NCBI GenBank assembly: GCA_964525525.1
Contig: CAZGHD010000001.1
Location: 5,288 to 69,287 of the forward strand
Direction of reading: 5' to 3'
From: an uncultured Lachnospiraceae bacterium
GTDB lineage: Bacteria > Bacillota > Clostridia > Oscillospirales > CAG-272
DNA length: 64,000 nt
Shown here: positions 1-64,000 of the stretch, piece after piece
Layout of the letters: each line of letters starts with the position of its first letter
Numbering within the stretch: position 1 is the stretch's first letter
Notes under the pieces: model-generated
Databases searched by the model: none
What the model saw: only the letters and a program-made list of their open reading frames with translations
What the model was told of the DNA's origin: nothing
Translations under genes and position numbers: made by a program

Positions 1-1040
1 AGGACTATTGCGCCGACCTGTCTGACACCGAAATATATAAGCATCTGACCGACAAAAATCTCGCGATCAAAAGCGGTGACGGAGTGTACGGTATCCCTTA
101 CGTTGTGGAAGGCTACGGAATAATATATAACGAGGAGATCACCGACAGATATTTCGCGCTCACCGATCGCGCGACCGACTTTTCGTCAATGGACGAGGTA
201 AACTCGTTTGACCGTCTCAAAGCACTTGTGGAGGATATGACGGCAAGAAAAGGCGAGCTCGGAATTGACGGTGTTTTCGCTTCCACTTCGCTTAAACCCG
301 GTGATGATTGGCGCTGGCAGACTCACCTTGCAAATCTGCCGATATACTATGAGTTTAAGGACAGAAATATAGACCTCACCAAGGACACCGCGTCTGATAT
401 AGAGTTCAGATATTCGCAAAACTATCAGAATATTTTCGATCTTTATATCAACAACTCGGTGACCGAGAAAAACATGCTCGGTACCAAGCAGGTAGCCGAT
501 TCGATGAGTGAATTTGCGCTCGGGCGCTGTGCCATGGTTCAGAACGGAACGTGGGCGTGGAATGAGATAAAGGACGTAAAGGGTAACACCGTATCGTCTG
601 ACAAGATAAAATTCCTGCCCATATATATTGGCGCAGAGGGTGAAGAAAATCAGGGACTTTGCGTAGGTACTGAAAATTATTTTGCGATAAATTCCGAAGT
701 ATCAGAGGAAAAGCAGAAGCTGTCTGCGGACTTCCTTATGTGGCTGTTCTCAAGCGAAACGGGTAAAAAATACGTTACCGAACAGCTTGGATTTAACGCG
801 CCTTTTGACACCTTCGGCGAAAACGAAAAGCCGAGTGATCCGCTCGCGCGTGAGGTAGTCAGATACCTTGAGAACGGTAAGGAAAACGTGGACTGGGTGT
901 TCACCGTATTCCCAAGCGCGACCTTTAAGGAGAATTTCGGTTCGTCTTTGCTCAAATACGCGCAGGGACAGACTGCCTTTGAGGATCTGAAAAATTCAGT
1001 CGTAGCAGACTGGAAAAAAGAAGCATCAACACTGAAATAA
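1..1040 (+). CDS. ABC transporter extracellular solute-binding protein (sugar type), 5-prime end cut by the window edge
   Basis: The frame of ORF 84..1040 stays open back to nt 3 (..GVYGIPYVVEGYGIIYN..). Two MalF/MalG-type permease genes and malQ follow. Confidence 0.8.
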   Translation, partial: DYCADLSDTEIYKHLTDKNLAIKSGDGVYGIPYVVEGYGIIYNEEITDRYFALTDRATDFSSMDEVNSFDRLKALVEDMTARKGELGIDGVFASTSLKPGDDWRWQTHLANLPIYYEFKDRNIDLTKDTASDIEFRYSQNYQNIFDLYINNSVTEKNMLGTKQVADSMSEFALGRCAMVQNGTWAWNEIKDVKGNTVSSDKIKFLPIYIGAEGEENQGLCVGTENYFAINSEVSEEKQKLSADFLMWLFSSETGKKYVTEQLGFNAPFDTFGENEKPSDPLAREVVRYLENGKENVDWVFTVFPSATFKENFGSSLLKYAQGQTAFEDLKNSVVADWKKEASTLK

Positions 1041-1064
1041 GAAAGCGAAAAGGGGGACACCGCG

Positions 1065-1910
1065 ATGGTACGGCATCTCAAAAAATATTTTCCGGTATTT
1101 CTGCTACCGGCGGCACTCGCTTTCGCGGTGTCTTTCCTCGTCCCGTTTTTGCTCGGTATCTATCTTTCGTTTACCGAGTTCAGGACGGTCACGAACGCCG
1201 AGTGGGTAGGTCTTGATAACTATATTGCCGCGTTTAACGATTCTTCCGGCTTTGTATCTGCTTTGTGGTTTACCGTAAAATTTACGGTGGTATCAACCGT
1301 AACCGTAAATCTTATTGCGTTTGCGCTTGCTCTCGCACTGACGAGAGGGCACAGGGGAACTAATATTTTCCGTACTGTGTTTTTTATGCCCAACCTCATC
1401 GGCGGAATAGTGCTCGGATATATCTGGCAGCTTATAATAAACGGAGTTTTGTCTTACTTTGGAGTGGACATAACCTTTTCCGCTTCGTACGGATTTTGGG
1501 GACTTGTGGTACTGACAAACTGGCAGCTTATCGGTTATATGATGATAATATATATCGCAGGTATAAACAATATCCCGACGTCGATAATCGAGGCGGCGAA
1601 AATAGACGGCGCGTCGCCCATCGGTATGCTCAGGTATATAACTCTGCCGTCGGTTATGCAGTCGATAACGATATGCCTGTTTCTCACCATAACCAATTCG
1701 TTTAAGCTGTTTGATCAGAATCTCGCGCTTACGGGGGGTGCTCCCGGCAGGGAAAGCTCTATGCTCGCGCTGGATATTTATAAGACGTTTTACGGCAGGA
1801 TAGGAGAGGAGGGCGTCGGACAGGCGAAGGCGGTTATCTTTTTCGTTATCGTGGCGCTGATAGCACTCGCACAGCTAAAGCTGACAAGCGGAGGTAAAAA
1901 AGGAAAATGA
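1065..1910 (+). CDS. Carbohydrate ABC transporter permease (MalF/UgpA-like)
   Basis: Multi-TM protein with an EAA-type loop (IEAAKIDGASPIGMLRYITLP). It sits 24 nt after the binding-protein gene. Confidence 0.9.
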   Translation: MVRHLKKYFPVFLLPAALAFAVSFLVPFLLGIYLSFTEFRTVTNAEWVGLDNYIAAFNDSSGFVSALWFTVKFTVVSTVTVNLIAFALALALTRGHRGTNIFRTVFFMPNLIGGIVLGYIWQLIINGVLSYFGVDITFSASYGFWGLVVLTNWQLIGYMMIIYIAGINNIPTSIIEAAKIDGASPIGMLRYITLPSVMQSITICLFLTITNSFKLFDQNLALTGGAPGRESSMLALDIYKTFYGRIGEEGVGQAKAVIFFVIVALIALAQLKLTSGGKKGK

Positions 1911-2743
1911 GGATCAAAAAACGTGTGATGCGCGCGGCGTTCTATATTTTTCTCACTTTTGCGGCGCTGGTGTTTATCGCCCCGATAATTATCGTTTTTA
2001 TGAACTCGTTCAAGGGTCAGTTTTTTATAACGGATGCACCGTTCACCTTGCCAAACAGTGAAACCTTTGTCGAACTTGAAAATTACACGAATGGAATCAG
2101 ACGAACGAATTTTATATCCTCGTTCGGGTATTCGCTTTTTATAACTCTTGCGTCGGTTTTGGCAATAGTGCTTTTTTGCTCAATGGCGGCGTGGTTTTTG
2201 GCAAGGGTGAAAAACAGTATAACGCGAACGGTTTACTACGCCTTCGTTTTCAGCATGATAGTGCCGTTTCAGATGGTAATGTTTACTATGTCAAAGGTGG
2301 CGAATATCCTGCGTCTGGATAACCCCCTCGGTATTGTGTTTATCTATCTCGGATTCGGCGCGGGACTGTCGATATTTATGTTTTACGGATTTGCAAGCGG
2401 TATTCCTACCGAGATCGAAGAAGCCGCTACAATAGACGGATGTTCGCCGATAACGATGTTCTTCAGGGTTATCTTTCCGATACTGCGCCCTATCGCAACG
2501 ACGGTTGCTATTCTTAATACCATGTGGATATGGAACGACTATCTGCTCCCTTATCTCGTGATAGGAAACAGCTATAAAACCATTCCGATAGCAGTTCAGT
2601 ACCTTGAGGGCGGATACGGCTCGCGCGATATGGGAGCCTTGATGGCACTGCTAGTGTTATCCGTTATCCCGATAATAATATTCTACCTCGCCGCGCAAAA
2701 GCAGATAGTCAAAGGTGTGGTCGCAGGTGCCGTAAAAGGTTGA
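1907..2743 (+). CDS. Carbohydrate ABC transporter permease (MalG/UgpE-like)
   Basis: EAA loop (IEEAATIDGCSPITMFFRVIFP). Its start overlaps the upstream stop as ATGA. Confidence 0.9.
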   Translation: MRIKKRVMRAAFYIFLTFAALVFIAPIIIVFMNSFKGQFFITDAPFTLPNSETFVELENYTNGIRRTNFISSFGYSLFITLASVLAIVLFCSMAAWFLARVKNSITRTVYYAFVFSMIVPFQMVMFTMSKVANILRLDNPLGIVFIYLGFGAGLSIFMFYGFASGIPTEIEEAATIDGCSPITMFFRVIFPILRPIATTVAILNTMWIWNDYLLPYLVIGNSYKTIPIAVQYLEGGYGSRDMGALMALLVLSVIPIIIFYLAAQKQIVKGVVAGAVKG

Positions 2744-2831
2744 TATGCATTATAGTAATATATAACTTTTTAGTGCGTAATGGCATATCTCGTATAAACA
2801 GGTAAAAATTATTTTTATAAGGAGAAACAAA

Positions 2832-4298
2832 ATGAGAAAAGCCGGGATTTTAATGCATGTCAGCTCACTTCCGTCACCGTACGGGATAGGAACGCTCGGA
2901 AAAACTGCTCACGAGTTTGCGGAGTTTTTACACAGGGCGGGCTTTTCTCTGTGGCAGATATTGCCGATAGGACCGACGGGGTATGGAGATTCGCCGTATC
3001 AGTCCTTTTCTTCGCACGCAGGAAATCCGTATTTTATAGACCCTGACAGACTTGTGGCGGACGGACTTCTCACCCACTCGGAGTGCGCGGGTTTTAATTT
3101 TGGACGCACCTCCGACTCAGTGGATTACGGTGCTCTTTATGAAAACAGATTCAAGCTTTTGAAGCTTGCCGCGCCGAGATTTTTCTCAGCTGAGCCCGAG
3201 TCGTTTTCCGCGTTTTGTGAAAATAACTCAAACTGGCTTGACGATTACGCGCTGTTTTCTGTTATCAAAGAGAAAAACGGTCAAAAGCCTTGGCAGGAAT
3301 GGGAAGAACCGCTCAAAAACCGCGATGACAAGGCACTGACTCGTACGGAGGAGGAGTATGCGGACGACATAAGATTTTATAAAATGCTCCAGTACCTTTT
3401 CTATTCGCAGTGGAAAGACCTGCGTGACCACTGCCGCGCGCTCGGAATATCAATTATAGGCGACCTTCCGATATACGCCGCGGCTGACAGCGCGGACACT
3501 TGGGCGCACCCCGAGTATTTTTCGTTTGACGAGTCGCTGTCTCAGACGCTTGCGGCGGGATGCCCGCCTGACAGCTTTTCAAAGGACGGACAGTACTGGG
3601 GCAACCCTACCTACGATTGGGACGCTATACGTGCGGACGGGTACAGATTTTGGATAGACCGTCTGTCCACCGCGTTGTCTACCTTTGATTACGTTCGAAT
3701 AGATCATTTTCGCGCGTTTGACGAGTATTACGCGATACCCGCAAATTCCCATCCCGCGGACGGTAGCTGGATGCGCGGCCCGGGACGTGAATTTTTCGAT
3801 TTTATGCGCGCGGAGTTTGACGACCTGCCGATAATCGCGGAGGATCTCGGATTTATAACCGATTCGGTGCGGGATCTTCTGAGATACACCGATTTCCCCG
3901 GCATGAGGGTGCTTCAGTTCGGGTTTTACGATGGAGCCGAGGAACATCTGCCGTATAACTACCCGTCAAACAGCGTGGCGTACACCGGTACTCACGATAA
4001 CGCGACGTTAAAAGAGTTTTTTGATACCCTTTCGGACAGGGAGAGGGAGTTTGCGTACTCTTATTTTGATGCAAAAGACCCCGATGCGGCAACTGCGCGC
4101 GCCGTAAGAGATATTATCGCGTCTCCTTCCTGCTTTGCCGTTGTTCCGATGCAGGATATTCTTTCTCTCGGCGGCGAGGCGAGGATGAACACCCCGTCTG
4201 TTGCATCCGGCAACTGGCGGTGGCGGATGACGCATATCCCTGACGCGGTGACGGAAAAGAGGCTGTCAGATATGTGCCGTGTTTACGGCAGGCGGTGA
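2832..4298 (+). CDS. malQ: 4-alpha-glucanotransferase (amylomaltase, GH77)
   Basis: N-terminus AGILMHVSSLPSPYGIGTLG, plus DHFRAF and IAEDLG catalytic-region motifs typical of MalQ. RBS is AGGAGAAACAAAATG. Confidence 0.9.
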   Translation: MRKAGILMHVSSLPSPYGIGTLGKTAHEFAEFLHRAGFSLWQILPIGPTGYGDSPYQSFSSHAGNPYFIDPDRLVADGLLTHSECAGFNFGRTSDSVDYGALYENRFKLLKLAAPRFFSAEPESFSAFCENNSNWLDDYALFSVIKEKNGQKPWQEWEEPLKNRDDKALTRTEEEYADDIRFYKMLQYLFYSQWKDLRDHCRALGISIIGDLPIYAAADSADTWAHPEYFSFDESLSQTLAAGCPPDSFSKDGQYWGNPTYDWDAIRADGYRFWIDRLSTALSTFDYVRIDHFRAFDEYYAIPANSHPADGSWMRGPGREFFDFMRAEFDDLPIIAEDLGFITDSVRDLLRYTDFPGMRVLQFGFYDGAEEHLPYNYPSNSVAYTGTHDNATLKEFFDTLSDREREFAYSYFDAKDPDAATARAVRDIIASPSCFAVVPMQDILSLGGEARMNTPSVASGNWRWRMTHIPDAVTEKRLSDMCRVYGRR

Positions 4299-4388
4299 AC
4301 GTTTTCTCAAAATTTGACAATCCTTTCTTTTTATGATATAATCTGTGGGATAGAAATGAAAGGATAGGCTTTAGCCGACGACCGTTTT

Positions 4389-5894
4389 ATGAAGAATAAA
4401 AGCTTTGTCCGAAGCTTGGCACTTCTCATCATTCTTGCCTCGATTTTGCAATCAGTCAGCTTCGAGATTTTCGCGTCCGCGCCGACTATCGGCTCTGACG
4501 TCTCGGATATATCACAGGACAGTATTACCGAAAGTCTTCGCCCGAGCGAGGGCATTTACCGTATCAGAAACGCAAAAACGTCTGCGTATCTGACCGCATC
4601 TGACAGCGTTTGCACCCTTTCAGAATACTCGGAGGACGGGTATCAGATATTCGTTTTGAAAAAATTGTCTTCCGCTATATTTTCTCTCGTGCAGGAAAGC
4701 GGCGGCGGTGCTCTTGCCGTATCCGAGTCCTATGCCGTAATGTCTGACACTACGGACACAAACTGCAGACTTCTCATTACCCGTCAGGATGACGGAAGTT
4801 ACAGGATCTCTCCCGCCGGCGAGGGACTTACAGACTTGTCGCTTACCGCGGCGGAAAGCCTCGGATTCAGTGAATATACAGGCGACTCAAGTCAGAAGTG
4901 GTATCTTGAGAGCATACCGATCTCGTCAATATCTTTTGACCGAGAGGAGCTTACCCTGACGGTTGGCAGAAGTGCCTCTCTCAAGATCTCTACCTATCCC
5001 GCATCTACCGATGCGGAGATAGCCTTCGTTTCAAGTGACACGGAGGTAGCGGTAGTTAATGAAAACGGTATCGTTACCGCGCAGAAAAACGGTACCGCGG
5101 TTATAACCGCGATATACGGAGAATTGCGCGCCGAGTGTGTTCTTACCGTATCGGAGATCAAAGCGGAGACCTTTTACAGCCAGCACAACATAACTCAAGG
5201 CGGTGGATGGGACGGTTCACAGCTTACTTCACTTAGATTTTCCGGCAAGTATTTTGCAAAAGATTATTTCACGGGCACGTCCGACTGGATGGACGAGGGG
5301 TGCAATACCTGCAGCTTTGCTATGATCCTCAAAAATCTCGGTGCTACTCTTGATGAAGGTTACGATTTCCGCACGGGGAAAACCGACGATCTTGAGCCTG
5401 ACCCGTACACGGTCGCGCTCGCAAATTCGGGCAATCACGGAGCTACCGGGAAATACGACAGACTCTGGGGTAATCCCGTTGCGATAGATATGCCTAAGCT
5501 GCTGTCAAGATTTTCTGTCGGCGGTTCTCCCGTTGCCGCTACCGTAAAGCGCGGTGCTATTACCAGAAAACAGATAAAAGAAGCGCTTGACGAGCATCCC
5601 GAGGGCGTTATCGTAGAGGTTTACTTATCCGAGGAATATCGCCACTTTCTCGTGTTTACCGAGTGCATAAACCCGGACGACGATCCGAGATATTACGACT
5701 TTATCGTGTGCGATCCCTCCGCGTTCGAGCGCGGACTCGGAGACCACGTTCCGTTTACGCAGAGTACGTCCTATCTTACCATAGGATACCGTTACAGTAA
5801 CATAGTAAGCCTGCGCTGGATAAACGTACTGTCCTCTTTTGATTACTCGGGCAGTCTGCGCCAAAATAAAATATCAGACTCGCGTCTTAAATAA
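4389..5894 (+). CDS. Secreted multidomain protein: signal peptide, ricin-type lectin-like region (QKWYLE), Big_2-like Ig domain, C-terminal Cys/His peptidase-like domain
   Basis: Hydrophobic N-terminus. Big_2-like stretch LTLTVGRSASLKIS..NGIVTAQKNGTAVITA. Motif DEGCNTCSFAMIL followed by YRHFLVF resembles C39-like cysteine peptidase folds. Domain calls are from memory of the families. Confidence 0.55.
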   Translation: MKNKSFVRSLALLIILASILQSVSFEIFASAPTIGSDVSDISQDSITESLRPSEGIYRIRNAKTSAYLTASDSVCTLSEYSEDGYQIFVLKKLSSAIFSLVQESGGGALAVSESYAVMSDTTDTNCRLLITRQDDGSYRISPAGEGLTDLSLTAAESLGFSEYTGDSSQKWYLESIPISSISFDREELTLTVGRSASLKISTYPASTDAEIAFVSSDTEVAVVNENGIVTAQKNGTAVITAIYGELRAECVLTVSEIKAETFYSQHNITQGGGWDGSQLTSLRFSGKYFAKDYFTGTSDWMDEGCNTCSFAMILKNLGATLDEGYDFRTGKTDDLEPDPYTVALANSGNHGATGKYDRLWGNPVAIDMPKLLSRFSVGGSPVAATVKRGAITRKQIKEALDEHPEGVIVEVYLSEEYRHFLVFTECINPDDDPRYYDFIVCDPSAFERGLGDHVPFTQSTSYLTIGYRYSNIVSLRWINVLSSFDYSGSLRQNKISDSRLK

Positions 5895-5896
5895 AA

Positions 5897-5920
5897 AATT
5901 CCCTGCCGGAGCAGGGAATT
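5897..5920. terminator. Bidirectional intrinsic terminator between convergent genes
   Basis: 10-bp stem AATTCCCTGC/GCAGGGAATT with a 4-nt loop, flanked by an A-run on one side and a T-run on the other. Confidence 0.7.
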
Positions 5921-5931
5921 TTTTATTTAGA

Positions 5932-6030
5932 TCAGTTTCCGCATACGCAGCAGAAAACTAAAAGCAAAGCGATGATAATGAGCCAAGTAGAATTGTTGTC
6001 ATCGAAAAGATTGCACAGGCAGTTGTTCAT
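5932..6030 (-). CDS. Unlisted 32-aa Cys-rich hydrophobic peptide (MNNCLCNLFDDNNSTWLIIIALLLVFCCVCGN)
   Basis: Hand-translated. It is below the ORF-track size cutoff. The ATG is preceded by GGGAGGACATTTGAGGT, and it is the last gene of a same-strand run of small membrane proteins. Confidence 0.45.
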   Translation of the reverse strand: MNNCLCNLFDDNNSTWLIIIALLLVFCCVCGN

Positions 6031-6121
6031 ACCTCAAATGTCCTCCCTTCATTTCACGCTATGCAGGAGTACTTTCGCCCTCCTGTTATTATAGTATGAA
6101 CGGGTGGATTTTTTGTTACAG

Positions 6122-6628
6122 TTAATTATCGGTATAAAGATTTCCGTCCTCAAAATATTCTTTGTTTACACCGTCAAGCAGGTCAAGATATTCACAGCAT
6201 CTGCGGGAGAGCAGAATATAAAGCATTGTACCGATCTGAATAACGCATACCGAAACGAGCGAAACGAGATAAACCGTGTAAAGTACGCCGCTGCCGATAT
6301 GCGCGCCGCCCTTGAAGTTAAAGTCAAGCCACAGTGCGACAAGGGAATACACGCCGCAAAGCGATCCCAAAATAGCGAAGAATTTCACGCCCTGCGCTAT
6401 CATTACCGCAAACAGCGCGCTGAGGATTACGAGAATGTAGTTCATCAAACAGTCTATACGCATACTCTTAACCGAAGCAACGTAAAAGGTCTGAATCACG
6501 GCGGGAAGGATACGGAGCACTACGAAAGAAATGAGAAGAATGAACATCACTCTTTCGGTGCGCTGCATTTCCGGGCTTTTTTCAAGCTGGGAGTCAATAA
6601 GCGCCGCCTTTTCTTTTCTTGATCTCAT
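6122..6628 (-). CDS. Integral membrane protein, unknown function (about 4 TM)
   Basis: Hydrophobic helices in the translation. The opposite-strand ORF 6104..6622 is Lys/Arg/Asn-rich and looks like a shadow ORF. Confidence 0.6.
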   Translation of the reverse strand: MRSRKEKAALIDSQLEKSPEMQRTERVMFILLISFVVLRILPAVIQTFYVASVKSMRIDCLMNYILVILSALFAVMIAQGVKFFAILGSLCGVYSLVALWLDFNFKGGAHIGSGVLYTVYLVSLVSVCVIQIGTMLYILLSRRCCEYLDLLDGVNKEYFEDGNLYTDN

Positions 6629-6660
6629 ATTCCTCCTCCTTTCTGCCGAGATGAGTAAAA

Positions 6661-6891
6661 TCAGTTAATACGTCCGAAAAAGTAGAGCAATGCGACCGCG
6701 ATACCTGCCACGCTGTAAGTGCAGACTATTACGTCAAGCAATAATACGATCGACGAAACGTAAGGGATAGCGGAAGCGCAGCCGCCGATTATCGCGACGA
6801 AAATAGGTATGAAGAGATACGCCAGTATAATCAAAACAAGGAAAAATACGTTACGAGCTTTATAGCTAACGGGGAAAAGTTCTTCAAGCAT
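6661..6891 (-). CDS. Small membrane protein (2 TM), unknown function
   Basis: 76 aa with two long hydrophobic segments, 32 nt upstream of the next same-strand gene. Confidence 0.5.
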   Translation of the reverse strand: MLEELFPVSYKARNVFFLVLIILAYLFIPIFVAIIGGCASAIPYVSSIVLLLDVIVCTYSVAGIAVALLYFFGRIN

Positions 6892-6982
6892 GACCGCGTC
6901 TCCAATCCTTTTGTTTGTTACAGTATAACACCAATATGTGTCGAATGTGTGTATTTTTTAATAAATCAAAGTGTGCGAAACG

Positions 6983-7573
6983 TTATTTCTTTTTTCGCTC
7001 TGCCGCCGTAAAATCCCAATCGGACAGCTCGTCGTCTGTGACGAGGAAGGCTTTTTTGGATATTTTCGCGAGCGGTGTGTCTGAATACGAGTCTGAATAG
7101 AACTCGTCTATCTCCGCATTGCCAAACTCTTCTCTGAAGCGGGCTACCTTTTCTTCTCCGTAGCAGTTTTCGCCGGTGTATTTGCCGCTTTTTTTGTCAA
7201 CACGGGAAGCGATAAGATGTTTTATTCCGAGCGCATCGCACGCGGGGCGCAGTAAAAATTCGGGCGAGGCGGAGATTACCACGTCATCCTCTCGGTGGAT
7301 GTCTTTATAGAGCTGTTTTACGTCGTCCATATTACCGCGCCAGAATTCGGCAACGTATGCGTCTATATCCTTGATGCCGCGGAAAAATCGGTAAAAACGC
7401 TCCTTAAAAGCGGTCTTTTTTATAAAACCGAGCGTGAATCTCGCAAAGTGAAATCCCTGCGCGGGCAGATACCTTAACAGCAGAGGATTTTTTCTGATAC
7501 AGAAAAAGTAAAATTTAGCTGTGCTGTCGTGATATGAAATGGTTTTGTCAAAATCGTATACGTTCAAAATCAA
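6983..7573 (-). CDS. HAD-superfamily hydrolase, subfamily IB-like
   Basis: N-terminal DFDKT nucleophile motif (MILNVYDFDKTI) and a C-terminal SDSYSD motif. Confidence 0.75.
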   Translation of the reverse strand: MILNVYDFDKTISYHDSTAKFYFFCIRKNPLLLRYLPAQGFHFARFTLGFIKKTAFKERFYRFFRGIKDIDAYVAEFWRGNMDDVKQLYKDIHREDDVVISASPEFLLRPACDALGIKHLIASRVDKKSGKYTGENCYGEEKVARFREEFGNAEIDEFYSDSYSDTPLAKISKKAFLVTDDELSDWDFTAAERKKK

Positions 7574-7590
7574 GCTCCTTGAAAATTAAT

Positions 7591-9594
7591 TTAACTTCCT
7601 TGAGTACTTACCCGGCTGATTATGTGATCCTGCATTTCGGTGCAGAGATCGACGAATCTCGCGCTGTAACCCCAGACACGGACGATCAGATCGGCGTGAG
7701 AGTCGGGATCTTTTTGCGCCGCTTTGAGTTCTTCTACGTCGTAGGCGGCGATGTTGAACATCGAAAGTCCTTTTTCGATTCCGGCATCAACCAGGGTTTC
7801 CATTACAGTCATTTGCTGTTCTCTTGGGAGATTGAGCATTTTCGGAATGGAGATATGTACCGCCGCAACTCCGAATGCGCGGCCGAGATCAGCCTTGCCA
7901 ATGGAGTTAATAAGTGCCGTCGGACCGTTTAACGCGCGGCCGGGAGTAGCGCAGTAATGCTCGGCTATGGGATCCTTCCACTTGCGTCCGTCAGGCGTTG
8001 CCCAGGTGCCGTAAGCCTCCTGCAAAAACAGCCAGCCGACAAGCGACGGCCATATCAGGATACCGTTATCGCGGCTGAATTCTTCAAGCCAGTCGCAGAA
8101 ATTTTTCGCAATATCTGCGGCGATAAGATCGACCTCGTCAATATCGTTTCCGAATTTAGGTGCGGCAAGAAGGGCAGAGCGAATCTCGTCGTGTCCTTCA
8201 AAGTTTGCCGCGAGAGCATCCATAACCTCGGTCATCGTGTATTTTTTGTCGTCGTAAACGACCTTTTTGATAGCCGCTATCCCGTCAGCGACGGTGGGGA
8301 TAGAGCCGGAGAATATCTGATAACACTCAACCGGCATTCCGCGAATCATATCGCGTCCGCTGTCAAGCACGAAATCAAACGTACCGTTTAAGATAAACGA
8401 GCCGTGTTCTTTTACTCTGTATTCGTGGCGTAATTTAAGGCCTTCACAGCATTGGAGCGCCTGATATTTGTATTGCGAGAGAAATACGTTATAGAATTCA
8501 TCAAAGGTTTTGCATTCGGTGACGTCTCCGCTTTCAAATCCGAGAGATGCGTCGGGGCGATGTATTGACGGCTGATTGTCTTTGTGCCAGTATCGAACGC
8601 CTTGATCTTCCGGGCGGTCAAACAATTTACCGTTGTTCATAGTGATCTCAAGAGTGGATACTGCGTCTATATGATCGAAGTTTATCATACTTCCGCCGTC
8701 GATAATTATCTCGGTACATCCGTCGTTTGTGTAACGGCAAGCCCAATTTTCTGGGATTCCCGCTTTAACGAGCGCAGGGATGATTATCTCGTCGTTATAT
8801 ACCGTTGCCTGGCCGTGTCCGAGGAGCTGAACTTCAAACGCTTTTTCTCTCAGTTCGGCAGGCATATTTTTGTGGAAACGCACGTTCATATGAGGCTCGG
8901 GCATTTTTACGCGGCGGGTAGCCTCAAGCATAAGAACAGAAAGGCGGTTTGACGCATCGCTTCCGTCCTCGTTTCTTCCGCCGACCATCACGTTGATAAG
9001 AGTATCTCCTGTACCGCAGGTGTTAAGACGCTCCCAAAGATCGCAAAGAATATCCTGCGCTTCGTCTTCGGTGATAATGCCGTTTTTCACGTCGTTCTCG
9101 TAAAAACCGCCGAGCGCGACGTCAAGACGGCCGATGCACGAGGTACCGAACACGTTACGCAGACGCCACATAAGATAGAAAAGCTGTACCGCTTGTTCAA
9201 AGGTTTCGGGCTTTCCATCGGCTATTGCCGCCATATTTTTACGCATACGCAGAAGTCGCGCGTCGTCACTGTTCGTGATCATTTCGTCTAACTGCGCGAC
9301 CGTCCTTTTGAAAAAATCTGCTATCTCAAGATACACCTCGCCGAGAAGAGTGAGAAATTCCTTTTCTTCTTCGCCCGCGCTTTCCGCGTTTTTGAACGCC
9401 TTTTCGGCGATGCCTTTAACTCCGTATTTATAAAACGCATCGCCCATAGGGAAGTGGAGGTTATCGTTAGGACCGAAATACACGGGATGCCCGTGCATCG
9501 GAATGCCGACGATGCACCCCTTTTCGGGAATTTCAGCGATGATGGCGCGTGTCAGCGCATTACAGTCTCTTGCTATATCTTGGTAAGCTGACAT
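7591..9594 (-). CDS. Glycyl radical enzyme (PFL-like fold), short 667-aa form, eliminase-type Cys loop
   Basis: C-terminal glycyl radical motif RVWGYSARF (Gly codon at 7669-7671). Cys loop NDGCTEI (Cys codon at 8716-8718). Other conserved GRE blocks are IGRLD, ATPDGR and GPTALINS. Confidence 0.85.
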   Translation of the reverse strand: MSAYQDIARDCNALTRAIIAEIPEKGCIVGIPMHGHPVYFGPNDNLHFPMGDAFYKYGVKGIAEKAFKNAESAGEEEKEFLTLLGEVYLEIADFFKRTVAQLDEMITNSDDARLLRMRKNMAAIADGKPETFEQAVQLFYLMWRLRNVFGTSCIGRLDVALGGFYENDVKNGIITEDEAQDILCDLWERLNTCGTGDTLINVMVGGRNEDGSDASNRLSVLMLEATRRVKMPEPHMNVRFHKNMPAELREKAFEVQLLGHGQATVYNDEIIIPALVKAGIPENWACRYTNDGCTEIIIDGGSMINFDHIDAVSTLEITMNNGKLFDRPEDQGVRYWHKDNQPSIHRPDASLGFESGDVTECKTFDEFYNVFLSQYKYQALQCCEGLKLRHEYRVKEHGSFILNGTFDFVLDSGRDMIRGMPVECYQIFSGSIPTVADGIAAIKKVVYDDKKYTMTEVMDALAANFEGHDEIRSALLAAPKFGNDIDEVDLIAADIAKNFCDWLEEFSRDNGILIWPSLVGWLFLQEAYGTWATPDGRKWKDPIAEHYCATPGRALNGPTALINSIGKADLGRAFGVAAVHISIPKMLNLPREQQMTVMETLVDAGIEKGLSMFNIAAYDVEELKAAQKDPDSHADLIVRVWGYSARFVDLCTEMQDHIISRVSTQGS

Positions 9595-9628
9595 AATAGT
9601 CCCTTCCTTTACAAGCGGTTAATGGTGA

Positions 9629-10303
9629 TTACAGCAGTTTTTCAAGCTCGTTAAGCGATTTGATCTCGTAGTCGGGTACCGTGTCTTTGCAGTCAGCACC
9701 GTGCGGATTAAACCACACGGTGACAATTCCCGCGTTCTTTCCGCCTTTAATATCGGACGAAAGACTGTCTCCGATTATCAAAGATTCCTCGCGTTTGAAA
9801 TCTTCTATATTCTCAAAACAGAAATCAAAAAATTCCGCGCTCGGCTTGGTGTGCCCTATTTCCTGCGAGATGAATATGCCGTCAAAATATTTTGCAATAT
9901 CCGCGCATTTTATTCTGCTGCGCTGTACGTGCGAGTGTCCGTTTGATACGACGTACATACGGTACTTGCCGCAAAGTCTGTTTAACAGGTCAATCGCGCC
10001 GTCGATGAAAAAGCACTCAAGAGACAGCTTGCTCTCGTAGTATTCTCCCGCCGCGCGAGGATCTCTGTCCACGCCTATCGCCTCAAAGAAAAGGCTGTAT
10101 CTGCGTAGTCTTACCTCGTCGCGGGTGAGTTTGCCGAGCTCAAGCAGTTTCCACTGCTCGGCGTTGATACGGCTGTACGTAGATATGTTTTCATCGGTAG
10201 GCTCAATGTCCAGGTGAATGAGAGTTTTGGTGAGCGCCGCACGCTCGGATTTTTTGAAATCGAGCAGGGTGTCGTCAAGATCGAAAAGAATGTTTTTTAT
10301 CAT
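9629..10303 (-). CDS. HAD-IA hydrolase (YjjG-like nucleotidase/phosphatase)
   Basis: DLDDTLLDF motif I, VVSNG motif II, GDSLSSD motif IV. Confidence 0.8.
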   Translation of the reverse strand: MIKNILFDLDDTLLDFKKSERAALTKTLIHLDIEPTDENISTYSRINAEQWKLLELGKLTRDEVRLRRYSLFFEAIGVDRDPRAAGEYYESKLSLECFFIDGAIDLLNRLCGKYRMYVVSNGHSHVQRSRIKCADIAKYFDGIFISQEIGHTKPSAEFFDFCFENIEDFKREESLIIGDSLSSDIKGGKNAGIVTVWFNPHGADCKDTVPDYEIKSLNELEKLL

Positions 10304-11049
10304 CAGAGTGCGTTCGCTTCCTTGATTTTAAGATATTCCGCGAAGTATCTGTGTCCGAACTCGCGCAGAGATACCGAGTTGAAATGGATCCCGTCTTCCT
10401 TGAGTGTAAGATCCTCGGCACTTACAACGGCGCAAAGCGGAAGCTCTGCCGCTATCTCTGCAAAAATGCCGTTCATACGGAAAAACTTATTAAGATCGTA
10501 CTTTTCGGGATCGCGGGTAGTAGCGAGCTCGCCGATAAGCACCGGCACGTTCTGCGCGCCGAGCTGTTCTCTCATCTCGGTCATCATACGGATAAAGCGC
10601 TCTTTGTAGGTCGGCCACGATTCGTCACGTCCGCAGTCAGCCTCACCCTGATGCCAGATTATGCATTTGAGTTCGGACGTGCGCTTAGCAAGCTTGGTCA
10701 TAGCTACCGCGTGATCGAAAAGGAGCTCGCCCGGCATCCACTGTTCAAGTCTCGTGCCGCCGTCAGCGCACGGGATAAGTCCGACCGGCGCGTTTATGTG
10801 GTTGGCAAAATCGTCCGCAAAGCTTGCCGCAAGGCTGATACCGCTTTTATACTTGCCTACGAACATTGATCTGTCGGTATTTATCGGCTCGCGCATACGC
10901 TGCCATCTTGCCATACGGAGCATATAGCAGTTTTCGTTTTCTATCGGCTCAACGTCGCCTATATCTCCTCTGCCCGCCATGTTTGACTGGCCTATCATAA
11001 GTACGCTACTGACAAGTTTGTCAACACTGTTAAGTCCGTCGTTTATCAT
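10303..11049 (-). CDS. SASA/DUF303-type SGNH esterase (sialate O-acetylesterase-like)
   Basis: GQSNMAGRG nucleophile block near the N-terminus. Its stop overlaps the downstream HAD start as ATGA. Confidence 0.7.
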   Translation of the reverse strand: MINDGLNSVDKLVSSVLMIGQSNMAGRGDIGDVEPIENENCYMLRMARWQRMREPINTDRSMFVGKYKSGISLAASFADDFANHINAPVGLIPCADGGTRLEQWMPGELLFDHAVAMTKLAKRTSELKCIIWHQGEADCGRDESWPTYKERFIRMMTEMREQLGAQNVPVLIGELATTRDPEKYDLNKFFRMNGIFAEIAAELPLCAVVSAEDLTLKEDGIHFNSVSLREFGHRYFAEYLKIKEANAL

Positions 11050-11054
11050 TTCTG

Positions 11055-11867
11055 TTATTTCCTTTCGGGAATTATAAATTTATCGCTTTCCTTGAGTCCC
11101 AGTTCGTCACGTATCAGCTCAAATCTTGCTTTTGCTATCGCGAGCGTGGCAGGCTTATGCGCGTCACTGCCGAAATAGAATTTTGCGCCGCACTCTTTTG
11201 CTATCCTGTACGGGCGGAGCATACGCTCTCTTTCCTCGGGAGTGTGGGTCTCGTAGCCTCCGATGTTAAGCTCAACGCCTACGCCCTTTTTTGCTATTTT
11301 GCCGAACAGATATTTGTACGTATCGTCCTCTATCATATCGTAAAAGGTTATTTCGTCCATGTCAAGTCCGCGTTTGCCGAGGCTGCAGGTAATATGTGCG
11401 ATACCCATCTTTTCAAAAGGAAGATCCATATCAAGCAGCTTGTCAATACGGTTTACGTAAGTTTCTTTTCTTACCTCTACCGAGTCGTATCCCTCTTCCG
11501 ATATGGTAAACCCTCGCATATGCATATGGGTCGTAGAGATGATTATAAAGTCGAATTTATCCATCGTCTCGGGGCGGATACCCAAGTTCATATCCTTGTC
11601 GAGGTCTGTCTCGCAGCCGAAAAGCAGTTTTACATTTTCACTCTGCGGAAGCGGTAGCCAGGAGGATACGTGCTCGAAATCCTGTCCGGGATAAAATCCC
11701 GATTCGTTATAAAACGGGCCGTCCCACATATGGTCGGTCAGACAGAGAGTGGTGAATCCGTTTTCTTCTCCGTATTTGAGAATGTTTTCAGGGGTCTGAT
11801 CTTTGTTCTTCGAGCAATAGGAGAGCTGCGTGTGAATGTGGAAGTCGTGGTCGATTACGTATTTCAT
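11055..11867 (-). CDS. PHP-domain metal-dependent phosphoesterase
   Basis: DFHIHTQLSYCS motif and a later GSDAH motif. Start moved to the internal ATG at 11867 (RBS AAGGAAAAA), because the longer ORF start at 11945 overlaps the upstream gene. Confidence 0.75.
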   Translation of the reverse strand: MKYVIDHDFHIHTQLSYCSKNKDQTPENILKYGEENGFTTLCLTDHMWDGPFYNESGFYPGQDFEHVSSWLPLPQSENVKLLFGCETDLDKDMNLGIRPETMDKFDFIIISTTHMHMRGFTISEEGYDSVEVRKETYVNRIDKLLDMDLPFEKMGIAHITCSLGKRGLDMDEITFYDMIEDDTYKYLFGKIAKKGVGVELNIGGYETHTPEERERMLRPYRIAKECGAKFYFGSDAHKPATLAIAKARFELIRDELGLKESDKFIIPERK

Positions 11868-11883
11868 ATCTGTTTTTCCTTGA

Positions 11884-12726
11884 TTACGCTTCTTTCGGAT
11901 AAGCCTTGTAAAGATGTACGATGTTGAGGTCTTCGGGCATATCAAGTCCGTGAGAGCCGCAGCCGCCGTCTATTTCGTGGCAGCCGTGATCCATCGCAAA
12001 GCCGACGAGAGTATCGTGGCTCTTCCAGTATCTTTCTATAAGCACGCTGAACTCACCGAATGCGGCTGAATTTGCCTTCAGCTCGGAAAGAGCGTGATGA
12101 TGCTCGGGGCCGACTTTGTGCATTCTTGAGTCGAAATTTCCGTTGTAAACTACGATAAAGTCGTACTTATCTTCTATTATTGTCTGAACGACTTTTGCGT
12201 TTGCTTCTTCGATGGTGTTGTATACGAAGTAGTCCATGTTGCGCTCAAGGAATATTTTTGCAAGGCTGCAACCCACCTCCTGCGCGATGATAACGCATTT
12301 TTTACCTGCGCGGATGAGCGCGTCAAATATAGTGTCTATCGTGATAACGGGCTTGGTGTATTTTCTGATGCCGTGAACTTCCGGCTGAGCTCCGGTGTAC
12401 ATAGTGCCGAAGCAAACGGGAGTTACCGACGGCATAACGGTACGGAAGGGAAGCTCAATATCGGTGCGCTCTATCGCCTCACGCATAAGGTGAGGATAGG
12501 TGCGGTATACCCACTCGCCGATAGCGTCGGGATTGTACATAAAAATTCTGTCTGCTTTTCTGCCCTCGAACATACGGTCAACGTATTCGACCAGCTTCTC
12601 TGAGGGGTCTGCCGCGAACTCAGGGCGGTCAACGCCGATTGCGTAGGCAAGTGCGGCGCACAGAGTATCAAGAGAGTTTTCGTTAAGTGTATCTTTTACA
12701 GTGGTGTTGAATTCTTCGAGATTCAT
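11884..12726 (-). CDS. Alkaline-phosphatase-superfamily protein (nucleotide pyrophosphatase/phosphodiesterase-like)
   Basis: MPSVTPVCFGTMYTGAQPEVHGI resembles the NPP nucleophile block. C-terminal metal-ligand-like DHGCHE..GSHG. Confidence 0.55.
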   Translation of the reverse strand: MNLEEFNTTVKDTLNENSLDTLCAALAYAIGVDRPEFAADPSEKLVEYVDRMFEGRKADRIFMYNPDAIGEWVYRTYPHLMREAIERTDIELPFRTVMPSVTPVCFGTMYTGAQPEVHGIRKYTKPVITIDTIFDALIRAGKKCVIIAQEVGCSLAKIFLERNMDYFVYNTIEEANAKVVQTIIEDKYDFIVVYNGNFDSRMHKVGPEHHHALSELKANSAAFGEFSVLIERYWKSHDTLVGFAMDHGCHEIDGGCGSHGLDMPEDLNIVHLYKAYPKEA

Positions 12727-12744
12727 TTTTTATCTCCTTGTTTG

Positions 12745-13566
12745 CTAAAAATTTATTTTATGAGGTTTTCTTCTTTCGTAGTAATAATATCCGTCAAAAC
12801 CGAGTTCCTTTAGCCTCTCTGATGCGGTTTTGAAATTACGCGCGATGTCTTTTGATGAATGAGCGTCGCTTCCGACGGTTATCTTTTCTCCGCCGAGGGC
12901 TCTGTAACGCGCGAGAATATCGTAGTCGGGAATCGCGTGCATCTCGCCGTCCTCTGCTACAAGTCCGTGAGTATTTACTTCAAGCGAGATTCCGCGTTCT
13001 ATAATACGGCGCAGTATTTTTTCTATCTTGTCGTCAAGACGGGATACGTCAAATCCCATACCGTACTTTCCGTTTATATATCTGAGCGGGCAGGTAAGAT
13101 GTGCGAACGAGTCCATATCGCTTTTGTCGATGTTGTCATAAGCCTGATCAAAATACAGCCCGAGATATTCCTCAATCTCGCCATCCGTCATCTTGTCAAA
13201 CTCCATATGGGCGTATGCGCGGGTGGTACCGTCCCGATAGTCAACGTGATGTATCGCGCCGAGGATGAAGTCAAATTCGGTCAGCGACAGCAGTATCTCC
13301 GCATAATCCAGGCGAAACAAATATTCACCCAGCTCTATTCCGCAGAGAATTTTTATCCTGTCACCGTACTTTTCGCGCGCGGCAGCAACGTCCGAGATAA
13401 GCGAAACTATTCTCGGATGAATTCCGCTTGTTATGTACGTGTGAGTATTTGCGTGGTCGGTTATCGCGACTCCGCGCAGTCCCAGGTCGATGGCGGTCTC
13501 GCATATTTCGCTGACAGTTTGCTTACCGTCAACCGAATTGTTTGAATGTATGTGGCTGTCAAACAT
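12745..13566 (-). CDS. PHP-domain histidinol-phosphatase-family protein
   Basis: MFDSHIHSNNSVDG start, then AITDH and GSDAHS motifs. Confidence 0.8.
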   Translation of the reverse strand: MFDSHIHSNNSVDGKQTVSEICETAIDLGLRGVAITDHANTHTYITSGIHPRIVSLISDVAAAREKYGDRIKILCGIELGEYLFRLDYAEILLSLTEFDFILGAIHHVDYRDGTTRAYAHMEFDKMTDGEIEEYLGLYFDQAYDNIDKSDMDSFAHLTCPLRYINGKYGMGFDVSRLDDKIEKILRRIIERGISLEVNTHGLVAEDGEMHAIPDYDILARYRALGGEKITVGSDAHSSKDIARNFKTASERLKELGFDGYYYYERRKPHKINF

Positions 13567-15189
13567 TTATTTGTTGCGTTCCTTGTGATTTTTTACAGTT
13601 TGTGAGATCAAGTTATAGTCGTTTGTCAGAATGGTATCTATCCCCATGTCAAGGAAATGCTCGGCTTCCTCCGGATCATCGGACCAGAATACGTTGCATA
13701 TGATTCCATGTTCGTGCGCCTTGTCTATCATTGCTTGATTGAAACACGGCTTAAATAATTGGAGCTTTTTGCATTCGTATTTTATTGCGCGTTCAACTAT
13801 ACCCCACTTGTCCTTTCCGCCTCCGCAACAGCGTACAATATCGGGAGCGACCTCGCGCATAAGAGCGAGGAGATTATCGTTTCCGCTCATAAAATAAACG
13901 TATTTTTCACAGTCGTATTTGCGTATCAGTGCGACTATCTTTTGGAGTGTCGTACGATCGTATTCCACATCGTTGTTTACGGTTTTTACGTGAATATTCA
14001 TGATCGTGTGGCAGGCAAATTTCTTTAGTATATCTTCGAAACGGAGTATCTTGAGACCTTTGAATTTTTCTCCGCGCTTTACGCCGAAGTCGTATTGAAA
14101 AAGCTCCTCATAGGTGTATTCGTATACTTTACCCGTACCGTCTGAAACACGGTCAAGAGTTGCATCGTGCAGAGATACAATCTCACCGTCTTTTGTATAC
14201 CAGAGGTCAAATTCTATCTCCTCTGCTCCGAGCGCGATTGCCGCGCCGAATGCGGGCATACTGTTCTCGGGCGCTACGGTGTTGAAACCGCGGTGAGCGC
14301 ACACGCGGGGATATTCCATCAGCCCGTCGTGCTTTACTATTGCGCTTCCGGCGGGACGGTATTTATAGGGACGGCGTCCTTTTTCAATATATTCGTAATG
14401 TGCTGACGGCGGATTACCGAACCCTGCCGGTTTAAAGTATTTATCTTTTATGTTTATTTCTACAGTTTCGATACCGACGCGGCTACCCATGCTCATAAGT
14501 ATCTTTCCGTCAGGAGACGCAACCAGGCTCGCTCCGCCGATGTCTGATGACTCGTCCATTGAGACCGACGAACGGAGAACATATGCATTCGTGTTGTAAG
14601 CAAGGAACGCGCTCATTAGCTCAAGTGCGCGGTGTGTATCACTGCGCTGATGTGAGCATCCGATGATAACGTCCACGTTCATTCTTGCTATATTCGGAAA
14701 CATCTCGTAAAAATAGAAGTCATAGCAGGTGAGAAATGCGAATCTGATTCCTTCCATTTCTACGACATAAGGCTCGGAATGTTCAAACGAGTATCCGCTG
14801 TCAAGCTGAATGTTCGAAACCTCACCCGGTGTAAGGTGCTGTTTGTCGTACCTGCCGACTATCTCGCCGTCTCGGTTTATCGCGTAGGTGGTGTTGCGGC
14901 GCGAGTCTCCGTGATAACTCGATGCATTTATAAACAGCATAGCGTTGCATCTTTTTGCAGTAGCACGAGCCGTATCAAGCAGCTTTTTGTTGTACTTTTC
15001 CGCGCTTGCGTCTGCGTCTTTCTTGGTCTTCGCAAGGCAAGGAACGTCGCATGACTCGGGACAAACTATAATATCTGCGGTTTCGTCACACTGTTCAAAT
15101 AGTTCAAACTCTTTTTCAAAATATTCGTCTGACAGAGAATAATCTGTTGAATATTTAGGCTGAATGATAAACACCTTCAAAGCAATCAC
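13567..15189 (-). CDS. Fusion protein: N-terminal carbon-nitrogen hydrolase (nitrilase superfamily) and C-terminal glycerophosphodiester phosphodiesterase (GDPD)
   Basis: The N-terminal half shows the CN-hydrolase pattern (..ADIIVCPE.., ..FLTCYD..). The C-terminal half has VCAHRGFNTVAPENSMPAF..EIEFDLWYTKDGEIVSLHD, typical of GDPD. The exact start is uncertain: the GTG at 15189 abuts the RBS, and TTG/GTG codons 9-15 nt downstream are more likely. Confidence 0.8.
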   Translation of the reverse strand: MIALKVFIIQPKYSTDYSLSDEYFEKEFELFEQCDETADIIVCPESCDVPCLAKTKKDADASAEKYNKKLLDTARATAKRCNAMLFINASSYHGDSRRNTTYAINRDGEIVGRYDKQHLTPGEVSNIQLDSGYSFEHSEPYVVEMEGIRFAFLTCYDFYFYEMFPNIARMNVDVIIGCSHQRSDTHRALELMSAFLAYNTNAYVLRSSVSMDESSDIGGASLVASPDGKILMSMGSRVGIETVEINIKDKYFKPAGFGNPPSAHYEYIEKGRRPYKYRPAGSAIVKHDGLMEYPRVCAHRGFNTVAPENSMPAFGAAIALGAEEIEFDLWYTKDGEIVSLHDATLDRVSDGTGKVYEYTYEELFQYDFGVKRGEKFKGLKILRFEDILKKFACHTIMNIHVKTVNNDVEYDRTTLQKIVALIRKYDCEKYVYFMSGNDNLLALMREVAPDIVRCCGGGKDKWGIVERAIKYECKKLQLFKPCFNQAMIDKAHEHGIICNVFWSDDPEEAEHFLDMGIDTILTNDYNLISQTVKNHKERNK

Positions 15190-15201
15190 CTCTTACGTTA
15201 A

Positions 15202-15230
15202 ATTATATCACTTTATAAGATTTATTGCAA
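15202..15230 (-). promoter_or_regulatory. Near-consensus sigma-A promoter for the 15.2-to-7.0 kb operon
   Basis: On the minus strand: TTGCAA, a 17-nt spacer, then TATAAT. It lies just downstream of a terminator and about 15 nt upstream of the RBS. Confidence 0.55.
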
Positions 15231-15234
15231 GTAA

Positions 15235-15258
15235 AAAAGGGAGGCTTACCTCCCTTTT
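15235..15258 (-). terminator. Intrinsic terminator after the alpha/beta hydrolase gene
   Basis: 10-bp stem AAAAGGGAGG/CCTCCCTTTT with a 4-nt loop. A T-run follows on the minus strand. Confidence 0.65.
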
Positions 15259-15268
15259 ATAAAGTAAA

Positions 15269-16270
15269 TTATTTAAAAAGCTCGTCAAACACCGGCCACG
15301 AGAGGTCGGCGTAAAATCTGTGTCCCTCGGGACCTACTACCTGACGGCACGCGTCGGGTGCACCTGCGGCGGCGTAGATGGGCTTAACTACCTCCTCAAA
15401 GCCACGGCGTGCGGAATCAATATCCGCAATCGCGTCAGATAGACCCGAAACTATTATAAGCGGTCTCGGTGCGATTGTTATCGCAATATCCGGCAAGTCA
15501 AACCACTTGAGAAAATCCGGAATAAATCCGCATACGCAGTGGTTGTATTTTAAGAAAGAAGTTTTGAACTCTCCGAAAAAGCAGGACGGCATAACCGTAG
15601 TAACTCGTGTGTCCATACACGCAACGTAATATGAGGTAGTACCTCCCGCAGAGTTACCCATAAGTCCGAGTCGGCTGTGGTCAAGGCAGTCAAACTCCGC
15701 GATAGCGTCGATAAGGCGGGATACGTCGAAAACTCTCTCTCCGAGCAGAGTGCGTCCTACCGCAAGAGCCTGCATCGCGGGCATATTACACATACGGTTG
15801 CTCGGTATGTCAGACGTTTGCTCGCCGAATCCGCGCTGTTCCATTATTACCGCCGCGTATCCGCGAGAGACAGCCTGAATCGCAAAATCGCGGTCGCCTT
15901 TTACCTCTGCGGTCTCTTTTGAACCTATTTCGGTGCGTGCAAGGGAAACGTGCATTCCCGCGGTGTGGCCCTGAAGGCAGATGACGGCAGGAGTACGCTC
16001 GCCGCGGTTTTTCGGGAGAATGAGATGCGCGGGAACGAAGAAATCCGGCTCGCTTTCAAATTTGAATCTTATCTCATCGTATCTCGGGTCACTTGAGTCC
16101 TCCCATTCGATAATGGGCGTAGGATTTGTAAGTTTTCGCGGCATTCTGAGCAGTTCGCACAGCTTTTCGCGCACGGCGGTCTGCTGAACGGCAAAATCTT
16201 TTTTCGGATTGTACGCAAGCACAGGCTTCATATTTTCCGCGATTGACATTTTAAGCTCGCTTATGTTCAT
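15269..16270 (-). CDS. Alpha/beta hydrolase (esterase-like)
   Basis: GNSAGG nucleophile elbow, with downstream Asp and His candidates. No signal peptide. Confidence 0.7.
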   Translation of the reverse strand: MNISELKMSIAENMKPVLAYNPKKDFAVQQTAVREKLCELLRMPRKLTNPTPIIEWEDSSDPRYDEIRFKFESEPDFFVPAHLILPKNRGERTPAVICLQGHTAGMHVSLARTEIGSKETAEVKGDRDFAIQAVSRGYAAVIMEQRGFGEQTSDIPSNRMCNMPAMQALAVGRTLLGERVFDVSRLIDAIAEFDCLDHSRLGLMGNSAGGTTSYYVACMDTRVTTVMPSCFFGEFKTSFLKYNHCVCGFIPDFLKWFDLPDIAITIAPRPLIIVSGLSDAIADIDSARRGFEEVVKPIYAAAGAPDACRQVVGPEGHRFYADLSWPVFDELFK

Positions 16271-16291
16271 TTTTTCTCTCCTTTTGGCTTT

Positions 16292-17644
16292 TTATTTACA
16301 GATTATTTCGCCGATGCTTCCGGCGGCGGTGGACGGCATATCGTCAAACAGGTGATCGAAAACGATCTCTCTGACGTACGGGGTAACGTCAGAGACACGC
16401 TCTCCGTTTACCGTAATGCCCTCGAAATACACTTTCTCGGTGTGAGATGAGAAATACGGGTCAAATATCTGCATATCCCCGTCGCGCACAGATTTCGGTC
16501 CTATGCACATAAGGTATGAGTAGGGATATTCGTCACGGTGGAGAATAAGGTCAATGTTCTTAAAATATATGTTCTTTGCGTTAAGTCCCAGCTCAAACGC
16601 GGCAATACTGCCGGCAATAGGATCGCTCTCAAGATACTCTCGCAGGAGATCTACAGGTCTGTTCAGGTCTACCTTTATGTCTTCGAAAATGATGTTGTTT
16701 CCGCTTCCGACCGAGACCTTTTCCGGCTTCTCGCCTACGCGGTATGCGGGGGCCTGGCAGTAGAGCTTGAAGGTGCTGACGTTCTCGATCCTTCTGAATA
16801 TGGCGTCCTCTATATAGCAGTCAACCTCACTGCCGTCGTCGTAAGTATAGATGCCCGGCTGGATTCTGATAGCGGGATAACCTTTGGTGAGGAAAAGATC
16901 CTCGCAGATTACCGTCTTTGCGGGGCCGAAGTTGACAGACGAGTTCTGCCAGTCAAACATATTGAAAGCTACAAGATCGTCCCCGACCTCGCCGCGGATA
17001 TTCTTGACGAACACGTTTTCCACGTTTCCGTTTATGTGCAGACCGTCCGCAAAGCAGGTGTCAAAAATTATGTTTTGCATATTAAGGTCGGTCGCGTCTC
17101 CGCACTGAACGGCAAATCCCGCGCAGTTTTTGAAGGTCATGTTCTTTAAGGTCAGGTGATCCATGTTATCAAAGAAGAACAGGGTGGAAACACCGAAAAA
17201 ACTGCGATCCTCGTCGTACATTCCGCTCTTACCGTAGCCGAGTCGGGTGGTCTGGCAGTCTGCCCAGATACCGCCTTCTATCGTGATGTTAGCATCTCTT
17301 ACGTCCGAGACTATCGGCGCGTGGGTTCCATCGTAGGTGTGCTCGTTACGGAACATAATGACTTTAGTGCTGTCAGCGAGGCGGATAAGTGCATCCTTGT
17401 CCGCAATTATTCGACGGTTTGAGGGAATAACAACCGTTCTGTCAATGAGGTAAGGCGTTTCTTTTGCGGGAATTATTACTACCTCGTGCTCGCGCAGAGC
17501 CGCTTCAAGCGCCTCCGTCCATATATCGCCGTTTGGCGCGTAGTCGGTCAGTTTAACTTCGTGTGAGAGCGTCTGAGCGAGTTTTTCGTTTCTTTTTATC
17601 ATGTCAGAGAGGGTTGATTCGATCTGCTTTTTGATGTTTTCCAT
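16292..17644 (-). CDS. Right-handed beta-helix (pectate-lyase-superfamily / GH28-like) protein, cytoplasmic
   Basis: N-terminal LTDYAPNGDIWTEALEAAL is like the Pectate_lyase_3 start. Repetitive N/G/D-rich coil pattern. No signal peptide. Confidence 0.55.
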   Translation of the reverse strand: MENIKKQIESTLSDMIKRNEKLAQTLSHEVKLTDYAPNGDIWTEALEAALREHEVVIIPAKETPYLIDRTVVIPSNRRIIADKDALIRLADSTKVIMFRNEHTYDGTHAPIVSDVRDANITIEGGIWADCQTTRLGYGKSGMYDEDRSFFGVSTLFFFDNMDHLTLKNMTFKNCAGFAVQCGDATDLNMQNIIFDTCFADGLHINGNVENVFVKNIRGEVGDDLVAFNMFDWQNSSVNFGPAKTVICEDLFLTKGYPAIRIQPGIYTYDDGSEVDCYIEDAIFRRIENVSTFKLYCQAPAYRVGEKPEKVSVGSGNNIIFEDIKVDLNRPVDLLREYLESDPIAGSIAAFELGLNAKNIYFKNIDLILHRDEYPYSYLMCIGPKSVRDGDMQIFDPYFSSHTEKVYFEGITVNGERVSDVTPYVREIVFDHLFDDMPSTAAGSIGEIICK

Positions 17645-17722
17645 AGCAATCTCCGATCGTATATTTTAATAAGCTTCACCGACGATTATAACACAACGCA
17701 CCGTCTCTGTCAAGAATAAGAA

Positions 17723-17749
17723 AAGGCTTTCTTTAGTAAAGAAAACCTT
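17723..17749 (-). terminator. Intrinsic terminator after the serpin gene
   Basis: Imperfect 12-bp hairpin AAGGCTTTCTTTA/TAAAGAAAACCTT, followed on the minus strand by a T-rich tract. Confidence 0.5.
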
Positions 17750-17764
17750 GATTCTATATTTTTG

Positions 17765-19024
17765 TCAGCCTATCTCTGTTACTGCGCCGATAAATATCGG
17801 GAGGGAGGTTGCGTTATCCACTATCGCATAAACGAACGGGCGGTCCAGCACTACTCTTTTTGTCTCTGCCATGGCGCCGTCCCGCATCTCCACTATGGTA
17901 GCCGCGCCTGCGCGGGTGCCGAGCTCATCAACCGAGATAAAAGTTTTGTGACGCACGTCGCCTATAAAGATGTTACCGCGGGAGGAACTGCCGAGCTTTG
18001 TGAAGTCAGCCGCGTTTCCGTCAAATGCGGTGGGCATTCCGAGGTCTTTGAGGATGTCACAGAGCGAAATGTCATAGTCGTATGAAAACTTTGGCAGGGA
18101 GGCGGAAAGATACGAATGTTCGGCGTTTTGAATAAGAGAAATAAACTTGTCGCCGTCAAGATTTTTGATATAGTCGTATATGTCAATTCCTTCGTTTGGT
18201 AAGAACGCTGCAAAGCTGTATTTACCGCCTTCGTAGTTCTTTATAAAACCAGTAGTTTGATCGTCGTGAATGTATGTTGATTCACCTGAGGTCATCATTT
18301 TTACTTTCTGCTTTTCGCCGTTATACGCAGTAAACGTTCCGTTTTGAATATCGTTTTTCTCGTACGTTTTCTGCCACTCGGCGTCAAACGTTACCGCGTT
18401 GATAAGATACATTACCGCGTATTCGTCTATTTCGTCAAGGATCTTATCTATCATTCCGTCGGTGTTGTTTTTTACCCAGTTGTTTATATCCTTTAAGGTC
18501 TGACGGTCAAACGGAGCTTTATACGCGTCGGCAGAGTAGTAGTCCGCATTTTTTTGAAGGAACTCTTTTTCTACCGTGAGTCTGTTCTCGTCATCACGGA
18601 ACCATATCGAGTTTGCTATCTCGAGCTTGTATTTTTCTTCACTGGGTAGATTTTTTACGTAGGAGTGAAGATATTCGTTCAGCTCTCCTATCGTTTTTTC
18701 GCCGCCGAGCAGGGCTTCCATTTCTTGCTTTGTCTGACCGTCTGCTCCGTTTGCCGTCATGGCGAGGGCGAGGATAACCGACAGAGGAGACACGAGCAGA
18801 CTTTCGGTTTCTCCGTTTGCTTTGCTTTCCGCGGCAGACGCTTTGAAAAGTTCTAAATACAGCTTTGCCTGCTGTGAAATGAAGTCACTGTCTGCAGCTT
18901 TTTCGGTGACGTTTTCGGGAGTTATGCCCTCCATCAGGTCAGCTGCTTGAACCTTGGTGCATCCGACGAGGTTAAGCGGCATTACAAGCGCGAGTAAAAG
19001 GCAGATCAACGTGATCGGTTTCAT
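17765..19024 (-). CDS. Serpin (serine protease inhibitor), lipoprotein
   Basis: Lipobox LVGC. Serpin blocks SPLSVILALAMTANGADGQT and NWV..T.G.I. Hinge/RCL region DELGTRAGAATIVEMRDGA..LDRPF. Confidence 0.85.
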   Translation of the reverse strand: MKPITLICLLLALVMPLNLVGCTKVQAADLMEGITPENVTEKAADSDFISQQAKLYLELFKASAAESKANGETESLLVSPLSVILALAMTANGADGQTKQEMEALLGGEKTIGELNEYLHSYVKNLPSEEKYKLEIANSIWFRDDENRLTVEKEFLQKNADYYSADAYKAPFDRQTLKDINNWVKNNTDGMIDKILDEIDEYAVMYLINAVTFDAEWQKTYEKNDIQNGTFTAYNGEKQKVKMMTSGESTYIHDDQTTGFIKNYEGGKYSFAAFLPNEGIDIYDYIKNLDGDKFISLIQNAEHSYLSASLPKFSYDYDISLCDILKDLGMPTAFDGNAADFTKLGSSSRGNIFIGDVRHKTFISVDELGTRAGAATIVEMRDGAMAETKRVVLDRPFVYAIVDNATSLPIFIGAVTEIG

Positions 19025-19040
19025 TGTTTTTCCTCCTTGA

Positions 19041-20063
19041 TTAGAATATTCCGGGGATAAGATGCGAGATCATAAGTCCGCCTGCAAAGGAAACGGTGTT
19101 TGCCACGAGAGCGTACAGCACGGTGATACCGCGATTTATCCTCTTGCGGCTGAATTTTTGCATAAATCTGAAGTACAGCACCGCCTCTACTGCAAAGACT
19201 ATTATTTCAAAAAGAATATAGCTTAGAACAAACGCAAGCTCTCCGCTTTGATAATTTATAACGTTGAGAAGTACGTTGAGCAGTACCTGCGTTACGGCGT
19301 TTACGCATACGATAAAGACGAGCTGTTTTCGCGTGACATATCCGAACATCAGCGCTATAAGTATCTCTATTGCGAGGGTGAGCAGTATGCGCGAGACGAG
19401 CGATATGATCTCAAGGGTGAAGTCGTAGTCCTTTTTCACCGTGAGCTGCTCCGACTCGGTCGGCTGTACGTTCAGAGTGACGTCTGCACTTTCGGATTCA
19501 GGCGGAGCAGTGTCGGGCGTGTCTGTTGTTTCAGACGAGGTAGTTTCGGTAGTGTCTGCGGAGTTTGAAACGCTTGACAGATCGGTCAGGCTGAGGTCAA
19601 CGCTGAAATAACTGTCAAACGCGTATCTCTCGCATACTCCGCTTGAGACAAATTTTCCGCTCTCGGGAAAGTAGAGCAGAATTTTGAATTTCTGCGGAGG
19701 GTAGTAGGTCCAGTTTATCTGCCCGGTTTCGCTTACCTTCCAGCCTTCCTGTAGAAAATAAAATCCGTCGGGATCCTCATACTCTGCGAACGCTTTCCAC
19801 GTCTTGTAGTCGAGAGAGGAATATGAGTAATGCTCATTTTCATTATGTCGGGCGTTTTCTTCTTTGCCGTCCCACACGGTGGCAGGCCCAGTTGATTCTT
19901 TGTACGAGAGCAGGGTGCCCCAGCACTCACCGTCATCGAGGTGCTGAAATTTTACAACGACCGACGGCTTGGGGCCTGTATCGGCACTCGCAGTGACAGA
20001 AAGCGCGGAAATAAAGAGTGATACGATGATTATAAAAGCAAGTGTTTTACGCATATCTACCAC
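19041..20063 (-). CDS. Membrane protein: signal peptide, extracytoplasmic domain, T/S/E-rich linker, C-terminal multi-TM block
   Basis: Read from the translation. The gene lies between the anti-sigma-like gene and the serpin gene, with gaps of 7 and 16 nt. Confidence 0.55.
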   Translation of the reverse strand: MVDMRKTLAFIIIVSLFISALSVTASADTGPKPSVVVKFQHLDDGECWGTLLSYKESTGPATVWDGKEENARHNENEHYSYSSLDYKTWKAFAEYEDPDGFYFLQEGWKVSETGQINWTYYPPQKFKILLYFPESGKFVSSGVCERYAFDSYFSVDLSLTDLSSVSNSADTTETTSSETTDTPDTAPPESESADVTLNVQPTESEQLTVKKDYDFTLEIISLVSRILLTLAIEILIALMFGYVTRKQLVFIVCVNAVTQVLLNVLLNVINYQSGELAFVLSYILFEIIVFAVEAVLYFRFMQKFSRKRINRGITVLYALVANTVSFAGGLMISHLIPGIF

Positions 20064-20070
20064 CTCTGTA

Positions 20071-20763
20071 TCAGTATTTTTTGATTCCGAGCGTTTCTTT
20101 TAGCAGCTCAAACTGTTCCTCGTTTATAGGATATGATTTACCGTTTGCCAGAAATATGATGCTGTTTTTGGTGACCGCGTATCTCCATTCAAGCCCGAAG
20201 TTAGTGGTCAGTACTACCTTGAAGTCGTATTTCGGAATAGTGGTGTGCGGTATTTGAACGACGTTACCGTCAAAACCGTAGATGGTTGCCTCTCCGTTCG
20301 TAAACTCGTCTATCAGGTTTACTGTTTCTGTTATTTCATTTGTGTCACGATGGACGGATACCGTTCCGTTCGGTGCGTACACCTCAAACTGCACATAGCG
20401 TATGCCTGAGCTTGAGGGTACTTCGTCTTTGCCGTCACCGTCAGTGTCTGGAGCTACTGCAGGAGCGCCGGTTTCTCCGGCGGCATCGCTGTCGTTACCG
20501 TCCGTTTTTTCTCCCTCGGGTTGTCTGAGCGTCTCTCCTATCTCCTGGTCAAACGAGCCGTCGTCGCCTCTTATAGCCCCGGGCGGTGCGCTGTCGTGCG
20601 ACGGACGCATCACTACGTTAAAATACGCTCCCGCGAAAAACGTGCACAAAACTATGGGGGTAACTATAACGGCAATATTTGTTTTTATCTTTCTTTTTCT
20701 CTCTTTTATGCGCTCCTCGCTTCGGCGGTATACCTCCGCTCGGCGCTCATCGAAATTTCTCAT
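20071..20763 (-). CDS. Putative anti-sigma factor (single-pass membrane protein)
   Basis: Short basic cytoplasmic N-terminus, one TM (IAVIVTPIVLCTFFAGAYF), then an extracytoplasmic domain. Its start overlaps the sigma gene stop as ATGA. Confidence 0.5.
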   Translation of the reverse strand: MRNFDERRAEVYRRSEERIKERKRKIKTNIAVIVTPIVLCTFFAGAYFNVVMRPSHDSAPPGAIRGDDGSFDQEIGETLRQPEGEKTDGNDSDAAGETGAPAVAPDTDGDGKDEVPSSSGIRYVQFEVYAPNGTVSVHRDTNEITETVNLIDEFTNGEATIYGFDGNVVQIPHTTIPKYDFKVVLTTNFGLEWRYAVTKNSIIFLANGKSYPINEEQFELLKETLGIKKY

Positions 20764-21311
20764 ATAAGCACCTCTCCCCTTTCTTTCAGTGCGGCGCGAA
20801 GGGTGTTTTTGGCTCGATAAAGAAGATTGTCTATCTGTTTTGCGTTCTTTTGCATGACCTTTGCCGCTTCTTCGTAGGAAAGCTCCTCAAAGTAAACGAG
20901 ATGCACTGCAACTCGCATATCCTCGGGCAGGTCTCTGATCGCTGAATTTATCTCGCGCTTTCTCTCGTCGGAAAGTACCGTCTCCTCGGGAGATTTGCCA
21001 TCGTCCGTCAGGTCTTCGCTTTCCGAGAGGTCGGACACCGCCGTTCTTTTGCGGTGCTTTATATAATTCAGTGCTCTGCTTCTGCCTATCATAAACAGAT
21101 AGGTTTTCAGCGACACTTTGAAATTATACCTCGACCTATGTACCAAAAGATCGGAAAACGTGTCTATCGCGATGTCCTCCGACGCATAAATATCTCCGAC
21201 GTATCGGTCAATAAAAAATATAAGCGCGTCAAAATATTCTTCCATTATCGAGTCAAAAGCACTTTCGTCACCGTCAAGAAAACGGCGGTAGCTACTTGCA
21301 CCGTTCTCCAT
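20760..21311 (-). CDS. ECF-type sigma-70 family RNA polymerase sigma factor
   Basis: 183 aa. Region 2 (..DIAIDTFSDLL..YLFMIGRSRALNYIK) and region 4 HTH (LSYEEAAKVMQKNAKQIDNLLYRAKNTLR). Confidence 0.85.
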   Translation of the reverse strand: MENGASSYRRFLDGDESAFDSIMEEYFDALIFFIDRYVGDIYASEDIAIDTFSDLLVHRSRYNFKVSLKTYLFMIGRSRALNYIKHRKRTAVSDLSESEDLTDDGKSPEETVLSDERKREINSAIRDLPEDMRVAVHLVYFEELSYEEAAKVMQKNAKQIDNLLYRAKNTLRAALKERGEVLI

Positions 21312-21511
21312 CTTCAGTCTCCTTTATGTTTTTGAAGGAATTTACCCCTTTCACTTATTTATACAACCGAAAATCTTAAATTCCTTATATTTTTTTGAAT
21401 TTTTTTCAAAAATATCCCGTACGGCTATGATACCACAACAGCTATCCCTTGTCAATATGCAAAGCCGTTACCCGATGTGCCATAATATTACAAATAAAAT
21501 AAGGTATAATA

Positions 21512-21540
21512 TTGACAAGAGGGGCTTCTTGGTGTATAAT
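21512..21540 (+). promoter_or_regulatory. Consensus sigma-A promoter for marR-fakB-fakA
   Basis: TTGACA (21512-21517), a 17-nt spacer ending in TG, then TATAAT (21535-21540). Confidence 0.7.
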
Positions 21541-21549
21541 AATACTCAG

Positions 21550-21567
21550 ATGTTGCATTTGCAACAT
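21550..21567. promoter_or_regulatory. Perfect 8+8 palindrome, candidate MarR operator
   Basis: ATGTTGCA-TT-TGCAACAT, 10 nt downstream of the -10 element and 38 nt upstream of the marR start. Confidence 0.5.
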
Positions 21568-21604
21568 TTATGATTTTACCTTTAACGATTTAAGGAGCGA
21601 TCTG

Positions 21605-22063
21605 ATGGTCAACAGATTCGAGCGGTTTTCGTCAGCCATATCGGAGATACATAAATGCTGGCATAAGCTCGCCGCGGAAGAAATGGAGAAATGCGGTCTC
21701 AAGGGGCCTCACGCATTCTATCTTGCAACGCTGTACCGATTTGAGGACGGTTTGACGGCGACTCAGCTTTCCGACCTTTGCGGAAAAGATAAGTCAGACG
21801 TTTCCCGCACTGTCGCTTCAATGGAGCAGTACGGTCTCGTGATAAAAGAGTGTAACAGTAACAATAATTACCGCGCAAAAATAAAGCTCACCGAATACGG
21901 CATGGAATGCGCGGAACACGTCCGTAAATTAGCAAGCGCGGCGGTGGAAATGGCAGGCGGAGAAATTTCTGACGATAAGCGCGCCATATTCTACGAAACG
22001 CTTGAGCTGATTGCGGATAATCTTAAATTTATAAGCGAACAGGGGCTTCCGCCCGTAAAATAA
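21605..22063 (+). CDS. MarR-family transcriptional regulator
   Basis: Winged-HTH pattern (LTATQLSDLCGKDKSDVSRTVASMEQYGLV). Start set at the ATG at 21605 after RBS AAGGAG. The longer ORF starting at 21512 would cover the promoter. Confidence 0.85.
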   Translation: MVNRFERFSSAISEIHKCWHKLAAEEMEKCGLKGPHAFYLATLYRFEDGLTATQLSDLCGKDKSDVSRTVASMEQYGLVIKECNSNNNYRAKIKLTEYGMECAEHVRKLASAAVEMAGGEISDDKRAIFYETLELIADNLKFISEQGLPPVK

Positions 22064-22086
22064 ATTTTATTTAAGGAGCACGAAAA

Positions 22087-22953
22087 ATGAGTAACTATAT
22101 CATATGCACAGACTCCGGCAGCGACATAAAGCCCGCTAAACTTGCAGAATGGGGCGTAGCTTTTTCTTCACTTACATTCAGATTCAACGACAGCGAAAAA
22201 GAATATACCGACGCCGATATGGAGATCAAAACCTTCTATGACAAGATGCGTGACGGCGGTATCGCAAAGACTGCGGCCATCAATACCGAGACCTTTGCGG
22301 CAGAGTTCGAAAAGCATCTCTCCGCAGGCGTTGACGTTCTTTATCTCGGATTCTCGTCCGGACTCAGCACTACCTATAACTCCGGCCGCCTTGCGGCAGA
22401 GGCTTTGCGTGAAAAATATCCCGAGCGTAAGATAATTACCGTTGATACCCTTGCGGCGTCAGCCGGTGAAGGTCTTCTCGTTGCTCTCGTTCTCGCTAAG
22501 AAGAACGAAGGCGCAACTATTGAGGAAGCGGCGGCGTATGCTGAGGAGATCAAGCTCAACATCTGCCACTGGTTCACCGTTGACGATCTCGTATATCTCA
22601 AGCGCGGCGGCAGAGTAAGCCCCACCGTTGCATTCGTAGGTAACGCGCTTGGTATCAAGCCTATTCTTCACGTTGATAACGAAGGTCACCTTACCAGCAA
22701 AGCTAAGGTAAGAGGCAGAAAGTCTTCTATAACTGCTCTTGCAGATAAATATACCGAGCTTGCAAAAGAGCCCGAGGGCGGTCTTGCTTATATTTCAAAC
22801 GGCGACTGTGAATCTGATGCTGAAGCACTTAAAAAGATACTTGAGGACAGACACAACGCAAAGGTTGAGATAATTACAGACGTCGGTCCCGTAATCGGAT
22901 CTCACGCCGGCCCCGGCGTTCTTGCACTTTTCTTCGCCGGTAAGGAAAGATAA
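22087..22953 (+). CDS. DegV-family fatty-acid-binding protein (FakB-like)
   Basis: YIICTDSGSDI start and overall DegV pattern. A DAK2/FakA-like gene lies directly downstream. Confidence 0.85.
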   Translation: MSNYIICTDSGSDIKPAKLAEWGVAFSSLTFRFNDSEKEYTDADMEIKTFYDKMRDGGIAKTAAINTETFAAEFEKHLSAGVDVLYLGFSSGLSTTYNSGRLAAEALREKYPERKIITVDTLAASAGEGLLVALVLAKKNEGATIEEAAAYAEEIKLNICHWFTVDDLVYLKRGGRVSPTVAFVGNALGIKPILHVDNEGHLTSKAKVRGRKSSITALADKYTELAKEPEGGLAYISNGDCESDAEALKKILEDRHNAKVEIITDVGPVIGSHAGPGVLALFFAGKER

Positions 22954-23011
22954 ACCGCATATAACACGCGGCTCGTTACCGCGAAAATACGAGCAAGGAG
23001 AACGTTTATAA

Positions 23012-24754
23012 ATGTTCAAATTAAAAAAGAAAAGCTCCTCCAAACCCAAGGAAGAGAAAAACGAATTTGATATAAAATATCTGGGCGGTCTGCTTATGGC
23101 TAAAATGGCGTTCGGAGGCGCGGCGCGTCTGCGTTCCAACGCTGAAGAGGTAAATAAGCTCAACGTATTCCCGGTTCCTGACGGAGATACCGGTGACAAT
23201 ATGAGAATGACTATCGAGAGCGGTATCGCCGCGCTTGAAAACCTTGATACCGACGATCTTGCAGAAGTAATGAAGGTGTTTTCACACGGAATGCTTCTCG
23301 GTGCGAGAGGTAACTCGGGCGTTATTCTCTCACAGTTTTTTGCCGGAACCGCAAAAGGCTTTCAGGGCTCGGAGCAGGCTGACCCCGCTACTCTCGGTCA
23401 CGCGCTTGAGCTTGGTGTAAAGCAGGCGTATACCTCCGTTATGACTCCTACCGAAGGAACTCTGCTTACCGTTGCGCGCGAGGCGGTTGAATACGCGGTT
23501 CAAAATATTACTCCGCAGAGTACCATACGCAGCTTCTTTGCCGATCTGGTAAAAGAGATGCACGACTCGGTTAACCGTACTCCCGAGATCCTTCCCGTAC
23601 TTAAAGAAGCTGGCGTGGTTGACAGCGGCGGTGCAGGTCTGTTCTATATAATCGACGGATTTAACCGTGTTCTCAACGGTGAGGAGGTCGCCGACGAAGC
23701 TGACTCCGAACTTGGAAAAACGTCCGCGCCTCCCGCTCACGTGATGGATTTCTCTGCGTTCGGACCTGACAGCGTAATGACCTACGGATACTGTACCGAG
23801 CTTCTCGTTCAGCTTCAGAACTCCAAGACCGACGTTGAGGCGTTTGACGTAGAGCCGCTCAAGCAGTTTCTTGCATCTGTTGGTGACTCGGTCGTGGCTT
23901 TCAAGACCGAAAGTATAGTTAAGATTCACGTTCACACTCTTACTCCCGACAAGGTGCTTTCTCACTGTCGAGAGTTTGGAGAGTTCCTTACTGTAAAAAT
24001 AGAAAATATGTCCCTTCAGCACTCCGAGTCAGAGCTTGAGTCAAAGGCTGACGAGAAGGCAGAAGAGACCGCGCCTCCCGCTCCGCCTAAAAAGTACGGT
24101 GTTGTTGCCGTATCAAACGGCCCCGGTGTTTCGGACTTGTTCCGTGAGCTCGGTACCGACGAGATAGTTGAGGGCGGACAGACGCAGAATCCGTCTACCA
24201 ACGATTTTATTGCCGCGTTTGAAAAGATAAACGCAGAGCATATTTTCGTTTTCCCGAATAACGGAAACATACTTATGGCGGCAAGTCAGGCAGAGAAGCT
24301 GTATGATAAGGCGGTCATCCACGTTATCCCGAGCAAGAATATCGGCACGGGCTACGTTGCATTGTCATCTGCTGATCTTGAAAATCCCGAGCCTGCAGCA
24401 ATAGAGGAAGAGATGAAGGCGGCTATGCAGCGCGTTACCGCAGGCTACGTTTCTCCGTCTATCAGAGACGCGGAGATAAACGGAGTTATCATTAAAAAGG
24501 ACGACACTATCGGTATAATAGAAAAAGCGATAGTTTTGTCCGATCCCGACAAGCTCAGCGCCGCATCCGCGCTTGCGTGCAAGCTGCTTGAAGATCCCGA
24601 GAAATTTATGCTCACCGTTTTCTGCGGTAAGGATTCTTCTGAAGACGAGCAGGAAGCTCTCAAAACAAAGATAGAAGAAAGCTATCCGTCAGCCGAGGTT
24701 TATTTTATCGACGGCGGTCAGGATATTTACCCCTATATTTTCGTGGCGGAATGA
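23012..24754 (+). CDS. DAK2-domain protein (YloV / fatty acid kinase FakA-like)
   Basis: LNVFPVPDGDTGDNM and GARGNSGVILSQ DAK2 motifs. Length of 580 aa with a DegV-like C-terminal half. Confidence 0.8.
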   Translation: MFKLKKKSSSKPKEEKNEFDIKYLGGLLMAKMAFGGAARLRSNAEEVNKLNVFPVPDGDTGDNMRMTIESGIAALENLDTDDLAEVMKVFSHGMLLGARGNSGVILSQFFAGTAKGFQGSEQADPATLGHALELGVKQAYTSVMTPTEGTLLTVAREAVEYAVQNITPQSTIRSFFADLVKEMHDSVNRTPEILPVLKEAGVVDSGGAGLFYIIDGFNRVLNGEEVADEADSELGKTSAPPAHVMDFSAFGPDSVMTYGYCTELLVQLQNSKTDVEAFDVEPLKQFLASVGDSVVAFKTESIVKIHVHTLTPDKVLSHCREFGEFLTVKIENMSLQHSESELESKADEKAEETAPPAPPKKYGVVAVSNGPGVSDLFRELGTDEIVEGGQTQNPSTNDFIAAFEKINAEHIFVFPNNGNILMAASQAEKLYDKAVIHVIPSKNIGTGYVALSSADLENPEPAAIEEEMKAAMQRVTAGYVSPSIRDAEINGVIIKKDDTIGIIEKAIVLSDPDKLSAASALACKLLEDPEKFMLTVFCGKDSSEDEQEALKTKIEESYPSAEVYFIDGGQDIYPYIFVAE

Positions 24755-24780
24755 TAAGTAATAACTGAAAAGTAAAAAAT

Positions 24781-24812
24781 ACGAGAGCATTTCGGTGCTT
24801 CTCGTATTTTTT
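24781..24812 (+). terminator. Intrinsic terminator after the fakA-like gene
   Basis: Stem ACGAGAGCA/TGCTTCTCGT with one bulge, followed by TATTTTTT. Confidence 0.7.
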
Positions 24813-24879
24813 ACGCATTTACGCGTATTTTAATCTAAAATAGAAGCATAATATGGTAAAATAAATATTCAAACTCCTA

Positions 24880-24908
24880 TTGCTTTTTTTGAGGTGTCAT
24901 GATATAAT
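24880..24908 (+). promoter_or_regulatory. Sigma-A promoter of the gpx operon
   Basis: TTGCTT, a 17-nt spacer, then TATAAT (24903-24908). Confidence 0.6.
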
Positions 24909-24929
24909 TTAATTGTACTCAATTAAATT
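24906..24929. promoter_or_regulatory. AT-rich inverted repeat overlapping the -10 element, candidate OhrR operator
   Basis: AATTTAATTG-tact-CAATTAAATT is a perfect 10-bp inverted repeat. OhrR-type operators are AT-rich inverted repeats with AATT cores (from memory). Confidence 0.55.
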
Positions 24930-24957
24930 TACATAAATTGATTTTCGGAGGTATGGT

Positions 24958-25500
24958 ATGAATATTTATGATTTCAAAGTGACAGCGCGTGACGGCAGCG
25001 AAGTATCTCTTTCCGATTATAAGGGAAAGGTTCTTTTAATAGTAAACACGGCAACGGGATGCGGTTTTACCCCTCATTACGATGAGCTTCAGGATCTGTA
25101 TGATGCTCACAAAGCAGACGGACTTGAGATACTCGATTTCCCTTGCAATCAGTTTGGCGAGCAGGCACCGGGCGATGACGAGGAGATCCATTCTTTCTGC
25201 ACGGGACGCTTTGGAATCACCTTTCCGCAGTTTTCAAAAATTGACGTTATAGGTGAGAATGCTATCCCTCTTTATAAATGGATCTCGGAGAATACCGAGT
25301 TTGACGGATTCGGCATGGGACCGATGGCTATGCTTATGAACGGCGTAGTTAAGAAGATGGATAAGGACTACAAGAAAAACGGTGCGATCAAGTGGAATTT
25401 TACCAAGATTCTCGTTGACAGAGAGGGTAATATCGTTGCTCGCTTTGAGCCTACCGTTCCTATGAAAAAGGTTGCAGATGCAGTAAGGGCTACACTTTAA
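24958..25500 (+). CDS. Glutathione peroxidase family protein (Cys type)
   Basis: NTATGCGFTP active-site block, FPCNQFG, and the WNFTKFL-like motif WNFTKIL. Confidence 0.9.
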   Translation: MNIYDFKVTARDGSEVSLSDYKGKVLLIVNTATGCGFTPHYDELQDLYDAHKADGLEILDFPCNQFGEQAPGDDEEIHSFCTGRFGITFPQFSKIDVIGENAIPLYKWISENTEFDGFGMGPMAMLMNGVVKKMDKDYKKNGAIKWNFTKILVDREGNIVARFEPTVPMKKVADAVRATL

Positions 25501-25530
25501 AACGATAATTTTTTTACTGTATAATATCTT

Positions 25531-26475
25531 ATGGAGACTATGATAAAAGAAAAGCTTGAAACAAAGATAGAATTCGCTCACATTACTACCGATGATAAAG
25601 AGCTATACGAAAAATATCTGATGCGTGAAAATGAACGCGGGTGCGAGTTCTCGTTTGCCAATATGTATTTGTGGGGACGTCAGAAATTTACTGTTCTGTA
25701 CGATCATATCGTTATGTTTTCGCAGTTTGATCGCCGCAGTGTGTATCCGTATCCGCTCGGCGCGGGAGACAAGCGTGCAGTGCTTGATGCGGTAATCGCA
25801 GACGCGAAGGAAAGAGGAATTCCTTGCCGCATTACAGGACTTGGTGAGGTCGCAAAACAGACGATTGAGGAGCTTTATCCCGGTATGTTCCGTTTTCACT
25901 GCGACGAGGGTTCGTTTGACTACGTTTACGCGATTGACGACCTGGCAGACCTGAAAGGTAAAAAATATCACGGAAAGCGGAACCACTTAAATAGATTTTA
26001 CGAGGCTTACCCGGACTATTCGGTACAGCCGGTTGGCGAGGATAATATCTGCCGTGTCAGACAGATGCTTGACGACTGGTACAGCGTGCGTATAAGTGAA
26101 AATCCGGATAGTGACTATCACATGGAGAGGGCGGCGCTGGAAAAGGCGCTCCGTGATTACCGTGAGCTTGATATGGAAGGCTTGGTGCTTATGAACGGGG
26201 AGGATGTTCTGGCGTTTACTCTTGCGAGCCGTCTGTCCGAGGACACGATGGACGTGCATTTTGAAAAAGCGAGAGCAGACGTGAACGGTGCGTACACGGC
26301 TATCAACTGCGAGTTTGCGCGGTATATCAGGGACAAATATCCGAATATCCGCTATCTTGACCGCGAGGAGGATATGGGACTTGAGGGCTTGCGTAAGGCG
26401 AAAAAGAGCTATCATCCTCACCATATGGTGAAAAAATGCTGGGCTTGTCTGTTGGAGGAAGGTTATGAATATTGA
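25531..26475 (+). CDS. DUF2156-domain protein (related to the MprF C-terminal aminoacyl-transferase domain, GNAT fold)
   Basis: DLKGKKYHGKRNHLNRF and EEDMGLEGLRKAKKSYHP blocks match my memory of DUF2156. Confidence 0.7.
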   Translation: METMIKEKLETKIEFAHITTDDKELYEKYLMRENERGCEFSFANMYLWGRQKFTVLYDHIVMFSQFDRRSVYPYPLGAGDKRAVLDAVIADAKERGIPCRITGLGEVAKQTIEELYPGMFRFHCDEGSFDYVYAIDDLADLKGKKYHGKRNHLNRFYEAYPDYSVQPVGEDNICRVRQMLDDWYSVRISENPDSDYHMERAALEKALRDYRELDMEGLVLMNGEDVLAFTLASRLSEDTMDVHFEKARADVNGAYTAINCEFARYIRDKYPNIRYLDREEDMGLEGLRKAKKSYHPHHMVKKCWACLLEEGYEY

Positions 26476-27223
26476 CTCACCGAGCCGCGCACAGATTCCC
26501 GCGCTCAGGTCTTTGTGGAAAGAGGCATTTGGGGATACCGATAAATTTCTTGATATTTTTGAACGGACGGCGTTTTCTCCCGATCGCTGTCGCTATGTCA
26601 CACAAAACGGCGAGGTTGCCGCAGCGCTTTATTTCTTTAACTGCTCGTGCGGCGGTGAGCGTATCGCGTATCTGTATGCAGTCGCTACTGCCGAAAAATA
26701 TCGCGGACGTGGAATATGCCGCGCGCTGATGGAGGATACTCACAGACATTTGAAAGCGCTCGGGTATCGCGCCGCCATTCTCGTGCCCGGGAGCCGAGAG
26801 CTTTTTGAGTTTTACAAAAAAATGGGATATGAGGTCTGCAGTTATATAGGTGAGATTCGTTGCCTCGCGTCTGATGACGGAATTGCGCTGAGGCAAATTG
26901 ATGCAAGCGAATATGCAGAACTCAGACGTCGGTTTTTGCCCGAAAACGGAGTAGTGCAGGAAGAAGAAAATCTGAATTTTCTGAAAGAGCAAGCCGCGTT
27001 TTATGCGGGGAACGGATTTTTACTCGCGGCACGGGAAGAGGACGGCAGATTGCGCGGACTTGAACTGCTTGGCGATAAGGAAACTGCGCCGGCTATCCTT
27101 CGTACCTTGGGCTATAACGAGGGCGTTTTTCGCGTTCCCGACGGTGATAAACCGTTTGCGATGTGCTATCCATTGAGTGATGACCGCACTTTACCGTCGT
27201 ATTTCGGATTAGCATTTGACTGA
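26465..27223 (+). CDS. GNAT-family N-acetyltransferase
   Basis: Acetyl-CoA-binding-like motif YRGRGICRALM. Overlaps the upstream gene by 11 nt. Confidence 0.75.
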   Translation: MNIDSPSRAQIPALRSLWKEAFGDTDKFLDIFERTAFSPDRCRYVTQNGEVAAALYFFNCSCGGERIAYLYAVATAEKYRGRGICRALMEDTHRHLKALGYRAAILVPGSRELFEFYKKMGYEVCSYIGEIRCLASDDGIALRQIDASEYAELRRRFLPENGVVQEEENLNFLKEQAAFYAGNGFLLAAREEDGRLRGLELLGDKETAPAILRTLGYNEGVFRVPDGDKPFAMCYPLSDDRTLPSYFGLAFD

Positions 27224-27234
27224 TTTAATGCAGA

Positions 27235-27687
27235 ATGGAGTTTTCTATGGACGATTTGAAATTTGAATCACTGAAGCTTGAGAGACAGATATGCTTTCCG
27301 CTTTACGCCGCGTCCCGCGAGATCATCAAGCAGTATAAACCGTTTCTGGATAAGATAGACCTTACTTACACCCAGTATATCGCGATGATGCTTCTTTGGG
27401 ATAAAAAATCAATGACCGCCAAAGAAATGGGAGACCGTCTTTACCTTGATTCGGGAACGCTTACCCCGCTTCTCAAAAAGATGGAGGAAAAGGGACTTCT
27501 TACCCGTAACCGCGCGGCGGCGGATGAACGCAATCTGCAGGTGTCTATTACGGAAAAGGGCGATGCGTTGAAAATTCAGGCGGCAGAGATCCCTGCAGAG
27601 GTTGTAAAGTGCTCAAAGCTTGACCCCGAGGAGGCTATCTGCCTGTACCGTATTCTCTATAAGATACTTGAAAAAGCTGAAGATTAA
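27235..27687 (+). CDS. ohrR: OhrR-type MarR-family peroxide-sensing repressor
   Basis: Close resemblance to B. subtilis OhrR across the sensing Cys region (RQICFPLYAASREIIKQYKPFLDKIDLTYTQY) and the wing (LYLDSGTLTPLLKKMEEKGLL). Confidence 0.9.
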   Translation: MEFSMDDLKFESLKLERQICFPLYAASREIIKQYKPFLDKIDLTYTQYIAMMLLWDKKSMTAKEMGDRLYLDSGTLTPLLKKMEEKGLLTRNRAAADERNLQVSITEKGDALKIQAAEIPAEVVKCSKLDPEEAICLYRILYKILEKAED

Positions 27688-27698
27688 ATCAAAAAAAC

Positions 27699-27730
27699 AG
27701 CAGGAGTCGACCGTAAAGTCAGCTCCTGCT
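27699..27730. terminator. Bidirectional intrinsic terminator
   Basis: 8-bp stem AGCAGGAG/CTCCTGCT, with an A-run upstream and TTATTTTTAT downstream. It sits between convergent genes. Confidence 0.65.
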
Positions 27731-27743
27731 TATTTTTATCGGA

Positions 27744-28301
27744 TTATTTTATCTTTTTTCCGTCAGAGAACGCCTGACCGACCTTTTCACCGAAATTCCA
27801 GTATGCGTGCGTTGCGCCGTCGTATATGATGGGGTCGAGCTTCTTTGCGTCGATGGCGCCGTTTTCGTCAAGGATGCTCTCGTCGGCAGAGACGTTCACT
27901 ATCTCGCCTATGCATATACCGTCCTCATTGAATTTGATGAGTTTGCACTCTACCGTCATCGGCAGTTCCTTGATTATCGGTGCGTTGACGTGTTCGCTTT
28001 TCGCTGCGTTAAAGCCTGCGCGCGCGAATTTATCGGGAACGTCGTTTGCGGAAACGATACCCACGTAGTCACACTGCTCAACCGTTCCTACCGTAGCGAA
28101 GCTGACCGTAAATGCGCCTGTTTCTTTTATGTTTTCGGTAGTTTTGTGGTCGTCTGACAGGCATATTATTATTTTGTTCGTGTCGTACATTCCGCCCCAC
28201 GCCGCGTTCATCGCGTTAGGTGTACCCGATTTGTCATAGGTGCCTATTATAAGCACGGGCATAGGGTAAAGCCACGATTGTGCTCCAAAATCTTTACGCA
28301 T
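27744..28301 (-). CDS. Flavin reductase-like FMN-binding split-barrel protein
   Basis: The pattern YPMPVLIIGTYD..PNAMNAAWGG is typical of the flavin reductase-like domain. Confidence 0.75.
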   Translation of the reverse strand: MRKDFGAQSWLYPMPVLIIGTYDKSGTPNAMNAAWGGMYDTNKIIICLSDDHKTTENIKETGAFTVSFATVGTVEQCDYVGIVSANDVPDKFARAGFNAAKSEHVNAPIIKELPMTVECKLIKFNEDGICIGEIVNVSADESILDENGAIDAKKLDPIIYDGATHAYWNFGEKVGQAFSDGKKIK

Positions 28302-28412
28302 AATTTTCGTTCTCCTTTGATTTTATATTATAAAATCAGTATATCATGAAACCGCGTAAAATTCAATTGGTTTTTATAAAATATTATTTATGCTTCAAGC
28401 ACCCCTGTGATT

Positions 28413-29711
28413 TCACATATCCTTATCGCCTGTGGCGGGATTGTTTATCAGTTCTCCGCTTTCGGTAAAGCGCGATCCGTGGCAGGGGCAGTCCCACGAA
28501 TGCTCGTCGGGGTTGTACTTCAGGGCACATCCGAGATGCGGACAACGAGGGGTCGTCGGTGTTAAAAGTCCTACCAAAGATTCAAACGTATTTACAGCAA
28601 GCTGAGGTCTTAAAATACTTCGCGACGGTGAGAATACCGAGGCGTATTCGTTGCTTTTACCGCGCACCAAATCAGAAAGTATAATGGCGGATACCATTGA
28701 TGATGTCATTCCCCATTTGTTAAAACCCGTTGCTACGTACAGGTCAGGGGTGCTTTTTGAGTACTGCCCGATGTACGGAACACCGTCCAGCGTCATGCAG
28801 TCCTGCGTTGCCCATCTGCCGGCGATTTTCGCCGCCGGATAATGTGTGCTTGAAAAATCTTCAAGCTCGCGCCAATTGCCACCCGCTTTTCCCGTGCGGT
28901 GCGCCCCTCCGCCGAGCAATAGCAGGTCTCCGTAACCTCGAAAAGACAGACCTTTCTTATCGTCGTCAACGTACATTCCGTTCGGGATCTGAGTGCCGTC
29001 TATGGCGATTACGTACGAACGGTGCTGATACATTTTCAAAAAATATCCGCCGTGCTTGTTCAGCGTTGGGAAGTGTGTGGCGATTATCATCTTTTTGCAG
29101 GTGATTTCACCGTTTTCCGTTATCGCTCGGTTTGGCATCAGCTCTAACACCTTTGTGTTTTCGTATATCGGGAGTTCTTTTGCGAGCGCGTATGCGAATT
29201 TCAACGGATGAAACTGCGCCTGATCTTTTACGCGTACAGCTCCTGCAACCTTGATCGGAATATCGACGGAATCACAAAATTCTGCCCTGAAACCGAGGTG
29301 TTTCAGCGCACAGACCTCTTTTTCTATCTTTGCGCGGTCATCAAGCGAATAAACGTACGAATCTTTTATCTCATAACCGCACCGAATTTCTTGACACAAG
29401 CGTGCGTATTCCTCGCACGCCTTTATTTGTGCGTTCAGATACAGGCGTGCTTTTTCTTGCCCGAACTCTTTTATCAGCTTGTCATATATCAGTCCGTGCT
29501 GAAGCGTGATCTTCGCAGTAGTGTTTTCGGTAACGCCGCTACATATATTTTTTGCCTCAAGCAACACGCAGTCAACTCCGGCTTTTTTCAGCATATACGC
29601 ACACAGAATACCCGCCATGCCTCCGCCGATTATCAGCACGTCGGTGTTGAGGCTTTTGTTAAGTTTATCAAAATTTGTACGGTTTACGTTTTCTGTCCAA
29701 ATAGAATTCAT
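28413..29711 (-). CDS. FAD-dependent oxidoreductase with a C-terminal Rieske 2Fe-2S domain (YhfW-like)
   Basis: N-terminal dinucleotide fold VLIIGGGMAGILCAY. C-terminal CPHLGC..x..CPCHGSRF Rieske motif. Confidence 0.8.
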   Translation of the reverse strand: MNSIWTENVNRTNFDKLNKSLNTDVLIIGGGMAGILCAYMLKKAGVDCVLLEAKNICSGVTENTTAKITLQHGLIYDKLIKEFGQEKARLYLNAQIKACEEYARLCQEIRCGYEIKDSYVYSLDDRAKIEKEVCALKHLGFRAEFCDSVDIPIKVAGAVRVKDQAQFHPLKFAYALAKELPIYENTKVLELMPNRAITENGEITCKKMIIATHFPTLNKHGGYFLKMYQHRSYVIAIDGTQIPNGMYVDDDKKGLSFRGYGDLLLLGGGAHRTGKAGGNWRELEDFSSTHYPAAKIAGRWATQDCMTLDGVPYIGQYSKSTPDLYVATGFNKWGMTSSMVSAIILSDLVRGKSNEYASVFSPSRSILRPQLAVNTFESLVGLLTPTTPRCPHLGCALKYNPDEHSWDCPCHGSRFTESGELINNPATGDKDM

Positions 29712-29837
29712 TTTATCACATCCCCCGAGTGTTATTGTTCCCCAAAAATAAAAAATGATAATTGTTTGCCCGAGTGATATTGATTTTTTTGCCGTTTGAT
29801 GATATACTTTAAAAAAAGTTTGTGTGGGGTGTGGTCA

Positions 29838-30611
29838 ATGAAAATAGGAATTTGCACCGGAATAGAAAATATAAAATACGCAAAAGAATGCGGTTACGAT
29901 TTTTTTGAGGGAGGATTTTGGGGACTTGCGACGATGTCGGATCAAGAGTTTCACGACTACGTCCGCGAGTGCGAGAGGGTAGATCTGCCTGCGTATTCTT
30001 TTAACGGTTATATTTCGGGTGACGTAGATATTTATTCGGACGGTGTGCTGTCATATCTCGAGCCGATTCTCGAGAAAGGATTCGAACGCGCGGCATCTAT
30101 CGGCGGCAGAAACGCCGTTTTCGGAAGCGGCGGGGCAAGACGGATTCCCGATGGCGTTGACCGTGAGTTTGCACGCCGCAGATTTGTTGAGATCTTGGCA
30201 CTTTCCGGCGATATTGCAGCAAAGTACAATATGACCCTGACGGTGGAACCGCTAAACTCAAATGAAACTAATTTTATAAACACCGTCGGTGAGGGCGCGG
30301 AGCTGGCAAGGCTTAGCGGCAGAGATAACGTGGGTGTGCTTGTAGATTTTTACCACTTTACCTGCGAAAATGAGAACGATGATGCGCTGATCCCTGTAGC
30401 AGACGTACTTTATCACGTGCATATCGCAACTCCGAGACCGAGCCGCGGAATTCCCGAGGAGGAGGATATTCCCACAGTCAAAAAGTGGGCAAAGATGCTG
30501 TCTGACATTGGGTATAAAGGTCTTGTCTCGCTTGAGTGCAACCACGACGGAGATAGAGCAGAGAGTTACGGACGCGCAAAGAAAATGCTTGATATATTCA
30601 AAGAAAATTGA
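29838..30611 (+). CDS. Sugar phosphate isomerase/epimerase (xylose-isomerase-like TIM barrel)
   Basis: MKIGICTG start, plus EPLN and the LVDFYH..HVHIA metal-ligand pattern. Start set at the internal ATG at 29838. Confidence 0.7.
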   Translation: MKIGICTGIENIKYAKECGYDFFEGGFWGLATMSDQEFHDYVRECERVDLPAYSFNGYISGDVDIYSDGVLSYLEPILEKGFERAASIGGRNAVFGSGGARRIPDGVDREFARRRFVEILALSGDIAAKYNMTLTVEPLNSNETNFINTVGEGAELARLSGRDNVGVLVDFYHFTCENENDDALIPVADVLYHVHIATPRPSRGIPEEEDIPTVKKWAKMLSDIGYKGLVSLECNHDGDRAESYGRAKKMLDIFKEN

Positions 30612-30616
30612 TAAAG

Positions 30617-30644
30617 GGGCTGTCTCACTAACGTGAGGCAGCCC
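30617..30644. terminator. Bidirectional intrinsic terminator
   Basis: 12-bp stem GGGCTGTCTCAC/GTGAGGCAGCCC (one G-U pair) with a 4-nt loop, followed by a T-rich tract. Confidence 0.7.
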
Positions 30645-30648
30645 ACCT

Positions 30649-31365
30649 TTATTTCTTCTTTATGATTATCAGCGCGTATATCAGCGGTACGATGGTGAGA
30701 AAGACAGACAGCAATATATCTTGAAGCGGCGGGAGCGTGTCCGTGTTTGAGAGGACGCTGAGTGCGTTAAAAACGCCGTGCGTTAATATCTGCGGAATAA
30801 GACTTCCGCTTTTTATGAACATAATAACGAATAGAAATCCAATCGCGGCGGCGTAGCATATCTGGCAGATATTTGACGTAAGGCTCGCACCGCTGCCGTT
30901 GATAAGATTGATTATATGTCCCGCACCGAATGTGAGCGAGGATACGATAACGGCGGCGCGGATACCGTCTTTTTTCATGGCGCAGAAAAGCAATCCTCTG
31001 AAGATGATCTCCTCAAGAAATCCTACGCATAGCATACTGCATACGAAAAATACAGACTCGGGCATAGGGAACCCTATGTTTATTCCAAACCATAGGTTTG
31101 TCGAGATAATTATTATAAGAGGAATATAAAACAAGAAATTAGATGAACGTGTACTTGCCTTGCATATTCCGTAATTTTTAAGAAGATTGTTTCTGCTTAA
31201 CCACATCATAATAACCGCGGTTATTATGATGTGAAAAATAAGAGTTACCAGCTTTTTTACGCCGATCGCATCGGAAATGCTCTCGGCAATGCTCGTGCCG
31301 ACAACGTACACGATTATCCATAGAATGGCAAATGCAAGCTCGCTTTTTTTATATAATTTAGTCAT
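30649..31365 (-). CDS. CPBP-family intramembrane glutamic endopeptidase (CAAX protease / Abi-like)
   Basis: EEIIFRG, FGAGH and HGVFN motifs in a multi-TM protein. Confidence 0.85.
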   Translation of the reverse strand: MTKLYKKSELAFAILWIIVYVVGTSIAESISDAIGVKKLVTLIFHIIITAVIMMWLSRNNLLKNYGICKASTRSSNFLFYIPLIIIISTNLWFGINIGFPMPESVFFVCSMLCVGFLEEIIFRGLLFCAMKKDGIRAAVIVSSLTFGAGHIINLINGSGASLTSNICQICYAAAIGFLFVIMFIKSGSLIPQILTHGVFNALSVLSNTDTLPPLQDILLSVFLTIVPLIYALIIIKKK

Positions 31366-31371
31366 TTTAAG

Positions 31372-32028
31372 TCACAGCTTTCTTCCGATTATTATCGTTG
31401 TTCCGCCTATGCGAAAGAGCTGTTCGATGTTTATGAAACCTGATGTTTCAAACATATTGATCTGATTTTCGATAGAGCATGGGGTGTCGTAATGGTAAAA
31501 CTCATCTGCTCCTATCCCAAGTTCTGCGCGCAGGCGCGCGTTTTCGAAAAAGAAAAAGCTTTCTTCCTCGTTCGTTTCTACCATATAGTCACATTCAACG
31601 TAACAGCCGCCCGCGCGGAGGGAGGAGTATATTTTTTTGTAGAGTGAGACCTTGCGTTCTTTTGAAAAATGGTGCATCGTTTCAAACGATACGACGCAGT
31701 CAAAAGCGTTCTCCCCGAGCGGTACTGAGAAATAATCTCCGCAGATGAGATCAAGACTTTTATCTATATGCTTTGATTTGAGCATCTCAAGCATCTCTTT
31801 TGTGAGGTCTATTCCGGTTACTTTCAGACTCGGAAAACGCTTGAATATCTCGTCAAGCTCAAGTCCCGTTCCGCAACCGAGATCGAGCAGAGTGCGTGTG
31901 TTCTCGGGAATAAGCTCTGCCATTTTGAGATACCCCTCACGGCAACCCTCAACGTTGTTTAACATATGCTCGTCGTACCCGTCAGCACGCGCGGCAAAAA
32001 AATCTGCCATCCGTTCAAGCTCCATCAC
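31372..32028 (-). CDS. Class I SAM-dependent methyltransferase
   Basis: LLDLGCGTG motif I and a downstream acidic loop. Confidence 0.8.
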   Translation of the reverse strand: MMELERMADFFAARADGYDEHMLNNVEGCREGYLKMAELIPENTRTLLDLGCGTGLELDEIFKRFPSLKVTGIDLTKEMLEMLKSKHIDKSLDLICGDYFSVPLGENAFDCVVSFETMHHFSKERKVSLYKKIYSSLRAGGCYVECDYMVETNEEESFFFFENARLRAELGIGADEFYHYDTPCSIENQINMFETSGFINIEQLFRIGGTTIIIGRKL

Positions 32029-32139
32029 ACGTCACCTCACTTTTTTTATAATTATATCACAGTGCGGTGGGAGATTGCAATATGTTTCCGTATGTGTTAT
32101 AATTATAAAAATACGTATAATCCAAAGTTGGAGGTACTT

Positions 32140-33234
32140 ATGAAAAAAGTTAAGATAACCGCGATGAGAAGATCGGTGTATTCCGATCTGATAGAAAAAT
32201 ATGAAAACCCGATAGAGCATGCCTGCGACGTTGAAATAGGTAAGGAATTTGTTTCGGTGAACGGTGAAAAGCCTGACGGACTTTGCTCTGCCGCGTGGGA
32301 ATCTATCAAGAATTTCGTGTCGGTTTTGGCACACGGAGGCGGCAATTTTTATGACGGCTGGATGAAAAACGAAAAGTCCGCTATGGTATCCTGCAACGAC
32401 GGATTCAGACCTGTCAGCTTTCTTGTTGAAGCAATCGAGCCGCCGTGCGAACTCGAGCAAAAGCTCGAGCAAATAAGAGAAAAATCCGCGCGCGGGGAAG
32501 AGATAAAAATCCTTTTTGTCGGCGACAGCCTAACGTATTACAACGATATGCCGATGATATTTGAAGCGCTCGCCCGCTCCGCGCATAAAAACGTACGCGC
32601 GGACTCGATAACCAAAGGCGGGCACGGAATCTATAGGATGCAGACCCTCCCCGACTTCTGGGAAAAGGTTATCGCCAAAATACGCTCACAGGACTGGGAT
32701 ATAGTCGTTTATCAGCCGTCAAGAAATTTCCCTATAATGACCGAATTTTTCCCGGATTATCCGGGCAAAGAGTTAAGAGCGGCGCGGCGTGAGGTCGAGA
32801 TAATAAAAGAGATAGGCGCGCTTCCGCTCCAGTATTCGACGTTTGGGGTAAACAAAGGCTCGGTCACGAGAAAAGAGTGTACAAAGGTCATGACCAGACG
32901 CGAGCATACAGACCTCGTTACCGCATTTAACGCGGCGGTAGCGGAAAAGCTCGGAGAGCGCGCGGTGTACGTGGGCGAGGTGTTTAACCAAGCTATCGAG
33001 AAATATCCGGAGATAAATTTCTATCACACCGACGAAGTGCACCCGTCCTATGCGGGAAGCTACGCTATTGCCTCGGCTTTCTATACCGTTATTTTCGGCG
33101 AGACGGCAAAGGACGTGGAATACACAGGCGAGCTTGACGCGGAAACTGCCGAAAAACTCCGTGACGCAGCATCCGTGCTCCTGTCGTTTGAGCCTGCACA
33201 TAAAGCGGTTATTGATGAAACAATCGAAAAGTAA
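32140..33234 (+). CDS. Fusion protein: N-terminal TIGR04076-like domain and C-terminal SGNH/GDSL hydrolase
   Basis: The N-terminus MKKVKITAMRRSVYSDLIEKYENPIEHACDV..GLCSAAWESI resembles the TIGR04076 family as I recall it. ILFVGDSLTYYND is SGNH block I. Start set at the ATG at 32140 after GGAGGT. Confidence 0.65.
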   Translation: MKKVKITAMRRSVYSDLIEKYENPIEHACDVEIGKEFVSVNGEKPDGLCSAAWESIKNFVSVLAHGGGNFYDGWMKNEKSAMVSCNDGFRPVSFLVEAIEPPCELEQKLEQIREKSARGEEIKILFVGDSLTYYNDMPMIFEALARSAHKNVRADSITKGGHGIYRMQTLPDFWEKVIAKIRSQDWDIVVYQPSRNFPIMTEFFPDYPGKELRAARREVEIIKEIGALPLQYSTFGVNKGSVTRKECTKVMTRREHTDLVTAFNAAVAEKLGERAVYVGEVFNQAIEKYPEINFYHTDEVHPSYAGSYAIASAFYTVIFGETAKDVEYTGELDAETAEKLRDAASVLLSFEPAHKAVIDETIEK

Positions 33235-33239
33235 AATTT

Positions 33240-33295
33240 AATCCCCCGGCGAGACCAAGTTTTTGCTCAAACTTGTTTGACCTCGTCGGGGGATT
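33240..33295. terminator. Long bidirectional hairpin terminator between convergent genes
   Basis: Outer stem AATCCCCCGGCGAG/CTCGTCGGGGGATT plus inner stem CAAGTTT/AAACTTG. Confidence 0.65.
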
Positions 33296-33302
33296 AGATA
33301 TT

Positions 33303-34889
33303 TTATACTTTTGATGCGTTATAGCTGTTATTGATCGAAAGTATTTTTTCGATCGAAAGGCCGTATTTTTCCGAGATGTCGCGGGCGTAGCTTTTACCGT
33401 CGGGCGGACGGCGGCTGACAAGATACGTTCGTTTTCCCTCGTCAATGCCCATTACGAGATTGTCGGCTTTTGACACCGTATTACCGTAAGAATTTATCTC
33501 GGGAACTTTTTGGGAAAGCCCGTGCAGATGCGTTGCTAATACCCCGCGGCAGCCGATAACTGAAAGCGCGGTGAGTATCTCCTGTGCGATCACTTGCGCC
33601 TCGCTGCTGTCTGTGCTTGAGAGAATTTCATCCATGACGATAAGACTGTTTGCGGTTACGTCCTTCATCATTTTTTGAAGACGGGCGCATTCTTCTCCAA
33701 ATCGGCTAAGATCAACGCTGTTTCCCGAATTTGTCGGAAACTGGGTAAATATGCGGTCTGCGGGGCTGATCGAAATACTTTTTGCGGCAATAGGAAGTCC
33801 GAGTCCGAACATAAGCTGGGCTATTCCTATCGCTTTGACAAATATGCTTTTTCCACCTTGATTAGGACCTGTAAGGACGTAAAGCTTTCCGTTTTCGTCA
33901 AAGGTTATGTCATTTAAGACTATCCTGCAGCTTGCGTCAAGACTTCTCAGATCTACCGCATTTACGGGATTGTACAGCCCGTTTGCGTCAAAGCGTTTTT
34001 CTTCTTTTGGGCAGACCTGCGGGGTGCACAGAGGTAATCCCGCCGCGCGTATAGCTCCCAGCATTTTCGCCGCGCGGTTGATGAATTTTACCTCGGGCAG
34101 AAGCTCAACAAAATGCATCGTGCCGATGTTAAAATACGTGTTCAGCATTTTACGCCATGAGCGGAAAGTACCGCCGACTATCTTGGCAATCGTACCGCCG
34201 AATGCTAAGTTCGAGGCTTGACGCTCTTTTTTAGACATAGCTTTTGAAACGGCAGAGAGCGGCGCTAAAGTTGTCATTTCATTTGAGGAGTCCATCCGCA
34301 TAAATCGGGAAAGAATATCGCCCGAACGGAAGTATTCATCATTTATCGAGACGATTCCCGCCTCGTATGGAAACAGGCTTGCATCGAGATTGATTCCCAC
34401 CGTCAGACTGCGGATGTTCTTGACCGAAAACTCAAGCTGACCGATTCCGTCTTTTAAGGCGGTGAATTCTTTGCTTTCGTATATGTCTTTAACGTATCCG
34501 TAAAGGGAGAGCATCGCACGGGAGGATAGAGAACCGTCACACTCCTTTAATCGCGTATATGAATTTATTACGAGCTCGGTATAAAGCTCAACCTCTTTTA
34601 TTGCGTAAAGCTGAGACTCGTTGTCTGATGCGGAATCGGGTATTTTTCGGAGCTCGTCCACGGCTGAAAGCTGTTCGGTAAGATATTCAAACAATTCGGA
34701 CAGTGCAGGGCAGGCGAGAAAGTCGGAAAACAGCTGTTCGCGGTATTCTATCGTTTGTTCGTCATCTGTGAAATACCGTTCCCATTCGAGTCCGAGAGAC
34801 GTGAGAGCGAGCTCGTTTGCCGCATCTCCGAGAGGTAATGCGGAGACCGATTCGCGCCCCGGCGGGTAAAGTAAAGATAAATTTTTCAT
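33303..34889 (-). CDS. MutS-family (domain V) ABC-type ATPase, with no recognisable mismatch-binding or Smr domain
   Basis: Walker A GPNQGGKSIFVKAIG, Walker B LIVMDEILSSTD, then ATHLH. Confidence 0.75.
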   Translation of the reverse strand: MKNLSLLYPPGRESVSALPLGDAANELALTSLGLEWERYFTDDEQTIEYREQLFSDFLACPALSELFEYLTEQLSAVDELRKIPDSASDNESQLYAIKEVELYTELVINSYTRLKECDGSLSSRAMLSLYGYVKDIYESKEFTALKDGIGQLEFSVKNIRSLTVGINLDASLFPYEAGIVSINDEYFRSGDILSRFMRMDSSNEMTTLAPLSAVSKAMSKKERQASNLAFGGTIAKIVGGTFRSWRKMLNTYFNIGTMHFVELLPEVKFINRAAKMLGAIRAAGLPLCTPQVCPKEEKRFDANGLYNPVNAVDLRSLDASCRIVLNDITFDENGKLYVLTGPNQGGKSIFVKAIGIAQLMFGLGLPIAAKSISISPADRIFTQFPTNSGNSVDLSRFGEECARLQKMMKDVTANSLIVMDEILSSTDSSEAQVIAQEILTALSVIGCRGVLATHLHGLSQKVPEINSYGNTVSKADNLVMGIDEGKRTYLVSRRPPDGKSYARDISEKYGLSIEKILSINNSYNASKV

Positions 34890-35194
34890 ATATATATTCC
34901 TAAAGCTTTTAAAATAAATGTCCGCAGAAAAGCGGCGGATATAAAAGATATTACGTTTATAAAGGCGATCATAAAAACTACGGGTATTGCATTGAATCTG
35001 TAATTTTTAACGTATTTCCAAAACAGGAAATACAGATGCCCGACGCGGACGTAAAGCGGAGCGATTACTGCCGCAAGTGCCGCGTGAAAAGATATAAAAT
35101 AAAGCATCGCCGCAAACGAACTGATCGTGATAAATACTTTTAGTATTTTATGCCACGGAACTAAAATATAGTTTATTCTGTCAGGAGTTTCCAT
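34886..35194 (-). CDS. Small 3-TM membrane protein, translationally coupled to the MutS-family gene
   Basis: Hydrophobic 102-aa product. Its stop overlaps the downstream start as ATGA. Confidence 0.5.
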   Translation of the reverse strand: METPDRINYILVPWHKILKVFITISSFAAMLYFISFHAALAAVIAPLYVRVGHLYFLFWKYVKNYRFNAIPVVFMIAFINVISFISAAFLRTFILKALGIYI

Positions 35195-35196
35195 TT

Positions 35197-35316
35197 TTAT
35201 ATTTTGTTTGCCTTTTCAATAAGAGCTTTAAATCTGTCTGTGTCGCGAATGGGCTCAAGGTCGCGGGTGTTCATCTCTTTGCGGAGACGGTATATGGTCT
35301 TTCCTATAGAATGCAT
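35197..35316 (-). CDS. Possible 39-aa ORF (MHSIGKTIYRLRKEMNTRDLEPIRDTDRFKALIEKANKI)
   Basis: Hand-translated. RBS GAGGTGACCGCA precedes the ATG, and the stop lies 2 nt before the next start codon. It resembles the first helix of XRE-type HTH proteins but is too short for a full domain. Confidence 0.3.
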   Translation of the reverse strand: MHSIGKTIYRLRKEMNTRDLEPIRDTDRFKALIEKANKI

Positions 35317-35429
35317 TGCGGTCACCTCGTTTTCTTTATATTATTGCAGTGCTTTAAGAATATTATATCAAACTGAAAATAAAAAGTAAACAGAGAGAAA
35401 GTAGAGAAAAAACCAACGGCGCGTTGAGT

Positions 35430-35815
35430 TAAGTCAAGACCACCAGCCGTGCCGATGGCTTGCACAAGCCCCCTTGGGGTACTTCACATGCTGAGCCTAT
35501 AGGCTCGTCGAATTATCCGTCACTTGCGGTAGTTGCCCTACTACCACAGATGTGGTAACTATATTAAGCCTCCCTTGTGTAAAGGGAGGGGGACCACGAA
35601 GTGGTGGAGGGATTGTAAGGTAAATAATAAATAGAAAACAATCCCTCAGTCAAAAATCAAAGATTTTTGCCAGCTCCCTTTGCACAAGGGCGCCTCCCGC
35701 TGCGGCGGGAACCGTCTAAAGCTAAAGCTTTTTGGCACCACCGGCACTGCCGATGGTTGTGTAGACAATACGATCTCCGCCCAAACGTGCAAAACGTTCG
35801 GGTGGAGAATTTGTT
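35430..35815. ncRNA. Hairpin-dense non-coding region, candidate structured RNA of unknown class
   Basis: About 14 consecutive short perfect or near-perfect hairpins and no credible ORF. The two G-U pairs I found favour the + strand. The last hairpin (35777-35805, GCAAA loop) is followed by AGAATTTGTTT. Confidence 0.3.
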
Positions 35816-35842
35816 TAGTAAAGAGTACCTTAGATTTTGCGA

Positions 35843-38440
35843 TTACTTATTATCCCTTGCGGCGATGTCAGCTTCGTAGTTTGCTCTGTCCTGAGTGCCG
35901 AGGGCGTTGCGGAAGAGAACTATTCCGGACTCGTCTTCGTCAAAGGTGTATTCTACCGAGCCGTGCCAGCCGTTACCGAGCTCTGTCGGTTCGTAACGGC
36001 GGAACAGTGAATCAGCCACGGGGAAGTAGCCCTCGCCCTTGCCGCGGTAATCGGTCAGCTCCCAGATGCAGTCGAGCTTGCCGTCCTTTCCGTACGGGCG
36101 GGAGAATTTAACTATACCTATCTCGGGTGCAAACCAGTACTCCATCTTGCCGCCGCGATAGCCGTAACCTCCTTCGGGACCGGTAAGATCGAATTTTATG
36201 TGTCGGCAGTTTTCAAACGTTCCCGCTTTGGTTATAACGGTTTCCTCGTCAAGCACGTCGAACACAAGGTGATTGGATTTTCCTTTCCACGTGGGCACGT
36301 TGCGCTCATCGTGATACCCGGGTATCCATTCGTCACTCCATATAGTACCTGCCGCGTCATAGAGAATATCGTAAAGGAAGCTATAGAGAACTTTATAGCC
36401 CTCGTCTCCGCAGTTACCCATATCCTTCCACTCAAAGCTGTATTTTCTGTTGTCAGAAATTTTAACCTTTCCGTCATTTGTGTCAACGTCTATAAGCTCA
36501 AAGAAGTTCCAATGTCCCTTTTCGGTATAACTCGGGTTGAAACCGGGGTCGGTTGCCAATATACGCTGCATTACGTCGGTCGCGATAGCGATATGCACCT
36601 TTTCACGCTTGGTTTTTGCAAGCTCTGCGGCGCGGGCAAGCGGCTTGCTTACGTCTACGATAGCTTCACCACCGTCGTTTTCGGTATAATAACCGCGACG
36701 TACGTGGAGCATATTACCTTTCCATGAATCATCGTAACCGAGATGCTGTACGAATGTGTATGCTTTGACAGTTACGCTGTCGTCGGCAGCGGCGGTTACC
36801 TCAAAGGTGTTTTCCGCTTCGACTATAACTGCGTCGGTGGATTTGGGTGTGTAGCTCCATTTGTTGCCCACAGCGAACGGGAGCATTCCGCTGCCGCCGA
36901 GTATGGTGTAGCTGTCAAGCTCCCATTCATTTGTCTCGTCATAGCGGTTTACGATCTGGTGCACGATACCGACGCCGGGACAGAAGGTGGTATCGCAGAA
37001 TTTAACACCGTATTTTTCACCTTTGAAACGGTAAAGTGAGCAGTTTTCAAATTTTCCTGCAGGGGTATCGACAGTTACGTCGTTTGATACGTAAGTCAGG
37101 GTGCTGTCACCGCTTGTCTTAACGTCGCCCGGCTTCATTTCGGGGTCGTATATAAGACTGTTAAGTCTCGAGCACTGCCAGAAAAGTGATGAGTCGTATT
37201 CGTCTGCATAGCCGCGGTGATAACCCGGCTGTGACCAGAAATAGAGCTTACCGTCGATATACTTATATACCTCGCCCTGAACTCCGAAACGGAATTTTTC
37301 ATAGGGGAGATCAAGCTCGTGCGCTTTTTTCTCCGCGTCGATCGCCGCGAGAGCGTTTGCGTAGTAAACGTCGCTCGGCTCGAGAAGCTCGAGTACCTTG
37401 TTGTATGCATTCATACAGTCCTCGTAATTTTTCTCGTCGCGGGAGTAGCATCCGTACCAGAAGTATGTGTATGCCAAGGATTTTACAAATCCGTTTTCTT
37501 CGAGAAACGGCATCTGCGTATTTTTCATAAAATCAAGGCGTTCTTTGCCGGAATATTTTCCGTGCTCATACGCCATTACCGACTGCATTACATCGTCGTT
37601 ATGGCTATTTAACGCTGCGTCCTTCATTTTAGCAAGAACTTCGTCGTTTCTCTCACCCGGCAACCACCAATATCCTCTCATAAGTACCTCTGCGAGAGCG
37701 TACTGCTTTTCATTTGATTCATCAAGCGCTTCGACGTCCCCAAGGACACGGCGATATTCTTCCTCAAAGCCGGTTATGTCGTCTCTGATCTGCCACAGCT
37801 TGAGCTCCTCGACCTGCCGCATAACGCGTTTTACGAGAGCTTCGTTTTCGTCGTATGTCTTTTCCATAATACCGTATTCCTTTCTCAGTTGTTTCCGCCC
37901 CTCGCACAGACGCCACTTTACCGTCCCTGCCGGCAGGGAAAGGCGCGCGGCTATCTCGGCGACCGAAAGACCTTCAAAGTAATGCAGAGTGACCGCCTCG
38001 CGTATCTTTTCACTCAGTGCTTCAACGGCCGTGTGAAGCTCTGACGCCTGCTCGTCCTTTGACAGATTTGCGATACCGAGCATATCGAGTATTTCGCTAT
38101 TCTCATCGTCTGCAAGCTCAATGCCCGAGAGCAGGTCAAGGCTGATGTCGGGAACGGTACTGCGGTAGTGAGCGACCAGAGTGCGAGCCTTGTTTTTGGC
38201 TATGTGACACACCCAGGAACCGAATTTATTGCGGTCTTTGAGCGAGTCGAGATTGATCCACGCAGAAACGAATGCGTCCTGTGACGCATCCTGCGCGGAA
38301 AATTCGTTTTCGGTCACCTTGTAGGCAGTTCCGAGAACCGAACGCTCGTGACGCAGTACCAGCTCTTCAAACGCGAGCTGATTTCCGAGCAGGGTCAGCT
38401 CTACGAGAACGTCGTCATTGTGTTCCGTGTGTTTTGTCAT
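35843..38440 (-). CDS. ECF-type sigma factor fused to a roughly 670-aa soluble C-terminal extension
   Basis: Residues 1-190 hold sigma regions 2 and 4 (..QDAFVSAWINL..FGSWVCHIAKNKA.., ..LSVAEIAARLSLPAGTVKWRLCEGRKQL). The rest has no TM segment. It comprises a helical W/Y-rich part and then two related beta-rich modules (AGKFENC..PGVGIV..WEL / AGTFENC..PEIGIV..WEL). Confidence 0.8.
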   Translation of the reverse strand: MTKHTEHNDDVLVELTLLGNQLAFEELVLRHERSVLGTAYKVTENEFSAQDASQDAFVSAWINLDSLKDRNKFGSWVCHIAKNKARTLVAHYRSTVPDISLDLLSGIELADDENSEILDMLGIANLSKDEQASELHTAVEALSEKIREAVTLHYFEGLSVAEIAARLSLPAGTVKWRLCEGRKQLRKEYGIMEKTYDENEALVKRVMRQVEELKLWQIRDDITGFEEEYRRVLGDVEALDESNEKQYALAEVLMRGYWWLPGERNDEVLAKMKDAALNSHNDDVMQSVMAYEHGKYSGKERLDFMKNTQMPFLEENGFVKSLAYTYFWYGCYSRDEKNYEDCMNAYNKVLELLEPSDVYYANALAAIDAEKKAHELDLPYEKFRFGVQGEVYKYIDGKLYFWSQPGYHRGYADEYDSSLFWQCSRLNSLIYDPEMKPGDVKTSGDSTLTYVSNDVTVDTPAGKFENCSLYRFKGEKYGVKFCDTTFCPGVGIVHQIVNRYDETNEWELDSYTILGGSGMLPFAVGNKWSYTPKSTDAVIVEAENTFEVTAAADDSVTVKAYTFVQHLGYDDSWKGNMLHVRRGYYTENDGGEAIVDVSKPLARAAELAKTKREKVHIAIATDVMQRILATDPGFNPSYTEKGHWNFFELIDVDTNDGKVKISDNRKYSFEWKDMGNCGDEGYKVLYSFLYDILYDAAGTIWSDEWIPGYHDERNVPTWKGKSNHLVFDVLDEETVITKAGTFENCRHIKFDLTGPEGGYGYRGGKMEYWFAPEIGIVKFSRPYGKDGKLDCIWELTDYRGKGEGYFPVADSLFRRYEPTELGNGWHGSVEYTFDEDESGIVLFRNALGTQDRANYEADIAARDNK

Positions 38441-38529
38441 CTTGCATTTCCTTTCTTTTGCTTTTCCGTCCTACGGAGCGGTCTTTTTGGGGCTTTCACT
38501 TATAAGACTCGGAAAATGAGTAAAAGGTT
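38434..38529. repeat. Direct repeat copy 1: promoter, leader and start codon of the sigma-fusion gene
   Basis: Positions 38484-38529 are identical over 46 nt to 42222-42267. Similarity continues to TTGTCAT (38434-40 = 42195-201), which includes the start codon. Copy 1 has a 22-nt extra segment. Confidence 0.9.
38501..38529 (-). promoter_or_regulatory. Candidate promoter inside repeat copy 1
   Basis: Minus strand reads AACC-N15-GAGTCTTATAAG. The repeat begins exactly at AAC. Whether this is an ECF-type (AAC..GTC) or sigma-A-type (TATAAG) promoter cannot be decided by eye. Confidence 0.35.
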
Positions 38530-38573
38530 GGGTAAAGCGAAAAAAATTTTAGGCTTGGCTCAAAAATATTCTT

Positions 38574-40358
38574 TTACACATATTTACTTGCCTGTAAATT
38601 GAATAGATGTGCATACTTTCCATTCTGCTTCAAAAGCTCAAAATGTGATCCTTGTTCGATAATACGTCCATCATCTATAACAAGTATCTTATCGGCAAGC
38701 GTGGTATTGGAAAGTCTGTGTGAAATCGTAACCGAACTTTTACCTTCGCTCAAATGATAGAGCTGTTCGAAAATTCTATCCTCCGAGATAGGGTCAAGCG
38801 CAGCAGACGGCTCGTCAAGAATCATATATTCGCTATCTTTGAAGTATGCACGGGCAAGTCCAACGAGCTGCCATTGGCCGCCCGAAAGATCTTTGCCGTT
38901 GTCTGCATAGTAGCGTCCAAGAACGCTGTCAAAACCGTTCTCCCAATCCTTGATGACTTCACTTGCGCCGCTGATGTCGCAAGCCTTTTTCAGTTTCTCG
39001 TCATTAAAACGGTTGTCGAAATCCGATAGAGCAATGATTTCTCGTAGCGGCAGACAGTAAGTAACATAGTCTTGAAACAGCACACCAAATACTTTTCGTA
39101 CTGCGTAAACATCATATTCCTTCAAATCCACGCCGTCGAGCTTGATGCAGCCTTCCTCGGGATCATAGAAGCGGAACATCAGCTTGATAATCGTGGATTT
39201 TCCTGCACCATTCAAGCCTATCAGACCAATTTTTTCATGCGGTTCTATGGTAAAGGAACAATCCTTCAGTACATATTGCTCCGCATTGGGATAACGGAAG
39301 GATACGTTGCAGAACTCGATTTTTGGATTATTCGACGGCTTCAAGGTTCCGCTTTTTTCTACCTCGGATTTAATATCCATAAATTCCCGAAGTTCTGTCA
39401 AACGATCATTATCATTTAAAAAAACGTCAATACTATTCATCAGTGTCTGGGTTTGATTTCGTAATCTGGATACTATACTTAAATTATACTGTAAATCACC
39501 TATACCAATTATTTTATGAATTACATCCAATGCAGAAATAGTAATCACTAAAAATTCACTGGACAAATTAATAATCATAATTAGTGTATTGATAATGTTG
39601 TGTTTTATATTTTCGTGAAAATTTATACGGAACAGCTTTTCCCACACTTCATTGCGCTTGTTAAGAAAATATGAGCCTATGTTGTTCAACTTAATTTCAA
39701 ACTGCACATTATTGTCGAAGAATAATCCGCTGTAATAGTCTTTTTTTCGATTATCACGAAGCTGTTGTTTCTCCATCTCCATTCTGTGTTCTGTGTGCTT
39801 TTTATTATACAGAAAATACGGTACCAACAGGAGAAGGGTTGCAATTCCAAGCCACCATTTGTATGTACACACGATTACAAAAGTTGTAATAACGTTGATA
39901 AATGCAGAAACAATATCAAAAAACAACCATGTCATTTGAGTCATAGTTCCGAAATTATTTCGTGCGTGACGAACCTTATCACCCATCTCTGCACTATCAA
40001 AAAAGGCAAGATCCATTCGGGATGTTTTGTCCATCATAACGGCTTCAATATAAAACTGTATTTCAAAACCATATCGCGAGTTTACATACAAATTAAATCG
40101 TGCAAGCATATATATAAGAAGCTGCAATATAAGGTAAATAGCGAGGTTAAAGAAAACTGCTTGGAAATTTCTTGGGACATTTGCTATGCCATTCAATATT
40201 TCTCTCCACAGACCTATATTTATCAAAGGGATTACTGTGGTTGAAAGAAGAATCAATAATTTCATAGAAAAATAGAATTTCGATGCAAAAAAACTGGTTT
40301 TAAACCCAAACCACAAATTCCCAATAATTCCTCTGAAAAAATCATTGATTTTCTTCAT
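38574..40358 (-). CDS. ABC exporter, fused permease/ATPase half-transporter (second subunit)
   Basis: Six-TM N-terminal half. Walker A GLNGAGKST, signature LSGGQWQL, Walker B YMILDEPSAALD, H-loop TISHR. AT-rich coding sequence. Confidence 0.9.
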   Translation of the reverse strand: MKKINDFFRGIIGNLWFGFKTSFFASKFYFSMKLLILLSTTVIPLINIGLWREILNGIANVPRNFQAVFFNLAIYLILQLLIYMLARFNLYVNSRYGFEIQFYIEAVMMDKTSRMDLAFFDSAEMGDKVRHARNNFGTMTQMTWLFFDIVSAFINVITTFVIVCTYKWWLGIATLLLLVPYFLYNKKHTEHRMEMEKQQLRDNRKKDYYSGLFFDNNVQFEIKLNNIGSYFLNKRNEVWEKLFRINFHENIKHNIINTLIMIINLSSEFLVITISALDVIHKIIGIGDLQYNLSIVSRLRNQTQTLMNSIDVFLNDNDRLTELREFMDIKSEVEKSGTLKPSNNPKIEFCNVSFRYPNAEQYVLKDCSFTIEPHEKIGLIGLNGAGKSTIIKLMFRFYDPEEGCIKLDGVDLKEYDVYAVRKVFGVLFQDYVTYCLPLREIIALSDFDNRFNDEKLKKACDISGASEVIKDWENGFDSVLGRYYADNGKDLSGGQWQLVGLARAYFKDSEYMILDEPSAALDPISEDRIFEQLYHLSEGKSSVTISHRLSNTTLADKILVIDDGRIIEQGSHFELLKQNGKYAHLFNLQASKYV

Positions 40359-42145
40359 ATTGCTTTATCCTCCTTTAAAGTATACTTTTCACGCTGGAGG
40401 TTATAGAGTTTTGCGTATAGACCGTCAAGTGAAATAAGCTCGTCATGTGTACCTTCTTCCTTGATTTTTCCATCATCCAGTACGATTATTTTATTTGACA
40501 TACGAGTACTTGAAATACGGTGTGAGATCATAACACCTGTTTTTTTATGTGCTATGACTTCATAGTTTTTAAAAATCTGATCCTCAGCCTCTGCATCAAG
40601 TGCGGCTGACGGTTCGTCAAAAATAATGATGGGAGCGTTTTTGAAATAAGCTCGTGATAACGCAATCTTTTGCCATTGACCCTTTGAAAGCTCGGTACCT
40701 TTGTCGTCAAATTGACGTGTCATAAATGAGTCAATCCCATTTTCAAGTTTGGGACGCAAATCATCATATACACCGCTTTGTATCAATACATTCTGAATTT
40801 CATCGTTATTGTCCATACGTTCAGGTGCGGATAGAGCAATATTTTCTCTCAGTGTAAGCGGATATTGCACAAAACTTTGAAATAATACCGAAAATAAGTT
40901 TCTCACATCCCGTATATCGTAATCCGCCATTGGGTAACCGTTTATCAAAATTTGTCCCGATTCAATTTCGTAAAGTCCCAGCATCAGCTTTATAATTGTG
41001 GATTTACCTGAACCGTTGATACCGACTATAGAGAGCTTGTCACCACGGTTCAGCGTGAAAGAGGCACCTGATAAAACATATTTTTCGGTATAAGGATACT
41101 TGAAATAGACATTTTCAAAGCTAAGAGATTCAAATGTTTCCAATTTCCTCGATTTAATATTTATATCAGGACAATCTAAGGCAAAAAAGGCAAATACTCG
41201 GCCCATTCTTTGCGCTGTCCTCGTATATCCAAATACAATAACATCCAACATGGTTTTGAATGTGTTTGTAGCAGAAAGTGCAAATCCTGTGTACAGCGCT
41301 ACATCACCTATACTTATATCTGAAATCATAGCTTTATAAACGACAAATGCTGTGAATACTATTTCACCAATGCGCATAATTAGTTCCACAGGAAGTGACG
41401 CGAACAGTTTTTTCTTATCGAGTTTTTTGTTTTCTTTTGTAAATTCGTTTTTCTCCGTAAGATATCTGTCCTTTATATTATCAGTAAGATCATACATTCG
41501 TACATCTTTTGCGGGCCAAGCATCGGTTAGCATCCAACGATAATAATTGAATTTTCGTGTATCCGGTGCCGTCTTCATACGCAAATTTTCTGATTTTTTA
41601 TCGAATACACTTCTTAAAATAATAGATGGTATAGTTAATATAAGAAATAACATCGCGAACCAAACATGAAAATTCACAAGAGCAGTGAATGTTACAGCAA
41701 AAGTGTAGGCATATGTTATGACCCGCACAATATTATCCGCCAGATGAACTGCGGCAACCGTAGAATAACGTACATCGGTAACTACATTTTTTCCATTGGC
41801 AGAATCAATAAACGACATTGGAAGTTGGTTCATTTTTGCAAGTACATCCCGTTCATACTGTTCCTGTGCTCTTTCAAATATGGAATTATAGAGCAAAGTA
41901 TGTACACTGTTCATTCCACAAGAAAGAAGAAGAATGGCGATATAAAGACCTATTAAAGAAAGAAGAACCGATAAATTGGGTGAGTACAGGGTTAAATTTT
42001 CTAAAATATATTTCATAACCAATGTGCCGGATAATGTTAATGTAGAACATATCAAGGCAACTATCCAGTAAACCACAACCATATATTTACTGGACTTGTA
42101 CAACAAACCAAATGAGTAGAATATTGATTTAAGGTAAAGTTTCAT
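40355..42145 (-). CDS. ABC exporter, fused permease/ATPase half-transporter (first subunit)
   Basis: Walker A GINGSGKST, signature LSKGQWQK, Walker B IIIFDEPSAALD, H-loop MISHR. ATGA overlap with the second subunit. No N-terminal C39 peptidase domain. Confidence 0.9.
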   Translation of the reverse strand: MKLYLKSIFYSFGLLYKSSKYMVVVYWIVALICSTLTLSGTLVMKYILENLTLYSPNLSVLLSLIGLYIAILLLSCGMNSVHTLLYNSIFERAQEQYERDVLAKMNQLPMSFIDSANGKNVVTDVRYSTVAAVHLADNIVRVITYAYTFAVTFTALVNFHVWFAMLFLILTIPSIILRSVFDKKSENLRMKTAPDTRKFNYYRWMLTDAWPAKDVRMYDLTDNIKDRYLTEKNEFTKENKKLDKKKLFASLPVELIMRIGEIVFTAFVVYKAMISDISIGDVALYTGFALSATNTFKTMLDVIVFGYTRTAQRMGRVFAFFALDCPDINIKSRKLETFESLSFENVYFKYPYTEKYVLSGASFTLNRGDKLSIVGINGSGKSTIIKLMLGLYEIESGQILINGYPMADYDIRDVRNLFSVLFQSFVQYPLTLRENIALSAPERMDNNDEIQNVLIQSGVYDDLRPKLENGIDSFMTRQFDDKGTELSKGQWQKIALSRAYFKNAPIIIFDEPSAALDAEAEDQIFKNYEVIAHKKTGVMISHRISSTRMSNKIIVLDDGKIKEEGTHDELISLDGLYAKLYNLQREKYTLKEDKAI

Positions 42146-42201
42146 TATTTCCTCCTCGAATAATAGCCCTGGTGAATTTTAAAACAACTTATACTTGTCA
42201 T
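42145..42201 (-). CDS. 18-codon relic/leader ORF (MTSISCFKIHQGYYSRRK) starting at the duplicated sigma start codon
   Basis: ATGACAA is shared with the sigma gene start. The TAA stop overlaps the ABC gene ATG as TAATG, and AGGAGG lies inside the uORF. Confidence 0.35.
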   Translation of the reverse strand: MTSISCFKIHQGYYSRRK

Positions 42202-42267
42202 CTTACATTTCCTTTTTTGCGTTTTTGGGGCTTTCACTTATAAGACTCGGAAAATGAGTAAAAGGTT
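42195..42267. repeat. Direct repeat copy 2, upstream of the ABC exporter operon
   Basis: See copy 1. Identical 46-mer plus a conserved block containing the start codon. Confidence 0.9.
42240..42267 (-). promoter_or_regulatory. Candidate promoter inside repeat copy 2
   Basis: Same AACC-N15-GAGTCTTATAAG sequence as in copy 1, placed just downstream of the relQ-like gene terminator. Confidence 0.35.
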
Positions 42268-42280
42268 TGCTTTTTTTGAA

Positions 42281-42329
42281 AAAAATATAAAAAAGTGGAT
42301 CAACTGCTTAAAAAACAGCCGATCCACTT
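42281..42329 (-). terminator. Intrinsic terminator after the small alarmone synthetase gene
   Basis: 9-bp stem AAGTGGATC/GATCCACTT with inner pairing, followed on the minus strand by TTTTATATTTTT. Confidence 0.7.
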
Positions 42330-42339
42330 GATTTTTTTG

Positions 42340-43020
42340 TTATTTTTCCGCGTCGATCTGACGGCGGATAGACTGCATTTCAAGGTCTATTGCGGCGATC
42401 TTATCCGAGCACTCACGGAGCTGCGCGGCGATCACTTCGGGATTTTCAACGTCTTTTTTATACTTGAGCTTGTGCTCAAGACTTGCCCAGAAGTCCATCG
42501 CTATCGTGCGGAACTGTACTTCAACTTCCATACGCTCTGTAGATTCGGTGAGGAATATCGGAATGTTTATTATCATATGGTAGCTTCTGTATCCGCTTTC
42601 CTTGGGATTTTTTATGTAGTCCTTTATCTCAATTACGTTTATGTCGTCCTGACGCATAAACATCTCGGACAGCATATAAATATCCTCGGGGAAGGAGCAG
42701 ATTATCCGCGCGCCTGCAACGTCGTGAACGTGCGCGCGGACGTTTTCGAGATTTACCTCGTAATTTTTACGGTTCAGCTTTTCGATTATACTTTGCGGAC
42801 TTTTTATTCGGGTCTTTATTGATTCAACCGGGTTGCGGTTGTATCTTATTGAAAATTCATCGTCAAGCACTTCAAACTTGGTAGCAACCTCTTTCAGCGC
42901 GCAGTTGTATTTCATCATAAGCTCGATAAACGGGCGCTGATTTGCAAGCAGAGGATGCTCGTCAAGATTTGAAATCTGCAGTTTTTTCGGGCGATCGTTA
43001 AGGCTGATCATTTTTATCAC
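42340..43020 (-). CDS. Small alarmone synthetase (RelQ/RelP-type GTP pyrophosphokinase)
   Basis: RelA/SpoT synthetase motifs GYRSYHMII and VEVQFRTIAMDFWASLEH. 226 aa with no hydrolase domain. Confidence 0.9.
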   Translation of the reverse strand: MIKMISLNDRPKKLQISNLDEHPLLANQRPFIELMMKYNCALKEVATKFEVLDDEFSIRYNRNPVESIKTRIKSPQSIIEKLNRKNYEVNLENVRAHVHDVAGARIICSFPEDIYMLSEMFMRQDDINVIEIKDYIKNPKESGYRSYHMIINIPIFLTESTERMEVEVQFRTIAMDFWASLEHKLKYKKDVENPEVIAAQLRECSDKIAAIDLEMQSIRRQIDAEK

Positions 43021-43132
43021 CTCCGGATTTTATAATGGGGAGTGCAACCTTACTAAATATATTATAGCATGGCTTTATTAAGAATAAAGAAACTTAATGT
43101 GACGGATTTCGGTTTTTTTATTCACATAATCA

Positions 43133-43852
43133 TTACTTTCCCGAAAGGGTGCGGATGACGTATCCCGCGAGCACGAGTCCTGCCGCGCTCGGTACGAAAG
43201 CGCAGGATGCGGGTACGGGCTTGCCGCTGTCAGGGTCGGTGACTCCGGATTTTATCGGCGCTTCATCCGAGAAAACCACAGGCAGTTTTTTTATTCCGCG
43301 CTTTTTAAGCTCGATTCGCATTACGCGTGCAAGCGGGCATACCGACGTTTTATAAATATCGGTGACGCAAAAGCGGGACGGATCGAGCTTTCCGCCTGCG
43401 CCCATTGACGATATTATCGGTATTCCGAGCTCTGCCGCGCGCTCGATTATAAGCAGCTTTGACGACACGGTGTCTATCGCGTCGATGATAAAATCGTATT
43501 TTGAAAAATCTATCTCGTCTGCGTTTTCTTTTGAATAGAATATCGGGAGCTCGGTGATATTTATCGCGGGATTTATGTCCAGCGCACGTTCTGCCATTAC
43601 CTCGGTTTTAAGTCTGCCGACGGTGGAGCGGAGCGCGATTATCTGGCGGTTTAGATTACTTTCGCTCACGCGGTCTCCGTCTACCAGAGTTATAGTGCCG
43701 ATACCGCTTCGCACGAGCGCTTCTGCGGCGTATCCGCCGACGCCGCCAACACCGAACAGGAGTACGCTTGAGCGAGCGAGCTTTTCGACGGCATCATGCC
43801 CGAGCAAAAGCTCGGTACGGCTGAAAATATTATCGCTCATCTTTTTCTCCAT
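43133..43852 (-). CDS. tcdA: ThiF/MoeB-family adenylyltransferase, tRNA threonylcarbamoyladenosine dehydratase-like
   Basis: Nucleotide fold LLFGVGGVGGYAAEAL and NLNRQ motif. Size and pattern match TcdA/CsdL. Confidence 0.75.
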   Translation of the reverse strand: MEKKMSDNIFSRTELLLGHDAVEKLARSSVLLFGVGGVGGYAAEALVRSGIGTITLVDGDRVSESNLNRQIIALRSTVGRLKTEVMAERALDINPAINITELPIFYSKENADEIDFSKYDFIIDAIDTVSSKLLIIERAAELGIPIISSMGAGGKLDPSRFCVTDIYKTSVCPLARVMRIELKKRGIKKLPVVFSDEAPIKSGVTDPDSGKPVPASCAFVPSAAGLVLAGYVIRTLSGK

Positions 43853-44915
43853 TTATCTTTTCAAACAGTTTTTTGAAATTCTGTGCAAAGGGAGGACGGA
43901 TAACGCCGTATTCGGTGACGAAAGCGGTTATCAGGTCAGCGTCGGTCACGTCAAACGCGGGGTTGTATACCTTGATGTTTTTCGGCGCCATTCGGGAGGA
44001 GTACCACATCTCGGTGACCTCGTCGCCGTCGCGCTGTTCGATGTTTATGTCATTACCGCTCTGTGTTGCCATATCTATGGTAGACGTCGGAGCGCAGACG
44101 TAAAAGGGCACTCCGTATCTTGCAGCGAGAGTCGCCACCATTGAGGTTCCTATTTTGTTTGCGGTGTCACCGTTTGCGGCAACTCTGTCGCATCCGACGA
44201 ATATCGCGTTTATCGCGCCGGTACGCATCAGCGCGCCGGACATATTGTCGCAGAGCAGGGTCACGTCAAGACCGCTCTCTGACAGCTCAAACGCGGTAAG
44301 GCGCGCGCCCTGGAGAAGCGGGCGGGTCTCGTCGCAGTAGATTTTGAAGTTATATCCGCGCTCGTGACCGAGATACATCGGCGCGGTGGCGGTGCCGTAT
44401 TTTACAGTGGCGAGTCTGCCCGCGTTGCAGTGGGTGAGCAGACCGTCTCCCTCTTTTACGAGGGTGAGTCCGTGCTCTCCTATACTTTTGCACACCTCTA
44501 TATCCTCGCGATGGATAGCCTCTGCTTCTGCGAGCATTATTTCTTTTATCTCGCTTACGCTTGACGGCGCGGCGCTTTTTAATTTCGCGAGCATACGGTC
44601 AAGCGCCCACCTAAGATTTACTGCGGTCGGGCGGGAGGAGGAGAGATAATCTGCGTCGCGCTCAAGCTCTTTTTGGAGCTCGTGTGCGCTTTCCGCGCTT
44701 GAGTACAGCGCGCACAGGTAAAGTCCTATCGCCGCTGACACTCCTATCGCGGGAGCGCCGCGTACGCGGAGCTTTTTGATTGCTTCCCATATTTCCTCTT
44801 TTGTTGTGAGCGAGAGAATTTTACACTCTCCGGGCAAAAGTGTCTGGTCTATTATGAGCATCGCCTTTTTGTCGGGCGATAGCGCGACTGTGTCGTATTT
44901 GTCAAACTCCGGCAT
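43830..44915 (-). CDS. mtnA: S-methyl-5-thioribose-1-phosphate isomerase
   Basis: eIF-2B-like family pattern: RVRGAPAIGV, SSRPTAVNL, GCDRVAANGDTANKIGT. Confidence 0.85.
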   Translation of the reverse strand: MPEFDKYDTVALSPDKKAMLIIDQTLLPGECKILSLTTKEEIWEAIKKLRVRGAPAIGVSAAIGLYLCALYSSAESAHELQKELERDADYLSSSRPTAVNLRWALDRMLAKLKSAAPSSVSEIKEIMLAEAEAIHREDIEVCKSIGEHGLTLVKEGDGLLTHCNAGRLATVKYGTATAPMYLGHERGYNFKIYCDETRPLLQGARLTAFELSESGLDVTLLCDNMSGALMRTGAINAIFVGCDRVAANGDTANKIGTSMVATLAARYGVPFYVCAPTSTIDMATQSGNDINIEQRDGDEVTEMWYSSRMAPKNIKVYNPAFDVTDADLITAFVTEYGVIRPPFAQNFKKLFEKINGEKDER

Positions 44916-44921
44916 TATATT

Positions 44922-47303
44922 TTACCTCCCACAGCCGCAACAACAGCAATTACCGTCCGAAAAAACTCTTTTTGCAATATCTGCCGCACTTTTGGCATCT
45001 TTTGCATAGAAATCTGCACCTATTTTCTCGGAATATTCCTGGGTGAGCACCGCGCCGCCGACCATTATCTTGCACTCGTGACCTGACGTGCGCACAGCTG
45101 CGATAGTTTCCTCCATCGAGGGGAGGGTGGTGGTCATCAGTGCGCTCAGACCTATGAGCTTTACCTTGTTTTCCACAGCGCATTTTACAATGTCCTCGGC
45201 GGGCACGTCACGGCCGAGGTCTATTATCTCGTAGCCGTAGTTTGAAAGCACCATTTTAACGATGTTCTTTCCTATATCGTGAACGTCGCCTTTAACGGTA
45301 GCGAGGATTATTTTCTCTCCCGTCTGCGTGTCACTTTCCTTTTTGCTCTCGCGGATAACGTCAACCGCGGCGGATGCAGCGGCGGCACTGCGCATGAGCT
45401 GAGGCAGGAAAAACTCGCCCTTTTCAAACTTTTCACCTACGCGGTCGAGCGCAGGGATTATCATTTCGTTTATTACTGCGTCTGCGTCAAGAGTTTTGAG
45501 TGCCTCTGCCGCAGATTCGCGGGACTGTACGTCGTTTCCTGCGATTATAGCGTCACCGAGATTTTCGGTCTTTTTCTCGGGTGCGGGGGCAGAGACCGCT
45601 TTTACTCCGCTTTGAGAGTTTACGTATTCGATACATCCCTCGTCAAGTCCCGCTATCGCGCGGTATGAATATATCGCGTCGGTCATTCTGCGTGAACAAG
45701 GATTGATTATCGGCAGGGTAAGACCTTCGTGAAGTGCGAGAGTAAGAAAGGCTGACGAGATTACCTCTCTCTCGGGCAGACCGAAGGAAACGTTTGATAC
45801 TCCGAGCGTTGTTTTTAATTTAAGATTGTCACGTACCAGTCTGAGCGCACGCAGAGTTTCTCTCGGGCCGTCCGGCTCGGCGGATACTGCAAGAGTCAGG
45901 CAGTCTATAAACAGGTCGCACGCAGGTATTCCTGCTCTTGTTACTTCAAACTGAATTTTTTTCGCAATGATTGCACGGCTTAACCCGTCTTTGGGTATAC
46001 CGTCCTCGTTAAGCGTAAGTCCGATTATCGCCGCGCCGTATTTTTTTGCAAGCGGAATGATAGCACCCAGATTTTCTTCCTCGCCGTCTACCGAGTTGAT
46101 TATCGCGCGTCCGGGATATGCGCGCAAGCCGGCCTCTATTGCCGCGGGCGATTTTGAGTCTATCTGAAGCGGTACGTCGGTCGTTTTAACCAGAGTCTCG
46201 ACTACTTTTTTCATCAGCTTGGCTTCGTCAACTCCGGGAACGCCCACGTTTACGTCAAGCACGTCTGCGCCTGCGGCAATCTGCTCGCGCGCGACGGATA
46301 CGACGTGGTCCATGTCTTCTGCGGCGAGCGCGGCGGCAAGCTTCTTTTTGCCGGTGGGGTTAAGTCTTTCACCGACTACCAAAATCTTTTCCGCGTCAAC
46401 TACGTTTTGTGCGCCTCCGAGCAGACAGGTGCGTACGCTGTTGCGGGTCTTTAATTTAAGTCCGTCGTGAGCTTTGCAAAGCTCGGATATATATTCGGGA
46501 GTAGTGCCGCAGCAGCCGCCGAGATATTTTACGCCTATCTCGGTAAACTTTTTCATCTTTTCGGCAAACTGCGCGGGGGTGATGTCGTAGCTTCCGTCGT
46601 CAGCCGAGGGAAGTCCCGCGTTTGCTTTTACTATCAAGGGAAGATCGGATACCGACGCGATCTCTTCTATAAGCGGATATATCTGATCCGGGCCGAGAGA
46701 GCAGTTTATACCTATCGCGTCAGCGCCCATTGCGGACATCAGAGATGCGAATGCGCGCGGCGAACAGCCGGTAAAGCTGCGCCCGTTTGCTTCAAAGGTC
46801 ATGGTTACGAAAACGGGCAGGGAAGTGTTCTCCTTTACCGCGAGCAGAGCCGCTCTGACCTCGGCAAGGTCGCTCATAGTTTCAAGCACTACGAGATCAG
46901 CGCCTGCCTCGGCACCTGCTGTGACGCGGCGGCGGTATATTTCGTACGCCGTGTCAAAATCAAGGTCGCCTGCAGGAACCATAAGTCTGCCGGTGGGACC
47001 GAGATCAAGCGCGACCGCCGCACGTCCGTCTGCCGCTTTGCGTGCGACCGAAACGGATGCCGATATTACCTCTTCAAGCGAGTAACCGCTGCCGCTCAAT
47101 TTATCGTCGGTAACTCCGAAGGTGTTCGTATATATGACGTTACTTCCCGCGTTTACGTATTTTTCGTGTACGGAAAATACTGCGTCGGGATTGGTTATCG
47201 AGAGAATATCGGGTATGCCCGAAAAATCCGGAACTGCGGCGCGGAGCATGGTTCCCATTGCGCCGTCAAGAAAAACGTAACCGGGTTTGTACAAAAAATC
47301 CAT
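44922..47303 (-). CDS. metH: Cobalamin-dependent methionine synthase, short form (Hcy-binding, pterin-binding and B12-binding domains, no AdoMet reactivation domain)
   Basis: GGCCGTTPEYI (Hcy-domain Zn site) and DVHDIGKNIV (B12 His-on motif). 793 aa, ending in GNCCCCGCGR. Confidence 0.9.
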   Translation of the reverse strand: MDFLYKPGYVFLDGAMGTMLRAAVPDFSGIPDILSITNPDAVFSVHEKYVNAGSNVIYTNTFGVTDDKLSGSGYSLEEVISASVSVARKAADGRAAVALDLGPTGRLMVPAGDLDFDTAYEIYRRRVTAGAEAGADLVVLETMSDLAEVRAALLAVKENTSLPVFVTMTFEANGRSFTGCSPRAFASLMSAMGADAIGINCSLGPDQIYPLIEEIASVSDLPLIVKANAGLPSADDGSYDITPAQFAEKMKKFTEIGVKYLGGCCGTTPEYISELCKAHDGLKLKTRNSVRTCLLGGAQNVVDAEKILVVGERLNPTGKKKLAAALAAEDMDHVVSVAREQIAAGADVLDVNVGVPGVDEAKLMKKVVETLVKTTDVPLQIDSKSPAAIEAGLRAYPGRAIINSVDGEEENLGAIIPLAKKYGAAIIGLTLNEDGIPKDGLSRAIIAKKIQFEVTRAGIPACDLFIDCLTLAVSAEPDGPRETLRALRLVRDNLKLKTTLGVSNVSFGLPEREVISSAFLTLALHEGLTLPIINPCSRRMTDAIYSYRAIAGLDEGCIEYVNSQSGVKAVSAPAPEKKTENLGDAIIAGNDVQSRESAAEALKTLDADAVINEMIIPALDRVGEKFEKGEFFLPQLMRSAAAASAAVDVIRESKKESDTQTGEKIILATVKGDVHDIGKNIVKMVLSNYGYEIIDLGRDVPAEDIVKCAVENKVKLIGLSALMTTTLPSMEETIAAVRTSGHECKIMVGGAVLTQEYSEKIGADFYAKDAKSAADIAKRVFSDGNCCCCGCGR

Positions 47304-47355
47304 TTTAATACCATTCCTATATTTTCATAAATTCTGTTGAGTCTTAAAAAGAACA

Positions 47356-47388
47356 GACGCCTGTGCCGCTTCTCGCTGCACAGGCGTC
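47356..47388 (-). terminator. Intrinsic terminator after infB
   Basis: Perfect 11-bp stem GACGCCTGTGC/GCACAGGCGTC, followed on the minus strand by TGTTCTTTTT. Confidence 0.75.
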
Positions 47389-47395
47389 ACTTGTT

Positions 47396-50170
47396 TTACC
47401 GTTCTACTTCTTCCATTATAAATGCTTCGAGAATGTCGCCCTCTTTTATATCGTTGAAACGCTCAAGACCGACACCGCATTCAAAGCCCTGAAGAACTTC
47501 TTTTGCGTCATCCTTGAAACGCTTGAGAGATGAGATCTTATCTTCAAAAATAACGATGCTGTCACGGGTTACGCGGATCTGCGCGTTACGGGCAACCTTA
47601 CCGTCGGTAATGTAGCATCCCGCGATAGTTCCGACGTTGGGAACGTGGATAGTCTGTCTGACGTCAGCATGACCGAGGATAACCTCTTTGAACTGAGGAG
47701 CAAGCAGACCTTTCATCGCTGCGGAGATCTCTTCAATGCACTCGTAGATTATTCTGTAGGTTCGAATGTCTACGTTCTGAAGCGCGGCTCTGTCAAGCGC
47801 GTTCTTGTCAGGACGTACGTTAAAGCCTACGATGATAGCGTTAGACGCGTCTGCGAGCATAACGTCACCCTCGTTGATACCGCCTGCGGCAGAGTGAATG
47901 ACGTTGACCTTGACTTCCTCGTTTGAGAGCTTGAGCAGGGAAGCTTTGACCGCCTCGGCGGAGCCACCCACGTCTGCTTTAACGATGATGTTAAGGTTCT
48001 TAACACCGTCGGAAATCTGTGCGAACAGATCGTCAAGGTTAGCTTTTGCGTTAGCCTTGAACTCGTCTTCCTTCGCTTTGTCGCGGCGCTGCTCTGCAAG
48101 CTCGCGCGCCATGCGCTCGTCTTCTACTGCGTTGAGCTCGTCGCCGGCCGAGGGAACCTCGGAAAGACCGACTATCTCGACGGGAACGGACGGGCCTGCT
48201 TCAGCGAGCTTTCTGCCCTTGTCGTCAAGCATTGCGCGTACACGGCCGACAGAAGTACCTGCGATAACGATATCGCCGGTGTGAAGAGTACCGTTCTGGA
48301 CGAGAATGGAGGCAACGGGACCGCGGCCTTTATCCAGCTTTGCTTCTATAACAATACCTTTTGCGTGACGGCTCGGGTTTGCTTTAAGTTCCTTCATTTC
48401 TGCAACGAGAAGCACGTTCTCGAGAAGATCGTCAATACCCATACGAGTGACGGCTGATACGGGTACGCAGATAACGTCTCCGCCCCATTCCTCGGGAACG
48501 AGGTCGTACTTGGTCAGACTCTGTTTTACGTTATCGGGATTTGCGGTGGGTTTATCCATCTTGTTGATGGCAACGATTATATCAACACCCGCTGCTTTTG
48601 CGTGGTTGATAGCTTCTATCGTTTGGGGCATGATACCGTCGTCGGCTGCGACTACGAGGATGGCAATATCGGTAGCCATCGCACCTCTCGCACGCATAGC
48701 GGTAAACGCCTCGTGACCGGGGGTATCAAGGAAGGTTATATCCTTATCGTTGATGTTAACTCTGTAAGCACCGATGTGCTGGGTAATACCGCCTGCCTCA
48801 CCCGTGGTAACGTTGGTGTGACGGATAGCGTCAAGCAGAGAGGTCTTACCGTGGTCAACGTGACCCATAACTACGACGACGGGAGAACGCTCAACGAGAT
48901 CTTCTTCTGCGTCGGTCTCGTCCTCAAACAGCTTTTCTTCGATAGTTACAACTACCTCGCGGGTGACCTTAACGTTCATCTCGTCCGCGATAAGGAAGGC
49001 AGTGTCGTAGTCGATTATCTGGTTAACGGTTGCCATAACGCCCATGAGCATGAGCTTCTTTATGAGCTCGGCTACGGTTATCTTGAGTCTGGACGCAAGC
49101 TCACCGACAGAAATTTCATCCGGCACGGTGATGTGGAGCTGAGCCTTTCTCGCTTTTTCAAGCTCGAGCTTCTTCATGCGCTCGATAGCGAGCTTCTCTT
49201 TATCCTGTCCGTTTGACTTTTTATAACCGTTGTCGTTATTGTTCTTTTTCTTGAGTTTCTGCTTGTTCGGACGTGCGTCGTGCTCTCCGCCCATATCCTG
49301 AGCGAGATTCTCAAAACGCTCGTCGTACTTGGACAGATCGACGTCGCCTGAACGTGTGTCAATAACTCGTTTGCCGCCGGTTCTGGTAGCCGCGCCGCGT
49401 TCTACGAGTATCTTGGGCTTGGGAGCGACAGTATTCTGAGGACGGTTTTCAGCGCGCTGGGGCTTGGGACCGTTCTGTCTTGCCTGATCGTTCTGACGGT
49501 TCTGACCGTCGCGGTCGGAACGCTGGAAGTCCTGGCCTCTGTTCTGACCCTGCTGGGGAGCGGGACGCTGACCGTTTTGAGCGGGGCGGTCGGAGCGCTG
49601 TCCCTGACCGTCGCGGTTCTGCTGACCCGGGCGGGGCTGATTGTTGTTGGGACGGAACTGCACGGGACCGTTCTGCGCGGGACGGGCAGACTGCTCCCTC
49701 GGCTGTTCCTTCTGCTGAGGTTTTTGTTCCGGCTTTGCTTCCTGCTTCGGCTCCGGCTTTTTCTCGGACTCTTTCTTCTGCGGAGCTGGCTCGGATTTAG
49801 CTGCGGGTGCAGGCTTCTTTTCCGGTTCTGCCGCAGGTGCGGGCTCGGCAGCCTTCGGTTCCGGATTTTTTTTCTCCTTGGGAGTGTTTTCCTTGGCTTC
49901 GGGAGCGGGCTTTTCCTTCGCTTCCTTCGGCTCTTTTTTAGCTTTCTGATCTTCGATAGCTATCTTACCGGACAGATAATCGTCTATATTCTTTATCTGT
50001 TTTTTCTCGGTAAGCTTCATCATGAGAAATTCAAACTCATCCGGCTCAAGCACAGCCATGTGAGTTTTGTCGCCGCCTTTATCCGCAAAAACTTCCAGAA
50101 TGTCTTTGCTTTTGATGTTAAGGTCTTTGGCGATCTGATTAATGCGATAGTTTGTGGGGGTAGATGCCAT
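47396..50170 (-). CDS. infB: Translation initiation factor IF-2
   Basis: G-domain [28 protein letters not shown]. Conserved C-terminal domains. Low-complexity P/Q/K/E-rich N-terminal region. Confidence 0.95.
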
Positions 50171-50251
50171 ACTTTTTTGTACCTTGTCCTCCGCCCCGTC
50201 ACAGGCAGGGGGACTTCCTTTCTTGCAGAGAATGGGAACTTTTATAAAAAA

Positions 50252-50596
50252 TTAATTGTCTTTTAGTTTGTTTTGCTCCGCGTCGGCACCGGTTATCAGA
50301 CGCTCGATAGCGGATGCGAAGTTGGGGTCGTTTACGGCGACAGCCGCAACCGCTCCCGATTTTCCTATTGCGTGACCGAGCTCGCTTGAACTGCAGTCAA
50401 GGCGGAGATATTTACATTCGTAAAAAGCACAACGGTCGCGCATACGCTTTTCCGTGTTTTCGGACGCGTCACTTGCACTCAGTGCAAGGTATGCACCGCG
50501 CGCAACCGCGTCACAGGCAAGAGATGATCCGATTGAGAGCTGTCTCGCTCTTGCCGCGAGTCCGAGCATTCCGAGTAAGCGGTCTGTCTTCATCAT
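50252..50596 (-). CDS. ylxQ: L7Ae/L30e-family RNA-binding protein (YlxQ-like)
   Basis: Position between ylxR and infB, with the L7Ae-like pattern LGLAARARQL. Confidence 0.75.
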   Translation of the reverse strand: MMKTDRLLGMLGLAARARQLSIGSSLACDAVARGAYLALSASDASENTEKRMRDRCAFYECKYLRLDCSSSELGHAIGKSGAVAAVAVNDPNFASAIERLITGADAEQNKLKDN

Positions 50597-50880
50597 TCAC
50601 TCTCCGTGGCTTTAAGCTCTGCTTCAAGTGCGTCGAGTACCTCGTCGGGAATCTCACACTCAAGACTGCGGGCGATTCGGTTTGCTTTTCTTGCCTTTTG
50701 AAGGCATTTTGAGCTTTTACATATATATGCGCCGCGACCCGGCTTTTTGCCGACGAAGTCGAGAGATACGCCGCCGTCCGGGGCGCGGACTATGCGGATA
50801 AGCTCGGACTTGGGCTTGCTTTCGTTACATCCGAGACATTTTCTCTCGGGTATCTTTCTTTTCTTTTGCTGTTCTGCCAT
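50593..50880 (-). CDS. ylxR: YlxR/RnpM-family protein (DUF448)
   Basis: RKCLGCNESKPKSELIRIV..GRGAYIC motif, immediately after nusA. Confidence 0.85.
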   Translation of the reverse strand: MAEQQKKRKIPERKCLGCNESKPKSELIRIVRAPDGGVSLDFVGKKPGRGAYICKSSKCLQKARKANRIARSLECEIPDEVLDALEAELKATESE

Positions 50881-50881
50881 A

Positions 50882-51907
50882 TCAGTTGGTCTTTATGTCT
50901 ATTTTAAAACCGGTAAGTCTTGCCGCAAGACGCGCGTTCTGACCCTCGCGTCCGATAGCGAGAGAAAGCTGGTCGGGATTTACGTAAACCTTGCAGGAGC
51001 GCTCGCCGTCAAGCTCTACCGAGTTGACGGTCGCGGGGGAAAGTGCGGAGCGGACGTATTCCTCAGGCTGTTCGCTGTAAACGACGATGTCTATCTTTTC
51101 GCCGCAAAGCTCTTCAACTATACCGGAAATTCTCATTCCGCGGTTACCGATACAAGAACCGACTGCGTCAACGTTCTCGTCGCGGGAATATACTGCGAGC
51201 TTGCTGCGGGAGCCAGCCTCACGGGAGATACCCTTGATGATTACAACTCCGTCCTGTATCTCGGGAACTTCAAGCTCGAACAGGCGCTTTACAAGACCGG
51301 GATGGGTTCTTGAAAGGGTAACGATAGGACCGCGGGACTCGTGGCGTACTTCGGTAACGAAAACCTTAATACGGTCGCCTACTTTGAGTACCTCGCCGGG
51401 AATCTGCTCGGAGTGGAGAAGCACTGCTTCGCTCGTGCCGGTGTCAACTACTACGTTGCCGTTTGACTCGTCTGTCTTGGTAACGGTAGCGGTGATTATC
51501 TCCTCACGCTTGTTCTCGTATTCGTTTATTATCATAGTACGTTCCGCCTCGCGGATACCCTGAATGATAACCTGCTTTGCTGCCTGTGCGCCGAGACGGC
51601 GGAAGTTTTTGGGCTTTATCTCTATCTCAGCAACGCCGCCGAGCGCGTATCTGGAGCTGAGCTTTTTAGCGTCCTCAAGAGAAATTTCGGTTATCTCGTC
51701 TTCTACTACTTCGACTATGTTCTTTTCCTGATAAACCTTGATGGCTCTCTTTTTCTGATCTATTACTACTTTTACGTTGCTGTTACCGCCCATATCGCGC
51801 TTGTAAGCGCTGACGAGCGCAGCCTCGACACGCTCAAGCATATAATCCTTCGGTATTCCTTTTTCCTTTTCGAGGGTTTCAAGTGCGTTGAAAAATTCGG
51901 AACTCAT
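50882..51907 (-). CDS. nusA: Transcription termination/antitermination factor NusA
   Basis: S1 and KH domain patterns (DPVGACIGNRG-like DAVGSCIGNRGMRI; AIGREGQNARLAARLTG). Confidence 0.95.
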   Translation of the reverse strand: MSSEFFNALETLEKEKGIPKDYMLERVEAALVSAYKRDMGGNSNVKVVIDQKKRAIKVYQEKNIVEVVEDEITEISLEDAKKLSSRYALGGVAEIEIKPKNFRRLGAQAAKQVIIQGIREAERTMIINEYENKREEIITATVTKTDESNGNVVVDTGTSEAVLLHSEQIPGEVLKVGDRIKVFVTEVRHESRGPIVTLSRTHPGLVKRLFELEVPEIQDGVVIIKGISREAGSRSKLAVYSRDENVDAVGSCIGNRGMRISGIVEELCGEKIDIVVYSEQPEEYVRSALSPATVNSVELDGERSCKVYVNPDQLSLAIGREGQNARLAARLTGFKIDIKTN

Positions 51908-51948
51908 TTTTTTCGGTAGTCCTCCTCAAGTTATTTGTTCGTTATATA

Positions 51949-52422
51949 TCATTCAAAATCGTAAACAGTTTGGATTTTTGCAACGGCGGAGCGGGGAAGC
52001 TTGATCTCCTCGCCGCCCTCCTGCGTCAGTGTATAGCTTTCGCCGTCGTACGCCGCGAGCGTGCCGACAAACGATTTGGCGCCGTTTATCGGAGCGTAAA
52101 GTCGCGCCTCAACCGTCATGCCGAGGCAAGCCTCAAGATGGGCATCTGTACGGAGCTCTCTCTCAAGTCCGGGAGAGGATATTTCAAGGTAATACGCATC
52201 CTCGATAGGGTCTGCCTCGTCTATGATGACCTCTACCGCGCGGTGAACCTTTTCGCAGTCGTCTATGTCAATACCGTCCGGTGAGTCGATGGTTATACGC
52301 AAAAACCAATCCGCACCCTCGCGCAGATACTCAACGTCCCACAGCGAGTAGCCGAGCTCCTCGATCTTCGGGGAGACCATGGCAGAAACGCGGGAGGCGA
52401 TATTTTTCGTTTCCTTTTTCAT
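51949..52422 (-). CDS. rimP: Ribosome maturation factor RimP
   Basis: LEISSPGLERELR motif, upstream of nusA. Confidence 0.9.
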   Translation of the reverse strand: MKKETKNIASRVSAMVSPKIEELGYSLWDVEYLREGADWFLRITIDSPDGIDIDDCEKVHRAVEVIIDEADPIEDAYYLEISSPGLERELRTDAHLEACLGMTVEARLYAPINGAKSFVGTLAAYDGESYTLTQEGGEEIKLPRSAVAKIQTVYDFE

Positions 52423-52447
52423 ACGGATAGAACCGTCCTTTCGGTTA

Positions 52448-52478
52448 CATAAAACAGAGAGTGGGGTGACCCACTCTC
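52448..52478 (-). promoter_or_regulatory. Leader hairpin plus U-tract upstream of rimP (candidate attenuator)
   Basis: Perfect 9-bp stem GAGAGTGGG/CCCACTCTC with a 4-nt loop at 52457-52478, followed on the minus strand by TGTTTTATG. It lies about 35 nt upstream of the rimP start. Confidence 0.4.
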
Positions 52479-52582
52479 CTTTGTACTATCATTTTCCACT
52501 AATAGTATATCACATACCGATGCAAAAATCAATCCTTTTATTTAATATTTTTGCTGTTTTTTCACTTTTTTATCAAAAAATA

Positions 52583-52610
52583 TTGACATCAGGACGTTCT
52601 ATGCTATAAT
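52583..52610 (+). promoter_or_regulatory. Sigma-A promoter for the lipoprotein gene
   Basis: TTGACA, a 16-nt spacer, then TATAAT. Confidence 0.6.
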
Positions 52611-52653
52611 AAAAATGTAATTAAGTATAAAAACGGAGGTGTTCTGCTTGAAA

Positions 52654-53178
52654 ATGAAGCGACTTTGCGTGCTATTCGTTATCTCTCTGCTTTTTCTTTG
52701 TTCCTGCGGTGAAAAGGTGGGAGGTCCGTATTTTCCCGCAGTGCCGGATAAGATAGTTATCGGTATCAGCGGGGTGGAGAGTACGCTTGTACCGGGGGAT
52801 GAAGCGTTTGACGAGATAGTGTCACGCTTACGCAAGCTCGTGGAAAATTCAAGCGGAGGCGATACCGTGCGGCTTGGTGCGATTGATCCCGAGACCGGAA
52901 AGCATATGTCGTACGAGATGCGTAAAAGCGAGATATTCGTTGAGCTTATATATAACGAACCCGGTGAACAGACGTTCGTTGTAACCGAGGGATACGGAAA
53001 AACCTCTAACAAGGCCTCTACAGTTTCCCGTGTGTTTATACCTTTCAGTGGTGATTATAAAGACCTTATCTTCATCGGGCATGATGCAGAGTATAAAGAG
53101 TGGTTCACCTTCGGCACGTTTGACGGCGGAGAGTCATTTGCGTCGTACGTAGCGGGACTTTTGGCGCCTGTTGATTAA
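52654..53178 (+). CDS. Putative lipoprotein, unknown function
   Basis: MKRLCVLFVISLLFLCSCGEK signal with a lipobox-like sequence. The GTG at 52639 overlaps the RBS GGAGG, so the TTG at 52648 or the ATG at 52654 is a more likely start. Confidence 0.55.
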   Translation: MKRLCVLFVISLLFLCSCGEKVGGPYFPAVPDKIVIGISGVESTLVPGDEAFDEIVSRLRKLVENSSGGDTVRLGAIDPETGKHMSYEMRKSEIFVELIYNEPGEQTFVVTEGYGKTSNKASTVSRVFIPFSGDYKDLIFIGHDAEYKEWFTFGTFDGGESFASYVAGLLAPVD

Positions 53179-53186
53179 TATGTATA

Positions 53187-53220
53187 AAAGGGAATGTCAA
53201 CATCGTGAGACGTTCCCTTT
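53187..53220 (+). terminator. Intrinsic terminator
   Basis: 12-bp stem AAAGGGAATGTC/GACGTTCCCTTT (one G-U pair), followed by ACTTTTGTTTTT. Confidence 0.7.
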
Positions 53221-53265
53221 ACTTTTGTTTTTGCGGCAGATAAGAACACAATTAACAAATAAACA

Positions 53266-53294
53266 TTGACTAAAAACTCACTCCGTGATATAAT
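53266..53294 (+). promoter_or_regulatory. Sigma-A promoter for the histidine phosphatase gene
   Basis: TTGACT, a 17-nt spacer, then TATAAT. Confidence 0.65.
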
Positions 53295-53327
53295 GTATCA
53301 TATCGACAAACGTCGGAGGCAGATAAA

Positions 53328-54002
53328 TTGGTACTTTATATAATACGTCACGCGTACTCACGTGCGAACACTACTCTCGAACACCCGTGGGATCCGAGAG
53401 TGGATATGTACGAGGACAGCGACTGTTCGCTGACTCACACGGGAATAAAACAGGCGAAGATTCTCGGTGAGAGAATGGCGGACACTCAAGTGGACTGTCT
53501 TCTTTGCAGTCCGTTTCACCGCACTATTGCGACCGCGGCTTACGCTATTTCCAAAATGGAGAAAAAGCCGGTGATTGAGATACTTCCCGACCTGATGGAA
53601 ATAAAAAGCAGTTACGACGACGTGCACGTGCCTGATGACGTTTTGCGCGAGATGTACCCGTGGACGGAATATGAGCATCTTCCGCCCGTATACGAAAAGC
53701 TTGACGGAAGCAAAGAAGCGGCGTACGAGCGCGCCGAGGCGGTACGCGATTACATTCTTGAGAGATTTACTAAACACGACAAGGTTATGATAGTCAGCCA
53801 CCGCAATTTTTTGAAGGTGCTTTGCTACGTGCTTTCCGGTTTTCCTAAAGAAAGATTCGGGGAGATACATCTTGAGATAGACAACGCGAGTACCTCGATA
53901 ATCGAATTCGTCAGCGAGGGTACTCTTGTCAGACGGCTTAACGAGAACGCGTATCTCGGCGAACTTGCCGGATACCGCGAGAAAAAGCCGCAACCAAAAT
54001 AA
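53328..54002 (+). CDS. Histidine phosphatase (phosphoglycerate mutase) family protein
   Basis: LYIIRHAYSRAN (RHG-type motif) and a later SH motif (IVSHRNF). TTG start after GGAGG. Confidence 0.8.
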   Translation: MVLYIIRHAYSRANTTLEHPWDPRVDMYEDSDCSLTHTGIKQAKILGERMADTQVDCLLCSPFHRTIATAAYAISKMEKKPVIEILPDLMEIKSSYDDVHVPDDVLREMYPWTEYEHLPPVYEKLDGSKEAAYERAEAVRDYILERFTKHDKVMIVSHRNFLKVLCYVLSGFPKERFGEIHLEIDNASTSIIEFVSEGTLVRRLNENAYLGELAGYREKKPQPK

Positions 54003-54087
54003 ATATATCCGAGTGACACCGCAGCAGGCAGATTTTGAGGCAGTTCCTTAATTCTCTTTCTGCGGTATCATTTTTCTGGAGGATGTT

Positions 54088-57000
54088 ATGAAAAACAGAA
54101 AGGCGGCAGTGCTTGCCGCAATACTGGCGGTAATATGCGTTTTCACCGCGGCGGTATACGCCGTCGGGGAAAACGAGGATTTGCCGGCTCAGCCTGAGAC
54201 GGAAAATCTCCTTGTGCTTGATTCCTTTGATATAATCGGCGGCGGTGCTTTTGACTATACTCCGTACGAATCGGTCGCGTTTTCGATAGAGCAGTACGAC
54301 GATTTTTCGATTGGCGGCGGCGAGATAACAAGCGGAAAGGGTCTTCTTCTTTCGCTTAAATCTACGGAAGAGACCGGCGAGACCGCTACTATCGGAATTT
54401 CGGGCACGGCTGCAATGGCGGTGAATCTGAAATATTATACCAACCTTTCCTTTGCGTTTGCATCAAGCTACGCGGCGGAGGGTAAGACCTGCAGTATCTC
54501 GCTTGAGCTTTCCGCGGGCGAAGAGAGCGTAAAATACAGCCGTAACTGCGTCTCAGGGCAGTGGACGAGCGTTGTATTCGATATATCCGACATCGTGTTC
54601 AGAGACAGGATAGACGCGATAAAGATAGAGGCGACCGTTCCGTCAGACCCGGATGCCGAGGAGGATTATATAAGACTTGAAACTCTCGCGGGCGGCGGAT
54701 ATATAGAGAAAGATATATACGATCGATTTATGGCGGGAAGCTATCTTAATTCAAAGGGCGAGGCTGCCCCGTTTGAGGACGGAAAGCTGAATTTCAGCGC
54801 GGAGAACGATCAGTTTCTTGATGCTGATCTTCCTGCGTTTTCGCGTCCGAACGTGAACGGAATATATTTTGAGATAGAAAATACGGGCGGCGTTGATACG
54901 CTTGTTTTTGAGTATATGATCGCAGGGGACAGTGGTTATACTGAAGAAAAACGAACCGAGATAAAGCTGTCCGCGTCTGATGAATTAAGGGTATATTATG
55001 CAAAACTGCCCGATATAGCGAGCGCGGTGCGCTGGAGAATATCGTCAAAGAACGGCACGGGCGAATTGGCTCTTCTTTCGGTGATGCCGATCGAGCTCGG
55101 AGCAGAGGCTTTCCCGAGTGTGCTCGGCACTACCTCGGGGGCAGTACTCAGTGACGGCGGAAAGTATCTTCGCGTTTCGGGAAGTATATCTTCCTCTGTC
55201 GTATCAAAGTACAGCGGAAGCAGGCTCGGGCTTTACGTTCTTGCACCGGGGACCGATATAGAAGCGATCGGAAACGGAAGCGTATCTCCGATAGCTACCA
55301 CGCCTATATCCATGGATTTTAATTTCAAAATACCGATAAGCGAGAGTTTTGAGATAGAGCTTTCAAAGAAATTCACCGTCGTGATAACAGACAGATACGG
55401 CGAAAACGGAGAGGTTTTGGTGGTGGGCGCACCGTCTTTCGTATCAAATCCGGGAGCGTTTTCCGGAAACGTGTCTGCCACGGCAAAGGATCTGCCGCAC
55501 GGAATCATAAGCGGAGACCTGTCCGACATCACCGCAACGGCGGCGGGTTTTACCGTTATTGACGTTGACCTTGACCGTCTTTTTGCGGACGGTAATTCCG
55601 GCGAGCTTCATAGCTCGGGCGGTGAGTACCGCTATTATAACAGCGATTACGTAGCAGAGCTCGATCATAAGGTTCGCTCACTTTACGGAGTTGAAGTCTA
55701 TTTTAGACTGATACAACTTGATTACGTTATAACCGAAGATCCGATAGCGCCGTTCGCTTTTCCGAACGTGTCAAGTGAGGCACAGGCATACGACCTTTAT
55801 ATGGTAAGCGAGTTCCTCGCAGGACGGTACAGTGGCGGTGCTTACGGAAGTATTCACGGTATAATAGTCGGACAGTATGCAGATAACGCGGCGCTTTACG
55901 ATAAAGATAACGTTGCTTATTCCGAATACGTCGCGGAATATGCGGACGCTTTGTGCGTTATAAGATCGGGCGCGGTGAGGGCAAATCCGAACGTTAAAGT
56001 TTTCGCGGCGTGCTCCGATTCTCTTGCAGTGTCTGACAGCGGGCACTCGGCACTTACCTTTATAGACGCGCTTTCGTATGAGATGAAGGAGCGCGGCGAC
56101 GGCGATTGGTACGCCGCGGTAGATAGCGAGAGAGCACAGACCGAGTCGAACCCCCGATATTTCACAGCGGCGAGCGCAAAAGCGTTTTCGGAATATCTTA
56201 TGTCAATATCCGCGCACTACTCATCTGGGTGCGACGGGATTATGTATATATGGCATCCCGACAGTACTATGAGTGACCCGACCGACAACTACGTATACGC
56301 TATGCTGACCTTTATGAAAAACACTAACGTTACCCGCTTTGCGGTGGATATCTTCGAGGCGGAGAACAAAAACGCGTTTACCGGCGTGCTTAACACGGGC
56401 TATCTCTCGGGAATCGAGCCGAGCGGCGTTCTCGCGGACGCGCTCGCGCGGGACTCGGCGGATTTTGTGTCTCTTATTTCTGAGTTTGCAAATACGAGGA
56501 TGAAGAAACAGCAGTTTGCGGCGTCTGATAAGGTAGCGGATTTCATCATCGGCGAGCATGCATATTTCGATTTCAACCAGCTTTACAGCAGCGGCGGCTG
56601 GTATCCTGCGGAAAACTGCGGGGCACTCACGAGTATCTTCTCGGGTGTGAGACGCCTTAACGCATCATTTGTTTCAAACGGTGCGGGCGGATATATGGCG
56701 ATGGGATACAGATTTGAATATCCCGAGAATATGAGCCTTGCTCCGTACGTTTCCTTTGACGTTGAGGTTCCCGAGGAGTACGGTGAGATAGACGTTACCG
56801 TTATCTTCGGCTCGTCCGGCGTTCGCGCAGAATATAATGCGACGGTCAGCGGCAGAGAAAAGATCGTTTGCGATCTCTCCGAGTTTGACGGCAGAGAACG
56901 TGTGGAATACATAAAACTTCTCGCGCTTGACAGAGGCGAGGATATAGATATGTCGCTTTACAGCGTCAAGGGGCACAGTGCGTATTATACCGACGAGTCT

Positions 57001-57162
57001 CTTGAGTCGGCAATCCTTGCCGAAAGGGAAAAGGCGAGAAACGAAACGGAGACCGAATATACCGTAAACCGTGCGCTTTTCGGTGTTGCTGTCGCGGTAG
57101 TTGCCGTGTTCTCTGTTTTGGTATTCCTTGCACTGAGCAGAAAAAGAACCGAAGAAGAATAA
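54088..57162 (+). CDS. Large (1024-aa) envelope protein with an N-terminal signal/anchor and a C-terminal TM anchor, unknown function
   Basis: N-terminal hydrophobic segment AAVLAAILAVICVFTAAVYA. C-terminal LFGVAVAVVAVFSVLVFLALSRKRTEEE. No motif I can assign. Confidence 0.55.
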   Translation: MKNRKAAVLAAILAVICVFTAAVYAVGENEDLPAQPETENLLVLDSFDIIGGGAFDYTPYESVAFSIEQYDDFSIGGGEITSGKGLLLSLKSTEETGETATIGISGTAAMAVNLKYYTNLSFAFASSYAAEGKTCSISLELSAGEESVKYSRNCVSGQWTSVVFDISDIVFRDRIDAIKIEATVPSDPDAEEDYIRLETLAGGGYIEKDIYDRFMAGSYLNSKGEAAPFEDGKLNFSAENDQFLDADLPAFSRPNVNGIYFEIENTGGVDTLVFEYMIAGDSGYTEEKRTEIKLSASDELRVYYAKLPDIASAVRWRISSKNGTGELALLSVMPIELGAEAFPSVLGTTSGAVLSDGGKYLRVSGSISSSVVSKYSGSRLGLYVLAPGTDIEAIGNGSVSPIATTPISMDFNFKIPISESFEIELSKKFTVVITDRYGENGEVLVVGAPSFVSNPGAFSGNVSATAKDLPHGIISGDLSDITATAAGFTVIDVDLDRLFADGNSGELHSSGGEYRYYNSDYVAELDHKVRSLYGVEVYFRLIQLDYVITEDPIAPFAFPNVSSEAQAYDLYMVSEFLAGRYSGGAYGSIHGIIVGQYADNAALYDKDNVAYSEYVAEYADALCVIRSGAVRANPNVKVFAACSDSLAVSDSGHSALTFIDALSYEMKERGDGDWYAAVDSERAQTESNPRYFTAASAKAFSEYLMSISAHYSSGCDGIMYIWHPDSTMSDPTDNYVYAMLTFMKNTNVTRFAVDIFEAENKNAFTGVLNTGYLSGIEPSGVLADALARDSADFVSLISEFANTRMKKQQFAASDKVADFIIGEHAYFDFNQLYSSGGWYPAENCGALTSIFSGVRRLNASFVSNGAGGYMAMGYRFEYPENMSLAPYVSFDVEVPEEYGEIDVTVIFGSSGVRAEYNATVSGREKIVCDLSEFDGRERVEYIKLLALDRGEDIDMSLYSVKGHSAYYTDESLESAILAEREKARNETETEYTVNRALFGVAVAVVAVFSVLVFLALSRKRTEEE

Positions 57163-57167
57163 TTTTA

Positions 57168-57199
57168 AAAACGGATACTCATTTTCGAGTATCCGTTTT
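57168..57199. terminator. Bidirectional intrinsic terminator
   Basis: 13-bp stem AAAACGGATACTC/GAGTATCCGTTTT with a 6-nt loop, between convergent genes. Confidence 0.75.
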
Positions 57200-57204
57200 G
57201 CTGT

Positions 57205-57570
57205 TTATTTAGGACGTCCGCGCGATACAAGTGCGGCGAGATAACCAAAGCACAGCGCGGCGGATATACCTGCTGATGCCGCGGAGATTCCGCCGGTCAG
57301 TGCTCCGAGCAGACCCTTTTCGGTTACAGCTTTCTTAACGCCGTCGGCTATAAGATGCCCGAATCCTGTGAGTGGTACTGCCGCGCCCTCGCCTGCAAAT
57401 TCAATAAGAGGCGCGTAAAGTCCGAGTGCGGACAAAAGCACACCGGCGCACACGTATCCAACGAGAATTCGAGCAGGGGTGAGCGAGGTTCTGTCTATCA
57501 ATATCTGTGCGACAACGCAGAACGCGCCGCCTACAAGAAAGGCGTAAACTATTTTTATAAACTGTTCCAT
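57205..57570 (-). CDS. spoVAE: Stage V sporulation protein AE (SpoVAE family)
   Basis: MEQFIKIVYAFLVGGAFCVVAQILID.. membrane protein of about 120 aa, directly after spoVAD. Start set at the ATG at 57570 (RBS AAGGAAGGA). The longer ORF overlaps spoVAD. Confidence 0.85.
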   Translation of the reverse strand: MEQFIKIVYAFLVGGAFCVVAQILIDRTSLTPARILVGYVCAGVLLSALGLYAPLIEFAGEGAAVPLTGFGHLIADGVKKAVTEKGLLGALTGGISAASAGISAALCFGYLAALVSRGRPK

Positions 57571-57572
57571 AT

Positions 57573-58652
57573 TCAGTCCTTCCTTTTGCCTTTTCCCGAG
57601 GAAATGTGAACGAGGTGGGCGATCCCGGGAATACTGCCGCCCTGCTGTACCGAGGCTGGGCTCATCAACGCACCAGTTCCGATTAAAAGAATATCGTGCG
57701 CCTTTCCCGATTCGATCAGCGGAAGAAACTCTGCGGCGAGTACCAGCGCGCTGCAAGCACATCCCGAACCGCCCGAATGCATATCCTGCGCGACGGGGTC
57801 GTATATCCTCAGACCGCAATCGGTGTAGTTTGGTCCGAGCTCAAGACCGTGGCGGCGGGTGAGAGTCAAAAGAAGCTCGCTGCCCTTTGAAGCGAGATCG
57901 CCGGTCGCTATAAAATCAAAATCTTCCGGGCGGTATTCGCTTTCTTCAAAATATCTTATCAGCGTGTCTGCGGCGGCGGGAGCCATCGCCGCGCCCATAT
58001 CGGTCAGGTCGCTGATTCCGCTGTCAAAAGAGCGTCCGGGGAGCGCCTCGGTTATATACGCGCCGGTGCCGTTCGAGCAGATTTTGTAGCTGTCCTCTCC
58101 GACGGTGACCACTCCGAGGCAGGAATCGGACACGATAAACGCGCCCGAGCCGGTTACCGTCCACTGTGCGCTTGGAGCGCGCTGTGCGCCGTACTCAAGC
58201 GGGGTGCGGAACTGTCTTTCTGCCGAGCAGTTGTGAGACGAGCATACCGCCGCGGCTTGTCGGAAAAAGCCTCCCGACACCGAGATAGACGCAAGAATCA
58301 GCCCTTCCGCGATTGTTGAACACGCGCCGTATATTCCGAAAAACGGAACGTCAAAGGACAGAAGACCGTAGCTTGAAGAAGTACACTGATTTATCAGGTC
58401 GCCCGCGAATATCGCGCCGAGCTGATCCTCGGGAATCGCGGCTTTTTTGAGCGCGCGTTCAAGTGCCATGCGCTGCATCTCGCCCTCTGATTTCTCCCAG
58501 CTGTCCTTGCCGAAACGGTCGGTGTTGTCGCTTATATCAAATTTTCCGCCGAGCGGCCCCTCCTCCTCGCGCCTTCCTGCAACCGACGCCGCAGCACGGA
58601 TAAGAGGCGGATTTTCAAATGTTATAAGTGATTTTCCCATTTCAAACTCCAA
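57573..58652 (-). CDS. spoVAD: Stage V sporulation protein AD (thiolase-like fold)
   Basis: Pattern FENPPLIRAAASVAGRREEEGPLG..FDI is typical of SpoVAD. Size about 340-360 aa. Confidence 0.9.
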   Translation of the reverse strand: MEFEMGKSLITFENPPLIRAAASVAGRREEEGPLGGKFDISDNTDRFGKDSWEKSEGEMQRMALERALKKAAIPEDQLGAIFAGDLINQCTSSSYGLLSFDVPFFGIYGACSTIAEGLILASISVSGGFFRQAAAVCSSHNCSAERQFRTPLEYGAQRAPSAQWTVTGSGAFIVSDSCLGVVTVGEDSYKICSNGTGAYITEALPGRSFDSGISDLTDMGAAMAPAAADTLIRYFEESEYRPEDFDFIATGDLASKGSELLLTLTRRHGLELGPNYTDCGLRIYDPVAQDMHSGGSGCACSALVLAAEFLPLIESGKAHDILLIGTGALMSPASVQQGGSIPGIAHLVHISSGKGKRKD

Positions 58653-58774
58653 CGTTTTATTTCTTTACATAATATTCGCAGGAACGTCTCGGAATATACG
58701 CGCAGTATTGAGTATTTACTTTTATTTGGAAGTGTGATAAAATTATATAAATATTAATTGATGTCGGAGAAAGT

Positions 58775-59707
58775 ATGAGCGGGAATATCGGATTTTTCGA
58801 TGAAACAGAAAAAATAAAACGCAGATATGCGGATTCAAAAGATGTTGAGCGTTTAAAAAACGATCTGCGCGGACTTCATAAAGAATACGGTGAATGCTAC
58901 GGTGCGGGTGACTATCTGCTTAACATTGGCGAGTCATATATAGACAGTGGTGACAATACGGCGGGATTTGCTTTTATAGAGGTAGTGGCGGAATGTTTTG
59001 CCCGTGTAAATAATATTACGCTGTTGTGTATGAGAATGGCGGAATACTGTATTGAAAACGGAGAAACGGAAAATGGCAAAGAGTACTTAATAAAACTTTG
59101 TACAAAGATAAGCAACTACGAGGAATCCATCGAATTTAACTGTTTGACTGGTGTTTGGAAAAAATATAACTTTTTGGTTGAAGGACTGATTCCACCGCCT
59201 GTATCTATTTACGGTCCGAGTTCCGATTGTGTTTTGCGTCCGCTTCCTGAAGATTGCAGTGTGCAGATCGAGGATATTTTAGCTTTGCCTGACTCGGATA
59301 TTCTTGACGAACTGTCCGTTCATTTGAACGAGCTGTCAGCAGACGGACAATATATTAAATTTCTTAACAAATGGGAAAAAACAGTTTTCTTTGTAGATGA
59401 ACTTTGTATCAGAATTAATTCCGGCGGGTTTGAAGAATATTTATCATATTCCGGAACACATTTTGAAAAGGCATATCAGGCGTTTGAGGTAACAAAAGAT
59501 GACGTGATGTTATCTATAATGGATAGTGTCAGAGCTAAATTTCCAAAAAATAAAATACCGAAATCATTAAACAGTATACAAAACGCAATAGAAAAAAACG
59601 GTATTGATTTTGATGATGCCGATTCTGCATTTTACAGCTCCGGGGTGAATTCGCTTATGTCTGCACTGACAGCTTTTGTTAAGGAAAACAAAAGAAATTT
59701 CAGATAA
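58775..59707 (+). CDS. Hypothetical protein with a C-terminal DUF4375 (DMP19-like) domain
   Basis: WEKTVFFVDELCIRINSGGFEEYLSYSG resembles the DUF4375 core as I recall it. The N-terminal half is helical. Visibly AT-rich gene. Confidence 0.5.
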   Translation: MSGNIGFFDETEKIKRRYADSKDVERLKNDLRGLHKEYGECYGAGDYLLNIGESYIDSGDNTAGFAFIEVVAECFARVNNITLLCMRMAEYCIENGETENGKEYLIKLCTKISNYEESIEFNCLTGVWKKYNFLVEGLIPPPVSIYGPSSDCVLRPLPEDCSVQIEDILALPDSDILDELSVHLNELSADGQYIKFLNKWEKTVFFVDELCIRINSGGFEEYLSYSGTHFEKAYQAFEVTKDDVMLSIMDSVRAKFPKNKIPKSLNSIQNAIEKNGIDFDDADSAFYSSGVNSLMSALTAFVKENKRNFR

Positions 59708-59772
59708 AAAATATCGGGTTAAGGTGTCTGTGTCATAAAATCTATTGGTAAATTATTCTTTGGAGACAGAAA

Positions 59773-60516
59773 ATGAAAAAGTTTAAGATTATTTTGTCGG
59801 TATTAACTCTTGTTTTTCTGCTTGTAGTCGCTTGTTCGTGCAGTGATACGGATAAATCGGTTGACGTATTAAGTGATATTACTTCCGTAACCGATACTGC
59901 CGTTGATACAACTATCTTTGAAGAGACTACGGAAGAAATTACAGAAAAAGCCACAGAAACAGAAGATAAAGTACCCGAAACTACCGCACATTTTCATCAG
60001 TTTTATGAGGCGACCTGTACCTCTCCTATAACGTGTATTACCTGCGGAGAGACAGACGGCGAAGCACTTGGACATCAGTGGAAGGGTGCGACGTGCGACT
60101 CGCCTGATTTATGTGCCAGATGCGGTGAAACTAACGGAAAAGAGATAGGACATAAATGGGGAGCCGCTTCATGTACCGAACCTAAAAAGTGTTCGGTGTG
60201 CGGAGATACGGACGGAAATGCTCTCGGACATACTTGGAAGAACGCTTCTTGTACCGAGCCTAAAACTTGCTTGGTATGCAGCGAGACGTCAGGGACTGCA
60301 ACGGGGCACAGTTATTCCGGGGAAAAATGTACGTCTTGCGGAGAGAAGAATCCAAGTTATACACCTTCTGCTGATGGAGAAGTTTGGATTCCCACAAGAG
60401 GCGGAAAGAAATATCATAAAACTGCGGACTGCAGCGGTATGATAGATCCTTTGTATGTTACGAAAGCTGAAGCGCTAAGCCAAGGCTTTGATGCGTGTAA
60501 ACGGTGCTACAAATAG
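59773..60516 (+). CDS. Lipoprotein with four tandem Cys-rich repeats and a C-terminal Cys/His motif
   Basis: Lipobox VVAC. Repeats follow the pattern C..P..C..CGET.G...GH.W..A. C-terminal GGKKYHKTADCSG...CKRC. Confidence 0.6.
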   Translation: MKKFKIILSVLTLVFLLVVACSCSDTDKSVDVLSDITSVTDTAVDTTIFEETTEEITEKATETEDKVPETTAHFHQFYEATCTSPITCITCGETDGEALGHQWKGATCDSPDLCARCGETNGKEIGHKWGAASCTEPKKCSVCGDTDGNALGHTWKNASCTEPKTCLVCSETSGTATGHSYSGEKCTSCGEKNPSYTPSADGEVWIPTRGGKKYHKTADCSGMIDPLYVTKAEALSQGFDACKRCYK

Positions 60517-60546
60517 TAGCTGATTCAGAAAAGGGGAATGTAAATT

Positions 60547-61968
60547 ATGAACATTAAAGATATAGGGTTCCACCGCATTTTTTCGAAAACCATGTACAAA
60601 AACTTAAAACTGCCTCTTTGGGAAATGACGTTTACTAAGGACTTCGTCAGCGACAAACGCGGAGATCTATATCCCGTTATAAACAAAAGCGATGATTGCG
60701 AGGAGAGCGTTGAGCATAATCGGTATAACGTAAAATCGGGCAGTGTCTCGCGCTTGGTCGGAAGTTTTTTTTCGTATGCAACGCAGGAGATTACTTTCAA
60801 CGCCAAATGCGGCTTATGCGGATTTGAATTCGTTCTTCCTGAAGGAAAAGCGTCCGTAACGTATAAAAAAGGATGCGTGGCTTTCTCTGACGGAAAAGCG
60901 GAGGAATCGGTTTTATATGAAAATGCAAGCGAACAGGTGACAATGATAGTTTCGTGCAGACCGGAAGCCTTTGACGTTTACTTTTTGTGTAACGGACAGC
61001 CTGAATATTTCCATACCTTCCGCTCGGCTGATTTTGAAAACTCCAATGATCAGAAGGTGTTTTCAAAAGGGTACGTTTCACTGCTTGCGGCAGACGGTGT
61101 GACGGTATGCGCCGTTTCTTCGTATATTGACTGCGGAATTTCACAGGCGGATATGCGTCCTATACGGTACGAAAACGGAGACGTTATATTTGAAAACGGC
61201 AAGGTGTTTTTAAGTCTGTCCGTCCGCATACAGGAAAAAATGTTCCAGGGTATAGTTTCCTGGGTTCCGAGTACGTCTGATTTTGAACTGACAGGAGCGC
61301 TTTTCTATGACAGCGGTGACGGAAAATGGTGCGGAGACGTTGCGGCGTCCATACTTTTTAATCGCAAAACAAACGAGTGGAATTTGTGGGTCTGCTCATT
61401 TTCTCACGGTCACGTTTTAGGTCACGCCGCGTTTGAGGGCGATCCACGTTTCGGCGTTAACGTTGTTGATATTAAACTTATGGACAAAGTGGGCAAAGAG
61501 TACGATGCTACTGAATTTTTGGGCTTTGAGGGTGATGAAGATCCCGATTTTTACTATAACGAGCAAGAAGACAAGTGGTATATGGCAATTTGCCGCATAG
61601 ATCCGTCGATAAACAGTTACAGGTATATGTTTTTTACCTCCGACAACCCGTTTGATAATTATAAATTCATAGGTCAAGGTTGCGACGGCGCGGAAACAGG
61701 CGGCTCGTTTGTTACTATTGACGGCGAAAAAGTATTTGCCTGCGGAAATTCATTTGAAAAAAGATCAGACTACCGCATTTATACCAAAGACGGTATGTAT
61801 AATCCCAAATTCGATTTTGATGACGGCGGTGTTCGCGGCTGGGGAACGATAATTCCGGTTAAAATGGGAAGTCGCACCCGTTATTTTTGGATGACGTTTG
61901 ACCGCCATAACGCAAGCTCGTATAATTGGAGTTACGGTAACGTCTATTGCTTTGAGGCGGAATTATAA
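60547..61968 (+). CDS. Hypothetical cytoplasmic protein, possibly a beta-propeller/glycosidase-like fold
   Basis: Long ORF with good coding character. No motif I can assign confidently. Confidence 0.5.
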   Translation: MNIKDIGFHRIFSKTMYKNLKLPLWEMTFTKDFVSDKRGDLYPVINKSDDCEESVEHNRYNVKSGSVSRLVGSFFSYATQEITFNAKCGLCGFEFVLPEGKASVTYKKGCVAFSDGKAEESVLYENASEQVTMIVSCRPEAFDVYFLCNGQPEYFHTFRSADFENSNDQKVFSKGYVSLLAADGVTVCAVSSYIDCGISQADMRPIRYENGDVIFENGKVFLSLSVRIQEKMFQGIVSWVPSTSDFELTGALFYDSGDGKWCGDVAASILFNRKTNEWNLWVCSFSHGHVLGHAAFEGDPRFGVNVVDIKLMDKVGKEYDATEFLGFEGDEDPDFYYNEQEDKWYMAICRIDPSINSYRYMFFTSDNPFDNYKFIGQGCDGAETGGSFVTIDGEKVFACGNSFEKRSDYRIYTKDGMYNPKFDFDDGGVRGWGTIIPVKMGSRTRYFWMTFDRHNASSYNWSYGNVYCFEAEL

Positions 61969-61988
61969 TAAACAGAGGTATTACGACA

Positions 61989-62657
61989 ATGAAAATTTCA
62001 TTTCTTTTCGATTTTGACGGAACACTGGTAGATTCAATGCCCACTTACGTTTCCGCAATGCTCCGTATTCTTAATGAAAATAATGTTAGTTATGACGACG
62101 ACATCGTCAAGATCATAACCCCGCTCGGTATGGCGGGAACAGCCGATTACTATATCAAAGAACTTGGACTAAAGCTTAGCAAGGAGCAGATCATTTCCTT
62201 GATGAAGGAATATATGCTTGATGCTTATCTGTACACTATTCCCGCTAAATCTAACGTCATTTCGGTACTAAAAAAGCTGAAACAGCAGGGCGCGAGCCTG
62301 AACGTTCTTACCGCAAGTCCGCACGTTACACTGGATGCTTGCCTCAAACGGCTTGGTATGTGGGAGCTTTTTGATAACGTTTGGTCGTGCGAAGATTTTT
62401 CTACAACAAAAGCAGACCCGCAAATATACGTCAAGGCGGCAGAAAAAATGAACACGTCTGTGGATAAGGTTCTGTTTTTAGATGATAATCTGGGGGCAGA
62501 TACTGTTGCCAAATCAGCGGGAATGCCGGTTTGCGGAGTGTATGATGAATCATCAAAGGAATATACCGATCAAATCAAGGCTGTTACCGATTGCTATATT
62601 TACGATTTTGAAGAATTGCCCGAGCTGGAAATCGTCAAAAACGGGTTGTCTGATTAA
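61989..62657 (+). CDS. HAD-IA family hydrolase
   Basis: FLFDFDGTLVDS motif I, LTAS motif II, LDDNLGAD motif IV. Confidence 0.8.
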   Translation: MKISFLFDFDGTLVDSMPTYVSAMLRILNENNVSYDDDIVKIITPLGMAGTADYYIKELGLKLSKEQIISLMKEYMLDAYLYTIPAKSNVISVLKKLKQQGASLNVLTASPHVTLDACLKRLGMWELFDNVWSCEDFSTTKADPQIYVKAAEKMNTSVDKVLFLDDNLGADTVAKSAGMPVCGVYDESSKEYTDQIKAVTDCYIYDFEELPELEIVKNGLSD

Positions 62658-62680
62658 TACTGAAATTATGTAGGTGCTTT

Positions 62681-63310
62681 ATGAAAAACGTATTACTGAT
62701 CGGAGACTCTATCAGAAGGGGATATGATGAAGCGGTTAAGAAGTCGCTTGAACCGTTTGCCTCGGTTTATTTTCCTTCTGAAAATTGCCGTTTTACTTCT
62801 TTTCTTCTGCGGTATCTTCATGAATATATGAAAATCGTCCCTGACGGAAAGATCGACGTTATTCATTGGAATGCCGGACTTTGGGATTGCCTGCGTATGT
62901 TTGGGGAGGAACCGCAGACGCCTGTAGATATATACGCTTACTATATCGACCGTATTTGTGTCCGTATAAAAAATTTAATCCCCGAAGCCACGGTCATATT
63001 CGCTACGTCTACGTCTGTAATCTCTGAAGAAATGGGTAAGGATTTCAAACGGTATAACGAAGATATTGAAGAATATAACAGAGCCGCGATTGCGGTCATA
63101 GAAAAATACGGATTTATCGTAAACGATCTTTACGCCACCTCTGTAAAGCTTCCGAAGGAAGCACATTCCGACCCCGTGCACTATTATACGACTATTGGTA
63201 CTGAAGCCTTTGCAAATCAAGTGATTTCCTATATTGCTCCCGCGCTCGGAATTACGGAAAAGGTTATCTATAAAGAGGAACTGTATAGTGATAAGCCTGT
63301 AGGAATTTAA
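62681..63310 (+). CDS. SGNH/GDSL hydrolase
   Basis: VLLIGDSIRRGY block I, NAGLWD block III, and DPVHY (the DxxH block). Confidence 0.8.
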   Translation: MKNVLLIGDSIRRGYDEAVKKSLEPFASVYFPSENCRFTSFLLRYLHEYMKIVPDGKIDVIHWNAGLWDCLRMFGEEPQTPVDIYAYYIDRICVRIKNLIPEATVIFATSTSVISEEMGKDFKRYNEDIEEYNRAAIAVIEKYGFIVNDLYATSVKLPKEAHSDPVHYYTTIGTEAFANQVISYIAPALGITEKVIYKEELYSDKPVGI

Positions 63311-63530
63311 GGCGGCAATAGGTCAAAACAAAGTCGTTATCCAATAAATAACCTCATAAATTGCGCCGGAGATTACAAATATCTTTGCTCCGACTCCGAG
63401 CACCCGTCCCTCTGCTTGTGTTAACTTAGGAGCAATTCGTTTGAGTAGTTTTGCACTAATAGAAAGTATGCGGCGCGGTAAAATAAAGTTTCGTACAAAT
63501 ACATACAAATACATAAAGGAAGTATAAGCT

Positions 63531-64000
63531 ATGTTGTTTATCAAAAATGGTTATATTCGGACTATGGCGGGCCCCGACGTTGAGAACGGATGTATTCTCA
63601 TTGGAGATGACGGTAAGATCATCTCGGTGGGATGCGACGTCACTCCCCCTTCCGAGGCTCAGATTATTGATGCAGGCGGGCGTTTAGTGACCCCGGGCTG
63701 CGTGGAGGCACATTGCCATCTGGGGTTAGCCAATTCCCAACCCGAGGCAGGAGACCACAATGAAAAAAGCGACCCGATCACACCTCAAATGCGTGTTATT
63801 GACGGTTTTAATCCTTATCACGAGCAGTTGAAGATCGCAACCCAAAGCGGTGTCACAACAGTCTGCACCGGCCCCGGCAGCACTAATATCATTGGCGGAA
63901 CCTTTGGCGCTTTCAAAACCGCAGGTACTCGGGCTGACGATATGGTAATCAAGCACCCGATCGCCATGAAATGCGCCTTTGGTTACAATCCCAAAAATGC
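63531..64000 (+). CDS. Amidohydrolase-family protein, 3-prime end beyond the window
   Basis: Hand-translated: MLFIKNGYIRTMAG..IIDAGGRLVTPGCVEAHCHLG (HxH metal motif). RBS AAAGGAAG. The frame is open to the window end, so it is absent from the ORF track. Confidence 0.75.
   Translation, partial: MLFIKNGYIRTMAGPDVENGCILIGDDGKIISVGCDVTPPSEAQIIDAGGRLVTPGCVEAHCHLGLANSQPEAGDHNEKSDPITPQMRVIDGFNPYHEQLKIATQSGVTTVCTGPGSTNIIGGTFGAFKTAGTRADDMVIKHPIAMKCAFGYNPKN

Follow-up and report, generated by a model that had tools for sequence, protein, structure and literature searches.

The eight packed genes described here form a lineage-specific mosaic operon rather than a conserved functional unit, since a syntenic sister-species locus (L071) has a six-gene set without the glycyl radical enzyme (GRE) or the amidase-GDPD fusion. 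The GRE belongs to a family of "short" GREs that is uncharacterised and unannotated, and this family is the main novelty of the locus. The explanation that we favour, and consider fairly probable, is that the operon is made up of a six-gene core, a fusion block and an orphan short GRE, the chemistry of whose family would be 1,2-elimination. The whole 64-kb stretch of DNA analysed is referred to below as the window.

Layout of the operon

The list of open reading frames of the 64-kb window places all eight genes (g1-g8) on the minus strand, tightly packed, with successive gaps from g1 to g8 of 0, 18, 16 (counted from the g4 ATG at 11867), 5, -1 (an ATGA overlap), 34 and 17 nt. The features, in order of transcription, are as follows.

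15269..17644, minus strand: upstream accessory genes, an Abhydrolase_7/AXE1-like esterase (15269-16270) and a GH28-like beta-helix protein (16292-17644)
15233..15258, minus strand: intrinsic terminator of the upstream Abhydrolase_7 gene, hairpin plus T-run, AAAAGGGAGG-taag-CCTCCCTTTTTT
15202..15230, minus strand: sigma-70-type promoter, TTGCAA-17-TGnTATAAT, 10/12 matches, TG present (extended -10)
13567..15189, minus strand: g1, bifunctional CN_hydrolase (amidase) + GDPD fusion, 537-540 aa (CN_hydrolase 4e-19; GDPD, PF03009, 1.4e-31)
12745..13566, minus strand: g2, HisJ-family PHP phosphoesterase (PHP 4e-23; TIGR01856 111.5 bits against a cut-off of 90.2)
11884..12726, minus strand: g3, small alkaline-phosphatase-superfamily (NPP-like) protein (Phosphodiest 5e-9)
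11055..11867, minus strand: g4, second PHP-domain phosphoesterase (PHP 1e-9)
10303..11049, minus strand: g5, SASA-type carbohydrate esterase (SASA 1.9e-51)
9629..10303, minus strand: g6, HAD-IA, YjjG-family non-canonical pyrimidine nucleotidase (TIGR02254 221.5 bits against an equivalog cut-off of 159.9)
7591..9594, minus strand: g7, short GRE, 667 aa (PFL-like PF02901 6.2e-89; Gly_radical PF01228 2.9e-14)
6983..7573, minus strand: g8, HAD-IB family phosphatase (HAD 6e-25)
6122..6892, minus strand: two small membrane-protein ORFs 3' of g8, conserved in L071, possibly co-transcribed

The stop codon of the gene upstream of the operon lies at 15271-15269, and the terminator hairpin beyond it (15258-15233) folds at -15.9 kcal/mol (z = -2.55), a stability reached by none of 200 shuffled sequences. 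The promoter consists of TTGCAA at 15230-15225, a 17-nt spacer and TG-TATAAT, with TATAAT at 15207-15202, and is followed by the RBS of g1, AGAGGTGA. The GTG at 15189 falls within the RBS, so g1 probably starts at TTG 15180; g4 and g8 probably start at ATG 11867 and TTG 7567. Just upstream of the operon and on the same strand, a perfect-consensus promoter (17713-17685) precedes the GH28-like and Abhydrolase_7 genes. The arrangement reported in an earlier note on this DNA—a terminator, then a near-consensus promoter, then eight packed same-strand genes—is thus present in full, on the minus strand, and each of its eight domain calls is matched by Pfam in the order given. Sequence and fold checks revealed no convincing terminator 3' of g8, and two same-strand ORFs come next; the transcription unit may therefore exceed eight genes.

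The conserved six-gene core begins with g2, whose start abuts the g1 stop. The Phosphodiest match of g3 spans only a small part of the Pfam profile; its family is very large and highly conserved in Clostridia (3590 matches), with members mostly in housekeeping or other contexts. Besides its Pfam match to HAD_2 (2e-21), g6 scores above the NCBIfam cut-off as a YjjG-type pyrimidine nucleotidase, and is on that account ill-suited to the role of glycerol-phosphate phosphatase.

Comparison with the sister-species locus

L071, at 72-82% (about 80%) nucleotide identity to the window, carries only six genes, in the order PHP, AlkP-like, PHP, SASA, HAD, HAD, and a terminator and TTGACA-17-TATAAT promoter of their own precede the first PHP gene. 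Only two indels separate the loci: one at 7589-9643 comprises the GRE alone, a precise single-gene indel between the two HAD genes, and the other, at 13595-17774, comprises the g1 fusion together with the Abhydrolase_7 and GH28-like genes. In L071 the HAD-IB gene follows HAD-IA directly and keeps the same RBS and TTG start. With one sister locus compared, the indels could reflect either gain in the window lineage or loss in that of L071.

The short GRE

The g7 gene is a full-length ORF. Its Cys loop, NDGCTE, contains C293 and E295 (Cys-x-Glu); C293 is shared by all 25 family members compared and aligns with Cys433 of GDH, and the C293-T-E295 motif as a whole is invariant in the family, as are R639, V640, W641 and G642 of the Gly loop, RVWG642YSARF. 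The catalytic 10-stranded beta/alpha barrel of the PFL-like fold is complete, and the structure predicted by AF2 (pLDDT 91.8) matches those of the eliminases GDH, PD, CutC and IseG with Foldseek TM scores of 0.80-0.82, at 21-27% identity. All family-invariant residues are kept; at 129 near-invariant positions there are 6 deviations, all conservative, against 0-16 in activase-linked members; and composition and codon usage are native. The gene is intact, with no sign of decay.

About 120 N-terminal residues are missing relative to other GREs: the Pfam match begins at profile position 166, PDB phmmer alignments begin at target residues ~180-300, and in the family-profile search the non-duplicated PDB chains begin at ~163-300. 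The N-terminal helices of GREs form a conserved dimer interface (PMC13450708, section 4.1), and these helices are absent both from g7 and from the short-GRE family, whose members are 660-700 aa long where typical GREs have 780-850 aa.

The earlier note took the Cys-x-Glu loop to mark a 1,2-eliminase. The loop is there, but the GRE isomerases HplG, YbiW and PflD have it too (PMC13450708), so that by itself it does not prove an eliminase. The best reading of g7 is a probable sugar/polyol-type GRE 1,2-eliminase, present as an orphan in a mosaic operon.

The short-GRE family and its gene contexts

The family comprises more than 120 clusters of proteins of 660-700 aa, 42-56% identical and almost all without a name. 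Identity of g7 to any characterised GRE is 21-30%, and it falls below every NCBIfam GRE cut-off: 260 against 678 bits for TIGR01774 (PFL2-3), 214 against 1050 for CutC (TIGR04394), 216 against 1100 for HypD (NF043068), and 230 and 232, each against 1000, for HpsG/HpfG (NF048011/NF048009). By these values the enzyme lies outside every characterised GRE family, a point that supports the earlier note. The family is absent from a June 2026 review of GREs, a literature search on GREs with FGGY, DERA or GH32 found no papers, and searches for published work on any of its members likewise turned up nothing. Cultured carriers are Eisenbergiella tayi, Clostridium zeae, C. oryzae and Clostridiaceae OM02-2AC.

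Among 65 short-GRE loci the commonest neighbours are an activase (48), Fe-ADH (22), DeoC (19) and an FGGY kinase (17); PHP, AlkP-like, HAD-IA and HAD-IB homologues occur at none. The closest relatives of g7 (P0002, P0005 and P0016, 53-56% identical) all lie in a module of GntR, FGGY, GRE, in some cases activase, DeoC and Fe-ADH, and the corresponding genes—kinase, aldolase and ADH, with or without activase—flank the GRE at the closely related loci L066, L067 and L069. The window GRE is sister to that of L066 in the tree and has active-site-proximal motifs in common with L066, L067 and L010. DeoC of a family locus scores above its equivalog cut-off (184 against 117), the FGGY kinase matches XylB best, below cut-off (321 against 380), and the L067 activase is of the TIGR02494 type. 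A more distant short-GRE clade is found at GH32/GH172 loci without DeoC and FGGY, and the family may for that reason not have one common reaction. The conserved partners, activase, FGGY, DeoC, Fe-ADH and GntR or GH32/GH172, point to sugar/polyol catabolism and not to phospholipid headgroups.

The FGGY, activase, DeoC and Fe-ADH partners from the canonical module (GntR, FGGY, GRE, activase, DeoC and Fe-ADH) do not accompany the GRE of the window: no activase or radical-SAM (CxxxCxxC) ORF was found in the 64 kb, nor any FGGY kinase, DeoC aldolase or ADH. Other orphan short GREs occur in unrelated contexts (L014-L017), and the intact orphans of the family include these and a whole non-Firmicute clade.

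Proposed mechanism

The explanation that we favour takes the locus as a lineage-specific mosaic operon in an uncultured gut/rumen-type Clostridia genome. Its core is six cytoplasmic hydrolase genes, which form a self-standing operon in the sister species. Two accessory pieces set the lineage apart: the fusion block with its GH28-like and alpha/beta-hydrolase genes, and the lone GRE gene, which sits precisely in the gap between the HAD genes and brings an RBS of its own. The GRE would be co-transcribed with the phosphoesterases from the promoter at 15230, and would rely on an activase and further enzymes of its pathway from other parts of the genome. Against our explanation, its tight packing there, with neither promoter nor terminator inside the operon, suggests that co-expression has been selected for.

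As to the reaction, gene context suggests that the family enzymes may dehydrate a polyol or sugar, free or phosphorylated, by a radical 1,2-elimination at its terminal vicinal diol. DeoC would then split the resulting 2-deoxy-aldose (phosphate) into acetaldehyde and a phospho-aldehyde, with Fe-ADH reducing the acetaldehyde. The basis of this proposal is gene context entirely, which counts against our explanation, as does the chance that kinase, aldolase and ADH process something other than the product proposed.

A bolder version, which we put forward as unlikely, would make the short GREs a new functional class, polyol(-phosphate) dehydratases that produce a 2-deoxy-aldose phosphate for DeoC from a terminal vicinal diol, for example converting D-ribitol-5-P or D-arabitol-5-P to 2-deoxyribose-5-P. 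At loci such as that of the window, the fusion and the phosphatases would provide the glycerol or alditol phosphates released from phosphodiester polymers or lipids, or act on them further.

The amidase-GDPD fusion and alternative explanations

Alignment shows both active sites of g1 to be intact. The amidase triad E45/K116/C155 is complete (of 83 fusions, all have K and C, and 81 have E), as are the GDPD motifs AHRGF with the catalytic His-Arg, EIEFD with the metal-binding Glu/Asp and SLHD with the second His-Asp, also found in 78 of the 83. Relatives of the fusion, 237 in all, are abundant in rumen and gut metagenomes. Among the operon neighbours, the fusion is the only one that recurs beside short GREs. 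In two other species, at L004/L005 and L006, it lies directly beside a short GRE of the window GRE family and its activase, a recurrence of GRE linkage to a GDPD-containing gene that supports the earlier interpretation; it also immediately adjoins a GRE and activase at L121, L124 and L132, whose GREs are 25-26% identical to that of the window and keep CWE and RVxGW. At least part of the operon may therefore feed the GRE, which counts against our explanation: the window has both GRE and fusion where L071 has neither, and elsewhere short GREs of three different subfamilies have the fusion as direct neighbour.

Fusion and GRE could be taken as a two-gene pair: acting on a glycerophosphodiester that is N-acylated or carries an amide, the fusion would liberate glycerol, a polyol or a polyol-phosphate for the GRE to dehydrate, and the six core genes would be bystanders or downstream phosphatases. 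We think this improbable, though the joint presence of the two genes in the window, their joint absence from L071 and the adjacencies with GRE and activase just described all speak for it. Adjacency to short GREs at 3 of the 34 fusion loci (counting loci of 6 kb or more) far exceeds, on a rough estimate, the at most 0.1% expected for random gene pairs, and the L004 and L006 loci further include an Fe-ADH and a Metallophos phosphatase. Against this, 31 of the 34 loci have no GRE and their contexts are highly variable; the window fusion and GRE are not adjacent but five genes apart; and the window GRE groups with the kinase/DeoC-linked enzymes, not with the L004/L006 pair. Moreover, by alignment the GDPD catalytic histidines are lost from the L004 and L006 fusions, so phosphodiester cleavage cannot be the step shared there.

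The earlier note proposed that all eight genes form one dedicated pathway, whose phosphoesterases degrade a compound with a glycerophospho- or phospho-headgroup until a small alcohol is left for the GRE to dehydrate or cleave. Tight co-directional packing behind a single promoter, a GDPD domain with intact catalytic residues, the Cys-x-Glu loop with a fold closest to those of glycerol and propanediol dehydratases, and repeated fusion-GRE linkage are what such a pathway would predict, yet we rate it as quite unlikely. The six phosphoesterase/esterase genes stand in the sister species without GRE or fusion; the conserved partners of the GRE are of sugar/polyol type, and by sequence it groups with kinase/DeoC-linked enzymes; g6 is a YjjG-type pyrimidine nucleotidase, and the g3 family is found mostly in housekeeping or other contexts; and activase, aldehyde-handling enzyme and transporter are all absent from the operon, the activase from the entire 64 kb. 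Of the neighbourhood linkage to GDPD, PHP and HAD genes on which the earlier note had staked this pathway, the GDPD part stands and the remainder, with 0 of 65 loci for PHP, AlkP-like and HAD, does not. These findings lend no support to a dedicated phospholipid-headgroup pathway.

That the GRE is a non-functional passenger, a recently stranded remnant with no glycyl radical installed for want of a cognate activase, we regard as very unlikely: the activase that neighbours the GRE in 48 of 65 family loci is missing here, and activases in general show specificity and depend on the Gly loop (PMC13450708, section 2.5) while this family has the unusual RVWG loop, but the ORF is full-length and conserved with native codon usage, intact orphans exist elsewhere in the family, and the search covered 64 kb of a genome that may encode the activase elsewhere.

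Significance

A substrate prediction based on operon adjacency alone would have gone wrong here, the eight-gene "pathway" being a lineage-specific mosaic. Many of the difficult anaerobic reactions in gut microbiomes are the work of GREs, and newly assigned clades (CutC, HypD, IslA, YbiW/PflD) have each revealed a new host- or diet-relevant pathway. Here a coherent GRE family with hundreds of members has been missed by current annotation models; its architecture is unusual, with canonical dimerisation helices absent and a distinctive Gly loop; and the kinase, DeoC and ADH module predicts a testable radical route to 2-deoxy-sugar phosphates. The bolder version described above, if true, would define an unrecognised anaerobic route for catabolism of pentitols, alditol phosphates or fructan-derived sugars in gut/rumen Clostridia.

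Comparison with known systems

Like UgpQ/GlpQ-type GDPDs and Nit/amidase CN-hydrolases, g1 has both Pfam domains above cut-off and catalytic residues intact; unlike them, the two-domain fusion belongs to no named family, every NCBIfam match being below cut-off.

CutC fed by glycerophosphocholine breakdown, in which a GDPD frees the headgroup alcohol and the GRE cleaves it, is the concept behind the eight-gene pathway. CutC is among the best PDB matches of g7 (6e-58), but g7 falls far below the CutC model cut-off, as given above, and differs in partners and clade; microcompartment and aldehyde dehydrogenase genes are absent from its locus, and no evidence of choline-binding residues was found in g7.

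The "anhydroglycolysis" GRE isomerases YbiW and PflD are C-O lyases of 1,5-anhydroglucitol-6-P and 1,5-anhydromannitol-6-P (PMC13450708). Their logic resembles that of the canonical short-GRE module: a sugar-phosphate derivative yields a deoxy-sugar phosphate, from which an aldolase makes triose phosphate and a small carbonyl (PMC13450708). They share Cys-x-Glu with g7, and we liken them to short GREs in that both crystallise without the canonical dimer, the g7 fold here being an AF2 model. They differ in being full length (about 765-810 aa), at 21-24% identity to g7, and the window itself has no YbiW/PflD-like partner genes. Their aldolase is FSA-type and yields hydroxyacetone, whereas that of the short-GRE module is a DeoC equivalog, which implies 2-deoxy-aldose phosphate and acetaldehyde.

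In sequence and fold g7 most resembles the B12-independent glycerol dehydratase (C. butyricum DhaB1, PDB 1R8W/1R9D) and the GRE 1,2-propanediol dehydratase (5I2G, 9RCO), the former being the top PDB match (3.8e-59, ~30% identity, TM 0.82, aligned from query ~94 and target ~218). Common to all are the Cys-x-Glu loop, the glycyl motif, PKFGNDIDEVD and PDGR, and the invariant H47 of g7 (in DNxHYPMG) aligns near their general-acid His164. At 24-30% identity, however, g7 lacks their ~120 N-terminal dimer-interface residues and carries 20 extra residues beyond the Cys loop; Ser152/Cys153 stand in place of the GDH substrate residues His281/Ser282 (family consensus A-x, with Ala at 152), IAEH[YF]CATPG in place of (D/E)G(I/V)SP, and RVWG in place of RVAG in the Gly loop. 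The partner genes differ likewise: kinase and DeoC for the short GREs, DhaT or a microcompartment for the glycerol and propanediol dehydratases.

Anatomy of the phosphoesterase operon

The gene upstream of the operon stops at 15269 on the minus strand, and between this stop and the first operon gene lie an intrinsic terminator, whose fold (-15.9 kcal/mol, z = -2.55) was equalled or bettered in 0 of 200 shuffles, and, directly 3' of it, a promoter followed by a AGAGGTGA ribosome-binding site. Eight ORFs, g1 to g8, come after the promoter, at intergenic spacings of -1 to 34 nt. The earlier note had described a terminator followed by a TTGCAA-17-TATAAT promoter, eight tightly packed genes on one strand and a domain content for each: both signals are present, on the minus strand at 15258-15202, the packing is as described, and Pfam agrees with every domain call.

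Signals and genes of the operon (window coordinates, strand, content, Pfam values)
15258-15233, minus strand: intrinsic terminator, AAAAGGGAGG-taag-CCTCCCTTTTTT
15230-15202, minus strand: promoter, TTGCAA, 17-nt spacer, extended -10 TG-TATAAT
13567-15189, minus strand: g1, CN_hydrolase + GDPD (4e-19, 1e-31)
12745-13566, minus strand: g2, PHP (4e-23)
11884-12726, minus strand: g3, Phosphodiest, partial match (5e-9)
11055-11867, minus strand: g4, PHP (1e-9)
10303-11049, minus strand: g5, SASA (2e-51)
9629-10303, minus strand: g6, HAD_2 (2e-21)
7591-9594, minus strand: g7, PFL-like + Gly_radical (6e-89, 3e-14)
6983-7573, minus strand: g8, HAD (6e-25)

By NCBIfam, g2 is a HisJ-family PHP protein (111 bits, cut-off 90), g6 a YjjG-family non-canonical pyrimidine nucleotidase (222, cut-off 160) and g8 a HAD-IB protein. 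The likely start codons are TTG at 15180 for g1, ATG at 11867 for g4 and TTG at 7567 for g8. No convincing terminator was found 3' of g8, and two small membrane-protein ORFs (6122-6892, minus strand) follow it with no terminator in between; L071, the syntenic locus of a sister species, has kept both (82 aa and 168 aa), so more than eight genes may be transcribed together. A GH28-like and an Abhydrolase_7 gene lie just upstream of the operon on the same strand, behind a perfect consensus promoter (17713-17685), and no Rfam riboswitch or leader element was matched over window positions 1-24000. The window is chromosomal (IF-2, MetH and FakA are present) and comes from an uncultured lineage of Clostridia; the closest relatives of its IF-2, at 84-90% identity, are all from metagenomes.

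The operon is a mosaic

Relatives of g3 at 90% identity or above exist, one of them on the 51-kb contig L071, which is syntenic with window positions 1-24000 at 72-82% nucleotide identity. Both have an ECF sigma factor, two unknown genes and a serpin gene on one side of the operon, and Big_2, GH77 and ABC permease genes on the other; the L071 operon, which has its own terminator and a TTGACA-17-TATAAT promoter directly upstream, consists of PHP, AlkP-like, PHP, SASA, HAD-IA and HAD-IB genes only. Exactly two indels distinguish the operon regions. The first (7589-9643) is the gene for the glycyl radical enzyme (GRE) alone, with its own ribosome-binding site, placed exactly between the HAD-IA stop and the conserved ribosome-binding site and TTG start of HAD-IB; the second (13595-17774) comprises the g1 fusion and the Abhydrolase_7 and GH28-like genes. 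The operon is a mosaic, and its eight-gene architecture is confined to one lineage. The accessory genes are compositionally native and no repeats or mobile-element traces were found at the indel junctions, so a recent arrival of the GRE or of the fusion block by horizontal transfer was set aside; the indels may be gains here or losses in L071. The serpin gene (Pfam 4e-86) with the ECF sigma factor and two unknown ORFs upstream of it (17765-21311, minus strand) is kept as an entire block in the sister locus (L071 5305-9020).

The six-gene core is itself lineage-specific. A widely conserved operon was rejected because homologues of g3 elsewhere occupy housekeeping or purple-acid-phosphatase contexts, and a 3.3-kb Logan contig with HAD-IA, being 100% identical to the window and of the same source, was not an independent locus. 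The family of g3 (11884-12726), with 3590 matches, is highly conserved, many Clostridia having a copy at 65-75% identity. Its members (L155/L156 among them) often have NrdR/MnmE on one side and HolA/ComEC/RecJ/RelA on the other, which suggests an unrecognised housekeeping phosphoesterase; others adjoin a purple acid phosphatase.

A short glycyl radical enzyme

The g7 protein, of 667 aa, has a catalytic Cys-x-Glu loop (NDGC293TE295) and a Gly loop (RVWG642YSARF) and is without about 120 N-terminal residues: its Pfam match starts at profile position 166 and its PDB alignments at target residues ~170-250. The 2026 GRE review places the missing residues in the helices of the conserved dimer interface (PMC13450708, section 4.1). 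A confident AlphaFold2 model, for which 25 members of the family were used (pLDDT 91.8, pTM 0.92), has a complete barrel, and glycerol dehydratase, propanediol dehydratase, IseG, HpsG, CutC and others align to it at TM ~0.80-0.82 and 21-27% identity, which places g7 at about the same distance from all characterised eliminases and isomerases.

Annotation leaves g7 unnamed because it scores under every NCBIfam GRE cut-off (260 against 678 for PFL2-3, for example), and its 660-700-aa relatives, in more than 120 clusters at 42-56% identity, are nearly all unannotated. These short GREs have a common signature: an invariant DNxH motif close to the position of GDH His164, a Gly loop reading RVWG, IAEH[YF]CATPG where (D/E)G(I/V)SP is usual, and an insertion of ~20 residues following the Cys loop. 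H235, H546 and R146 are likewise specific to the family and are candidates for lining an anion pocket. They have no counterpart among the GREs of the June 2026 review, which covers GD, PD, HpfG, HypD, HpyG, HpzG, CutC, IslA/IseG and HpsG as well as the isomerases HplG, YbiW and PflD (PMC13450708), and searches of the literature on GREs with FGGY, DERA, xylulokinase, polyols, GH32, glycerophosphodiester or anhydroglucitol turned up no description of them. The short GREs are a genuinely uncharacterised and structurally unusual clade.

In the whole 64-kb window a CxxxCxxC motif scan and phmmer with a family activase found no activase, and there are no homologues of Fe-ADH, FGGY kinase, DeoC or Metallophos. 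As a rule an activase is specific to its partner GRE and relies on the Gly loop (PMC13450708, section 2.5), and the Gly loop of the short-GRE family is unusual. All family-invariant residues are kept in g7, and its deviations at 129 near-invariant positions are six, all conservative, activase-linked members having 0-16; judged by these residues, the gene is intact. Other intact orphans belong to the same clade, and from their scattered placement we take such positions to be a habit of the family that by itself implies no functional tie to the neighbours.

Intact orphan short GREs of the g7 clade
L014: adjoins a GH4 gene
L015: adjoins a two-component regulator
L016: flanked by rpoC and a G5/3D protein
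L017: flanked by a GH88 gene and an MFS transporter

Genomic contexts of short GREs

Sixty short-GRE loci from species-representative genomes, together with loci from protein look-ups, were searched with each gene of the window operon and with the partner genes of relatives for homologues; partners were counted over 65 loci.

Partners at short-GRE loci
Activase: 48/65
Fe-ADH: 22/65
DeoC: 19/65
FGGY kinase: 17/65
PHP (both types), AlkP-like, HAD-IA, HAD-IB: 0/65

The three nearest relatives of g7 (53-56% identity) each lie in a tight module of GntR, FGGY kinase, GRE, (activase), DeoC and Fe-ADH. Locus L067 encodes an aldolase that scores as a true DeoC equivalog (184 bits, cut-off 117), a XylB-like kinase (321, cut-off 380) and an activase matching TIGR02494. 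A neighbour-joining tree makes g7 sister to the GRE of L066, within the kinase/DeoC clade, and its active-site-proximal motifs are common to L066, L067 and L010. A more distant clade (36-45% identity) occurs in the cultured Clostridium zeae, C. oryzae, Clostridium sp. KNHs205 and Eisenbergiella tayi; its loci contain GH32 (19/22) and GH172 (11/22), along with PfkB and ABC transporters, which hints at a radical step in the catabolism of fructan-related sugars. L066 combines this context with that of kinase and DeoC, and the family overall is carbohydrate/polyol-themed.

Distant-clade GREs with their own activase are found at L024, L035, L046, L063 and 15 further loci. Several kinase/DeoC operons (L001, at 13960-16101, L008, L009, L019, L023, L057, L058) encode a second, divergent short GRE of ~713 aa, with one activase for both. 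Short GREs are also present in MAGs of Planctomycetota, Latescibacterota, Victivallales and Sumerlaeia (L029, L030, L032, L033, L036, L038, L039, L055 and L062 among them); at 0 of 10 such loci was there an activase within 10 kb.

The amidase-GDPD fusion

The amidase-GDPD fusion is the sole recurrent link between the window operon genes and short GREs. At L004/L005 and L006, whose GREs are 51% identical to g7, an MBL-fold protein, Metallophos and Fe-ADH face a block of GRE, activase and CN_hydrolase-GDPD, and L004 has a second copy of the fusion. A metagenome scan gave 237 relatives of the fusion; in 3 of 34 loci of at least 6 kb (L121, L124, L132) a GRE is directly adjacent, with an activase homologue nearby, and the other 31 are without GRE, the contexts being highly varied. 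The three adjacent GREs, of 670-709 aa, are short too and retain the Gly motif as well as Cys-x-Glu (CWE), at only ~25% identity to g7; with those of L004 and L006, adjacency is thus seen in three or more subfamilies of short GREs, and by a rough estimate it is far above chance for immediate neighbours. L033 and L049 were not accepted as extra GDPD-linked GRE loci: the genes there are separate, at a distance of 3-8 kb. Fusion and GRE are five genes apart in the window, yet both are absent from L071.

Both active sites are kept in 78 of 83 fusions, that of the window included, which disposes of the idea, raised by L004 and L006, that an amidase with a dead GDPD is the general partner of the GRE. 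Both GDPD catalytic histidines are lost only in the copies at L004 (8218-9813 and 12927-14447) and L006 (8480-10117), where the amidase triad is intact and the second domain looks like a pseudo-GDPD.

Other features of the window

38574-42145, minus strand: two ABC exporter genes (594 and 596 aa)
35843-38440, minus strand: 865-aa protein whose first ~190 residues contain ECF-type sigma-70 regions 2 and 4

By composition the exporter pair looks like a foreign island: its GC is 0.36-0.37 and its GC3 0.32-0.39, where the mean GC3 of the window is 0.53; genes at 58775-60516 are likewise low in GC3. The remaining ~670 residues of the sigma protein are without a Pfam match, making it an unusual sigma-factor fusion.

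A proposed reaction for short GREs

The comparative evidence does not support an eight-gene pathway that strips a headgroup compound and ends in the GRE, as the earlier note had proposed: L071 has neither GRE nor fusion, and PHP, AlkP-like and HAD genes accompany none of the GREs at the 65 loci. Of the linkage of GRE homologues to GDPD, PHP and HAD genes elsewhere, on which the earlier note made its reading depend, only the GDPD part holds, through the fusion.

The analysis shows the anatomy and mosaic origin of the operon, the genomic contexts of the family and the intactness of g7; the reaction goes further than this. GRE diol dehydratases abstract a hydrogen at C1 of a vicinal diol, the C2 hydroxyl is lost and an aldehyde is formed (PMC13450708, section 5.6). 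From this chemistry and the conserved module, in which a XylB-like kinase and a DeoC equivalog accompany Fe-ADH and the activase, we infer that the substrate of the short GRE would be a polyol or sugar, or its phosphate, and that loss of water would turn it into a 2-deoxy-aldose (phosphate), which DeoC would cleave to acetaldehyde and a phospho-aldehyde, the acetaldehyde then being reduced by the ADH. The window GRE would be expressed from the promoter of the phosphoesterase operon and would rely on other loci for its activase and for the later enzymes of the pathway; possibly the amidase-GDPD fusion supplies it with glycerol, a polyol or a polyol phosphate. As a mosaic of one lineage the eight-gene architecture is by itself of limited significance; the short-GRE family that it exposed has a well-defined, testable pathway context and cultured carriers, among them Clostridiaceae OM02-2AC (L020), Eisenbergiella tayi DSM 26961 (L046), Clostridium zeae CSC2 (L024) and C. 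oryzae DSM 28571 (L063). Two short GREs in one operon are reminiscent of the paired, isomer-specific YbiW/PflD and HpyG/HpzG, and the succession of GRE and aldolase proposed here parallels the logic of the YbiW/PflD 'anhydroglycolysis' (PMC13450708).

Follow-up and report, generated by a model that had tools for sequence, protein, structure and literature searches.

The window, as we call the whole 64,000-nucleotide stretch analysed here, encodes on its minus strand a glycyl radical enzyme (GRE) within a tightly packed eight-gene operon of cytoplasmic phosphoesterases. From the first gene of the operon to the last, the features are:

13567..15189, minus strand: CN-hydrolase–GDPD (glycerophosphodiester phosphodiesterase) fusion, first gene of the operon
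12745..13566, minus strand: HisJ-family PHP phosphatase (TIGR01856, 111 bits; cut-off 90)
11884..12726, minus strand: relative of type I phosphodiesterases and nucleotide pyrophosphatases
11055..11945, minus strand: PHP-domain phosphoesterase, its true start probably an internal ATG near 11867
10303..11049, minus strand: SASA/SGNH carbohydrate esterase
9629..10303, minus strand: HAD phosphatase, YjjG family noncanonical pyrimidine nucleotidase (TIGR02254, 221 bits against a cut-off of 160), directly upstream of the GRE
9601..9610, minus strand: Shine-Dalgarno sequence AAAGGAAGGG, 6 nt 5' of the GRE ATG
7591..9594, minus strand: GRE of the RVWG family (P0001), 667 aa, ~75 kDa, identified by motifs, Pfam, alignments and an AlphaFold model
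9454..9456, minus strand: His47 codon, within the invariant DNxH[YF]P loop; placed by alignment to HypD
8710..8718, minus strand: CXE motif (Cys293-Thr294-Glu295) in the Cys loop NDGCTEI (Cys293 codon 8716-8718)
7672-7674, minus strand: codon of Trp641, family-invariant and directly before Gly642
7669..7671, minus strand: Gly642 codon, predicted site of the glycyl radical, in the loop RVWGYSARF
6983..7573, minus strand: HAD-IB family phosphatase, last gene of the operon, 17 nt past the GRE stop codon

The GRE gene translates as a single open frame of 667 aa, and the four sequence blocks by which the first-pass annotation had recognized it (RVWGYSARF, NDGCTEI, ATPDGR, and GPTALINS) were all found again at the same coordinates. 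The protein matches Pfam PF02901 (E 6e-89, profile positions 166-629 of 647) as well as PF01228 (E 3e-14), and its Gly-loop sequence RVWGYSARFVDLCTEMQDHIISR matches the fingerprint of the GRE Gly domain, RVxG[FWY]x6-8[FL]x4Qx2[IV]x2R (PMC13450708). Pairwise alignment places C293-T-E295 on C433-V-E435 of glycerol dehydratase; C293 and E295 are invariant across the aligned family members, and Thr294 is nearly so. Alignment to solved GREs pairs H47 with HypD His160 (chain residue 180 of 6vxc), and this residue is probably also the counterpart of glycerol dehydratase His164. As predicted from these alignments, the eliminase/isomerase catalytic set is complete, with Gly642 as the radical store, Cys293 as the thiyl residue, Glu295 as the base, and His47 as the acid.

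The protein is small for its class. At 667 aa (~75 kDa) it falls below the 80-100 kDa typical of GREs, with about 115-125 N-terminal residues lacking a counterpart. Since alignments to solved GREs begin at query residues 47-110 against chain residues 160-260, the missing residues are all N-terminal, the region whose helices form the canonical dimer interface of GREs. The gap between the end of the upstream gene and the GRE start codon is 34 nt, so there is no room for a remnant of a longer N-terminus. An AlphaFold model (pLDDT 92, pTM 0.92) contains the ten-stranded β/α barrel with its full strand set and the Cys and Gly finger loops as hairpins. Foldseek returned TM-scores of 0.80-0.86 to glycerol dehydratase, propanediol dehydratase, and CutC, with the dehydratases ranking best. 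The first-pass annotation had described the protein as trimmed at its N-terminus; the residues are indeed missing there, but this is not peculiar to the gene and instead reflects a family-wide architecture. The alternative of a decayed gene that has lost barrel strands or catalytic residues was rejected, as the strand set is complete and the family-invariant positions are kept.

To place the protein, it was scored against curated models of characterized GREs, and no curated cut-off was reached. The score was 260 bits against a cut-off of 678 for TIGR01774 (B12-independent glycerol dehydratase/PFL2), 214 against 1050 for CutC, and 216 against 1100 for HypD; across the NCBIfam equivalogs for CutC, HypD, HpfG/HpsG, PFL, HPAD, and indoleacetate decarboxylase, scores were 68-232 bits against cut-offs of 994-1150. 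Its place is instead in a large, conserved GRE family whose chains run to 660-700 aa and whose Gly loop carries a Trp, which bears out an earlier suspicion of a divergent subclass. Among the best 120 of 889 homologues, chain length is 528-718 aa, mostly 660-700. In an alignment of 24 members, 92 columns are invariant, those of RVWG, GC-E, H47, and PDGR among them, and the window GRE retains them all; the invariant motifs are RVWG[YF], NDGCTE, and a DNxH loop, the last aligning with the catalytic His of the eliminases. Three features mark the family: the short chain (~75 kDa), the minimal N-terminal region, and Trp as the residue that precedes the radical Gly. Members occur in Clostridia, Planctomycetota, Desulfobacterota, Spirochaetota, and one archaeon. 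None was found in 300 sampled genomes of the host's own order, so the gene is patchy or acquired, and vertical conservation was ruled out as an argument. Neither the curated families, at NCBIfam cut-offs, nor a June-2026 review covers the clade; that review counts about a dozen characterized eliminases and isomerases and describes whole clades that lack validation (PMC13450708). A search of the literature for the family together with DeoC/deoxyribose, sugar alcohols, or glycerophosphodiester, with subscription journals outside its scope, returned no paper on it. The window GRE is an intact member of a widespread, unstudied family of unusually small, oxygen-sensitive GREs of gut anaerobes.

The genomic surroundings of its relatives give an indication of function. 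The window GRE lies within a 25-member clade (support 99) dominated by operons of the order GntR-DeoC-FGGY kinase-Fe-ADH-GRE-activase, whose DeoC meets the TIGR00126 equivalog model (182 bits against a cut-off of 117). This set of kinase, aldolase, and reductase recurs at many relatives, whereas the window operon has the GDPD fusion and phosphatases instead; DeoC, FGGY kinase, and Fe-ADH are all absent from it. Nor was a GntR-DeoC-FGGY-FeADH operon found elsewhere in the same genome, where distant homologues lie scattered on contigs C63, C29, C1 (the contig of the window, at ~84 kb), and C107, and the sole DeoC (C63) is 36% identical to the operon-type DeoCs. CN-hydrolase–GDPD fusions homologous to that of the window also stand beside the related GREs of loci L021 (two copies) and L026. 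A large sister clade, at 35-44% identity, occupies GH32/fructokinase loci without DeoC, and substrates therefore probably differ between clades. Candidate cultured carriers are Clostridium zeae CSC2, Clostridium sp. KNHs205, and Anthropogastromicrobium aceti for the GH32 clade and Clostridiaceae bacterium OM02-2AC for the clade of the window GRE. A cross-clade comparison of active-site columns, in which the window GRE resembles its sister L025, yielded no decisive substrate signature.

The first-pass annotation reported no activase in 64 kb, and this was upheld on a larger scale. A scan of the 56 non-overlapping window ORFs of 80 aa or longer yielded no CX3CX2C motif, and the whole 90-kb contig C1 has no TIGR02494 match, so that neither motif scan nor profile search revealed an overlooked activase next to the GRE. 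A GRE without an activase alongside is unusual for this family: by tblastn, an activase is present at 59 of 77 loci with an R[VIL]WG-loop GRE, and at 40 of the 44 with at least 5 kb on both flanks. (A lower census from ORF clustering, 50/79 overall and 23/32 with full flanks, was dropped in favor of the higher tblastn counts; greedy ORF picking and coverage rules had lost activases.) The expectation that an activase would be encoded elsewhere proved correct, as a whole-genome search found five, four PflC-type and one PflA-type, all on contigs other than C1.

We propose that the window GRE would be activated in trans, with the radical-SAM activase of contig C134 as the best candidate and that of contig C2 as the second. 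The C134 activase is preferred as a member of the family's cognate activase clade that stands beside a second Trp-loop GRE. It is 53-56% identical to activases adjoining family GREs, nests inside a clade of such activases, and is sister to the L038/L083 activases in a maximum-likelihood tree (support 97/87); the C2 activase falls in a second such clade. The GRE adjoining the C134 activase probably continues on contig C18, where the presumed continuation has an RLWGV loop. Metabolic context was sought around the C134 activase, and only the housekeeping neighbors tgt, mutL, and mutS were found. A pair of activase and C134-like GRE also occurs in another genome whose family member is without an adjacent activase. 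We infer the pairing with the window GRE from phylogeny only, for an activase that has its own adjacent GRE, and activase-GRE specificity in general is poorly understood (PMC13450708). A closer activase may have escaped assembly, as the genome bin is 85% complete. As a natural case of probable trans-activation, the window gene could be useful for studies of activase specificity.

Within the active site, the thiyl radical would take a hydrogen from a polyol or sugar phosphate at a carbinol carbon, whose hydroxyl Glu295 would deprotonate. The vicinal C-O bond would then break with protonation by His47, giving a 2-deoxy-aldehyde phosphate. For the relatives, the product would most simply be 2-deoxyribose-5-phosphate, formed from pentitol-5-phosphate; the co-encoded DeoC would split it to glyceraldehyde-3-phosphate and acetaldehyde, and the co-encoded Fe-ADH would reduce the acetaldehyde. 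As the FGGY kinase is replaced in the window operon by the cytoplasmic CN-hydrolase–GDPD phosphodiesterase and several phosphatases, the polyol phosphate (or polyol) would here come from phosphodiester hydrolysis. A dephosphorylated polyol such as glycerol could instead be the substrate, given the HAD phosphatase on each side of the GRE. We infer the polyol-phosphate assignment from the gene neighborhood of the relatives only. That the window GRE is a functional, trans-activated, C-O-cleaving enzyme for a polyol or sugar phosphate, its substrate deduced in this way, is a reading to which we give an even chance.

The closest parallel to such a pathway is that of YbiW and PflD, GRE isomerases of 1,5-anhydroglucitol/-mannitol 6-phosphate in "radical glycolysis," which share the CXE motif with the window GRE (PMC13450708). 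As in the operons of the relatives, phosphorylation is followed by radical C-O cleavage to a deoxy-sugar phosphate, an aldolase giving glyceraldehyde-3-phosphate and a small carbonyl, and a reductase (PMC13450708). The two differ in the kinase step (FGGY type in the relatives, PTS for YbiW/PflD), in the aldolase (DeoC versus Fsa), and in the product, a 2-deoxy aldose being expected for the relatives versus a 1-deoxy ketose. YbiW and PflD are also less similar in sequence (E 2e-46 and 9e-43) than the dehydratases considered below, measure 765-810 aa, and have a Gly loop without Trp. Their crystals lack the canonical dimer, which is notable for the window GRE because the N-terminal helices form that interface.

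GREs perform key anaerobic reactions of the gut microbiome, among them trimethylamine formation and the use of hydroxyproline and sulfonates. The present clade is large and conserved. Its enzymes are smaller in architecture and carry next to the radical glycine a Trp that is unique to them, and the kinase, DeoC, and alcohol dehydrogenase encoded with its members lead to the hypothesis of a new radical sugar-alcohol or deoxy-sugar pathway. If this is true, anaerobes would gain a radical route for fermenting sugar alcohols or phosphodiester-derived polyol phosphates with no oxidative first step, and the window gene would tie the family to phosphodiester catabolism. More tentatively, and with some doubt, we speculate that the family is a new functional GRE class, ~75 kDa in size and distinguished by its Trp-Gly loop and minimal N-terminus, which would convert polyol phosphates (e.g., pentitol-5-phosphates) to 2-deoxy-aldose phosphates for DeoC, the Trp next to the Gly being a distinct solution to activase recognition or radical shielding.

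The strongest competing explanation, though in our judgment an unlikely one, is that the GRE is a dehydratase of glycerol (or another short 1,2-diol) in glycerophosphodiester catabolism. The route, to which we attach the same low likelihood, would run from glycerol-3-phosphate, released by GDPD, to glycerol through the HAD/PHP phosphatases, to 3-hydroxypropanal through the GRE, and to 1,3-propanediol through Fe-ADH as an electron sink. In both sequence and fold, the best matches are the B12-independent glycerol dehydratase (Clostridium butyricum, 1r8w) and propanediol dehydratase (5i2g, 9rco), with E 4e-59 and TM 0.82-0.86. They share with the window GRE the ten-stranded barrel, the Gly loop, the CXE Cys loop, Ser282, and probably the catalytic His. 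They need a PflC-type activase with extra ferredoxin-like clusters, as the window GRE would too. The GDPD fusion and four phosphatases/phosphoesterases around the GRE suit this chemistry, as do L021 and L026, which combine GDPD, GRE, and Fe-ADH without kinase or DeoC. Aligned pairwise with glycerol dehydratase, the window GRE has S152 at the position of S282 and D307 at that of D447, but D307 is not conserved within the family. Moreover, H281, Y339, and Y640 of glycerol dehydratase, which we take to be its glycerol-binding residues, are replaced by T151, L199, and V518, with L199 inside the family-invariant GDTL motif. The window GRE is also ~120 residues shorter N-terminally, only 24-27% identical, has Trp in place of Ala before the radical Gly, and differs in its genomic partners. 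Finally, its TIGR01774 score is far below the cut-off, Fe-ADH is missing from the window operon, and the recurrent DeoC and FGGY kinase of the clade would be left unexplained.

Considerably less probable is that the enzyme works as a C-N or C-O-P lyase on a head group freed by the CN-hydrolase–GDPD fusion (ethanolamine, an amino alcohol, or phosphate elimination), with acetaldehyde as the product handled by Fe-ADH or DeoC in the relatives. In its favor are the fusion of GDPD to an amidase-like CN-hydrolase domain, two acidic residues invariant in the family (D44 and D197) to which an amine could bind, and the use of acetaldehyde by both Fe-ADH and DeoC. The CXE motif is common to CutC and C-S lyases (PMC13450708), and CutC and HypD share the eliminase fold and this motif with the window GRE, whose His loop aligns with that of HypD. 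However, their substrate-binding residues are absent from the window GRE, their genomic context is unrelated, and the CutC model falls far short of its cut-off. The FGGY sugar kinase would have no role, a DeoC working in the synthetic direction makes little catabolic sense, and an aromatic or anionic cation pocket is only conjectural.

Least probable of all, and very unlikely, is a silent or decaying orphan, whether never activated after loss of its activase or joined to the activase contigs of a different organism in a chimeric bin: the activase-free 90-kb contig, the incomplete bin with its 5.5% contamination, and the absence of the family from the sampled genomes of the order would fit this, but the gene keeps all 92 invariant positions, an intact frame and ribosome-binding site, and its place in a tightly packed operon, and C1, C134, and C18 all agree with the bin in GC and in tetranucleotide profile. 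Other members without an adjacent activase (L025, L036, and L037) are equally conserved, and for L036 and L037 activases are encoded elsewhere in the genome.

We read the gene at 7591-9594(-) as an intact member of an uncharacterised family of short glycyl radical enzymes (GREs) that is predicted to be activated in trans. Translation gives an uninterrupted frame of 667 residues, and the ~75 kDa product is smaller than the 80-100 kDa usual for GREs (PMC13450708). All motifs assigned to it by the first-pass annotation were found at their codons:

7669-7671, minus strand: codon of Gly642, the predicted radical glycine (motif in translation)
8716-8718, minus strand: codon of Cys293 (motif in translation)
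9601-9610, minus strand: strong Shine-Dalgarno sequence AAAGGAAGGG, 6 nt ahead of the GRE ATG

Pfam assigns a PFL-like domain (PF02901, E 6e-89, profile positions 166-629 of 647) and a Gly_radical domain (PF01228), and the C-terminus, RVWGYSARFVDLCTEMQDHIISR, fits the published GRE fingerprint RVxG[FWY]x6-8[FL]x4Qx2[IV]x2R (PMC13450708). The accompanying claim that no radical-SAM activating enzyme (activase) lies within the 64 kb held in full, and no adjacent activase had been overlooked: CX3CX2C is absent from every window ORF of at least 80 aa, and TIGR02494, searched across all contigs of the assembly, gave zero matches on C1, the 90-kb contig carrying the window.

The protein had also been described as probably trimmed at the N-terminus, and comparison with solved GREs bears this out. 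Because the alignments start at query residues 47-110 and chain residues 160-260, the deficit of ~115-125 residues is wholly N-terminal; GRE N-terminal helices form a conserved dimer interface (PMC13450708). The upstream gene ends 34 nt from the GRE start, which leaves no room for the relic of a longer N-terminus. Modelled with AlphaFold2 on the basis of 24 family members (pLDDT 92, pTM 0.92), the protein retains its barrel strands and cap helix as well as the hairpins of the Cys and Gly loops. Foldseek matches the model to B12-independent glycerol dehydratase, propanediol dehydratase and CutC, with TM scores of 0.80-0.86 when the query is the reference and about 0.68-0.73 when the longer targets are. 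The catalytic motifs are likewise kept. In alignment, C293-T-E295 pairs with Cys433-Val-Glu435 of glycerol dehydratase, and CXE is the Cys-loop motif of GRE eliminases and isomerases (PMC13450708). A DNxH[YF]P loop contains the invariant His47, which lies opposite chain residue 180 of HypD (native His160) in the alignment; because the glycerol dehydratase alignments begin past this loop, we can only infer that His47 is the counterpart of His164 in that enzyme.

A homologue search covering 5.8 billion proteins returned 889 matches, the best 120 of which share 42-57% identity with the window GRE and span 528-718 aa, mostly 660-700. Across 24 aligned family members 92 columns are invariant, including RVWG, GC-E, H47, PKFGND and the D-G-R of ATPDGR, with Thr294 nearly so. 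Judged from sequence, the gene is thus a member of a family and not the decayed gene that the first-pass annotation had allowed for. The hallmark of the family is a Trp immediately preceding the radical glycine, where characterised GREs have, to our knowledge, Ala, Ser or Cys; in the same genome, Gly, Ser or Cys fills this place in the other GREs, the exception being a second Trp-type GRE that is probably split between contigs C134 and C18. The window GRE misses all curated cut-offs by far, scoring 260 against the PFL2/glycerol dehydratase subfamily model (cut-off 678) and 68-232 against equivalog models (cut-offs 994-1150). It is predicted to be a CXE-type eliminase or isomerase, yet one outside every curated functional family. 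A review of June 2026 counts six C-O eliminases, CutC, three C-S lyases and three isomerases, and notes that whole GRE clades remain unvalidated; none of its eliminases or isomerases is short, Trp-looped or DeoC-linked (PMC13450708). A search of the non-subscription literature found no publications on the family.

Scanning one genome per species with motif guidance yielded 80 loci; pooled with the assembly loci, they include 77 distinct ones whose GRE has an R[VIL]WG loop. Their hosts include many Clostridia, Planctomycetota, Latescibacterota, Lentisphaerota, Desulfobacterota, Spirochaetota, Bacteroidota, Actinomycetota and one Thermoplasmata archaeon. A sample of 300 genomes from the window's own order (153 genera; E <= 1e-150, three candidates scored per genome) yielded no family member, and this result and the wide phyletic range point to a patchy, probably horizontal distribution. 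The Thermoplasmata MAG (L103:220-3273) has an activase adjoining its Trp-loop GRE, whose open frame of 1017 aa may include an N-terminal extension; among archaeal PFL-like GREs, none has been assigned a function (PMC13450708). Three operons with a Trp-loop GRE also encode a second GRE family of about 712-719 aa (L023:13960-16101, L039:6367-8526, L085:9965-12103), in which the Gly loop is RIGGHSRYF and the post-glycine His breaks the published RVxG[FWY] fingerprint.

The missing neighbour is significant for this family, since a tblastn census found an activase at 59 of the 77 loci and at 40 of the 44 flanked on each side by 5 kb or more. An earlier count by ORF clustering was an undercount and was replaced by this census. 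The four activase-less loci with full flanks (the window, its sister L025, L036 and L037) all fall in one subclade. Searching the whole assembly (2.27 Mb, 217 contigs, 85% complete) recovered four PflC-type activases (C134, C2, C61, C22) and one PflA-type (C21), all on other contigs. The assembly holds at least 12 GRE genes or fragments against these five activases, so activases must often be shared in this organism. With activases adjoining family GREs, the C134 activase shares 53-56% identity; the remaining four share 35-47% with a panel of these. A maximum-likelihood tree nests the C134 enzyme within the family-adjacent clade, sister to the L038 and L083 activases (support 97/87). Right after it comes the N-terminal half of another GRE, whose C-terminal half is probably the C18 piece with an RLWGV loop, that is, Trp before Gly. 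The L036 genome, which lacks an activase at its family locus, repeats this arrangement at another site, with an activase and, behind it, a C134-like GRE (46% and 43% identity). The C2 activase, our second candidate, belongs to another clade in the tree, together with activases whose operons include a family GRE as well (L023, L033, L085). GC content and tetranucleotide profiles of C1, C134 and C18 agree with the bin. From the position of the C134 activase, the L036 pair, the C2 clade and the bin-consistent contigs we infer, with good support, that the window GRE is activated in trans; activase specificity rules are poorly known (PMC13450708). Both the divergent subclass and the activase encoded elsewhere that the first-pass annotation proposed are therefore supported, by the family of short GREs and by the off-contig activases.

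The GRE tree pairs the window GRE with L025 as its sister (support 98) and places both in a clade of 25 members (support 99), in which an operon typically comprises GntR, DeoC, an FGGY kinase, an iron alcohol dehydrogenase (Fe-ADH), the GRE and an activase. By its score the DeoC ranks as a true deoxyribose-phosphate aldolase equivalog; xylulokinase is the best match of the kinase, with a score under the cut-off, and the NCBIfam alcohol dehydrogenase equivalog PRK15138 is that of the Fe-ADH, far under its cut-off. A far deeper branch (27-29% identity; Desulfobacterota, Spirochaetota) is likewise tied to DeoC and FGGY. The GRE is the only enzyme of the DeoC operons that could make DeoC's 2-deoxy substrate. 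In the simplest pathway for these relatives, the FGGY kinase would convert a pentitol to pentitol-5-phosphate, the GRE would form 2-deoxyribose-5-phosphate by radical 1,2-dehydration, DeoC would split this into glyceraldehyde-3-phosphate and acetaldehyde, and the Fe-ADH would reduce acetaldehyde to ethanol, a route with the same logic as the YbiW/PflD pathway (PMC13450708). Gene neighbourhoods make it possible, if somewhat short of probable, that the chemistry is polyol- or sugar-phosphate C-O cleavage feeding DeoC. Substrates probably vary within the family, because a sister clade (35-44% identity) occupies loci with LacI, an ABC transporter, GH32 and fructokinase instead. The fructan-type utilisation loci L045, L047, L055, L062, L070-L072 and L077 house the sister-clade GRE (about 10001-12000 in each) with LacI, a CUT1 ABC transporter, 2-3 GH32 enzymes, a PfkB fructokinase and an activase.

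The window GRE is gene 7 of 8 in a tightly packed minus-strand run, and none of the eight proteins has a signal peptide:

13567-15189, minus strand: first operon gene, a fusion of CN-hydrolase (nitrilase/amidase superfamily) and glycerophosphodiester phosphodiesterase (GDPD)
then, in order, minus strand: HisJ-type PHP phosphatase, type I phosphodiesterase-like protein, second PHP, SASA esterase, YjjG-type HAD, GRE, HAD-IB

The CN-hydrolase-GDPD fusion recurs next to a short GRE in two separate lineages, with two copies in L021 (8218-9813 and 12927-14447; 50% and 43% identity) and one in L026 (8480-10096; 46% identity), there alongside an Fe-ADH and an activase. Because of this recurrence, we propose that in the window a phosphodiesterase, in place of the kinase, would supply the polyol phosphate. 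Alternatively, the enzyme could act on a free polyol such as glycerol, as a glycerol/1,2-diol dehydratase, once the phosphatases have acted. H281, Y339 and Y640 of glycerol dehydratase, which we take to be its glycerol-binding residues, are not conserved in the window GRE; T151, L199 and V518 align in their place, L199 being part of a family-invariant GDTL motif.

The genome is unusually GRE-rich beyond its relatives, with 27 first-look candidates against 0-7 in the same order. Its GREs sit on C2, C5, C21, C22, C25, C61, C91, C134/C18 and C152, in tandem arrays on C2, C91 and C152, and include the unusual Gly loops RIGGFS, RVGGYC/S, RVCGWN, RVSGFS and RLWGV; apart from PFL and the C2 pair, the complete ones span just 667-728 aa. 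C5:21941-23944(+) encodes a second 667-aa CXE-type GRE (GCTE loop, RVGGFSEYF) with merely 23% identity to the window GRE, on a contig likewise lacking an activase. Serpins are uncommon in bacteria; one of 419 aa (PF00079, E 4e-86) lies just upstream of the window operon, at 17765-19024(-), beside a GH28-like beta-helix protein and an AXE1-type esterase. GC content shifts sharply within 38000-50000, dropping to 0.36-0.41 at 38-42 kb before climbing to 0.52-0.54 at 44-50 kb, a stretch with long ORFs (793-924 aa) on the minus strand.

Follow-up and report, generated by a model that had tools for sequence, protein, structure and literature searches.

The 64,000-nucleotide stretch of DNA analysed here (the window), from an uncultured gut-type bacterium of the Clostridia, carries a tight minus-strand cluster of four genes encoding, in order, an ECF sigma factor, a single-pass anti-sigma protein, a protein with a signal peptide and four transmembrane (TM) helices (gene 3) and a lipoprotein serpin, bounded by a promoter region and a hairpin terminator. 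On balance, we read these genes as one self-activating ECF sigma operon with feedback, whose outputs would be gene 3 and a membrane-anchored inhibitory serpin. Judged from sequence, control of the serpin by the ECF sigma factor is very probable; protease attack as the signal is a more tentative proposal, to which we give somewhat less than even weight. Because a sigma factor, its brake and a serpin are paired in one self-activating operon that recurs in relatives, the cell probably induces the inhibitor in response to an outside signal.

The tight packing described in the original prediction was confirmed by direct reading of the overlap, the gaps and the terminator (Table 1). The sigma and anti-sigma genes share a stop/start overlap, ATGA, with GGGGAGAGG upstream. 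The open reading frame of gene 3 encodes 340 aa from a GTG or 337 aa from an ATG, and the ATG is favoured because the homologues and the ribosome-binding site fit it. Both short junctions reported earlier were recovered, the one between the anti-sigma gene and gene 3 measuring 7 nt from the GTG and 16 nt from the favoured ATG (ribosome-binding site GAGGTGG), and the one between gene 3 and the serpin gene measuring 16 nt, with AAGGAGG as ribosome-binding site 7 nt ahead of the serpin ATG. The layout supports the reading that the four genes would behave as one operon.

Table 1. Coordinates of genes, sites and protein segments at the sigma/serpin locus, in window positions.
Feature	Coordinates	Strand	Basis
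ECF sigma factor, 183 aa	20760..21311	-	Sigma70_r2 + r4_2, TIGR02937
Putative single-pass anti-sigma, 230 aa	20071..20763	-	ATGA coupling, N-terminal helix + TM, AF2 model
Gene 3, uncharacterised family	19041..20054 (GTG variant to 20063)	-	homologues, AF2 model
Tengpin-like, inhibitory-type lipoprotein serpin, 419 aa	17765..19024	-	PF00079, tengpin match
Codon of lipobox Cys22	18959..18961	-	read from sequence
VQAADLMEG, tengpin-clamp counterpart	18926..18952	-	alignment to 2PEE
Hinge + reactive-centre loop, residues 367-397	17834..17926	-	conservation in 110 sequences
Sigma-70-type promoter-like site	21427..21455	-	11/12 matches
Predicted ECF-type autoregulatory promoter	21359..21387	-	motif in 40/58 evaluable loci, genome-wide PWM
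Intrinsic-terminator-like hairpin, U-rich tail	17723..17749	-	dG -15.8 kcal/mol, z = -3.83 vs shuffles

Upstream of the sigma gene lies the site TAAGGAAT-N15-TGTATAA, followed by a conserved initial transcribed sequence, ATAAGTGAAAGGGG, with a leader of ~40 nt to the sigma ATG. The corresponding motif (TAAGGAAT-N15/16-YGTATAA) precedes the sigma gene in 40 of 58 evaluable related sigma loci, where our own estimate of the chance expectation is ~0.006 per locus, and it is mostly the single match per 7-13 kb of sigma-clade locus. Scored with a position weight matrix (PWM) built from 35 unique sites, the window site ranked first in the whole 2.27-Mb genome (34.2; third-best, 23.1). Such clade-specific -35/-10 elements point to an autoregulatory promoter of the kind typical of ECF factors. 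The second-strongest match, on contig C50 ahead of genes for an FAD oxidoreductase and a polytopic membrane protein, hints at a wider envelope regulon. At the locus itself, the clade-specific promoter stands in front of the sigma gene only and the terminator-like hairpin after the serpin gene only, 16 nt past its stop codon; the gene beyond the hairpin has its own consensus promoter (17713-17685). Upstream of the ECF promoter sits a sigma-70-type site (TTGACA-17-TATCAT with a TG extension), an arrangement also present in L003, a relative with an 84%-identical sigma factor. This site would supply basal operon transcription, and therefore expression need not hang on the ECF sigma factor alone. 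The predicted ECF control of the serpin thus gains from the ECF promoter and from the conserved linkage described below, and is qualified by the housekeeping-type promoter, since dependence on the sigma factor need not be exclusive.

A separate internal promoter for the serpin had been named at the outset as evidence against this control, and the promoter scans found no promoter-like site before the serpin gene. It is very improbable that the linkage is positional only, with the serpin driven independently of the sigma factor by an unrecognised promoter inside gene 3. The scans covered sigma-70 sites and the one ECF motif, which leaves such a promoter some room, and many serpins of the order are stand-alone genes beside housekeeping genes. 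Against this, the gaps ahead of gene 3 and the serpin gene, each holding a ribosome-binding site, are too small for a promoter, and the minus strand of genes 2 and 3 is free of promoter-like sites: the scan for sigma-70-like sites on the minus strand from 21244 to 17765 gave no match, and the motif scan of the locus gave no copy of the ECF motif before the serpin gene. Moreover, the same order and strand are kept in dozens of loci with variable inserts, and in-frame fusions of serpins with anti-sigma proteins exist.

Conservation of the sigma-serpin linkage in related genomes, the check proposed with the original prediction, was borne out. An ECF sigma gene lies upstream on the same strand in at least 23 of 57 evaluable species-level serpin loci (a close homologue of the window sigma factor in 17, a divergent one in 5 and a Pfam-defined ECF sigma factor in L083). 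Counted from search tables for 301 genomes of the same order, about 22 of 43 sigma homologues (E<1e-43) lie within 3 kb upstream of a same-strand serpin, where random placement would give ~0.2. The succession of sigma, anti-sigma, zero to two further genes and serpin recurs in many genomes, and the same gene order was found with three different flanks. These counts support a linkage conserved far beyond chance and in different genomic contexts. The genome holds a second sigma/anti-sigma/serpin module, on contig C184, whose anti-sigma ectodomain and serpin reactive loop both differ from those of the first; it would act in parallel and answer to another protease. A sigma gene is lacking at about 60% of serpin loci, and no two-component genes were found when the neighbours of serpins were examined. 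Serpins had been described beforehand as sporadic in bacteria, which does not hold for this order, where they are present in 136 of 301 genomes and 81 of 153 genera.

The sigma factor consists of sigma-2 and sigma-4 domains only (Pfam Sigma70_r2, residues 24-90; Sigma70_r4_2, residues 119-171), the domain composition of ECF (group IV) factors, and scores 92.5 bits against the NCBIfam model TIGR02937, sigma70-ECF (cut-off 42.9). Its nearest solved structures are the 8z6g and 6in7 sigma factors, SigW (5wuq) and RpoE (1or7). Searches of Pfam and NCBIfam with the anti-sigma protein and gene 3 returned no match for either; the former is assigned as the putative cognate anti-sigma from the ATGA coupling, the conserved helix and TM segment and the co-occurrence in dozens of loci. 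Its conserved N-terminal helix, MRNFDERRAEVYRRSEERIKERKRK, continues into the TM helix, beyond which the predictions give ~70 disordered, acidic residues as a tether and then a small ectodomain of alpha/beta type. In the AF2 model, helix 4-51 has pLDDT >90, residues 57-118 are mostly <50 (segments 57-70, 79-81 and 86-118), and the fold at 121-228 is mostly ~90, with the block 161-170 at 58. The N-terminal 45-75 residues are the part common to the proteins that follow the sigma factor in related loci. Class I anti-sigma domains (ASD/ZAS, for example zf-HC2) comprise four helices in ~80 residues, often with an HxxxCxxC zinc site; this type was ruled out, as there was no Pfam or NCBIfam match, only ~27 cytoplasmic residues precede the TM helix and a His/Cys motif is lacking. 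Short class II anti-sigma domains are found in CnrY and NepR, and here too a short helical peptide, modelled as one continuous helix, would be enough to retain an ECF sigma factor, although the window protein has no detectable sequence similarity to them.

ECF/anti-sigma pairs released by regulated intramembrane proteolysis (RIP) include SigW-RsiW (PrsW, RasP), RpoE-RseA (DegS, RseP) and SigV-RsiV, a lysozyme receptor system in which sigma-V induces lysozyme resistance. The window locus resembles these pairs in its two-domain sigma factor, its putative and probably co-transcribed single-pass anti-sigma, its predicted autoregulatory promoter, the M50 site-2 protease gene encoded in the genome (G000:C6, E=6e-61) and an output that would counter the presumed stress, as with sigma-V. 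It differs from them in the shortness of the cytoplasmic anti-sigma part and its lack of a known anti-sigma domain, in that no site-1 protease was identified here, and in its output, a suicide protease inhibitor that in some relatives is itself the ectodomain. Regulated proteolysis appears feasible because of the modelled disordered tether, the M50 gene and the SigW/RpoE-type nearest structures.

Gene 3 is composed of a signal peptide, a conserved beta-rich exodomain, a T/S/E-rich linker and four TM helices; in its AF2 model, the signal helix and beta-rich domain are followed by a disordered linker (163-201, pLDDT <50) and four long C-terminal helices. Its 2852 homologues include none with a Pfam domain, and a fold search against the PDB gave no match. 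PrsW/CPBP-type membrane proteases carry EExxxR, FxxxH and HxxxN/D motifs in their TM helices; the TM helices of gene 3 carry invariant E/N/Q/R residues and no conserved His, and with neither a Pfam nor a fold match this candidate was rejected. A role as serpin accessory was likewise rejected, as this large family forms sigma/anti-sigma/X modules even without a serpin, as third gene in L127-L129 and L110.

About half of the close sigma homologues head other, uncharacterised secreted proteins; the clade of this sigma factor is therefore not tied to serpins, and the signal may be something other than a protease. Cargo other than serpins occurs in 18 of 63 sigma-clade loci (secreted proteins of no known type, weak DUF3221 matches and one dockerin protein). 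The operon may accordingly belong to a generic envelope or surface-remodelling ECF system answering another extracytoplasmic cue (damage to the cell wall, bile, or a glycan or peptide ligand that the small ectodomain binds), with the serpin as one interchangeable protective cargo; we regard this as a possibility of the lesser kind. Besides the non-serpin cargo, it is favoured by the company that the gene 3 family keeps with serpin-free sigma/anti-sigma pairs and by the envelope-type genes behind the C50 promoter match. The commonest anti-sigma ectodomain type is a conserved small fold resembling 2MCT, an uncharacterised Ruminococcus gnavus protein (prob 0.92), which could be a ligand-binding module. 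Ectodomains nevertheless differ between near-identical sigma factors (87-89% identity), an observation that would be odd for a dedicated ligand sensor, though in itself it fits a generic bait and ligand-specific sensors equally well. A generic system also leaves unexplained the repeated replacement of the anti-sigma ectodomain by a serpin, and the standing of serpins as by far the commonest identifiable cargo.

The serpin is a full-length domain (PF00079, E=4.4e-86, profile positions 3-369 of 370, 367/370 covered), and its closest solved relative is tengpin of Thermoanaerobacter (Caldanaerobacter) tengcongensis (2PEE, 2PEF and 2VH4; E=7e-122, alignable over residues 25-416). The lipobox and canonical hinge predicted earlier were both read. 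The signal peptide ends in L-V-G-C (MKPITLICLLLALVMPLNLVGC), which conforms to [LVI][ASTVI][GAS]C, and Cys22 would bear the lipid anchor. Of the 119 clade serpins, 63 have a lipobox; its Cys typically stands 5 residues before an A-x-D-L-M motif, and in 58 of these lipoproteins the spacing to the clamp is 4-6 residues. The window segment VQAADLMEG aligns with VQAANLMDR (L41/M42) of 2PEE; the N-terminal segment of tengpin is a clamp for the metastable native state; it binds that state only and governs the conformational switch, and tengpin inhibits leucocyte elastase (SI 2.1) only with this clamp (PMC1905895). The two proteins thus share the N-terminal VQAA(D/N)LM segment, the hinge and a hydrophobic region ahead of the clamp, whereas the window serpin has a clear lipobox where tengpin has an uncharacterised first 31 residues, and a reactive loop one residue shorter and of unrelated sequence.

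Residues 367-397 read E-L-G-T-R-A-G-A-A-T-IVEM-RDGAMAETKR-VVLDRPF, with the hinge GTRAGAAT at 369-376 showing P15 Gly, P14 Thr and small residues at P12-P9; G369, T370, A372, A374 and T376 are 96-100% conserved in 110 relatives, in which the L-D-R-P-F motif is nearly invariant. Among the 10-residue blocks of the serpin, 381-390 varies most (2.99 bits against a mean of 1.62; 110 sequences). The reactive loop, EMRDGAMAETKR, had been predicted to contain both Met and Arg and holds two of each; the candidate P1 is Gly383 or Ala384 by counting from the hinge and Met385 by counting from the P-F motif. The invariant hinge and hypervariable loop, together with the tengpin analogy, argue that the serpin is of the tengpin-like, inhibitory type. 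A host elastase-like protease, the target suggested originally, is only one possibility, since the closest characterised relative comes from a thermophile.

Several genomes encode proteins in which a serpin directly follows the N-terminus and TM helix of an anti-sigma. In a search with the anti-sigma N-terminal profile, seven serpin ORFs gave matches (E 7.5e-19 to 5e-4; L048, L037, L095, L097, L098, L104 and L058). The L048 fusion corresponds to residues 1-46 of the L028 anti-sigma (78% identity) joined to the serpin of L028 (75%), and the sigma factors of L048 and L028 are 89% identical; L098 has a free lipoprotein serpin downstream of a fused one. The fusions place the tengpin-type clamp straight after the anti-sigma TM helix; the window carries the split version, in which the anti-sigma is a separate protein with an ectodomain of its own and is accompanied by a further membrane protein and a lipoprotein serpin. 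The sigma tree, from a quick search that left 28 of 57 inner branches unsupported, shows several interconversions of the split and the fused state; the branches with support >=95 alone demand no fewer than 2 changes to account for the fused state. These natural fusions make a protease-attack trigger more plausible. They could also mean that the serpin is part of the sensor, shielding the anti-sigma ectodomain or tether until it is spent on a protease (stressed-to-relaxed, clamp displaced) and the exposed anti-sigma is degraded, the fusions doing likewise within one polypeptide; we consider this improbable. The position of the clamp in the fusions, its native-only binding and the interconversions are in its favour, as is the short distance from lipobox Cys to clamp, by which the serpin body would be held at the membrane beside the anti-sigma. 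Contact between serpin and anti-sigma is a proposal only, however, and the window anti-sigma has a folded ectodomain of its own, of a type common among serpin-free loci.

The original prediction knew of no report of ECF control of a serpin, and our literature search likewise found no paper describing such a link. The one regulatory precedent for bacterial serpins found there is the protease-inducible serpin operon of Bifidobacterium breve UCC2003, which, as summarised in PMC8201313 (citing Alvarez-Martin et al. 2012), is under a two-component system. On that summary, both cases would place a gut bacterium's serpin under a dedicated, autoregulated membrane signalling system, but with a histidine kinase and response regulator there, an ECF sigma/anti-sigma pair here, and a different phylum.

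For the self-activating operon favoured here, a weak housekeeping promoter would supply basal levels of all four proteins, and the short N-terminal helix of the anti-sigma would hold the sigma factor at the membrane. An extracytoplasmic event, most likely a serine-protease cut in the disordered tether or the ectodomain, would strip the outer part of the anti-sigma, and the remaining stub would be cut by the site-2 protease. The freed sigma factor would then transcribe its own operon from the ECF-type promoter. Lipid-anchored via Cys22 and kept native by its tengpin-type clamp, the serpin would build up on the cell surface and trap the protease, newly made anti-sigma would be spared, and the response would shut off in a negative feedback loop.

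Rather speculatively, the serpin and the anti-sigma may be two halves of one protease-sensing circuit, in which the ectodomain is exchangeable for a serpin and protease capture or cleavage is signalled across the membrane to free the sigma factor. In the fused form, the native-only clamp would become the membrane-adjacent segment, so that capture (stressed-to-relaxed) or tether cleavage would be transmitted and the sigma factor released; in the split form of the window, the disordered tether would serve as bait and the lipoprotein serpin as effector. If true, this circuit would be a self-limiting loop that gauges unopposed protease activity at the cell surface, with each of the genome's two modules adjusted to a protease of its own.

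The original prediction described a minus-strand operon in which an ECF sigma factor gene is followed by genes for a single-pass anti-sigma-like protein, a multi-spanning protein (gene 3) and a lipoprotein serpin. This description was accurate on re-reading of the ORFs, junctions, family matches and terminator-like hairpin. By direct reading, the sigma stop codon overlaps the anti-sigma start in ATGA, 16 nt separate gene 3 from the serpin ATG, which is preceded by AAGGAGG, and the anti-sigma stop is followed after 7 nt by a GTG and after 16 nt by an ATG at 20054; the latter, preceded by GAGGTGG, is more probably the start of gene 3. By Pfam and NCBIfam searches, the protein at the head of the operon is an ECF sigma factor and the one at its end a serpin of full length; the anti-sigma and gene 3 proteins gave no match. 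A hairpin with a U-rich tail lies 3' of the serpin stop codon (dG -15.8 kcal/mol, z = -3.8). Directly past this terminator, on the same strand, is a perfect TTGACA-17-TATAAT promoter with a TG extension (17685-17713), from which run a gene for a beta-helix protein of 450 aa, weakly similar to GH28 (16292-17644, minus strand), and then one for an Abhydrolase_7/AXE1-like esterase.

Features of the sigma-serpin operon and its candidate promoter
Feature	Position	Strand	Basis
Candidate ECF promoter	21387-21359	minus	motif pattern and PWM
Sigma gene	20760-21311	minus	ORF
Anti-sigma gene	20071-20763	minus	ORF
Gene 3	19041-20063 (GTG start) or 19041-20054 (ATG start)	minus	ORF
Serpin gene	17765-19024	minus	ORF

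The ECF promoter motif was derived by aligning the regions upstream of the sigma genes in related loci, which yielded a conserved bipartite consensus, ATAAGGAATTT-N-CAGTYGTATAATAAGTGAAAGGG (35 unique sites). With one mismatch allowed per half, the motif was present in 40 of 58 evaluable loci, usually as the sole match in a locus of 7-13 kb (chance expectation, by our own estimate, approximately 0.006 matches per locus). Copies lay ahead of the called sigma ORF by about 20-125 nt, in most cases about 70-78 nt, or fell just within it. When the whole 2.27-Mb assembly was scanned with the PWM, the window site scored highest (34.2), a site on contig C50 of the same genome came second (32.5) and all others scored 23.1 or less. 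A separate internal promoter for the serpin, which would have spoken against the predicted sigma control, was not found: neither the ECF pattern nor the PWM gave a copy before gene 3 or the serpin gene, and a sigma-70 scan of the minus strand from 21244 to 17765 gave no site. A further 40 nt upstream of the ECF site is a housekeeping-type TTGACA-17-TATCAT, which occurs also in the closest relative. The simplest reading is a single four-gene transcript that would combine basal transcription with ECF-driven positive feedback.

For the conserved AAGTGAAAGGG, initial transcribed sequence is a better reading than structured RNA. A structured leader RNA was rejected, as the window leader hairpin was no better than those of shuffled sequences (z = 0.42), and Rfam gave no match within 17000-22000. 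As initial transcribed sequence, ATAAGTGAAAG and a run of G or C after it occur at 21348-21358 and also at 38493-38503 and 42231-42241 (minus strand), the last two being the leaders of a giant ECF sigma fusion locus and of its copied promoter. The -35 element of those promoters is CAACCTTT, versus TAAGGAAT at the operon, so that the -10 and start regions are related but sigma-4 specificity probably differs. The second-best PWM site (C50:5134-9275 region) lies approximately 40 nt upstream of a gene for an FAD amine-oxidase-like oxidoreductase, which is followed by one for a 538-aa polytopic membrane protein with a weak DUF6541 match; these two genes may be further members of the regulon.

Conservation of the linkage was examined in related genomes. 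Serpin homologues number in the thousands in metagenomes, and three that were looked up (62-71% identity) all lay in the order sigma, anti-sigma, one or two genes, serpin, in three different genomic neighborhoods. Among 79 species-representative serpin loci, 57 had at least 2.5 kb upstream and were evaluable; 17 of these carried a close homologue of the window sigma on the same strand, five carried a divergent ECF-like sigma and one more (locus L083) an ECF sigma by Pfam, giving at least 23 of 57 sigma-linked loci (approximately 40%), the remainder being stand-alone serpins that adjoin housekeeping genes. Two-component genes were not found beside the sigma-less serpins, where the neighbors examined were housekeeping genes and, at L083, the ECF sigma. 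Of 301 genomes sampled evenly from the order to which the window belongs, 68 had a sigma homologue, and about 22 of the 43 sigma matches with E<1e-43 lay within 3 kb upstream of a serpin by our reading of the tables (random expectation approximately 0.2), with the sigma-to-serpin gene order confirmed in fetched regions. The linkage is thus conserved in related genomes. The premise of the original prediction that serpins are sporadic in bacteria fails for this order, in which 136 of the 301 genomes (45%) and 81 of 153 genera carry one. The genome of the window itself holds a second module (locus L001, G000:C184:11-2525) with a 183-aa sigma 67% identical to that of the window, a 230-aa anti-sigma that resembles the window protein in its first 71 residues only and has a different ectodomain, and a lipoprotein serpin that is 48% identical with a different reactive loop. 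Its contig (2.6 kb) begins at the sigma gene, and the promoter is therefore outside the assembled sequence.

Among solved structures the sigma factor is closest to the 8z6g and 6in7 sigma factors, SigW and RpoE; factors of the SigW and RpoE types are released through regulated intramembrane proteolysis. Members of the anti-sigma family have in common only their first 45-75 residues. In the AF2 model of the window protein, residues 4-51 form one continuous helix, residues 57-118 a disordered acidic tether (pLDDT mostly below 50) and residues 121-228 a small alpha/beta ectodomain (window 20071-20430; pLDDT mostly about 90), whose only structural neighbor was an uncharacterised Ruminococcus gnavus protein (NMR structure 2MCT, prob 0.92, TM 0.59 on target). 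Even where two sigma factors share 87% identity, the ectodomains are swapped: the anti-sigma of locus L047 (3200-3892) carries the C184 type and that of locus L028 (4299-5006) another. Between the L028 ectodomain and part of a Big_14-containing cargo protein at locus L007 (2905-4674), identity is 45%, indicating that some loci have a sensor that bears a cargo-domain copy.

Gene 3 belongs to a family of more than 2800 homologues, none with a Pfam domain, and is single-copy in the genome of the window. In its product, a signal peptide is accompanied by a strongly conserved exodomain, which begins with AD(T/M)GPKPSV, and by four TM helices in which E, R, N and Q residues are invariant. A PrsW/CPBP-like site-1 protease was considered for this protein and rejected, since it has no Pfam match, no conserved His and no fold match in the PDB. 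The gene regularly stands third, after an ECF sigma and a short anti-sigma, including in sigma/anti-sigma/X modules that lack a serpin (L127-L129, L110), and at locus L069 it is downstream of the serpin; its presence in serpin-less modules points to a partner of the signaling pair rather than of the serpin.

Several genomes encode, in the ORF after the sigma gene and again with a 4-nt overlap, an anti-sigma/serpin fusion of approximately 450-480 aa, in which an N-terminal anti-sigma motif (MRxxxExxAEVFRRSExRI...) and TM helix are joined to a serpin. A profile built from 51 free anti-sigma N-termini matched seven serpin ORFs (E 7.5e-19 to 5e-4). The clearest fusion, at locus L048, is 78% identical to the separate anti-sigma of L028 over residues 1-46 and 75% identical to the separate lipoprotein serpin of L028 over residues 23-448, and the sigma factors of the two loci are 89% identical. 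The split form, which the window carries, provides a natural counterpart to the fused one. A quick sigma tree, partly unresolved (28 of its 57 inner branches lack support), intermingles the split, fused and non-serpin loci and requires 19 changes in all; well-supported branches force at least two for the fused state, and the arrangement has thus probably changed repeatedly. An inhibitory-type hinge is retained in most fused serpins, and at locus L098 a free lipoprotein serpin comes after the fused one.

The window serpin is tengpin-like (2PEE, E=7e-122). In tengpin, an N-terminal segment including L41 and M42 lies over a hydrophobic patch and keeps the protein trapped in its native state; with the segment the protein inhibits leucocyte elastase, and without it the protein goes latent and does not inhibit (PMC1905895). 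The counterpart in the window serpin is VQAADLMEG (residues 25-33). Of the clade's 63 lipoprotein serpins, 58 have their lipobox Cys 4-6 residues ahead of this clamp motif. The hinge is nearly invariant in the clade, and no block of the serpin varies more than residues 381-390. Many genomes carry a tandem pair of tengpin-like serpins with near-identical scaffolds and different reactive loops (L012, L017, L021, L030, L073, L098, L105 and others), which suggests diversification of targets. Host elastase, the kind of target to which the original prediction referred, stands as one possibility and not the only one, because the closest serpin to have been characterised is that of a thermophile from hot springs.

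From the sequence comparisons, the best-supported interpretation is an autoregulated ECF operon whose output would be a surface-anchored inhibitory serpin, and control of the serpin by the ECF sigma is very probable. The nature of the signal is proposed more tentatively and could well be otherwise: an external serine protease would cut the anti-sigma tether or ectodomain, site-2 cleavage would come next (an M50 gene is present in the genome), and a loop of negative feedback would be completed by the serpin. This reading is favored because the serpin is the commonest identifiable cargo and can itself take the place of the ectodomain, and because ectodomains are otherwise freely exchangeable. 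A general envelope response is a serious rival to the protease signal, as half of the close sigma homologues control other uncharacterised secreted proteins and the second strong promoter match, on C50, precedes oxidoreductase and membrane protein genes. Pfam yielded only weak DUF3221 matches and one dockerin for the non-serpin cargo of the sigma clade, so the cargo genes do not reveal the signal. A bolder variant of the protease reading, in which the signal would be the conformational switch of the serpin itself, agrees with the fusions and with where the clamp lies.

The sole regulatory precedent found for a bacterial serpin is a two-component system of Bifidobacterium breve, as cited in PMC8201313. 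Full-text literature searches returned no description of an ECF-serpin or anti-sigma-serpin link, nor relevant work joining protease inhibitors to ECF sigma factors, in agreement with the original prediction, which knew of no such link; both components of the operon, an ECF sigma/anti-sigma pair and a tengpin-like serpin, are of known kinds. Serpins of gut Firmicutes are under study in inflammatory bowel disease for their inhibition of elastase-like proteases of the host, and to our knowledge almost nothing is known of when these bacteria make them. A conserved ECF switch, if true, would be a second and much more widespread regulatory logic for serpins than the two-component system, and the defined promoter of the operon could be used as a reporter. 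The natural anti-sigma-serpin fusions offer the testable idea that protease attack may be sensed through a suicide inhibitor, and the N-terminal clamp of tengpin gains a possible physiological context near the membrane.
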